45,799 bases of DNA from Jimgerdemannia flammicorona (GCA_003990765.1 RBNJ01000059.1:1-45799), one strand, 5' to 3'. Shown: positions 1 through 45,799, counted from the stretch's first letter. A program made the numbers and translations. The notes: generated by a model not told the origin, from the letters alone.

Positions 1-1869
1 AAAAAAAAACACCCGAACGAGAGAGAAAAAATATGGGTGTTATTGATGGATAGGCATGACTACCCGACAATGTCCTTGTGGAGCTTTTTATGCTAATGTG
101 GAGGCTTTCTCTATGTTTCACAATTCGCATTTCCATCTGCCCATTTCCTCTTCACTCTTGTTTTCGCAACACTATTTTAGGTATTTAGGTGACCTTATTG
201 ATACAGCATACCATGGAAGGCAATTGCAATATAGGGACCGTGGACCGGGTCGTCAGGAATTTACAGGTCGCCAGTTTGTGGATCGGGTCGTCAGAACCAT
301 GACTGTTTGTGAATTGCCGTTCAGTTTGTGACAGCTTGAAGCGTTTTTTTTTATTTTTTTTTATTTTTTTTTATTTTTCGTACCTTACCAAACGGCTAAC
401 CGTTGTTCCGCCTGTAAGGTCTCGCAATCATATTAACACATTTGACTTGTTACAGTGCGCGGAAATAAAGTTGTTATCTAATAGAAGTTAGTCTCGCCCA
501 GGAAAGGCAGTCACTAATATGTCACCTAAAATGATCGTGGTGCAGGACTAGACATGTAACCCATATTAAGAAAAATACTTCTCCAGGCCTACACTAAAAG
601 GATATCTGGACTACTTCAATGATCAAATTCTTGGATATATACACGTTGAAACCAAAAATGCTTTTCTAAAAGATATATCTAATAATGGTTACCATGAGGT
701 GAGAATGTCAAGCAGTCACAATCTGCAAGAATGTCAAGAATGTCTCACGCTTCTTATTTTTCAGCTGGTCAATGCACCCCCGCGTTGAGTCGGGTCTGTC
801 AAAATGCATAATAAAATATAATAAAATAAACAGTCATGCAAAAGTTCCGGAATGGTGACCATAGCGAAGTGATTGGTTGACGATCTAGGTCGGAGCGAAC
901 GGATGAGGCAGTTTCATATGGTGCTGGGTGGTGATAATCGATAATCAATATAGTAAACGGGAGACGTTTACGATGGTCTGAAGGTCGTCATGTGTATTCC
1001 ATGGGTCCGTGGGAGTTGAAGGGAAGCGATCTAGTTATGGCACAAGCTTATGTAATCACGCCATCTTCCACATCCGAATACTCCTCCACATATGAACTGG
1101 ACCTATTTCCTATTGCCAGGTATATACATACTATCTTTATCTCACTCTATCTCTGTCCACTATCATCCAAATCCCGGATTAAGATTTCGGCCTCTTTTCC
1201 CTTCATGCTCTGTTCTCAATAACACCCTACCGCCCATTGATTTTGAGAGATCTTCGTTCATGTTTACAATGACTCCTCCGACATCATGGGAACTATGCAG
1301 TCGGTATCTATGGCGTGATGATATCATCGCTGATCGGATGATTCGGACGTGAGGCGGAGTTGGCGTCCTGCAGCAGAAAGATGCCAACTATTTCTATTCC
1401 TAATCATTACATTCAAGCATAAATTGCTAGAACTAGCATGGTAATGCGACCAACGCATTTTGAGATGTAAAATATGGACAATTAATCCATTCATTCAATA
1501 AATACTTGAGATATATGTTATTGCACTATTTGCACTATTGAAAACAATTTATGTACCGTAGGGTATGTGTGAAACAGCCAATCTACAGTCGGCCTGGTGA
1601 CTTTTTAAAATGTGCACTTTTCTCATTCTAGTATCATGCAGAAATTCGAAGATTCTTTCCTGGATATAAATCTAAAAATCACTATTAATGTTAAAATTGC
1701 AAATGTTAAAACTCACTTGTTGAAACATTTCCTTTTTCAGAACTGGAAAATTAAAATCCACTTTGCATTCTATACTTCCAACCTCAATTATATTTTGTAA
1801 TAATTTGAAATAAATTCATTTTTAATAACTATCTACTAATTTATATTAAAAAAAGTAAAAGATTATGTT

Positions 1870-3610
1870 TCTCATTTAATTTAATCTTTTTAGGCTTTGG
1901 AACAGTTGGTTTTGGATATACTTTGTCTTGATTTTCATCTTGAATATAAGGTTGAATTTTTTCATAAAGATACTATGCTCTTTCTGATAAATATCTTTTA
2001 GCTTTAATTTTTTTAAGTTTTGATTCTTGAGAGAAAATATCAGAAATACTAATTAAAGAGTTTGATATTAATTTTATCCATTTACCACTTAGATCTATAG
2101 ACTATTTTTTTGGTTGAACCTGTTCAAGATAATCTATATCAAAGTAGAATTTATAGTATTTTGTAATACTCTTGATATCTTTAAAAAATTAATCTAAAAA
2201 AATTGATCATTGATAAAAGTAAACATTTTTGATACTATTAGTTTCTCTTATTAATTGTGGAATATTATGACTATTATAAGTAGATATTGAAATAATATTT
2301 ATAAGTTGATCTATAGTATCTACTTTAGATTTTCTAATATTATTATTAAAAAAATTATTAATTAATAATTATTAAATTAACTAATTAAAATTTAAAATAA
2401 AAATTATAGTTAATAAAAATTTAAAATTATATTTACTTCAGATTTATTTTAAAAAGTCCAAAAAATTTATCTAGACTAAACTTTATATATTTAGCTACTA
2501 TAAATCTCAATGTAATCTTTATATATAGCTTCATAATAATTCTCTAACATAAGTACTAAATTAAGATATTATTTTTATTTTGACTAGCACAGTTATTAGT
2601 ATGTAAAATAATTTCTTTAGTACTATATCTATAATAAGTAAAGTAGAAATAAAGCTAATAAATTTAAAATAAATAAAGTTAGTTAAAAGTCATATTTTAT
2701 TTTTAAATAATTTTATTAAAATTTATAAAATAAAATTAATATTTATTACTAACTTGTGAAATTACTATATCAGCTTCTTTTTTAATATAATATTGTTCTT
2801 TATTTAAGAAAATTACTTACTGAGGAATAGTATTATTATAAATACCAAATACTTATACTTTGATAGGTATCTTAAAATATATATCACTTTATATAATATA
2901 TAAATAATAATATTAGTAATTTTTTTTTATAAATATTATAACTATTATTTATATATAATTATTATTATTATATATCTCTTACTGACTTAAGAATGGAATC
3001 TAAACTTGTTGAGTATAATTAAATAAAAAATATAATATAAGATTATTTATATTGACAGAATTATTCTCTAAGATAACTTTTAGTCCTTCAAACTTATCAA
3101 TAAATACTCATGCTGTTTTGATATCTTCTTTATACTACTGTTATTCTACTATTGTATATTCATTATATTTCATCTATACTGAAATCTTTTTCTCTGTATT
3201 TTCAGAAGTTATCTCACTATGAAGTCTAAAGTAGTTTTTCTTATAAATAAAACAGAGATCACTTTAAGAAGATAGAAACTATATTTATAAATAGTATTAT
3301 TACTATAACTTTTAAAAGTATAGAAAGTAATAACTGTTGTATTGTTTTGTTTCTAGATATTATAAATATTTCTATAATCTATACTAACTAGTAAATATGT
3401 AATAACAACTTTATTATAATGAAAGCTTTATCTGAGTAATAGAAGACTATTAAAATTAGTATAGTGATAGATAAAAATAAATATCTAATAGTTAAAAAAA
3501 GATTTAATAAATATTAATATATATATAATTAATTTTACATAATAATAATAATAATAATAATATATATATATATTAACTAATCTTTAATATCTTCTCTTTA
3601 CTTAGTTGAT
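1870..3610 (-). pseudogene. Heavily mutated Sola-like (DUF7869-type) DNA transposase relic, 3' part, interrupted by element A
   Basis: Manual minus-strand translation gives decayed motifs SDLC, IYFK.P.K..VFGI....IPQ, ILH(A)(D)NCA(G)QNKNN..(W)YLC(W)R, F.VA(GHT)KFS(P)D.FFGLFK and a C-terminal LSERA(W)YLYEKIQPYIQ...KV(C)PKPTVPKP; deviations are mostly C>T/G>A changes. AT-rich blocks between motifs may be introns. Family assignment is from motif recognition only. Confidence 0.65.
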
Positions 3611-5659
3611 TGTAAGAGAGTTACTTGTTAGAGTAACTATTACATAGTTCTGAAAGAGTTTTCTGGAAGTTCTGGATATTCTGGAAGACTGTTTTCTTAA
3701 GGTCAAGATTAATTTTGTATGGAGTATATCCTCTACACTTATTGATTTCAAAATTGAGTTGATGTCTCAACCAAAGTCCCTTTTCAGACTAGTTCTGAAT
3801 ATTCAGAATTTTCTATATTTTAGGAAGTTTGAGAAACTAAGACTAGCTTAGTTAAATTAGTGTATTGCTGTAGACAATACTTAATTAGGAAACTTCATAA
3901 TAGAGTTAGGAGTGGGACCTAATAGAGAATGAATTTACTTAAGAGTGAGTTGTGGGTTATTAAATAGGTTTATTTGCTATTTATGATATTACTATACTAG
4001 GAGTAGTTGTGTAAAGGAGTATTGTGGAGAAGTATTCAGAAATGTTCTTATATATTTGAGTTTGAGATTTTGAGGTCTAAGAGAGGGGGTATTTATACTA
4101 GTGAGGAGCTATCTGGACTATGCTAAATATGGGTGTAGCACTTAATACATATCTTGCTGAGTCAGAATATAGTTACATAGTACAAGTATGATCTGATATA
4201 TCAAGAGATCATCTGATTGCTGAGTTAGTTCACAGTCATATTATATAAGGCTAATTTAACTATACTATGACTACCAAGCTATCTATAGATTTAAATGCTA
4301 TCTGGATAGTCTTGGATGACATTACTATTGATGACATCATCTCTAATGAAGTAGTCATCTAGGAAGAGTTGTTCATGGATTAACTCTCTTTATTCACTGA
4401 GGTAATAATACATTAGGACTTCATCACTATCCCATAGAATAGTATCATCAGTCTTGTATGCTGAGTAAGGTATTGGTGGGCAAAAGAGGGATACATTATC
4501 TTCACTTTCATCAGATTCACTATCTGTATACCTTCTATAAGTTATGGTACTATGAGTTGCTGGGTTGTAGTAAGCTGATGGCTGTAGTTCATGTTACTTG
4601 TACTCAGGTGGTAGAGTTGTTGATTCGATCTCGAGAGTTGTCTGAAGGTATAGATTGTGTTCTCTGGTTTCTTCATTATAGTTAAAGTAATCAGGGGTAA
4701 ATACAGGTTAGTATTCATACCAGTGATCATTGTCTCAATAAGTTTTATAAGTAGTTATGAACTGTTGTAAGTTCATCAGTAAGGTTGGTGGTATAATCAG
4801 AGTTGGCAGGGATCCTTGGCTTGAGGTCATATCAGCATCAGAGGGATTATTATCTTCTGCTTCATCTTTATCAAATCAGATTATATTATAGATATCCTTT
4901 ATAGTATATCTGACTTGAGGCATTTGCAAGATATAGTTATCAGAGTATAGAAAGATTCTGTTTATAGTCTCAACATACTCAAGGTACTTGTAGTTGAGTT
5001 CTTATATTATGTCATCTATTTGGCTATAGGACAGAGTAGCAACCATTTTGGTAGTAGTAACTTGGAGATAGGGAATAACAGTGCTATACTCATAGAAGAG
5101 TTCTCAATATTTGTGGGCAATGAGTTTCTGGTATTGAGACATCTGGGTAATGTCTGTATCATGATGGTGTTCGACCATATCTTCCAGGAGGCAGCCAATC
5201 TAATAGTAGCTTAAGATTTGTCCAATTTAGTAGGCTTCACTAAGCATATTTAGGGTATTCCATTGGGCTTCCACAAAGTAGAGAGGTGCTAAGCTATAGA
5301 TGTTCATGAGGGGCAGAGGGGGTGTGGCTCAGTTGACAATGGCATTCTAAATATCAGCATGGATGTGGTTGTAGATCTCAGTGGTTATATTTGTATATAT
5401 TCAGGAGTTATAGTTATATATTTGATTTGTTTTAGTTCTCCATTTTTATATGTCTCAGTACTTAGTATATATGTATTTGGTCCTGATTGGTAAGATCCCA
5501 TTTATATAAATCTTATATTCTGTGACTTCATATTGACTTAGCTTTGTATGCTGTGACTTGGTTTGATTTTCCAGATTTGTTCAGAGGTCACCTGTGATTT
5601 CAGTAGCTTGTTCTGAGGATGATGTGTGATTTTGGTGGCTTAGAGGTTGTGTGCTTACA
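3611..5659 (-). repeat. Element A 3' LTR (2049 bp)
   Basis: Begins tgtaag, ends cttaca; colinear with 12188-14250; adjacent purine tract on the minus strand. Confidence 0.95.
4291..5388 (-). pseudogene. LTR(U3)-embedded accessory ORF, ~365 codons, copy in 3' LTR of A
   Basis: One frame from ATA (ATG in the other LTR) to TAA 4291-4293; most internal stops are sense codons in the other LTR copy; contains QIGQI.SYY.IGCLLE and an acidic C-terminal half. Confidence 0.7.
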
Positions 5660-5673
5660 ACTCTCCCCTTTTT
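5660..5673 (-). promoter_or_regulatory. Polypurine tract of element A
   Basis: Minus strand reads AAAAAGGGGAGAGT immediately before TGTAAG of the 3' LTR. Confidence 0.85.
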
Positions 5674-6109
5674 AGCTTTCAATATCCTCATTGGGGTCTT
5701 CTAATTTATTCTAGTATTGTTACACCATTTGGAAGGTCAAAAGTCTAGTAAAGTCCATTTTTTTCAGAAAGTGGCATGCTTGTAGTATAGTTGCCTAATG
5801 TATTAGATTCATATATTAAAGAGTCATATGTTCAATACTGTGTACTGGAAGTAATTCTGATATCATTCACTGCTGGAGAATTTCCCCTAAAAAATCTTCT
5901 TAAATGTCTGTGCCTTATTTCCCACCAGTGATATGAGGAGAATAGGCTTACTTTCAGTTTTGCTATTTTTCCAGAGAGTCAGTATTCTTTTGTCTTGACT
6001 TGCTAAGTTCTTGATTTTGTTCATGATAATTATAATGTTTGGGAGAGTAATATATAGTATATACTGATAGATGTAGAATATTTGGTTTTAGTTGTTCAAG
6101 GAATCATAT

Positions 6110-6262
6110 TCCTGAACTAAGTCAGTAACATTCTGGAGATTGGTCTTAGGTTCCCAGATTGTATTATAGGTTGGGTAACCTTTCCATTTGACAAGGTACT
6201 CAGAGTAGTTCTTGTGGCCATGTTTGTTGAGGATTTGTTCAACTTTGTACTCTTCTTAGTCA
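6110..6262 (-). pseudogene. Integrase C-terminal chromodomain of A
   Basis: EEYKVEQILNKHGHKNYSEYLVKWKGYPTYNTIWEPKTNL, a chromodomain signature. Confidence 0.9.
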
Positions 6263-9200
6263 TTGATAATGACAGATACAGATGGTTCTGTGGTTTAGTT
6301 TGGGAATAACTCATCATTGTTTTCATTATATTACTTGAGATATTGGATATTAAAGACTGAGTGAATCCTAATGGTATCTGATAGTACTAATTTATAGGAA
6401 GTAGAAGAGACTTGTACAATAACTTCAAATGGTCCAATAAACTTACTGTTCAGTTTTGTAGATGGTCTGTACTTGAGGTTGTCAACTTAGTATCCTCAGA
6501 TGTCTAGTAAGACTTTTTCTCCAATATCAAAAGTCTCTTCTCAGCAGTATTGGTTGACATACTGTGACTGTTATTCTTGAGCTTATGATAAATTCTCAAT
6601 TACAATCTGGCTTAGATTGCATATTCAGAACAGAAATTCTTCAACTGCTTCAACTGTAGAGAATTCATCAGTAGTTTGGATAAGTATCAGAGAGGTGTTT
6701 GGATTTTGTCCAGTATTGGTGAAGAATGGGGTCATTCCAAGAGAGACTTGCTTGCTATTATTATAGGCAAACTCAATTGTAGTAAGGTGTTCATGCCAAT
6801 TATCTTGTCTGTAGAAAATATAGTTCCTTAGCATTTGTTCCAGAGTTTGGTTCATTCTTTCAGTTTGGCCATCTATTTCAGAGTGAAAGGCTGTAGATAG
6901 TGCAAGTTTTGTTTCAAGATATATATGGAGAATCTTCCAAAAATAGCTGGTGAATTTTGGGTCTTGGTTACTAATAATAATCTTAAGAAGACCATGATAG
7001 TGAAATATGTTGTCAAACAAGAGTATAGCTATGTCTGGTACTATTGTGATAGTAGTAGTTGGTATGAAGTGAGCTTGTTTGCTGAGATAGTCCATGAAAA
7101 CAATAATTGCATCTTTTTTATTCTTAGTTTGGAGTAGTTATATAATAAAGTCTATAGAGATTTATTCCCAATTAGTAGATGGTACTAGGATGGAGTGAAG
7201 TAGGCCAGGTTTTGCTAATATTGAGAACTTGTTACATTGGCAGGCATCACTGGAAGTGATATAGATCTTTAGCTAATCTGCTATGTGGGGCCAATAGAAG
7301 TTTTGAGAGATAACTTTTATAGCATTTGTCAAATCCTAAATATCCAGCTGTAGGGGCATCATGACATTCGAATAGAATAGTCCTTTGGAGGTCTCAGTTG
7401 TTTAGAATATACAATCTATCCTTATAGTAGATTGCATTATTCTTCAGTTGGTATTGATGATACTGGGTATGTTTATCAGTATTGTCACTGCTTAGAATTT
7501 CTTAGAGTACTTGAGCTTCTTTATCATTAGCATATACTGTAATAATTTATTCTATGATAGAGTTTGTAACCAAGATGAGAGTTTGGATAACTTCTTTAAT
7601 TAGTGGTCTGGAGATTGTATTGGTAATAACATTTTTCTTACCAGAGTGATGCTGGATTTCATAGTCAAAGTTGGTGAGAACTTTCATCCATCTGGCTTGT
7701 TTTTGGGAAAGAGTAGCTTGGGTCTTGATGTTGACTAATGACTTGTGGTCAGTCAATATGGTGAAGTATGCTCTTTTTAGATATAGTTGCTATTTGATCA
7801 GAGTGTTCATGATGGCTAACATTTCCTTCTTATGAGTTATATAGTTGATTTCAGCATTATTGAACTTTCAAGAGTGATAGGCCACAGGGTGTCCTTCTTT
7901 ATAAGTATTGCTCCAAGGGCTAGGTCAGAAGTATCCATAGTAACTTCATATGGTAGGGCAGAATTTGCTGCTTGAAGTATTAGAGTAGTTATCAAGGCAT
8001 CTTTTAGTACTTGAAAGGCAGTATCTTGTTCAGATCCCCAATTTATAAGATTGTTGAAGTCTTTTTCTTATTTCATAGTCCAGGGCTGTTCTTCTTTCTT
8101 ACTGTACTTGATCATTTGGGTAAGGGCAGTAGCAATCTTGGTAAAGTTGGCAACAAATCATCTGTAATAGTTTGCTAATCCCAGGAATAATTGGAGATCT
8201 TTTAGCTTCTTTGGTCTGGGCCAATCCTTGATTGCAGAGATTTTGCTAGGGTTCACTTTGATTCCATTTGGTATGATAATATGTCCAAGGAATTGAATTT
8301 CTTTCAGGAGAAATTCATATTTGCTAAGTTTTGCAAAGAGTCAGTTTTCTCAGAGTTTTAGTAGTATTAGTTCAAGATATTCAAGATATTTCTCTAAGGT
8401 TTTGCTGAAGACTAGGATGTCATCAATATAGATAATAACAAATTTGTTTAGATATGGGTGCAGGATCATATTCATCAGGGTCTAGAAGATTGTAGGGGTA
8501 TTAGTTAAGCTAAAGAGTATAACCAGGAACTTGAAGTATCCATAGCAAGTTTGGAAGACTGTCTTGTAGATATGTATCTTCTTCTTTCATAGTAATTTGC
8601 CAGTAACTATTTTATAGGTCAAAAGAGCTCATAAATTATGGGTTGGTAAGTCTATCAAATATTTCATCAATTCTGGATAGTGGGCAACAGTTCTTAATAG
8701 TCTGTTCATTGAGGTTATAGTAATCAATGCACATTTATAGGTCTCCTCCTTTCTTCACAATGAAGAGGACTGGTGCAACATAGGGTGATACACTGGGTCT
8801 GATGAATCCTTGTTATAGGAGTTTATTGATTTCTTTCTTGAGTACATCAATTTCTCTCAGAGATATATAGTAGATTGACTTGAAGGCTGGCTTAGCATCT
8901 GGGATAGTCTTGATGGCATGATCTACTGCTTATTTAAGAGATAGGTCTTTTGGAAGTTTCTTTGGAAATATGTCTCAGAATTTCTAGAGTAGAGATCTAA
9001 CATGGCTGTCAACTTTGAAAAAGTCTTCTTCAGAGTTCTCGGGTTTTCCTTTGGATGGGTGGATGGAGATGGTAAAGAGAGAGCATTTCTTGGCCAATTT
9101 CTTGAGCTGTAGCTTATTGATATGGGTGATCTTTAGTCCAGAGTTACTAGAGCTGAGTGGGTCCTTTTTACCTTGCAGTTTGAAGTTGTGGCATCCTTTC

Positions 9201-9540
9201 TTAATGATCAGAGAATGATTTACCCAATTGATCATGGGGTTCTCTTATTTCAACTATAGGGTTCTAAGAATGATTTCATTGTCAGAGAGTAGTACAATAT
9301 GGAGGGTAATATGTACTCAGTAGTCACCAATTCAGAAGGGTAGATTGTGGACTTTCTTGCTAATGATATATGAGATTCTATCAGCTGTGGCAACTGCTTG
9401 AGTTTGTTGTACCAGAGAGGTGAAGACCTTGAGTCTATTGGCTGTTTCTTTATTGATGAAATTGCCTGAGGCACTACTGTCTATCATAATCTTGACAGGT
9501 GTTCAGTTGACAAAAGCTTGAAGTGTAAGCAGTTTGTCTA
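6263..9540 (-). pseudogene. pol: pol of A: protease, reverse transcriptase, RNase H, integrase (stops and frameshifts)
   Basis: IMIDSSASGNF (protease, ~9465-9500), YIDD (~8419-8430), TDHKSL..W...L..FDYEI.H..GKKN (RNase H), and integrase core ...STAFHSEIDGQTERMNQTLEQMLR (ORF 6625-7095). Confidence 0.92.
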
Positions 9541-9744
9541 ATCCAATGGTAGTGATTTCAGTTATAGGAGCTTTCCTTCTGTTAGTTCTTCTTTGAGCCA
9601 ATTTATTGACATACAAGAAGTAATCATCAATCATTCAGGAAGAGTACATTTCAATATCATGAGGGCATCAGCCACTTGATATATATCTATCTTCAATTTT
9701 CTTATAGAATTATTCTTCTTTATTTATGGTAGGTTGGGCTGAGG

Positions 9745-10160
9745 CCTTATTTGATGAATCAAATCCTTTAGATCCTCAGATAGTGGGTAGTAGTTCAGGG
9801 ACTTCCTTGACTATCAGAGTTGACTCAATTTTTTTGAATAGGATCTGGGTAATGCAGAAATCAATGGAAATCTTGAAGAGTATCCAACTATGGTTTCAGA
9901 TGAGGACAATAATTTCACCTGTATAATCTTTGTCAATGACTCCTTCTTCTACTGAGAGTCCTTTCAATACTAGACTGCTATGATAGCATATCCTTCCAAT
10001 ATGTCCTTCAGAGATTTGGATGCTAATTCCTATATAGACTTGCTTGACTTCTCAGTTGGAAACTGTAGCTTCTTCAGCTGCATACAGATCATATCCAGCT
10101 GCCTTTTGACTTCCTTTGGTTGGGGCCTTGGCAGTTTACCTTAACTTGACAAAGTCTAGT
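9745..10160 (-). pseudogene. dut: dUTPase domain of A, in frame directly after the gag zinc knuckle and upstream of protease
   Basis: KAPTKGSQKAAGYDLYAAE...GRIC..SSL..KGLSVEEGVIDKDYTGEII...GF.SS, i.e. the trimeric dUTPase motifs. Confidence 0.9.
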
Positions 10161-10224
10161 ATTCTAGTAGTCAGATTATTGAGGTGGTATAGAGTAGTAA
10201 CAGTTGCTCATATTGCTGTTTGGG

Positions 10225-12100
10225 GTTTTCAGTTAGGGCAGGTACTGGCTATGTGTCCTGTTTTTCAGCAATAGAAGTATGCTCTGCTTCTTCAAAGTTC
10301 ATTTCTTTCTCCTTCAGTGAGTTTCTTGAAGGTACTCAGCTGGGTGGGTTTATGATTTCTGAGTGTCTATGATGTAAATATAGAGGGAGCTCAAGATACT
10401 TCATACTTAGGTTCTTCTTTCTTAGTCCAAGTCTTTTCCTTGTTGTTGAATTGTCTTTGAGACAGAATTGGTCCAGCTGTTAGAATTCGCTTGACCATAG
10501 TCTTGATTTTTGCCAGGTACTATTGTTGGTGGTTGCAACTAACTGGACATCCTTGTTCTTGGATTTTTCTTGTAAGCCATTCAGATAGTGCATTGAATAG
10601 ATGGTCTGCTCTTGTATTATTTTGTACTTTATTATTGGCAATATATTCTAGGCCAATAGTGTTCAGGAGTGACTCAAGTTTTGTACAGAAGGGTTTGAAT
10701 TCTTTCTTACTATATATATTGAATTTGAGGTTATAGAGTTTTACTCAATATTCAGTAATCATGGTTTTGCTATGGTATTGAGCAATTATGAGTTGTTTTA
10801 GTCCAGGGGCTACAGGATGAGCTCTATATCCTGGGGCATTGTTTGCTACATTTTGAGCAACTACTACAAGTCAGATATCCCATATGAGGGGTTTTTTTAG
10901 GAAGAGTTCATCACTATTCTTTGGTAGGTCCTTGGAAGAATGTAACAACTTGGCAGATATAGACTGTAGTGGTAGCAAAGAGTTGTTCCAGAGTGTGGTC
11001 TTAATTGTTTGTCAGAAGATAGTCAGCAACTTGCTCATTTGTCCATTGGTTGGCTTCAAAGTTGATATCAACTATACTAATGAAGCTTTGGGCTTCTTGT
11101 GTAGTACTATTGAAGATAGATAGACTCAGATTTTTGATTGGTCAGGTCTGTTCAGCTAAGATAGTAATGGTTGTTGCCATTATTACTACCTGGGCTGTAA
11201 GGTCTAGAATCTGTTAATTTACCATATTGTTTGCTGGAGGCAATTAGACTGCTGGTAGTGATATTACTGATACTACTTGAGGTACTGGTACAGTGTGTGA
11301 GAGTGTTCTTTGAGTTTGTATAAGTTAATAGAGTAGTAGTTATGGGTCTGGAGTAAGGGCTCAATAGATAGCTATCTGTTGCTATATAGGTGTATTCTGT
11401 TCTGATAGAGGTATATCTCCTTCAGTAGTATATCTGAGATCAAATTTACTGAGATACTCCTCCTCCTCTTTGGCTTGGTTTCTATATAGTTGGGTTTGCT
11501 CAGTGTCAAAGTAGATAGAATCAGTTGTATATCTGATTTCAGAAGGACTTAATTCAAAGTCAAGTTCTGGTTTGGTATTGGTTTCAGGTTCAGATAGAGC
11601 TGTAGCAGGACCTGCTTCTAGTTCAGGGTCAGGTTGTTGATGAAAGATTTCTCTTACTTCTTTCTTAAGAATATAGCAGGCCTTACTGTTCTGAAATTGG
11701 TAGTATAATGCAGTCTTGGTCCTAGTATGGTGAAAGTCAGTAGAGTTGAGCCACTTGGCTATAGAGGCTTGGGCTTTATGAGAAACTAAGGCTAGAAAGA
11801 CTGCTGCTGGTTGTCCTAGGTCACTCAGATTTGTAGAGCTAACAAAACTCTTATTGAGAAGAGTAAAGAAGGCTTCTATAAGACCTTCTTTATCTTGACT
11901 TGTAGGGTGTAGGGTAAGGAGTTTGGTGAATAAGGTTTCACCTATCTGCTGATTTAATCAGAGTACTTCTTTCTTTGAATGAAGTTTGTCCCACTTGTTG
12001 CAGGTGTGGAGGTCAAATTGTCCTTGTACATCAGGTTCAATTCTCTCCAGATTGTCAGATGGTTCAGGATAAATTCCAGTTTAGAGGTTGGGTTTTATAT
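10225..12100 (-). pseudogene. gag: gag of A with C-terminal CCHC zinc knuckle
   Basis: (C)FYC(R)KTGHIASTCP at ~10230-10280; gag-like EAQSFISIVDINFEA segment; position between PBS and pol. The 5' limit is approximate. Confidence 0.75.
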
Positions 12101-12170
12101 CAACTTGTAGGAATTCTCAGAGAGGTTTGTAGCAGAGTGAGGAAGCATCTTGAAGCAGAATTGGATTGTA

Positions 12171-12184
12171 AACTACTGCTACTA
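12171..12184 (-). promoter_or_regulatory. Primer binding site of A, probably initiator tRNA-Met
   Basis: TAGTAGCAGTAGTT three bases inside the 5' LTR boundary, one G>A change from the TGGTAGCAG start of iMet-type PBS. Confidence 0.6.
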
Positions 12185-12187
12185 AGT

Positions 12188-14250
12188 TGTAAGAGGGTTA
12201 CTTATTAGAGTAACCATTATATAGTTCTGGAAGGATTTTCTGGAAGTTCTGGATATTCTGAAAGACTGTTTTCTTAAGGTCAAGATCAATTTTGTATAGA
12301 GTATATCCTCTATACTTATTGATTTTAAGATCAGATTAATGTCTCAACCAAAGTCCCTTTTTGAACTAGTTCTGGATGTTCAGGATTTTTCATATTTCAG
12401 GAAGTTTGAGAAACTAAGACCAGCTTAGTTGAATTGATGTATTGCTACAGACAATACCCAATTAGGAAATTTTGTGATAGAGTTAGGAGTGGGACCTAAC
12501 AGGATATAGATTTACTTAAGAGTGGGTTGTGGGTTATTAAATAGGTTTATTTGCTATTCATGATATTACTATACTAAAAGTAGTTATGTGAAGGAGTATT
12601 GTGGGGAAGTGTTCAGGAATGTTCTTGTATGTTCAAGTCTGAGATTCTGAGGTCTGAGAGAGGGGGTATTTATACTAGTAAGGGACTATCTGGGCTATAC
12701 TAAATATGGGTGTAGTATTTAATGTCTTACTGAGTCAGAATACAGTCATATAGTATAAGTATGATCTGATATATCAAGAGATCATCTGACTGCTAAGTCA
12801 GTTTATAGTCATATCATATAAGACTAATCTAACTATACTATAACTGCCAAGCTATCTATAGATTTAGATACTATCTGGGTAGTCTTTGATAATATTACTA
12901 TTAATGATATCATCTCTGATGAAGTAGTTATCTAGGAAGAGTTGTTTGCAGATTAACTCTCCTTGTTCACTGAGGTAATAATACATTGGGACTTTGTCAT
13001 CATCTCACAGGATAGCATCATCAGTCTCATATATTGGGTAAGGTATTGGTGGGCAAAAGAGGGGTACATCATCTTCACTTTCATCAGATTCATTGTCTGC
13101 ATATCTTCTATAAGTTATGGCACTATGAGTTACTGGGTTGTAGTAAGCTAGTAGCTGTGGTTCATGTTGCTTATACTTAGGTGGCAGAGTTGTTGGTTTG
13201 ATCTTGAGAGTTGTCTGGAGGTACAGGTTGTGTTCTCCAGTTTCTTTATTATAGTTGAAGTAATCAGGAGTAGATGTAGGTTGGTATTTGTACTAGTGGT
13301 TATTGTCCCAATAAGTTTCATAAGTGGTTATGAACTATTGTAAGTTCATCAGTAAGGTTAGTGGTGTGATCAGAGTTGGCAGAGATCCTTAGCTTGAGGT
13401 CATATCAGTATTAGAGAGATTATTGTCTTCTACTTCATCTTCATCAAATTGGATTATATTGTAGATATCCTTCATAGTATATCTGACTTGAGGCATTTGC
13501 AGAATATGGTTATTGGGGTGTAGAAAGGTTCTGTCTGTAGTCTCAACATACTCAAGATACTTGTAGTTGAGTTCTTGTATCATATCATCTATTTGGCCAT
13601 AGGACAGAGTAGCAACCATTTCAGCAGTAGTAACTTGGAGGCAGGGAATAACAGTGCTATAAGTTCTCAATGTTTGTAGGCAATGAGTTTCTAGTATTGA
13701 GATATCTGAGTAATATCTATATCATAATAGTATTTGACTATGTCTTTCAGGAGGCAATCAATCTAGTAGTAGCTTGAGATTTATCCGATTTGGTGGGCTT
13801 TACTAAGCATGTTCAGAGTATTCTATCAGGCTTCTATGAAGTAGAGAGATGCTAAGCTATGGATGTTCATGAGGGGTAGAGGAGATGTAGCTCGATTGAC
13901 AATGGCATTTCAAATATTAGTGCAGATACAATTATAGATCTTAGTGATCATATTTATATATGTTCAGGAGTTGTGGTTGTGTGTTTAGTTTGTTTTGGTT
14001 CTTCATTTTGATGTCTTGGTGTTTGGTATATGTATATGTATTTGGTCCTAATTGGTAAGATCTCATTTATATAAATCTTATATTCTGTAACTTCATATTG
14101 ACTCAGCTTTGTACACTGTGACTTCAGTTTAACTCAGTTTCATAATCTTGCAGGTGATTTTCCAGATTTGTTCAGAGGTCGCCTGTGATTTCAGTGGCTT
14201 GTTCTGAGGGTAATGTGTGATTTTGGTAGCTTAGAGGTTGTACACTTATA
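12188..14250 (-). repeat. Element A 5' LTR (2063 bp)
   Basis: Direct repeat of 3611-5659, followed by the PBS on the minus strand. Confidence 0.95.
12864..13951 (-). pseudogene. LTR(U3)-embedded accessory ORF, copy in 5' LTR of A
   Basis: ATG at 13951, TAA at 12864-12866; a small deletion near 13660 shifts the frame; ORF-track fragment 13389-13670 is part of it. Confidence 0.7.
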
Positions 14251-14480
14251 TTGAATATATCTAATTTTATTCTTATTACTATAAAATCACTCATTTATAT
14301 CTTCTACTTAAAAGTGTTTAGCAATAGTATCCATTCTTATCTTACCTATATCATGAATATTTATATATACTTTCAGACAAACTGAAGTTTATTAAAAGAA
14401 AAATATCCAATAGTTTTTGTGGTGAAAATTACTTTATAGTATGCAAGTATCTAATACTTTAAATAATATTATATGTATCT
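14251..14480 (-). pseudogene. Upstream part of the Sola-like transposase relic, on the far side of element A
   Basis: VCLKVYINIHDIGKIRMDTIAKHF...FYSNKNK resembles the VC...F..IHGIG..R...H....R.HGN motif found N-terminal in this family; it joins 3610 across the TSD of A. Confidence 0.55.
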
Positions 14481-14499
14481 TGAACTACTGTTAAGTGAG

Positions 14500-14900
14500 A
14501 CCAGAATTGTTTAAAGTATTTCTCCATATCCAAAGTCTTCTGGGGTTACTCCTCAGAAATGGGCTAAGGCTGACTTGTCATCTTTGAATAACTTGTGCAC
14601 TCTTTTTGCAATTGTGATCTGAGTGTAGGAGAGCTGACATTCTCTGATCCAGTCTTCTTTTTCCATCTTCGGTCTTGAATTCAGTAGCTGTCCCAACTTG
14701 AAATATTCCTGGAACTCGGTTCAGTTCTGATAGACCTTGAAATGTAAGATTCATGACAAGTGTGTTTGCACTATACTCTGGATGCTATCAAAGAATTCTT
14801 CCATTGTTGGTAGCTCAGTGGAATACCACTATCTTTCAATGGCTTGCTGGACTGTGCTAGTAATTCTGAGGGTGGCAGTATTACTTTGTTGACTGGTCAT
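14500..14900 (-). pseudogene. ORF3 accessory protein of B (3'-truncated)
   Basis: ATG 14900: MTSQQSNTATLRITS...EEFFDSIQSIVQTHL...TEFQEYFKLGQLL...EDWIRECQLSYTQITIAKRVHKLF...ALAHF.GVTP; aligns with 28001-28462. Confidence 0.8.
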
Positions 14901-16073
14901 AATACTTCTTAAGTCAGTTTTGGTAGATGGTAGTGGAGATGATTGTATCTGAGAGTTTTTGTAGCCAAAAGGTGGTTCTTTTTATATCTTACACAAGATA
15001 AGGTCCTTCCCACTTGGGCTCCAGTTTTCATGACCATGAGGCTTCTACCATATTCTGATACACCAGGACTTTGTCTCCTATCTTGATAATCTCTAAGGGT
15101 TTGTGGGTTTTTTCCACATTCTTCTGTTATAGTGTTTGTGCCTTCATTATGTAATTCTCAGCCTTCTTCCTGATTTGGTGTAGTCTCCATATTTCTCCAT
15201 CCACATGTTTCCATATAGCATCTCCATTGGATGATAGGGTTTCTTGAGAACTTTCTTCTCCAAACAGCATTTCTCAAGGGGTAAAGTGGGTACTTTGTAA
15301 TCTGATATCTCAGAGAGCAGATAATGCTATTGGCAGATAGTGATTCCAGTTTTCATAGTTATTACAGATCTTGACAATAACATTCTTGAGGGTCTTGTTG
15401 GTCCTTTCTACTTGTCTGTTTTCTTGAGAGTGATAGGCTATAGTCTGAATGTGCTGGATCTTGTACTTCTTGTAGAGAACCTCAAAGAACTGGTTTATAA
15501 ATTCTATTCCTCTATCTGTAGTTACTTGCATTGGGGTCTTGAACTAGCAGATGATTTCTTTGTGGAAGAAATCAGCAATTGACTGTGCATTGGCTTCCTT
15601 AAGGGGTCCTGCTTCTATCCACTTTGTAAAAAGGTCTACAATGACAATGATATATTGGTTGCCAGTCAGGATCAAGAGTAGAGGGCTGATTACATCCATT
15701 GCTATGTGGGCAAATGGTACTAGTTCTATATGTGCTGATTCTGAGGCTTGGTTTTGTTGGTCTTATTTCTATTTCTAGCATTTGTTGCAGGTTTTGACAA
15801 ATTGTCTGATATCTTTCTCCATTCCTGGCCACCATATCATTCTTCTTGCCTTGTCATATGTATTTATTCCTCTTAGATGGCCAAGTTCATGTACTGATTT
15901 CATTGCTTGCTCCTTCTTGTGTTCTAGTATGACTAGTAGTTTTCTTTTCTTCAGTGTTTATCTATCAGTTTCGAATTGTTGTTGATAATCATTTGCATCC
16001 ATTCTTCCAGATGTTGGGACATCTTTTGCTATCCCAGATATGTGATGATTCCATAGTAGAGCTCCTTATTCAT
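14881..16073 (-). pseudogene. Integrase of B encoded as a separate ORF
   Basis: Starts ATG 16073 (MNKELYYGII) overlapping the RNase H stop; core TDRGIEF.N...AYH.Q.N.QVERTNKTLK; C-terminal W.GPY motif. Confidence 0.85.
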
Positions 16074-19000
16074 AATTGATTTGTTGGTTGGAGGTGTTTT
16101 GAGGTATCCGTGAGAGAGCATCTGTATTGGAATTTGTTCTTCCAGGGCAGTATACAATGGTTACATCATAGGCTTGTAACTTCATTATCCATCTGGTGTA
16201 GATTTCTTTGGGTTGTCCAGTTATCAGTAGTCAGGTGAGAGCTGAGTAGTCCATCTGAATGGTGAAGTGTCTTCTAGCCAGATAGTAGTGGAACTTTTCT
16301 ACAGCCCAGATGACTGTGAGATATTCCAACTTATAGGATTCATATTCTTTTTTAGCTCCTCGGGTTCCACAGCTAAGGTATGCAATGACATACTCTTTTT
16401 TGTCTTTCTTTTGAGCTAGAACTACTCCTAGTCCTTGTACACTTGCATCTGTCTGAAGGATAAACTCTTGGGTCTGATTGGGTCATCTCAGGATGGGTGC
16501 CTGGGTCAGTCTGACCTTGAGTTCATCAAATGCTTTTTGTTGTCTACCAGTCCAGTTAAATTTAGTGTCCTTCTTATTGAGTTCATAGATTAGACCTGCA
16601 ATATTGAAGAATCCTCTGATAAATCTGCAATAGTAGGAGGTGAGTCCCATGAAGGCTTAGGCTTCTGTAACAGTGGTGGGCCTTGGGTATGCTGCTACTG
16701 CTTGTATCTTGAGAGGGTCTATGTACGTTCCATCTCGATTGATAACATGGCCAAGGTAGAAGATCTCGATTTCTGCAAATTTGCATTTCTTGAGCTTGAT
16801 ATACAGGCCATACTTTCTCAGTCTTTCCATTATCTGCCATATGTACTGCAGGTGTTCCTCAAGTGTCTTGCTGTAGATGATTACATCATCGACATAGACC
16901 ATCATCTATCTTCCCATGTTATAGTAGAAGATTTTATTCATTATTTGCTGAAAGCTTGCTGGTACATTATATATCCTGAATAGTATTCGTAGGTAGATAT
17001 AGGTTCCATCTGGGGTAATGAAGGCTGACTTTTCACTTGCCATCTCTGTGAGTCTGATTTAGTGGAATCCTGAGTATAAGTCCAAGGTACTGTAGTACTG
17101 TGCTTCATCTCCCAGTATTATAAGGATGTCACTGATGAGGGGCAGTGGTTGGCAATCCTTCTTGGTAACTGCATTGAGCTTTCTGTAGTTGATACAGAGT
17201 CTTGGGGCGAATTTTCCAGGGTTGCTTCCTTTTTTTGGGGCTAGTACAACTGGTGAAGACCAGGGGCTGCTGGCTTCTTTGATAATACCAGCTTCTTCCA
17301 TCTGCTTGATTTCTTCTCTGAGCCATTCTCAGTAGGCTGGTGGGACAGGTCTTGCCTTCTGGTAAATTGGTTCAGTGTCTCTGATATCTATCTCATGATA
17401 GTAGTGTGGAGTCTTTCCCTTGATATCCTTGAAATCTGTAGTGAGAACATCTTCAAATTCATGAAGTATTTTCTTGAGTTCCTCCTTGAGTGGAAATTCA
17501 TTTCCAATGGTATAATGGTGCTTGTTTGTAATTTCCTCCTTCTTATGCTCCAGTTCAGTGATCTTGGTACTAGTGAATACTCCTCTTCCTGTGGATCCAA
17601 ATCCTTTCTTTTCTCTTTTCATTTCCTCCAAATTCTTGACTTCTATGATCCTTGGTTGTAGGATTGGGAAGATCAACATCTGTGCCAATCAGTCCCTCTT
17701 CTTGACTAGGAATGGGATTGTAAGATTGTGATTCCTAGCAATGAGCAGGATTTCTCCAGTATAGTCAGAATCGATGACTCCTTCTTCAATTGTAATTTTG
17801 CTTCTGGCCAGACTGCTTCTTGCCTTGAGGATCCTGACATGATCCTTTGGGATAGTTATCTCTAGTCCAGTTGTAAGTAGGGTAGTTGTTTGGGGTTCTA
17901 GTACAGCTTCTTCTATTGTGGCAATGTCCATTCCAGCTGCATTTTCTGACTTGTATTCTGGCAAGACTGCATCAGGGTGGGTCCTTCAGATCTTGACCTT
18001 AATTTCTTCTTCATCATCACTATCCTCCAGAAGGGCTGGTGGTTCATTATCTTCCTCCTCCTTCTCTTCTCTGATCTGTTTTTTGAGAGCTTTCTGTCTT
18101 CTTTCCTGGTGGATTTTCTTGATTCTGATGGTGCACTGGTAGCAATCATTGACATGCTTCATACAGTACATCTTGATCTCATGAGAACAGACTCCTTGTA
18201 GTATATAGCCTTCTGCAATCTTCTTACACCATTCTTCTTTACTCATCTATCCAACTTTCTTTTTCAGAGTAGTTACCATATAAGCTTCCTCTTGCTTGCT
18301 CTCTTCTTCCTCCATGTCAGGCAAGACTCCTTTGTTGACATTAATGGGAATTCATATCTTCTGTCCCTGGTAGGTGATTTGTATCTTCTGGGCATTGAGA
18401 TCAATTACTGCCCTGGCTTGGTAAAGCCATTGATTGCTGATGAGGATGTCATAGTTGGTGGCATTGGTTACGATTACATCTACTGGGATGGTTGCTCCTC
18501 TAATCTTGATGGGGACTTCTCGAATCTTTCCCAGAGGGGTGGCTCTTGTACCATCTGCTGTGACAAAAACCAACTTGATTACTTCTTCAACTTCCCAGCC
18601 TAGGCAGTCTGCTGCTTTCTTGCTAAGGAGACATTCTTCTGCTCCAGTATTGATAATGGCTTTAAAGACTCTATCTTTGATTTGGCATGTTGCATAGGCA
18701 GAGGTTTTGCAATTGTCTTTACTTTCTTCTCCTAAGTCCTCTTGAATGTTATTGGCCTTAGTTATCTTCCATCCTTGCTCCTTGGTTGTTTCAGCAAGTC
18801 CAAACCTCATTTGTTGTCTGAATGTTGGGATTTCTGCAAGCTGACCAAAGATTGCATTGACCTTTTGTTGGCTAAGATCCTTGAAGATATCATACTTAAA
18901 AGTCTTGATCTTGCGAAGTTTCTTTTCTTTTTCTCCTTTACTGGCTGGAGTAGTTTCTCAGATAATATCTTAAACTGCTTGCTCCAGCTCCATATCTTAG

Positions 19001-20060
19001 TCCATCTCTTTGGCTTGGCTTTCAGTGACTATTTCCATCTGCTTTTCTACTGGGTTCTTCTTGGGTCTTCCTGGTGGTCTCTTGTAGGGTTCCTTGTGAA
19101 CATCCTTCTTGGTAGTCCAAGCAGAATAGGCCTCCCATTCTTCTTTATCAGAATCTCCAATTTCCTTGAAGGTAATTGTATTGGCCTGTTCCTTGTTTCA
19201 TGTAGTATTGCTTGGTTGAGCCTTGTGCTTAGTTTCACTCATACATTTATAGGAGTAGTGGCCTTCTTCTCCACAGGTATAGTAGGTATCTTTCTTCTTG
19301 TCTGAGGTGGCAACAAACTTCTGGACTGGGCAGTAATTTCTTTCTTGGATTTCTTTTACCATATCTCCCAGATGGGCAGTTATTTCAGTGAACCTTTTGG
19401 CAAGTTTCTCCATAGGGTCACTGTTCTTTTGCTACTCTGTAGTTTTTGGCTGAGGTGTGTTTTGATTGATCATTATAGTAGGGATCACACTGGTTGCTTT
19501 GGGTGTTTCAATTCTGACTCCTGTGACTCTTTCCATTGTATGGTCTTGTGGATGTCTGGCTATCCAATATTACTGAGCATAGGTGACCTTTTGTGGCAGG
19601 TCCAAGACTACTGGTGATGAATGGATGGCCATGGCTATCTCTGGGTGAACTCCTTTCATAAAGGTTGCTTCAGCTACTTGATCTCAGATAGCAGCAGCAT
19701 AATCTGCAAAGGTTATCTGATATCGAATTCTGGTATAGAATGTATTTGGATCCTCACTCATTCCTTGGCATATTGTGTTGAGCTGATCCTTCAAGGCTTA
19801 CTTGATCTCATCTGTGTAATATGTATTTCAGAGCCAGGTCTTCTGTGCTGTCAGTATAGCATCAGCATCATTTCCTGCATAGGTTATGGCTGTGAATGCT
19901 GCTTTGGTAGGACCTCGTAGGCTGAAGGGCATGAGGGCTACTTGCTGTGCTGCTATCAGGGTCCTTATAGCAGCATACTACTCAAAATCATCAATGAAGG
20001 TAATGATTGATTCATCTGAGGTATATATATGGAATACTAGTGGTCTTATATTTATTTTGT
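16066..20060 (-). pseudogene. gag-pol of B (gag, protease, dUTPase, RT, RNase H)
   Basis: Zinc knuckle TCGEEGHYSYKC (~19240-19290), AIINTGAEE protease, YVDD (~16885-16897), FILQTDAS RNase H; ends DALSRIP...YE* at 16066-16068. Confidence 0.92.
17590..17990 (-). pseudogene. dut: dUTPase domain of B, between protease and RT
   Basis: AAGMDI...ARSSLARSKI...GVIDSDYTGEI...AQMLI...KGFGSTG (ORFs 17689-17964 and 17329-17688). Confidence 0.92.
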
Positions 20061-20154
20061 CTGGGTATTGTGGTTCTTAGGTAGTGGCAGTTGTTTGTTG
20101 TTCAGCTTGAAAGTGAGGGATTTATCTTAAATCACTAGCCAATGGGTACCAAGT

Positions 20155-20620
20155 TGTAATGTAGCAGATGCTTACTCTTGAAAGTATGTCAGATTTCTGT
20201 ATTTTAAATACTTGATCTTCTCTGACTCCTTGGAGTCTTTGGGATGTAGGGGTGGATGAGTTCAAAGTGTATCTGCCTGCAGGCTTACTAGTTTCTTTGC
20301 TATCTCTTTGCTTTTGAACTATTTCAATCTAAGGTTTATTCACTCTAAGATACTGGGTTATTTATACAAGTTTTGCTAACTATAAGGTGGCTAAGTAATG
20401 ACTTATTTCACAAGTATTGAATCTTTTAACATCTGCTAAGATTTTGCTGATTGCAAAGATTCTAACATCTCCTAAATCTTTGCAAATGTTAAAGATTCTG
20501 CACTTTGCAGAATATGGCTGCTATTTATGAGGCTAAGCTATATTGGGAATCAGATTTAGGTACTGCAATCAAATGTCTAATTCTCTTATTTCATGTTACT
20601 AATTTGGATCAGCTATTATA
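20155..20620 (-). repeat. Element B 5' LTR (466 bp)
   Basis: Same TATA/poly(A) core and CATCTGCTACATTACA end as the LTRs of C. Confidence 0.85.
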
Positions 20621-21679
20621 ATATATTACAATATATATAATTAGTCCTCTATTTATAATATTGACTGATACTTAATATGTTATTATTATTGTAGATATTT
20701 TTACAAAATGAATAGAAGCAGGATTTCCCAAAAAAAACCAATATATAGTCAATTATTAATTTCTTCAATAGAGAAATTACTATTTAGAGAAGAATATTCT
20801 GAAAAAACCTTATTATCTAATTGAGATATAATATAAAAATAAGTAAATATCAAGATATAGAGATTGTACCAAATAAAGAAAGCTGAGAATTATATATATA
20901 ATCAAGATATAGATATTATAATGAAATAATATATATAGAGAAAATTCATAAGCTCTTAAAGATTATCATGATAGAAGGCAAAGTTTTAATATATTAAAAT
21001 ATAGTAAAAGCTTCATTATTATAAAACTAAAGCCCAAATAAAAAGGACCTTACTTTGTATAAAATATAAAAGAAACTATCTTTTAGCTATGGAAACTATT
21101 AGATACAATTATTTCTACTACTATGTATCTATCAAAACTGACTCAAGAAGTACAATAGCTAGCTAATGAAATACTGTTATAACTCTCAAGATTACTAGTA
21201 CTATCTAGTAGATCATAAGAATACAATAGTATTCTATTAAACTACTGACTATAGAGAAATATTTTGATAGTATTCAAAGTATTATACCAATCCATCTATT
21301 ACACATTTCACACTTTAGAGCCTATTAAAATTATACTAAGTTTCAAGAGTACTTCAAGCTAAAATAATTATTAAACAAGAAGAATATAATTAAAAAAGAT
21401 TAGATTACTGAGTGTCAAATATTTTACATCCAAATTTCTATTTAAGAATGATGAGCAAGCTCTGGCTCATTTCTGAAGAGTAGTTCTAAGAGATTTCAGA
21501 TAGATAAAAGACATTATTAAGAGAATATAATTGAGCAAATCATTAGTATAATAATATAAAACTAGTCAAAGCTTAGAAGTTTGAATAAAATGATTCAGAG
21601 AAGAGATTATTTATTTAGAAGAAAGTTATAACAGTTGATCTAAATTAAAAAGTATAATTAAGAGATAGATATTTAATTA
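20621..21679 (+). mobile_element. Element F: old relic of the B/C family (integrase 3' part, ORF3, PPT, start of 3' LTR at 21627)
   Basis: Decayed FTK.IEAG, KPK.KGPY and IEKYFDSIQSII..HL..ISHFRAY...KFQEYFKL align with B/C; TATAACAGTTGATCTAAATT matches the start of the B LTR. Confidence 0.8.
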
Positions 21680-22109
21680 TATTATGAATAAGTAAAGAAG
21701 AGTAAAGAAGAATATTGTTTATTACTCTAAATAGTATATATTTATATATTAGAATTAGTGATCTAATTAAGAGTAATATATATAGTTATATATAAGTTAT
21801 ATATAAGATACAAATTACTAAGATATAAATAATAAAATTTTAACACTTCTGCTCAATGAGATAATACATATATAAGTAGAAATAAAAGAATGTAAGAATA
21901 TAGATATATAATAAACTAAGTAATAATAGCTAATTGACTATAAATGAACTAAAAGAATATTATTTATATATACTTAAAATATAAGAAAATATAGTAAAAA
22001 TATAAGATATAGATAGATCTTATTAGTAAAAAAACTCAAATATAGAGAAAATAAAATAGACTAGTGAATAACTATAATATTTGAAAGTTACTTAGTCAGA
22101 TATTGATAT
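21680..22109 (-). mobile_element. Probable 3' UTR, PPT and short 3' LTR (~21680-21845) of the Copia relic
   Basis: Minus strand TTGAGCAGAAG-TGTTA resembles a Copia PPT/LTR start; contiguous with the Copia RNase H end across the ATAT TSD of C. Confidence 0.45.
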
Positions 22110-22565
22110 TGTAACAGTATAGCCAAATTAGAAAGAAGGAAATAGGGAATAGATACTTGATCACACCCATTCCCAAAGTAGTATAGTTTTATAGTTAGCA
22201 GTTACTGATTTCAACATTGTCTAAATTTCTAGACATTGTCCAAATCGAATACCCTGATTTAGTATAGCATTTTGACATTGTCTAAGTTTCTAGACATTGT
22301 CTAAATGACTCATAACTTAGCTGTATAACTCAGTAGCCATCTCATAGCTAGCAAACTTGTATAAATAACCCAGTATCTTTGAGTAAATAAACCTTAGATC
22401 GAAAGTGTTAGAAAAAGAACAAGTATACTGATAAAAGGACCTTTGGGATTACCTCTTTAAACACATTTGGCCTCAAGGAACTACTGACTCTGGGAGTCAA
22501 GAAGACAAGAATTCAAGATAAAGAAATCTGATATACTTGCCCATCTTAGTATCTGCTACATTACA
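22110..22565 (+). repeat. Element C 5' LTR
   Basis: Direct repeat of 28500-28955; differences are almost all transitions. Confidence 0.96.
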
Positions 22566-22664
22566 ACTTAGTGTCTATTAGCTAGTGATTCAAGATGAAT
22601 CCCTCACTTTCAAGCTAAACAACGAATAACTGCAACCAGAACCCACACAACACAATCAGACAGA

Positions 22665-25600
22665 ATGGATATGAGACCACCCATATTCTATGAATATACC
22701 TCCGATGAATCAATCATCACCTTTATTGATGATTTTGAGCAGTATACTGCTGTAAGAACCTTATTGGCAGCACAACAAGTAGCCCTACTCCCTGTGAGCC
22801 TCCGAGGCCCAGCAAGAACTGTGTTTACTGCAGCTAATGTACAAGGAGCTGATAATCCAGCAAGAATCCTAGCCTTCAAGACCTGGCTCCAGGTAATCTA
22901 CTATATAGATGAAATCAAACAAGTACTCAAAGATCAACTGAATACCATCTGCCAAGGAATATCAGAAGACCCAAACACATTCTACACAAGAATCTGACAC
23001 CAAATAGTCCTTGCTGACTATCCCGATGCAGTTCAAGACCAAGTGGCTGAGAATACCTTCATGAAAGGTATTCACCAAGAAATTGCTTTAGCCATTCGAT
23101 CTACCCCAACACCACTAGACCTGGGATAGAAAGTTACCTATACCCAAAGATACTGGACTGCCAGACACCCTCAAGGCCATACAATGGAAAGGATAACTGG
23201 AGTAAAAATCGAACAAGTACCAAGAATTACCAATACAGTCCCGGCTATCATAGTTAATCGAAATACACAACAACAACCACAAGGCCAAAGAAGGGTTGAC
23301 CCAATAGAGGAACTGACCAAGCAGTTTGCGGAAATGACAGCACACCTCAGTGATGTAGTCAAGGAATTCAAGAAGAAGTCAGTACAGAAGTTTGCTACTA
23401 CAAATGCAAGATGATCTATAACATACTACAACTGCGGAGAAGAAGGCCACTATGCCTCTGAATACATGACAGAAACCAAGTGAAAGGCCAATCTAAGCAA
23501 TGCAACCAGGAACTGCAAGCAGGCAAACACTATCACCTTCGAGGAGATTGGAGAATCTGAGGAGGAGAGGGAGGAATGGGAAGCTTACCCTGCCACCTTA
23601 AGCAAGAAGGATGTCTGATCCAGCCTCTACAAGAAACCAGTGGGCAGACCTCCTAAGAAGGCTCAGACACAAACAAGACAACCAGAAACAGTCATTGAAA
23701 AAGAAAACCAGCAGAGTGAAGCTGATCAAGATATGGAGCTGGAACAAGATGCTGAACTAGAGCGAGCAGTAGAAGATATTATTCGAAATACTACCCCATC
23801 AAGTGAAGGGAAGAAGGAGCAGAAACTGCGCAAGAGCAAGATCTTCAAGTATGACATCTTCAAGGATCTCAAGGACCAAAAGGTCAATGCAACCTTTGGC
23901 CAGCTGGCTGAAATCCCAACATTCAGACAACAAATGAGGATGGGAATCTCAGACATCAGCAAAGACCAAGGTTACAGAATAATTGAAGCCAACAATGCAC
24001 AAGAAGATTCAGATGAAGAGAGTGAAGATAACTAGAAAACATCAGTCTATGCTACCTGCCAGATCAAGAACCAGGTCTTTGAAGCCATCATTGATACAGG
24101 AGTAGGAGAATGTCTCATCACCAAGAAAGCAGTAGACCACCTAGGTTGGGAGATAGAAGAAGCTACCAAATTGGTGTTTGTCACAGCTGATGGGACATGA
24201 GCAACATCCTTGGGAAAAATTCGGGATGTACCAATCAAGTTTGGTGAAGCTACTATCCCTGTAGATGTTATTGTCACCAATACAACCAACTATGATATCC
24301 TCATTAGCAATCAATGGCTTCACAAAGCCAAGGCAATAATTGACCTCAGCGCACAGAAGATGCAGATTGTCTACCAGAGAAAGAAGATCAGAATTCCCAT
24401 CAATGTCCACAAAGGAGTCTGCCCTGAGATAGAGGAAGACTAAGAAGAAGAAGCCTATATGGTTACTATGAAGAAAGAAAAAGGTAAGCAATTGACAGAG
24501 GAAGAATGGTATACAAGAATCGCAGATGGTTATGCCCCACTAGGAAGGTGCCCCCATGGTGAAAGAATGTACTGTACCCAGCACCTGGATCGCTGCTACC
24601 CTTATATTATCGAGGTGAAAAAGATTACCAACAAGCCAAGGAAGAACCAGAAGGAACCAGAAGATGGACCACCAGAACTATTGGATGACAGCAATGATGA
24701 AGAAGACATCATAGTCAAGATACAAAGAATCTACCCTGATGCAGTCATGCCACAATACAAATTGGAAAATGCAGCTAGAATAGACCTATCTACAACAATA
24801 CACACAATACTCGAACCACAGACTACTACCATCCTAGGAATAGGAATCGAAGTAACTATTCCACCAAACCATATCAGAATCCTCAAGACAAGGAGTAGCC
24901 TGGCAAAAAGCAAAATATCTATAGAAGGAGGAGTCATCAACTCAGATTATACTGGAGAAATCCTTCTCCTTGCCAGGAACCACAACCCAACAATCCCATT
25001 TGAAGTAAGAAAGAAGGATCGGCTGGTGCAAATGCTCATCCTACCTGTCCTTAATCCAAGAATCAAGGAGGTCGCAAACATCAGACAGACTCAGTGAGGA
25101 AGAGCTGGATTTGGCTCTACAGGAAGAGGAGTCCTCGTAGCAACTAAGATTACTGAATTGGAGCACAAGAAGGAGGAAAGCCAAGACAAACACACCTATA
25201 CAATCAGAAGAAACTTTCCACTCAGAGAAGAATTGCAGAGCCTCTTGCATATATTCGAGGATGTACTGGCTACAGATTTCAAGGACATCAAGACCAAGAA
25301 ACCCTTGTATTATCACGATGTCAATACTGGAGATGCAAAGCCAATCTATCAGAAGGCCTGTCCCATTCCACCAGCATACAGAGAATGGCTCAAGACAGAG
25401 ATCAAGGAAATGGAGGAATCCAGTATCATTAAAGAAGCCAGCAGCCCTTAGTCCTCTCCCATTGTCCTTGCACCAAAGAAAGAAAGCCAACCAGGAGAAT
25501 TTGCACCAAGACTCTGCACAGATTATAGAAGACTCAACAAGGTCACAGAGAAGGACAGACAACCATTGCCCAACATTGGCGACATTCTTATCATACTGGG

Positions 25601-26645
25601 GAATGAAGCATGATTCTATACCACTCTTGATCTGTTCTCTGGATTCTACCAAATCAGCCTTATGTCTGAAGCCAGCAAAAGGTCAGTCTTCATCACCCCA
25701 GATGAAACTTACGTCTATCTCTGCATGCTCTTTGGAATGTGCAATACACCAGCAAGTTTCCAGTGAATGATGAATAGCATCTTCAGGAATGTTATGGAAA
25801 AATGGATGATGATATATATAGATGATGTGATTATCTTCAGCTGAACAGCCAAAGAACACTTGGACCACATTGAGGAAATCCTCAGAAGGCTTCGCAAACA
25901 TGGCCTCTATATCAAGTCCAGGAAATGCAAGTTTGGAGAAGAAGAAATCACATACCTTGGACACATCATCAACTGTGAAGGAATATATACAGACCCTACA
26001 AAGATCAAGGCAGTAGCAGCATACTCAGTACCTACCAGTATCACTGAAGCCCGAGCCTTCATGGGACTTACATCCTACTATAGAAGATTTATTAGAAGTT
26101 TCTCCCACATCGCCAGCCCTATCTATGATCTGTTCAGAAAAGAGATTAAGTTCCAGTGGACTCAGCAGCAGCAACTAGCCTTTGATGAGCTCAAGACCAG
26201 ATTGACCCAGGCCCCAATCCTGAGAAGACTTGACTGGACTCAAGAGTTTATTCTGCAGACAGATGCCAGTGTAATGGAACTTGGAGCTGTCCTTGTACAA
26301 AAGAAGAATGGTGCCAAATATGTGGTAGCTTATCTCAGCTGAGGTACCTGAGGAGCCGAGCAGTCCTATGAATCATACAAGTTGGAATGCCTTGCAGTTA
26401 TCAGGGCTGTAGAGAAGTTCTACTACTATCTGGCTGGCAGACACTTCACCATCTAGACAGATCATTTGGCACTCATCTGGTTGCTTACTACCAGTGAGCC
26501 CAAAGGAATCTATGCCCAATGGATCATGAAGCTGCAAGCATACGATGCCATGATCACCCACTACCCTGGAAAAACCAATGCCAATGCTGACGCCCTCTTA
26601 CAGATACTCCGAAGGACCCCACCCTCACAAAATCACCATGAATAG
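22665..26645 (+). pseudogene. gag-pol of C (gag, protease, dUTPase, RT, RNase H)
   Basis: ATG 22665; NCGEEGHYASE knuckle; IIDTGV protease; YIDD (~25815); FILQTDAS; ends NADAL...HHE* at 26643-26645. Confidence 0.93.
24710..25125 (+). pseudogene. dut: dUTPase domain of C
   Basis: AARIDL...RSSLAKSKISIEGGVINSDYTGEI...VQMLI...GFGSTG. Confidence 0.92.
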
Positions 26646-26866
26646 AGAGCTGTATTATGGAATCATCAGCTATCTGGGGCAGCAAAAGATGCCCCTACAT
26701 CTGGAAGAATGGACAAAAACAATTATTAATCAGACATGGAAATAATTTGATTGAGCAAGGGTGAAACCAGTCCATAATATCTGAGCAGATTACTGTTGTC
26801 AAGTACGCAGCGAAATTTTATGAAGATATGTAAACTTTTTAATTTATTATAAAATATAATAAAATA

Positions 26867-26919
<53 letters not shown>

Positions 26920-28011
26920 AAACAATTTGAAACTGATGGAGAAATACTCAAGAAAGGACAACAATTAGTCATCCCCAAGCACCAGAAGAATCAAGTGATG
27001 AAAGAAGTATATGAACAAGGTCATGTAGGAGAAACAAATATATATGACAAAGCAAAAAGAACCATGTAGTGGCCTGGAATGGAAGAAGATATCAGACAAT
27101 TTGTCAGAACCTGTGACAAATGCCAGAAACAGAAACAAGACTGATGGAATCAAGCCCCTGGATCAGCAGACATCGAACCAATACTATTTGCCTACATCGC
27201 AATGGATGTAATTGGCCCTCTACCCCTGATATTGACTGGCAACTGATATGTCATTGTAATAGTGGATCTATTTACAAAATAGGTAGAGGCCGGACCCCTC
27301 AAGGAAGCCAATACACAGTCAATTGCTGATTTCTTTCATAGAGAAATCATCTGCCAATTCAAGACCCCAAAGCAAGTTACCACAGACAGAGGAACAGAAT
27401 TTGTCAACCAGTTCCATGAGGTTCTTTACAAGAAGTACAAGATCCAGCACATCAAAACCACAGCCTATCATCCACAAGGAAACGGACAAGCAGAAAGAAC
27501 CAACAAGACTCTCAAGAACATCATTGCCAAGATCTGTGATGAATATGGAAACTGAGACCACTATCTACCAATAGCATTATCTACTCTGTGGGATATACAA
27601 TCACAAAGCACCCATTTTACACTATGAGAAATGCTATTCGGTGAAGAAGGTTCTGGTGGAAGTTTGTCAGCAGGTAATGATGCAATCTGGAAGTATGTGG
27701 ATATAGAGATATGGAGATTGCATCAAATTAGGAAAAAGGCAGAAGATTACATAATCAAGATGCAGGCACTACAATGGAGCAATACAGAAAAAACCCACAA
27801 GCCCCTGGAGATTATCAAGATAGGAGATGAAGTCCTGGTATATCGGAATATGGTAGAAGCCTCTTGGTCACGAAAACTGGAGCCTAAATGAGAAGGACCT
27901 TATCTGGTGCAAGATATAAAAGGGACTACTTTCCGACTACGAAAGCCTTCAGGCACAATAATCCCCACCACTATTTACCGAAACTGACTCAAGAAGTACC
28001 ATGGCCAATAA
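26638..28011 (+). pseudogene. Integrase of C as a separate ORF, interrupted by a poly(A) insert
   Basis: ATG 26638 (MNRELYYGII); GHVG...WPGM..DI..FVRTCDKCQ; MDVIGPL; TDRGTEF; AYHPQGNGQAERTN; EGPY; stop TAA 28009-28011. Confidence 0.9.
26751..26915 (+). mobile_element. Short poly(A)-tailed retroposed insert (5'-truncated LINE or SINE) with a 15-bp TSD
   Basis: Flanked by ATGGAAATAATTTGA (26736-26750) and ATGGAAACAATTTGA (26916-26930); AATAAA then an A run of roughly 47 nt; removal restores the integrase frame. Confidence 0.9.
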
Positions 28012-28462
28012 CTGGAGCACTGCAGCAGCACTCAAGATCACTAGTGCTGCACAAAGGGCTATTGAAAGACAATGGCACACCACCGAGCCTCTGACCATAG
28101 AGGCATACTATGAGGATATTCAGAGTATTGTGCAGACTCATCTCTCTCAGATCTCACATTTTAGTGCCTACTAACATCAGGCAGAGTTCTAAGAGTACTT
28201 CAAGCTTGGACAGGTGCTCAACCAGGATCCAGCAAAGACCAAAGAAGACTGGATCGCAGAGTGCCAACTCTCCTACTTACAGATTACTATTGCCAAAAGG
28301 ATCCACAAGCTATTTTAAAAAGATGAATTAGCATTAGCCCACCTGCAAGGAGTAACCCCTACCAACTTCGATAAAATAAGGAGACATCATTGGGAGACAG
28401 TCATGTAACAAATTGAACAGTACAAAACCATACAGACAGTCGAAGCATGGGAGTTTGAATAG
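28001..28462 (+). pseudogene. ORF3 accessory protein of C (153 aa, four TAA stops, all consistent with decayed CAA/CGA)
   Basis: MANNWSTAAALKITSAAQRAIERQW...EF(Q)EYFKLGQVL...EDWIAECQLSYLQITIAKRIHKLF...AWEFE*; conserved in B and F. Confidence 0.85.
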
Positions 28463-28499
28463 ATATCTCAGAGATGAGACTATCTATTCAGGAGGAAGT

Positions 28500-28955
28500 T
28501 GTGACGGTATAGCCGAATTAGGAAGAAGGAAATAGGAAATAGATACTTGATCCCACCCATTCCCAAAGTAGTATAGTTTTATAGTTAGCAGTCGCTGATT
28601 TCGACATTGTCTAAATTTCTAGACATTGTCCAAATCGAACACCTCGATTTAGTATAGCATTTCGACATTGTCTAAGTTTCTAGACATTGTCTAAATGACT
28701 CATAACTTAGCCATGTAACTCAGTAGCCATCTCATAGCTAGCAAACTTGTATAAATAACCCAGTATCTTTGAGTAAATAAACCTCAGATCGAAAGTGTTA
28801 GAAAAAGAACAAGTATATCAATAAAAGGATCTTTGGGATTACCTCTTTAAACATATTTAGCCTCAAGGAACTACTGACTCTGGGAGTCAAGAAGACAAGA
28901 ATTCAAGATAAAGAAATCTGATGTACTTGTCCATCTTAGCATCTGCTACATTACA
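28500..28955 (+). repeat. Element C 3' LTR
   Basis: TGTGAC...TTACA, direct repeat of the 5' LTR. Confidence 0.96.
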
Positions 28956-28959
28956 ATAT

Positions 28960-31342
28960 ATAGGTAGAAATATCTATTTTTTGAGTATATTACTTAAATT
29001 TAAGTTCTGAAAGAGCTTTGGTAAGAAAATCTACAATTATATACTCTGTGAGATATATTCTAAATATTAGTACTTAGAACAAATTAAATCAAGATCTAAT
29101 TTAATTTAAAGTCCAATTTAAATCTAATTTTTCAAAATTCAATAACTTAACTAAAATATATCCAAATTTAATAAATTTAAGCTTGTTCAATATATCTTAT
29201 AATAGAGAATCTAGTATAATAAAGAATATTAAATTTGGAGATATTTCTATTGAGTTATTATATTTTGAATTTGAGATAAATATTTTAAATCAAATTAGAC
29301 TCAAGTAAATTAAATTAAGTCTTAATTAAATTTAAATTTAAAATCTTCTATTTGATTTAATTCATTTAGGAGTACTACTAAATATATAATCTTATTCTCT
29401 ATATATTCTTTTATATAATAATACTATATAAAAATATTCTTTATTTTGAAATAATATACTAGATTTTTTGTCATAGTAATTATAGACTAGTTATCTTGAT
29501 AAATAAGTATAAAGTACTATTTCTAATTGAAGCAAAGCTTCTTTAACAGTTAATATAGCCAAATAGCTTTTTTTATTATAGTAAATAAAGTCTAATATTC
29601 AGTCTAAGTAGAAGAAATAGCTATAGAAGATTGCTTATATATTTGCTATAAAATAGTAGATTCTTTATTAATATGAAAATATATCTAGTTATAAATTAAT
29701 AATTATTCAAGTCTCTGACCCAATTAGTATTGTATGTACTAAATAATTATATATTATTCTTATTATTGCTCTTACTCAATCTATCAAGAGTGAGTATATA
29801 GTATATTATTTTTTTAATATATCTAAAAATTCTCTTAATAGTACTTCAATATGAATTATCATAATAAGAGAAATATTATATTACTTTATTTATAGTATAT
29901 AATATATCAGTTATTAATAGAAAATATTAGTATAGTTGTCATTTTTGTTAGCCTTAAGCTTTTTTAACTTTATAGATATATATATCTATAAGAGTACTAA
30001 TAGACTTATATTCACTTATACTGAAGTATTCTAGGATTATTTAGATATATATATTACTTATAAGAGATATATAGTATATATCCTTCTATTATATATAATT
30101 AATATTTCTAATAAGAATATATTATCTATATCTATCATTTTGAACTCCTGGTATAGGGCTTCTTTAACTCTATTAAGCCTATTCTTAGTAGTAATAATAA
30201 TTAATTATCCAACTATATTTATAAATACTATATTACTATTATTATAATACTAAATATATATATAATTATTAGCTTTGTAATATATAAATCTATTATTAAG
30301 AAGATATTTATTAATTCTTTTATTTCATAATTACACTACTTGTTTAATACTATATAGTCTCTTATATAATCTATATATAAGCTTATCATTCTGATTATTA
30401 TAACTTTATAGTTAATGAATATATAGTTCAGTATTAATATCTCTATTCAGGAATACTATCTTTATATATATATATCTAATAAATTTTCAGAATATATAGT
30501 ATGCTAATTGTAAGAAGTATTCTTAATTAAGTAAGTTTGAATACTAGAGAGAAGATCTCATTATAGTCTATACTATAATCTTATAAGTATCTTTTAGTAA
30601 TAAAATAAGCTTTATAGTATTCAATATATCTATTACTCTTATACTTAATTTTATAAATCTAATAGAATTTAATTACTTAGTAGTTTAGTAGAAGGAGTAC
30701 TAGATCATATATACTATTCTCTATAAGTAAGTTATATTCTTTATCTATAGCTTACTTCCATTTCTCACTATTAGGATTAGTTATAGTTTTTTTTTTTTTT
30801 TTTTCATAAGTACTAGACCTCTTTATTAACTAATCTATAATAAAAACATAGTCCTCATATTACACTAATAGTTCCAACTCAACCTCACTCTATTATATTC
30901 TAATATACTCTCTTTTCTAGACTAGTTATAACTTTATTATATATATATATATCTTACTAGAAGTTATAATATATATATTTATATACTTTAGTATAGCTCA
31001 TATAGTCTTTACTATATTGTCTGGAAGTCTTTGGTATATTTTAATAACTTTTTAATTTGAAGCAGATTTCTCAATAAATATTAAAATATTTTTATTTTTA
31101 TTTATTCTTCATAGATCTCTTATTGTTAAAGAATTCATTATTTTTATCTTTGATCTTTATTATTTTTAGTTTAGATATATATAGTAGTTGAAAATAATTT
31201 TAATTTACTACTAGAGAGATAGATGATGGCTATATTGATTAGAATATAAAGAATATTTTAATTGATATTTTTATATATATAAATTTTCTTATTATTGTCT
31301 TTTTCTCTGAACTATATATTATGTAAAATAACTATATACTAC
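28960..31342 (-). pseudogene. pol: Ty1/Copia pol relic (RT and RNase H), extremely AT-shifted
   Basis: KWK.A.D.EYN.LIEN, YKA.F..K.Y..DY.IDY.E.FS, EFKMID, KQSSIAISST..EY, AIWL..LL..L...IYQDN.S.I.M.KN.V...K.K.I..Y.YIKE, LEYI.TE....DFLTKAL. Confidence 0.85.
29068..29377. mobile_element. MITE with long imperfect inverted repeats and an 8-bp TSD (hAT-type)
   Basis: Ends TAGTACT.../...AGTACTA; CTAAATAT duplicated at 29060-29067 and 29378-29385; inner arms (e.g. TCCAAATTTAATA / TATTAAATTTGGA) are reverse complements; interrupts Copia RNase H. Confidence 0.8.
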
Positions 31343-32552
31343 TGTGACAAGCCAAGACGTATCACCTGAATCATATCTTAACCAGATGACGCGAACAAGA
31401 TGACGTGAACACTCAGCTTAGTAACTAGCAACCATTGCTGTGGAAACTATATAAATAGCCAGACATACCAGAAAGGGTCTGTTTACCTGTACAGACTCTG
31501 TACACCTGCCATAAGTAACAAGTCTATAGTTAGCCACATAGTAACCAGATAGCAACCAACTTGTATAAATTACCCCAGTGGTGAGAGTGAATAAAACCTC
31601 AGTCCGAAATACAAACACCAAAGAAGTCTCTAAAGATTGAGCATTGGTCCCCTTTCCACTCCGGTCCACTTTCTGATACAAAGCTTGAAGATTTGCTGCC
31701 TAAGTTCAAGGAAGAACTTCGCTGCCTTTGGAATTATTGTTATTGGTTCGCTTGCCAGATAAGCCTGAAGATTTCCGCCACCTTTCTTGCCACAAGCCAG
31801 TCTTTCTGACGCAACTTCGCAGTGGAGCCAGTCTATGACGTAACCCACAAATGAAGCCAGTCTTTGATGTAACTTGCCAAGAATCCGAGTTATTCGCCGT
31901 TTCTAAGTTATCCACCATATTCCCAGTTAAGCCACCATTTTCAAGAAGCCCGCCAAATCCATGCCATCCGCCATTTTCGAGTTATCCGCATTCCCAGAAA
32001 ACCCATGCCATCTAAGTAGTATTCCCAGTTGAAGCCGAATCCGCACTGTCCGAGTTATTCATCATTCCCAGTGAGCCTGAGTTATCGAGTTATCTGCCAC
32101 CCGAGATAATTCGCAGTGAGCCCGGTATAGAAGAATCCATGCCGTACGATTCCCAGTGAGCCAAATCGAGTTATCCGCCAAATTATCAGAATGTCCCACA
32201 TAAGGAAACCACTGCACTACACAGAGATTGTCATGCAGAAATCGCATAAGAAGAACCACTAGATTGCCAGACTGTCACACCCAGAGATCGCATACTTTCA
32301 GAGATCGTCACACTACACAAATTGTACCATTCCCAGTTGACCCAAGAAGGAAGTCCATTCACACACAAATCACCGCTACACCCAGAGAACTGTCCCAAAA
32401 AGGAAACCACTCGCACAGTATCCAGATCTTGACTATTATACTGCTAAATACCACAAACATTTTGTTGCTTTTAACAAAGTAACTGGGGGCTCAAGCCAAA
32501 CTATATCAACCCCCAACCTTGTAATTTGCCTCCATTGAGCCGGCACGTTACA
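31343..32552 (+). repeat. Element D 5' LTR (1210 bp)
   Basis: Direct repeat of 40143-41391. Confidence 0.97.
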
Positions 32553-32554
32553 TT

Positions 32555-32572
32555 TGGGGGCTCAACTGGGAA
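32555..32572 (+). promoter_or_regulatory. Primer binding site of D, tRNA-Pro-like
   Basis: TGGGGGCTCAACTGGGAA two bases after the LTR; close to the tRNA-Pro PBS TGGGGGCTCGTCCGGGAT. Confidence 0.8.
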
Positions 32573-32591
32573 GATTTCAAAATCGACGTAA

Positions 32592-35500
32592 CTTTTCAGC
32601 TCACAAGAACCCACAGTCAAACTGGATACATCAGATACAACACCAATCTCTGCCACTACAGGAGAACCAGTCATCACTAGTATTTGGACAGGAAGAGAAG
32701 TAATTACCTCAAGACTTGCCAACTATCCAGCATCAGAAGGATCCCAACCAGAAGTAGGAGGCAGTACAGCCCGAAATCCCCAACCAGATCAACCAGATCA
32801 ACCAGACAATATAGACAGCCCTGCTAGAGTTTTTGGAGAACTTGCACAAGAACTAGACGAACTTATTACCCAGACCCAACATCTTACAGCCAGACAGCAT
32901 ACACCAGCTCTGCCAATCTCACCAATAGAACCCCTACCACAACCTTTTGCAGAACCAGAAGTAGCTCCCACAAGGATACCTAGGTTTACTTCACCTCACC
33001 TAAGGACCAGAACACCATCTTCAAGATACCCAAGCACCCCTATCTCTAGTGACAGTTCAGAAAGCGAATCAGAATCAGAATCCGAACCTGAACCAGAATC
33101 AGAAGAAAGTGATGAAGAAATGGCCACCTCATTGCCAATTTTTGCAGGATACCCAGAGGAAGACCCCAGAGAATTCCTTGATGGAATCGAAGGAATTGCA
33201 GCCCTGAGGAATCTTTCAGACGAAAGAAAGATTGCCATCTACAAAGCTCTGCTCAGAGAACCAGCCAGAGGGATTTTCCATCGAACAGCAAACAACCCAG
33301 ATTCGGAACTAGCAAGACAGATATAAGCAGCAACCTCCTACGAGCTAGAATATCAGGCCATGGTCTACTGGCTTATAGAAAAGTATGCAGGAAATGAAAC
33401 CCGCCACAAGGCTCAGAAATCCATCATGGGAATGAAGATGAATCTTGGAGAATCACTCAGAGCCTTCTTCACAAGAATCCAGAAGAGAATGCACTCTGCC
33501 AGGTTCAATGCCACCAACCAGGATATCATAGGTCCAATGACCTTCATGAATGGGATTCCTCCGAATATTGCCCAGCATGTCCGCACCCTAGGCATCAGAA
33601 GGTCTGAAGAACAAGTAGATGCAGCCCAAGGATTCTTTGATATCAGGCAAGGAACTACCTAGAATGACCATGACAAGAAGGAAGATAAAGAAGATATTCT
33701 GGTCAAAGCCCTGCAAGGACTCCTTTAAGGACAAGAAAGGTCTGAAGAAAGAAGGCCAGCCAAGGAAGGAAAGAAGAACAGAAGCGAAATTCAAGATCTC
33801 AGCTCCAAGTTGGACCGATTGGTTGGACAGATTGAAAAACTCACCACATATGAAAATCGGGACTACCAAAACAACAGAGAATACCCACCACAGAGGAGCC
33901 AAGGTTATCCACCCAGAGACAACAGGAATTACCAGCAAGAAGAAAGAAGGTACCCTGCCCGAGACAGAGCCCGAGTCCAATGCTTCCACTGCGGACAATT
34001 CGGACACTATGCCACTGAATGTGACAATAAAAGAAGTGACCAAAGGGACTCAGAACCACCGAACCGAAGGAATGACACCCAGTACAAGAAGACTGAAGCC
34101 CATCCTGTTGAAGATTTCGAGGAAGCAAGCAACAGTGAAGACTACAGTGACCTAGACTTGTATCCTACAAAGGTTACTACCCGAAAGACAGTCTACCCAG
34201 CAGAAAAAAGAAAGAGACCTGTGGGAAGACCATCCAGGAACATCAGCAGAAGAATTATTCAAGAGGAAGATGAGGAACATGAGGAGGAACAAGTTGAAAC
34301 ACTCCCTCGAACTCCCTTACCTTTTGTGCCTGAGATAAACAAGTTACCACTAGAAGATGAAGAAATGGAACAAGAAGAACAGGAACCTGTTGCTCCAAAG
34401 CCTAAAAAGAAGTACACCCCGAAGACCATGCCTAGAGATATTTACAATGAAGCCTGGCAGAAGATTCAAGAAGCCAAGATGGAAGTTCCTCTCCTGCAGT
34501 TCTTGCAATTAACACTAGCTGGAGTTCGAAACAAATTGCTGAGAACCACCAGGTCTAGCACTGGCCGAGTTCCAATCCCACAGCAAGAACCAGCCTCTAT
34601 CTCTGTCCAAGCAGCTGAAAGACATGTCAGCACCTACCTACATGGAGACATTGGAGAACAAAAAGCAAAAATCCTCATAGACACAGGAGCAGCTGTCTGT
34701 GTCATTGCCAAACAATTCTTGGACACCCTCCAATGGCCCATTGATGGACCATCCAACCTCAGCATCATAGTAGCAGATGGAGCCTGAACTCAACCTCTTG
34801 GAGAAGTATGAAATATCACTATCTCCCTTGGACACATTCAGTTCTCCATTCCCAAAGCTGTTGTCACCAAAGCTGTTACCTATGACATGATTCTTGGCAC
34901 CAACTGGATGAAGGAAATGAATGCAGTTGTTGATATTGGCCAACAAGTACTCAAGTTTGCCTACCGAGGCAAGAAGTATAGAGTTAAGGTGACCAGCTAC
35001 GAGCAACCAAAGAAGAAGAAGAAGGTCACTATCCAAGAAGAATATGCCAGCAGTGAGGAGTCTACTACAGAAGAGGAAGAAGAATCCGAAGATGGAAATG
35101 ATCCCAGACTCAATCCACGAATTAACCTGGTGGATGACAGACCAGAAGACAATGTGTGGGCTAAAAACACCATCCCCATCACTATTGGAGCCATTGCAGG
35201 AGAAGCCAAAGGATGCCCCACATGCCTCAAGAGACACAAGTGTCCCGAGCACTCCTCCAAGATCATGGGAACAAGGAAATCACCTGGTACAGCCTGCCCA
35301 GAATGTAGAAGAAAGAAGAAGAAATGCAGACATGTTTCAGAAACACCTGCAACTGAAGCCACAGAAGTACAAGCAATTTGGGGTCAAGAATCATCTGAGG
35401 AAGAAGAAACTCCTGACCAAGAAGTTCCCGAACAAGAAGCACCTAATGAAGAAGAAGTCCCCAAACTCATCCCTTGGGATGACCCCCGCTGGACACCACC

Positions 35501-38500
35501 TGAAGACAATGACCCCTGGAATACAGAGGAAGGACCCAGTACTACCACCATTATCCCCAAGAAAGAAATCCACCAAGTGAAAGCTTTTTGGCTAGGAAGA
35601 TGTCCACATCAAATGGTCTTCCACTCTCCCTGAGACTACTGCTATCAGTGTCATCTGTTGGATCAACAAGAAAGACAGAGACCTCAGAGACCAGAACCCC
35701 CAACTACTCTTGCACAGTCTATCACCTTCCAAGAAGTCACCACAAGGCTGCAAAGTCGATTTAGGGGACAAGGCTTCTTCACCCAAATGGAAATATACCC
35801 CTTATCTACCCTTCCCCCAATCTATGATCAAGATGGGTACTAATTTCCAAGACAATAGGAGATAAACAGCCGGGAACACCATTTCCAGGCAATGGGATAT
35901 TGCAACCATGGAAGACACCCTGATTGCCGAGACTGCAGATATCAGAAGATTCACCTCAGTCATGATGTTGCAGTGTACACCTTGAAGAAAGGAGATAACC
36001 GAAGCCAGATCCAAAAAAGCCAGATTCGAAAAAACCAGACCAAGAAGCCTGGAAAAAGAATCCTTAAGATCTATGATTTGGGAGAAGATATCCTAGCTCT
36101 TATCAGACATGCAACCCACCAAGAATGGGCAGAAGATGCTACCAACTTCATGGAAGCCCTTGATCCTACAGGAAGAAGGGGGATCAATTACCTCCGAGAC
36201 CCCTCTACTGGAGCCAGATGGCCACACCTCAACCTTAGAGCTTGGAGGCTTTCCGCCAGTAGAGCTTCAGCCTTAGGGAAGCCCAAACTCAGTGAGGATA
36301 TTGCCCAGTATACTCTGCTGCACCCCAAGGCCAAACCTCCAACCAAAGCCCACCCAGAGGATGTAGGATATGATCTTCACTGTCTAGAGGAAGAATCCAT
36401 CAAGCCTGGAAAAACTTTCATGGTCAGAACCGGATTAGCCATGCAGCCACCTCAAGGAGCTTATATTCAATTGACCTCAAGGTCTGGACTTGCCAGACAA
36501 GGGATAACTGTAGAAGGAGGAACCATTGACCCTGGATATACAGGTGAAATCAAGGTCATCCTACACAACAGCAGTACAGAATGGCACCAAATCATTAGAG
36601 GACAGAAGATTGCTCAAGCAGTCTTCATGAAGGTCAAGACCCCACAGTTACAGGAAGTCTTGGAACTAACTGAAGAAACAAGGCAAGCCAAAGGATTTGG
36701 AAGTTCAGACAGAAAAGAGGTACATCTCCTTCAAGTTAACCACCTCAAGAAGAATGTTCCCCAGCAAGTATACCGGCAACCAGTCAGACTACACAAGAAT
36801 CTCATCCTGGAACCTGGAGAACAAACCACCTTCGAAATATTTGCACCACCCGACCCCAGGAACCTTTTCTTTGAACCCAAGGAAGATATCCCACACTTGG
36901 ACATAGAGGGACACACATTCCCTGACAAGATGAACCCAGTACACTCTTGAGGAACCAACCAAAGTTGGGAAACCATCATCCTGCCAAAAGGAACCATCAT
37001 AGGACATCTGGTGCCTTTTCTCAACCAAACTTATAGGGAAGTTTATGAACTAAACCTATCGGGAAATGGCAAAAGGTCCCAGAAGAAAGGAAAGGCCCCT
37101 CTGCGACCCAGGAGACAGTGAAGCCTTCCACCAACATTGGAGAAGAATTGACACCTCAACAACAGCAATAACTAGTAGAACTTCTCAACAAATATCAAGA
37201 TATCTTTACTACTGATTATGGCAACCTGCCATACAACCCATCATATCACCACAGCATAAATACGGGAAGTGCAACACCCATCCAGCAGAAACCCTATAGA
37301 ATACCCCATCACTTGAAAACATTCGAAAAGGAGCACATTCAAGAACTCTTAGACAATGGAGTCATCCGACCCTCTACCAGCCCATGGGCCAGCCCTATAC
37401 TTATTGTACCAAAGAAAGGAGGATGGAGACTCTACGTAGATTACAGGAAACTCAACTCAGTCACTGAAAAGAATGCTTATCCTTTGCCCAGAATCGATGA
37501 CCTTCTGGACCAGTTACAAGATGCCAGATATTTCAGCAGTATGGACCTCTTCGCAGGATTCCATGAGATCCCCATGGACCCCAAGGACATTCAAAAGACA
37601 GCCTTCCTTGCTCTAGGAAAACTGTTCGAATATCTCTGAATGCCCTTTGGACTTTGCAATGCACCCCCCACCTTCCAGAGGATGATGAATTCAGTCTATG
37701 CCCCCTTGATCCACCACTGTCTGATTGTATACATGGATGATTCTAACATCTATTCAGCAAATTTTGAAGAACACCTGCACCACCTAGAGGAATTCTTCAA
37801 GCTCACCCGCAAGAATCATTTGAGACTAAATGCAAAGAAATGCTATTTTGGAAAACAGAAACTCGAATTCCTTGGATTTGTGTTCTCAAAGGAAGGAACT
37901 CATGCAGACCCAAAGAAAACCGAGAAGATCAACAATTGGCCAGTACCCAAAACTCCAAAAGAAACACTATCATTCTTGATGCTAGTATCCTACTATAGAA
38001 GGTTCATCAAGGATTTTGCTCAAATCGCTGCCCCAATCCGAATCCTTCTCAAGAAAGGAGTACCATTCAAATAGATAGAATCCCAGGAAAAAGCCTTCAG
38101 AGAGCTCAAAAACCGCATGACTACAGCACCAATCCTTGTGCGCCCCAATTTACAGAAGCCATTCATCTTGTACACAGATGCTTCCAAAGATGGCCTGGGA
38201 GCAGTTCTAGCCCAAGAAGGACCTGACCAACAGCACCATGTGATAGCTTATGCAAGCAGAGCTATTAATCAGCAACAGATGAACTATGGTAGCACCAAAC
38301 TGGAATACCTTGCAGTCATATGGGCAGTCACCCTGTTCAAGCATTACCTCATCGGAAAAAGGTTCACCCTGATCACAGACCATGCAGCCCTCAAATGGCT
38401 ATTCAACTGCAAGAAACTGGCCGGAATCCTAGCCCACTGGATCCTTATCCTTCAGGATTACAAAATCACCATCATTCACAAAGCAGGGAAAGCCCACAAC

Positions 38501-38533
38501 AATGTTGATATACTTTCCCGCCAGCCCCAATGA
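32592..38533 (+). pseudogene. gag-pol of D (Pro/acidic N-terminal extension, gag, protease, Cys/His insert, dUTPase, RT, RNase H)
   Basis: Frame open from 32592 into ATG 33120; CFHCGQFGHYATEC; LIDTGAA; YMDD (~37730); FILYTDAS; ends DILSRQPQ* at 38531-38533; scattered transition stops and a frameshift near 37100. Confidence 0.95.
36315..36710 (+). pseudogene. dut: dUTPase domain of D (motifs intact)
   Basis: DVGYDL...SRSGLARQGITVEGGTIDPGYTGEIKV...KIAQAV...RQAKGFGSS. Confidence 0.95.
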
Positions 38534-39597
38534 ATCGGATGAAGGGTGTTCCGAGGAACCACACTCCAAAGGAAGCTCCTCAGACTATCAAAGCACAAGA
38601 AGATCTTATCCGAAAAGAACATCAGAAAGCCCACCAAGGACAGACCAGTATAGAAGACAGGATTCGAAAGCAATATCAACATTGGCCCCACCTCAGAACT
38701 CAAGTTTGGGACATCATTCAGAAATGTGACACCTACCAGAAGCACCAAGGAAGAAAGAACTATCAAGCCCCTCTGCAACCGATTCCCCCACCCACTCACA
38801 TCTTTCAAAGATGGGGAGTAGATGTAATTGGACCTCTACCAGTTACATCAAGAAGAAACAAATACATCCTAGTATTTGTAGAACATCTGACCAAGTGGCC
38901 TGAGGCTTTCCCAATGGAAATCGCAGATACCTTAACCATTGTAGGCCTCCTCCATGGACTCACACTTAGATATGGACCTCCAGAAGAACTCATCTCCGAC
39001 CGAGGCACAGAATTCATCAACAACATAATCACAAATTATGCCCGAATTCACAAGATCCACCTCAAGAGGACCACATCATACCACCCCCAGACCAATGGCA
39101 TGACAGAAAGAATGAACCAGACCATCAAGAAAGGACTTGCCTGAGTCAATCCTACCAATTGGGACCTCTACTTACCTGAGATCCTATGGGAGATTTGGAA
39201 CACCCCTGCTGCATCCACCAAACAAAAGCCATTCAAAATGATGTTTGCCAAGAAAACCAGAACTGTTGATCATGAGAATCTCGGAGACCTCCTCAAGAAG
39301 GCAGAACAGTTACAAAATCAAGCTCAAGGACAGATTATCAAAGCCCAGGAAAGACAAAAGAAGTATTATAACCAAAAACAGAAGGATCAGGAGATCAAGA
39401 TTGGAGATTAAGTCCTAGTTTGGAGAAGCATGATTGAGACAAACTTTGCCGCCAAACTAGAACCGAAATGGGAAGGACCTTATCTCATACATAACATCAG
39501 AGGAACTAGCATTTATTTAAGGAGTATAGATGGATGAACCCTGAGAACACCAGTATACATCAATTGTCTCAAAGTATATTTCCCCTCTACACCATGA
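38530..39597 (+). pseudogene. Integrase of D as a separate ORF
   Basis: ATG 38530; HQKAHQG...CDT(C)Q; WGVDVIGPLP; SDRGTEF; YHPQTNGMTERMN; WEGPY; terminal TGA 39595-39597. Confidence 0.92.
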
Positions 39598-40103
39598 GCC
39601 AAAGAATTGACCAGCGCCTCCAGACATTGGTCCTCAGCTCCTTTCAAGCCCTACCAGTCCCTCTACCCCAATTCGGTCAAGTCAATGGAAACCCCCTTCA
39701 AAGGATCCAAGCTCACCAAGAAAATCTCATTCTGGCCAGACGCCTACTACAAGTCCACCAACTGCAGGCCTATTATGCAATTGGTGAACAATTGCAGAAC
39801 CTCCCAGCCCCAGAACAGACCTACATCAGGAACACCACAGGTCTGACCAGAAGAGACACTACTGCTATAGACAGACTATACACCAAACGAAATGTCACAG
39901 CCCTGATACAAGCACAATTCTCCCTGAATGACATTCAAGGAATGAACCCTGTCACCTATCTGAGTATCATCAACTCTGTTGAAATCCTATTCCCTGAAGA
40001 AGAAGAAGAGCCCATAGAATGGAGTGACTCCAGTACAGATAATGAAGATGATGGAACAGGTATAGATGCGGAAGCAGCCTATGCTTATTGGGATGATGAC
40101 TGA
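39594..40103 (+). CDS. ORF3 accessory protein of D, intact (169 aa from ATG 39594), acidic tail, unknown function
   Basis: Uninterrupted ORF between integrase and PPT; QVHQLQAYYAIGEQL core; ATG overlaps the integrase TGA. Confidence 0.75.
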   Translation: MSQRIDQRLQTLVLSSFQALPVPLPQFGQVNGNPLQRIQAHQENLILARRLLQVHQLQAYYAIGEQLQNLPAPEQTYIRNTTGLTRRDTTAIDRLYTKRNVTALIQAQFSLNDIQGMNPVTYLSIINSVEILFPEEEEEPIEWSDSSTDNEDDGTGIDAEAAYAYWDDD

Positions 40104-40142
40104 AGAATAGTCTGGGACAGACTACCCTTCAGTGGGGGCTGA

Positions 40143-41391
40143 TGTGACAAGCCAAGATGTATCACCCGAATCATATCTTAACCAGATGACGCGAACAAGA
40201 TGATGTGAACACTCAGCTTAGTAACTAGCAACCATTGCTGTGGAAACTGTATAAATAGCCAGACATACCAGAAAGGGTCTGTTTACCTGTACAGACTCTG
40301 TACACCATACAGACTCTGTACACCGTACAGACTCTATATACCTGCCATAAGTAGCAAGTCTATAGTTAGCCACATAGTAACTAGATAGCAACTAACTTGT
40401 ATAAATTACCCCAGTGGCGAGAGTGAATAAAACCTCAGTCCGAAATACAAACACCAAAGAAGTCTCTAAAGATTGAGCATTGGTCCCCTTTCCACTCCGG
40501 TCCACTTTCCGATACAAAGCTTGAAGATTTGCTGCCTAAGTTCAAGGAAGAACTTTGCCGCCTTTGGAATTATTGTTATTGGTTCGCTTGCCAGATAAGC
40601 CTGAAGATTTCTGCCACCTTTCTTGCCACAAGCCAGTCTTTCTGACGCAACTTCGCAGTGGAGCCAGTCTATGACGTAACCCCGTGCAAACGAAGCCAGT
40701 CTTTGACGTAACTTGCCAAGAATCCGAGTTATTCGCCATTTCTAAGTTATTCACCATATTCTCAGTTAAGCTGCCATTTTCAAGAAGCCTGCCAAATCTG
40801 CACCATCTGCCGTTTTCGAGTTATCTGCATTCCCAGAAAACCCACGCCATCCGAGTAGTATTCCCAATTGAAGCTGAATCCGCACTGTCCGAGTTATTCA
40901 TCATTCCCAGTGAGTCCGAGTTATCAAGTTATCTGCCACCCGAGATAATTCCCAGTGAGCCCGGTATAGAAGAATCCATGCCATATGATTCCCAGTGAGC
41001 CAAATTGAGTTATCCGCCAAATTATCAGAACGTCCTGCATAAGGAAACTACCGCGCTACACAGAGATCGTCATGCAGAAATCGCATAAGGAGAACTGCTA
41101 GATTGCCAGACTGTCATACCCAGAGATCGCATACTTTCGGAGATCGTCATGCTACACAAATTGTACCATTCCCAGTTGACCCAAGAAGGAAGTCTATTCA
41201 CATACAAATCACCACTATACCCAGAGAACTGTCCCAAAAAGGAAACCACTCACACAGTATCCAGATCTTGACTATTATACCGCTAAACACCATGAACATT
41301 TTGTTGCTTTTAACAAAGTAACTGGGGGCTCAAGCCAAACTACATCAACCCCCAACCTTATAATTTGCCTCCATTGAGCTGGCACGTTACA
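40143..41391 (+). repeat. Element D 3' LTR (1249 bp; 18-bp unit triplicated at 40289-40342)
   Basis: Direct repeat of the 5' LTR; the 39-bp length difference is two extra 18-bp units plus a 3-bp indel. Confidence 0.97.
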
Positions 41392-41395
41392 CTAC

Positions 41396-41854
41396 TTATA
41401 TAGATTTTAGAGCCTGTATATCTTGCTGAAATATCTAAGAAATATATATTTACTAGCTTTTAGCTCAAACTTATATTAATTGATATTATTTTTATTGAGA
41501 ATATATATATCATATCTGAATATATAGATGAAATATATCTAGCTTAGTTTTACTCTATAATTTCTTAAAAGTAAGATCATTATCTCTAGATTACTGATTA
41601 TTATTATTATTATATTTCTTACTAAGAGTCTGAGAAATATACTAATTATAGATATATACCACTAGAGTATATAGAGCTATTGACTGATAATATATATTGT
41701 ATTTTCTTAAAAACTACTTGAATATATTATTGATATATTTATATCTATTATTTGAGTATATAGTATATATTCTACATCTTATTTAGTTCTTTACAATTAC
41801 TTTGAATTCTTTGAATTTTTTCAAGACCTTACTTTTGACTAATAAGAAATATAT
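41396..41854 (-). pseudogene. Ty1/Copia integrase relic (core and C-terminal part)
   Basis: FLLVKSKVLKKFKEFK..V.N....I..I.SNN..KYIN..F..FL....I..Q...LYT and KFE.KA.K.IFL.Y motifs. Confidence 0.8.
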
Positions 41855-42527
41855 TATAATATAGTGAGTACAGATCTTAGTAAGTTGGTAGGATTCTGGA
41901 TTTTGTATAAAGGAAGGGGGAAGGATATATAACTGAGCTGAACTGACTCTACTGACTGAGGTTTATTCACTCTAAAATACTGAGTTATTTATATAAATTT
42001 GTATACTAATTCTACTACTAAATATGTAGCTAGGTATTAAGTTTTTTTATGTAAAATTCCCAGTAGAATTCTATTTATATCTCAGATAAAATCTCATATA
42101 AAATTTTATTTAAAATTTATAAAAGTAATAGTTTTACTGATAATATTTTAAATATAGTATCTATAGTAAAGATAATTTCTATATTATAATAAATTAGGAA
42201 ATCAGATTTAGATACTATAATCAAATGTCTATTTCTCTGATTCTTATTTCTATTTTATACTATATATCACATTTTTCTCTTGAATAAGTTATTTTTGATA
42301 TAAAAATACTTATTCAAATTTCTACATTATAATATTTATATATTTGTTCTCCCTATATAGACTTGTTTATAATATTATATCCAAGTAGTTGTTGGAATGT
42401 TTTTTGAGATCTCAATAAAGTCTTTAAATAATTAATTTAGACAGTATACATATAGTATATATATATATTATCAAAAGTTATATAATGATAGTTCCATTAA
42501 TAACTTCTTCCAAAAGTTGGATGATGG

Positions 42528-42830
42528 TAAATTATATATTATAGAACAGCTTCTAGGCTTGTAAATCATATATTGCAGAATGGTTTCCTGGCTTATAAAT
42601 CATATATTATAAGATGGCTTCCAAGCTCATAAATCATATATCACAGAATGACTTCCAGACTTATAAATTGTATATTACAGAACAGCTTTTAGACTTATTG
42701 AGTGCAGACTTCAGAATGAGTTATATCTTTAAAAGTTGGGTAGTGGTAAATCATATATTGCATGATGACTTCTAAGCTCATAAATTGTATATTATGAGAT
42801 AGTTTTCAGACTTATTGAGTATAGACTTTT
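42528..42830. repeat. 34-bp tandem array (5 units, spacer, 2 units)
   Basis: TAAATCATATATT.CAGAA.GG.TTCC.GGCTTA-like units starting at ~42528, 42562, 42596, 42630, 42664, then ~42747 and 42781. Confidence 0.8.
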
Positions 42831-43195
42831 GGGTGGATTATATCTTCAAAAGTGGCAGATAATAGTAGTCTATTCATATATTAGATAGGTGGTTTATTTA
42901 TGATAGGTAGTATTCATATATTGTTAAAAGTTGAGCAGCATTCATATAATAAGCAAGTAGTTTGTTTATAACAGATAGCATTTATATGTTATCAAAAGTC
43001 AGACAATGGTATTCTTTACTTAGACAGTTTATATATAATGTCTTTTAATTCTCTATAGCAGTCTATTTATATATTATCTCAGACAGTTCATATATAATAT
43101 CTTCAATAAAGTAGTGGTTTGTTTGTAATAGGCAGTATTTATATCTTTTATTCTCCATAGTGGTCTTTCACATAGTAGTTTGTTTAGTTTTTTGA

Positions 43196-44140
43196 TAATT
43201 AATTCTTATAATATTATCTCTTGAACTAAAGAGTGACCTGGCTATTAAGTCAATGATGTAGTTCTTTATAGAGCATCTATTGTTCAATACTAATAGTTTA
43301 TATCTTCTATTCTCTATAGCAGTTCTTTGTATAGTGGTTTATTTGGTATTTTAGCAATTAATTCTTATAATGTTATCTCTTGAACTGAAGAGTAACTCAG
43401 CTATTAACTCAATAATGTGATCCTTTACAGAGTATCTATTATTCAATATTGATAGTTTATAGAAATGAGGCTGATAACTGGAACAACTAATTAATAGTAG
43501 ATGGTACAGATAAATAATATCTTCAAAAATCAGATAGTAGTCCATATAATAGTTTATTCATCTTTTAAAATCAGGTGGCAGTGGCAGTCTATATAGTAGT
43601 TATTTATTATAGTTCATTTGGCTTTTTTTTTTTTTTTTAGTAATTAATTCTTATAATATTATCTCTTAAACTAAAGAGTGACCTGACTATTAACTTAATG
43701 ATGTGGTCTTTTGCAGAGTATCTATTATTCAATACTAATGGTTTATAGAAACAAGGCTGATAACTAGAACAACTAATTAACAGCTGATGGTACAGATAAA
43801 CTATATCTTCAAAAATCAGATAGTGGTCTATATAATAGTTTATTCATCTTTTTTAAAATTGGGTGGCAGTTGTGATTTATATAGTAGTTATTCATTATAA
43901 TTTATTTGGCATTTTTGATAATTAATTCTTATAATATTGTCTCTCAAACTAAGAAGTAACCTGGCTATTATGTAACTCAATGATGTGGTCTTTATAGAGT
44001 ATTTATTATTCAATACTAATAGTTTACAGAAATGAGACTAATAACTAGAACAACTAATTAATAGCAGATAGTGTAGACAAATACTATCATGATGTGATGG
44101 TCTGTATAATAGTCTATATATCTTCAAAATTGGATAGTGG
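43196..44140. repeat. ~280-bp tandem repeat (one short and three near-full units)
   Basis: AATTAATTCTTATAAT.TT.TCTCT...ACT.AAGAGT.AC recurs at ~43197, 43356, 43641 and 43920. Confidence 0.85.
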
Positions 44141-44619
44141 TAGTTGTTCATTTTTTCACTTAATAGTGAGAATTTATCTTGAATTACTAGCTAATGAATA
44201 CTAAGTTATAATATAGTAGATATAGATCTTAGTAAGTTGATAGGATTCTAGATTTTATATGAAAGGGAGAGAAGGATATGTAAAGAAGACTTTTTTGACT
44301 GAGCTAAACTAACTCTACTGACTGAGGTTTATTTACTCTAAAATACTAGATTATTTATACAGATTTGTATACTAATTCTGCTACTAAATATGTAGTTAAG
44401 TATTAAGTCTTTTTATGTAAAATTCCCAGTAGAATTCTATTTATATCTCAGATAAAATCTCATGTGAAATTCTATCTAAAATTCATAAAAGTAACAGTTT
44501 CACTGAATAGTAAAGGTAATTTCTACACTATAATAAATCAGGAAATCAAATTTAAGTACTATAATTAAATATCTATTCTCTTGATTCTTGTTTCTATTTT
44601 ATACTATATATATATTATA

Positions 44620-44808
44620 ATATATATACTTTATATATATAATCATTAATGAATAAAATAAAATATCTATTTTTAGAGAATGATAGTATATGTATAGAAC
44701 TATATATAAAATCTATGATCTCTGAGATATATTTCAAATAGTTACTAAGATGCTTTGTTTTTTATATAATTCTTTAGAATATATTACTGGTAATTTTTTT
44801 ATATATAG
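44620..44808 (-). pseudogene. Ty1/Copia integrase relic (first catalytic Asp region)
   Basis: ...SFS.NRYFILFI(D)DY..KV.IY joins FLLVKS at 41850 across element G. Confidence 0.7.
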
Positions 44809-45799
44809 TGTGGCATTGGTTATGTATGATGAACTTCGACTTCACGGCTCAATGTATGCTACTTGGTGAAGCACACGATGTATAACTGAGTGCGTTGGTG
44901 GCGGTTACGGGTCGTTGGTCATGTGACAGGTCGTTCGAAACGTGCGATAACTGATAGCGGGAGATCGTTTGTTCGTTGGCTCAGGACGTCGATGATGAGG
45001 TCGTTCGGTTGTTCAACGATGGCGGCTCAATTGTTTAGTGGATAAGGGCGGCGAATAACTTGGTGGCGATCTTGAATTTATGCGGTCAATTAAAGCGGGC
45101 GACGGTCTTTAAGCGGTTCGTGGCGCAGTAGGTCGGGAATCGGAGAAGCGGAGGTTGACGGCTCGCTCGTCCGTCTCAACTTGTTAGGTTCCTGGCGGTC
45201 GTTCGGGTATCTTGACGGGTCTTAGGCTGCGGTCCTGCTTGGCTGGGTATCCTTGGGTATCCTTGGGTTCCTTGGGTTTTCCGGGTCTTGAATCTCGAAT
45301 GGCGGTCGAATGGCGGCGGTCCGAATGGCAGTCCGAATGGCGGCGGTCGTGGTCTTGAAACCTCGTCTGGGTCTCGGGTCTCGAATGGCGGTCTGGTCTT
45401 GAATCCTTTTCGTGGCGGCAAAACTTGAAATAAGGGGGGGTCCGTGGTCTTGAATCCTTGGGTTTCCGGGTCTCGAATGGCAGTCGAAATGGCGGTCTAG
45501 TGCGGCTTTCCTTAGCGGCGGGTCTTGAACGTTTTCCGTGGCAAGAGAAAATTCTTTAACTCAAACTTCCGAGCAATCCGTTGCTCTAGGTTATCTTGTT
45601 CTCAGAATTTATCCGGTCTCTTGGAGGCAGTGAGGTTTCTTAGTAATCCTTTTTACTTTTAAACACAAGCTGACTGACTGAGGTTTATTCACTCTAAGAA
45701 TATGGGTTATTTATACAAGTTTGCTAGCTATGAGGGGACGCGACTAAGGCTAAGGTATACTACATTGTGGCAAGCTATGCTATTGGCTTGCACGATGTG
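44809..45799 (-). mobile_element. Element H: young CpG-rich LTR, probably the 3' LTR of an element running beyond the window
   Basis: Sharp TG boundary at 44809; minus-strand core CTAGCAAACTTGTATAAATAACCCA...GAGTGAATAAACCTCAGTC at ~45676-45730 shared with B, C, D and G LTRs; CGAATGGCGG microrepeats. Confidence 0.75.

Follow-up and report, generated by a model that had tools for sequence, protein, structure and literature searches.

It is characteristic of a few retroviruses that genes lie inside the LTR. The superantigen ORF sag of MMTV, a vertebrate betaretrovirus, is carried in sense orientation in the U3 of the LTR, and its product is a membrane glycoprotein whose immune function is known. 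In foamy viruses the accessory genes tas and bet are 3'-terminal and extend into a long U3, and a second promoter is located in env.

Several kinds of additional ORF have been described in LTR retrotransposons. According to the accessible text of a review (Vicient & Casacuberta 2020, PMC7264820), aORFs occupy the interior of the element, for the most part the stretch from pol to the 3' LTR, and a phrase search of the text returned no passage on aORFs located in the LTR. The available part of another paper gives the brtn gene of the Botrytis element Boty as antisense (PMC8365987), and the accessible text on the grass elements Retrosat2, RIRE3 and RIRE8 (Gao et al. 2012, PMC3485330) puts their ORF0 in the interior, ahead of gag-pol. 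For fungal chromoviruses, the sections available of one study (Novikova et al. 2010, PMC2864245) list dUTPase-bearing elements, namely Tmt1 of Tuber, PosPlaTy3 of Postia and elements of Phanerochaete, and one of its figure legends notes, for certain fungal elements, an 'additional ORF with unknown function'. In open-access text, a limited search found no description of a protein-coding ORF inside an LTR of any fungal retrotransposon of this class.

Here we analyse a candidate for such an ORF in the window, a stretch of 45,799 nt of DNA from Jimgerdemannia flammicorona (GCA_003990765.1 RBNJ01000059.1:1-45799). A first-pass annotation had proposed that a gene of ~365 codons, preceded by its own TATA box, lies within the 2-kb LTRs of a chromovirus, referred to below as element A. 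The evidence points to a shorter ORF of 251 codons.

Architecture of element A

Comparison of the window with itself yields a pair of direct repeats of ~2.05 kb each, 84.6% identical, at 3610-5650 and 12187-14241. The element that they bound has the following features.

12188..14250, minus strand: 5' LTR of element A, 2063 nt, TATAAG...CTTACA, TATAAG being a RIP-changed TGTAAG
3611..5659, minus strand: 3' LTR of element A, 2049 nt, TGTAAG...CTTACA
14251..14255, minus strand: upstream copy of the TSD, TTCAA
3606..3610, minus strand: downstream copy of the TSD, ATCAA, 4/5 identical to the upstream copy, TCAA being exact
12169..12186, minus strand: position of the primer-binding site, directly 3' of the 5' LTR
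5661..5673, minus strand: polypurine tract (PPT) AAAAAGGGGAGAG, one base 5' of the 3' LTR
5660..12187, minus strand: interior of element A, ~6.5 kb, gag-pol riddled by RIP
~10132-9752, minus strand: dUTPase in the interior (Pfam, E 1.8e-23)
~8553-8275, minus strand: RT (RVT_1) in the interior (Pfam)
~6249-6103, minus strand: chromodomain in the interior (Pfam Chromo, E 2.9e-11)

When stops are read as X, Pfam matches on the minus strand follow one another in the order Asp protease, RVT_1, RNase H, SH3_Tf2-1 (the integrase C-terminus) and Chromo. The integrase core has no Pfam match at E 0.001 in this RIP-damaged element. A CCHC-type knuckle was also spotted by eye in the interior. A tRNA scan, in which the primer was sought, found no tRNA gene within the window. 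Element A is a minus-strand chromovirus, that is, a Ty3/gypsy element with a chromodomain, and bears a dUTPase. The first-pass description of a chromovirus with 2-kb LTRs is therefore upheld by the LTR pair, its TG..CA ends, the PPT, the TSD and the order of protease, RT, RNase H, integrase and chromodomain.

The two LTRs, aligned with ~45 nt of flank included on each side, are separated by 298 transitions and 37 transversions. Differences of the C-to-T type number 269, of which 185 are in a CpA context and only six in CpG, and this CpA bias of the transitions between the LTRs identifies the host as a RIP-proficient fungus. Judging from the sequence, element A is heavily damaged and has been inactivated by RIP.

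The reading frame in the two LTRs

One frame, in sense to gag-pol, can be followed through both LTRs of element A, as had been proposed, and a codon-by-codon comparison of the copies bears this out. Its limits are set by a homologue described below, P0003, which aligns end to end from its first Met.

12864..13619, minus strand: ORF, 5' LTR copy, ATG, 251 codons, TAA, with four internal RIP-type stops
4291..5046, minus strand: ORF, 3' LTR copy, ATG, 251 codons, TAA, with six internal RIP-type stops

The ATG has a good context, which in the 3' LTR copy reads CCAAAATGG. Each of the ten internal stops occurs in one copy only, none being common to both. Opposite each of them the other LTR copy has Q or W, and P0003 has Q, W, in one case N, or a gap. 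The earlier observation that most stops belong to one copy and are paired with CAA, CAG or TGG in the other thus stands, and it is the pattern expected from independent RIP of an open frame. The two LTRs differ by five indels, all of them outside the 251-codon ORF.

A least-RIP state was obtained by choosing C or G at every transition difference between the two LTR copies, after which stops were counted. In this state the frame of the ORF has no stop in 251 codons, compared with 6-33 in the other five frames, and a stop-free frame occurred in none of 5000 shuffles; across the whole LTR, the longest open run in any other frame is at most 128 codons. As a negative control, the same procedure was applied to the LTR pairs of elements C and B, which represent different chromovirus families in the same window. 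Open runs there were no longer than 106 codons for C and 43 for B, so the procedure does not by itself make long ORFs. Given a least-RIP frame free of stops, the lack of indels and the existence of an intact homologue, the 251-codon ORF was almost certainly intact when element A inserted, in agreement with the first-pass annotation. Its copies in this window are dead, killed by RIP.

An intact homologue and further copies

With a read-through query of 345 residues, one protein was matched among 5.8 billion clusters, namely P0003, which has 247 residues, comes from a 998-nt ENA contig and gives an E-value of 5.9e-83. P0003 aligns over its full length both with the 5' LTR copy (13619-12867, 60.2% identity, E 1.7e-96) and with the 3' LTR copy (5046-4294, 56.6% identity, E 4.8e-87); beyond these two LTR copies it has no match in the window. 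It has the Met start and the ...YPDSI end in common with the LTR ORFs, the alignment contains just two gaps of two residues each, and 170 of its 247 residues are equal to those of at least one window copy.

Neutral drift of the least-RIP ORF to the level of identity seen with P0003 was simulated in 2000 runs. The mean outcome was 4.5 stops, and the probability of no stops was 0.0095, a value that carries an ascertainment bias, since a protein database returns only open relatives. The drift test, the restriction of gaps to in-frame ones and the conservation of start and stop together argue, at the level of the protein, for purifying selection on the ORF.

Wider searches returned no further protein relative. 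P0003 found only itself, both among 81 candidates in a homologous-protein search and with phmmer among 1.84 billion representatives. Protein patterns gave 217 matches in JGI metagenome contigs and 124 in IMG/VR, none of them confirmed, and an exact 22-nt stretch of the LTR had no match in the JGI metagenome contigs. No Pfam family matches the ORF protein at E-values up to 1. The absence of relatives among the 1.84 billion representatives and of a Pfam family suggests that the ORF does not derive from a host gene family.

Other copies were found as DNA, in the contigs of a run labelled as soil metagenome (run X1), which has an exact-word share with the LTR of 0.05. At 80% likeness, 4813 contig pieces from this run cover the 3' LTR plus interior, with none of its 30 bins left empty, and successive identity bands hold 265, 930, 2267 and 1351 of them. 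Pieces within the ORF cover 4535-4740 and 4733-4893. The differences of these contigs from the window comprise 320 A>G and 196 T>C, as against 153 G>A and 93 C>T. It follows from the excess of A>G and T>C that many less-RIPped relatives of the family are present in that run.

Predicted properties of the protein

P0003 has a pI of 4.05 and 46 Asp plus Glu residues against ten Lys plus Arg; it contains 23 Tyr, 24 Pro and no Cys. A profile search of the PDB with the ORF protein produced no relative, the best E-value being 0.81, and the ESM Atlas gave no usable feature match and structural TM values of at most 0.30. The ESM Atlas model of the protein has a pLDDT of 0.39, and AlphaFold2, run on an alignment of three rows, a mean pLDDT of 30.8. 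These models and the composition suggest a very acidic, Tyr- and Pro-rich, Cys-free protein of 29 kDa, which is probably without a stable fold. We conjecture that such a protein would work by binding partners through short motifs.

LTR signals and the extent of U3

The position of the ORF relative to the boundaries of U3 depends on the following signals.

14065..14076, minus strand: upstream TATA-like motif ATTTATATAAAT, 5' LTR, ~175 nt into the LTR, the ORF ATG being 446 nt on
5500..5511, minus strand: upstream TATA-like motif ATTTATATAAAT, 3' LTR, the ORF ATG being 454 nt on
12676-12668 (5' LTR) and 4099-4091 (3' LTR), minus strand: downstream TATA AGTATAAAT
12661..12695, minus strand: core-promoter block CAGATAG...ACTAGTATAAATACCCC, 5' LTR, also conserved in the B and C LTRs
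4084..4118, minus strand: core-promoter block CAGATAG...ACTAGTATAAATACCCC, 3' LTR, its TATA 192 nt past the ORF stop
12546..12551, minus strand: AATAAA, 5' LTR, 123 nt past the conserved TATA
3969..3974, minus strand: AATAAA, 3' LTR, 123 nt past the conserved TATA

The LTR copies contain eight and six matches to TATAWAW, of which two places are common to both, and two matches each to AATAAA, of which one is common. It had been noted that a TATA precedes the ORF and that a second TATA and an AATAAA follow it; all three are present as described, and they are the sole TATAWAW and AATAAA sites that the two copies have in common.

Around the downstream TATA, the block CAGATAG...ACT(A/T)GTATAAAT.ACCC recurs in the LTRs of B and C, as seen both with blastn (E 4e-4) and by alignment. 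Since it is conserved in three LTR families, this block is probably the canonical U3/R promoter of element A. The conserved TATA lies 1562 nt deep in the LTR of element A, compared with 221 nt in C and ~250 nt in B. By this measure, the U3 of element A is expanded by ~1.3 kb relative to the other two, and the ORF is inside the expansion. With the U3/R boundary placed according to the TATA and AATAAA, the ORF would be wholly within U3, between the PPT and the conserved TATA, from which it follows that reverse transcription copies it into both LTRs. The proposal that the ORF belongs to U3, and hence to both LTRs and to any solo LTR, is in keeping with this location upstream of the canonical TATA/AATAAA pair.

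Possible expression and role

We consider it reasonably probable that element A is a RIP-inactivated dUTPase chromovirus whose U3, expanded by ~1.3 kb, holds a genuine, element-borne accessory gene of 251 codons. In an active element, the ORF would form the 3'-terminal cistron of a full-length RNA that begins in R of the 5' LTR and ends in that of the 3' LTR. Its expression might proceed via a subgenomic message, either spliced or started in U3, and the product may be a protein-binding accessory factor of the element.

Alternatively, the ORF may be a passenger, a fragment either of a lineage-specific host gene or of another mobile element, which was captured in U3, has no role there and is open simply through the recency of its capture. 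U3 is the most plastic part of an LTR, and that of element A exceeds those of B and C by ~1.3 kb; the protein is moreover an orphan with no domain, and, according to the accessible text of the aORF review (PMC7264820), genes transduced by LTR elements mostly have the sense orientation. However, no relative among host genes was found in the 1.84 billion representatives, and run X1 contains further copies of the ORF region. The ORF is also complete, with a homologue that has the same start and stop and no more than 69% of residues in common, and stop-free divergence to this extent is improbable under neutrality (P ~0.01, subject to the bias noted above). We therefore regard a passenger as unlikely.

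A more ambitious version of the accessory-gene reading takes the 2-kb LTR as a putative self-contained cassette, composed of a promoter in the 5' portion of U3, the 251-codon acidic protein and a poly(A) signal of its own, so that every LTR, solo LTRs left by recombination included, would go on expressing a protein derived from the element. If true, the cassette would be to a retrotransposon what sag is to MMTV or tas to foamy viruses, and it might act on host genome defence or on the trafficking of particles. We think it distinctly unlikely.

The original proposal of a ~365-codon gene under its own TATA (14076-14065 and 5511-5500), which would make each LTR, solo ones included, a putative autonomous two-promoter unit, involves the longer frame at 5388-4291. 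In the raw 3' LTR copy, this frame has 12 stops in 366 codons, compared with 17-52 in the other frames, and 2.15% of mononucleotide shuffles are as poor in stops in their best frame. The signal of the raw single copy is thus modest and suggestive only. In the least-RIP state the span retains three stops (TAG at 5202, TGA at 5106 and the terminal TAA), with an open run of 270 codons, and the other frames have 8-41.

The TAG at 5202 and the TGA at 5106 are the internal stops that both copies have in common in the longer span, and both fall in the upstream extension, 5388-5047. The first-pass annotation had noted a few shared stops and ascribed them to decay of CGA or CGG. Shared stops are indeed present, but an origin from CGA is not required, TAG and TGA being equally reachable by RIP from TGG or CAG. 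Both are of a kind that RIP makes, so that a coding past for the extension is conceivable, if unsupported. The extension has no counterpart in P0003, which starts at the Met at 5046/13619 and not farther upstream, and the 5' LTR copy has a frame-breaking deletion of 10 nt opposite 5098-5089, within the extension. The two common stops, the deletion and the Met of the homologue reduce the proposed length to 251 codons.

The upstream TATA itself can be weighed separately. It is one of only two TATAWAW places common to both copies, and a transcript from it would reach the LTR's own AATAAA. On the other hand, TATA-like strings arise easily in the AT-rich DNA that RIP makes, nothing in elements B and C aligns with the motif, and between it and the supported ATG stand ten ATGs in the 3' LTR and six in the 5' LTR, five of them at the same aligned place. 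As promoter of the ORF the upstream TATA is at best putative. We rate an autonomous two-promoter cassette as low in probability and, in the form of a ~365-codon gene driven by its own TATA, as improbable.

A quite different arrangement would place the ORF in R-U5. The RNA would then start 18 nt before the ATG and prime itself in the manner of Tf1, making the ORF the first cistron. It is suggested by the sequence at 12186-12169, which, when transitions are tolerated, is complementary to 13637-13620 and 5064-5047, the 18 nt just 5' of the ATG. Yet only 11 of the 18 positions pair exactly, and 141 of 6505 internal 22-mers (2.2%) equal its purine/pyrimidine run with the LTR. The TATA block of the three families, furthermore, is ~970 nt farther downstream. 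In element C, an analogous complementarity of 13/14 positions is found ~325 nt past the TSS expected ~30 nt after its TATA, and so does not mark the 5' end of the RNA. Self-priming, which we consider very improbable, was rejected as probably a chance match, given the 2.2% background, and as being at odds with the conserved TATA block.

That there is no gene at all, and that the frame is open by chance or through the choice of C or G at transitions, has a negligible probability and was rejected: the raw 3' LTR frame is only modestly stop-poor, as such a reading would have it, but the independent intact homologue (E 5.9e-83), the stop-free frame set against 6-33 stops in the others and none of 5000 shuffles, and the two control LTR pairs without a long open frame all oppose it.

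Comparison with known systems

Regarded as an accessory gene of the element, the ORF of element A has features in common with each of the systems introduced above and is distinct from each. Tmt1, PosPlaTy3 and elements of their type share with element A a gag-pol dUTPase and a chromodomain, and the available sections of the study that describes them mention no ORF located in the LTR (PMC2864245). The brtn gene of Boty differs from the ORF in orientation, the latter being sense to gag-pol and brtn antisense in the text available (PMC8365987). Retrosat2, RIRE3 and RIRE8 resemble element A in that unusually long LTRs go together with an additional orphan ORF that evolves fast; unlike element A, they are plant elements and not chromoviruses, and their ORF0 is outside the LTR, as far as the accessible text describes them (PMC3485330).

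The aORFs, such as the env-like ones of plants, offer a further parallel. As portrayed in the available part of the review, these are orphans borne by families of LTR retrotransposons, occur in all or most copies of a family and have no relatives outside transposons (PMC7264820). The ORF of element A resembles them in being an orphan carried by such an element, P0003 being the one relative found among the 1.84 billion representatives; unlike them, it lies beyond the PPT, inside the LTR and not in the internal region. It may thus be viewed, from its sequence and position, as an aORF displaced into U3.

If a fungal chromovirus carries a conserved gene in U3, each insertion would double that gene and solo LTRs would preserve it, and the element or its host would in this way have a dispersed, multi-copy gene. 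The approach may also be of use, since a gene hidden in each copy alone was recovered by setting the two LTRs of a single RIP-damaged element against each other. The value of this particular locus is limited for now, its copy being dead and a single intact relative known, and the interest lies in the family.

Among two-promoter systems, the tas and bet genes of foamy viruses are the nearest precedent, the differences being that their second promoter is outside the LTR and that the proteins are unrelated. The comparison with MMTV sag, made in the first-pass annotation, is fair as a positional analogy. Like sag, the ORF of element A is a sense ORF inside U3, is present in both LTRs and would be 3'-terminal in the genomic RNA; unlike sag, with which it has no sequence relation by Pfam or PDB match, it encodes an acidic, Cys-free protein that is predicted to be unfolded, and its host is a fungus.

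Other elements and repeats in the window

Further chromoviruses, nested together, make up the remainder of the window; two families, elements B and C, are present alongside element A, the minus-strand chromovirus damaged by RIP.

22109-22566 and 28499-28956, LTRs of element B, 458 nt each, 94% identical
31343-32552 and 40143-41391, LTRs of element C, 1.25 kb, 92% identical
14542-20393, LTR-less relative of element B, in inverted orientation and 70-76% identical to 22334-28359 of B

As in element A, the differences between paired LTRs are almost exclusively transitions, which outnumber transversions by 25 to 1 in element B and by 65 to 1 in element C. Blocks of only 16-31% G+C lie between the elements (2001-4000, 20001-22000, 29001-31000 and 41001-45000), the last of them containing internal repeats at 41854-44611. 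These blocks are presumably older repeats that have been more thoroughly RIPped.

The element A family also occurs outside the window. Comparison with window positions 3400-12186 shows thousands of contig pieces from this family in X1, a DNA run labelled as soil metagenome in which the longest record is 135 kb. It seems that an organism rich in the family is dominant, or at least well represented, in that sample.

Signals in and beside the LTRs

The LTRs of families A, B and C cannot be aligned with one another apart from a single core-promoter block, CAGATAG...ACT(A/T)GTATAAAT.ACCC, which is common to all three.

4084-4118 and 12661-12695, block in the LTRs of element A
about 22345-22385 and 28735-28775, block in the LTRs of element B
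about 31540-31580 and 40376-40416, block in the LTRs of element C

Elements of this group may thus share the block as a promoter module that has been conserved among them.

Complementarity was seen at the primer-binding-site positions of two elements. In element C, 14 nt within the LTR (31920-31933) are complementary at 13 of 14 positions to 32559-32572, which lies just past the LTR, where a primer-binding site is expected. The LTR stretch is around 325 nt 3' of the expected start site, itself placed some 30 nt beyond the conserved TATA, and the pairing could either form a stem between U5 and leader or serve for self-priming. In element A, the primer-binding-site position (12169-12186) is complementary in purine/pyrimidine terms to the 18 nt immediately 5' of the ATG of the LTR open reading frame (13620-13637 and 5047-5064). 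Exact complementarity there extends to 11 of 18 positions; 2.2% of control 22-mers show an equally long purine/pyrimidine match, and the pairing is probably due to chance.

Coding features

The protein encoded by the element A LTR frame ends in YPDSI in all three available sequences, namely both LTR copies (window 4294-4308 and 12867-12881) and the one intact homologue found, P0003 (residues 243-247). This ending may resemble YPXnL/I, a type of motif to which proteins of the ALIX/PalA type bind.

Element C carries an open frame between integrase and 3' LTR.

39510-40103, plus strand, 197-codon open frame

It has no match in Pfam and no similar sequence elsewhere within the window, and could be either an additional internal ORF or an out-of-frame artefact.

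Finally, Pfam places a dUTPase domain 5' of the protease in all three chromovirus families of the window.

9752-10132, minus strand, dUTPase of element A, E = 1.8e-23
24444-25097, plus strand, dUTPase of element B, E = 2.9e-17
35859-36950, plus strand, dUTPase of element C, E = 2.5e-27

A chromoviral dUTPase upstream of the protease is already known in Tmt1 of Tuber and in some basidiomycete elements (PMC2864245).
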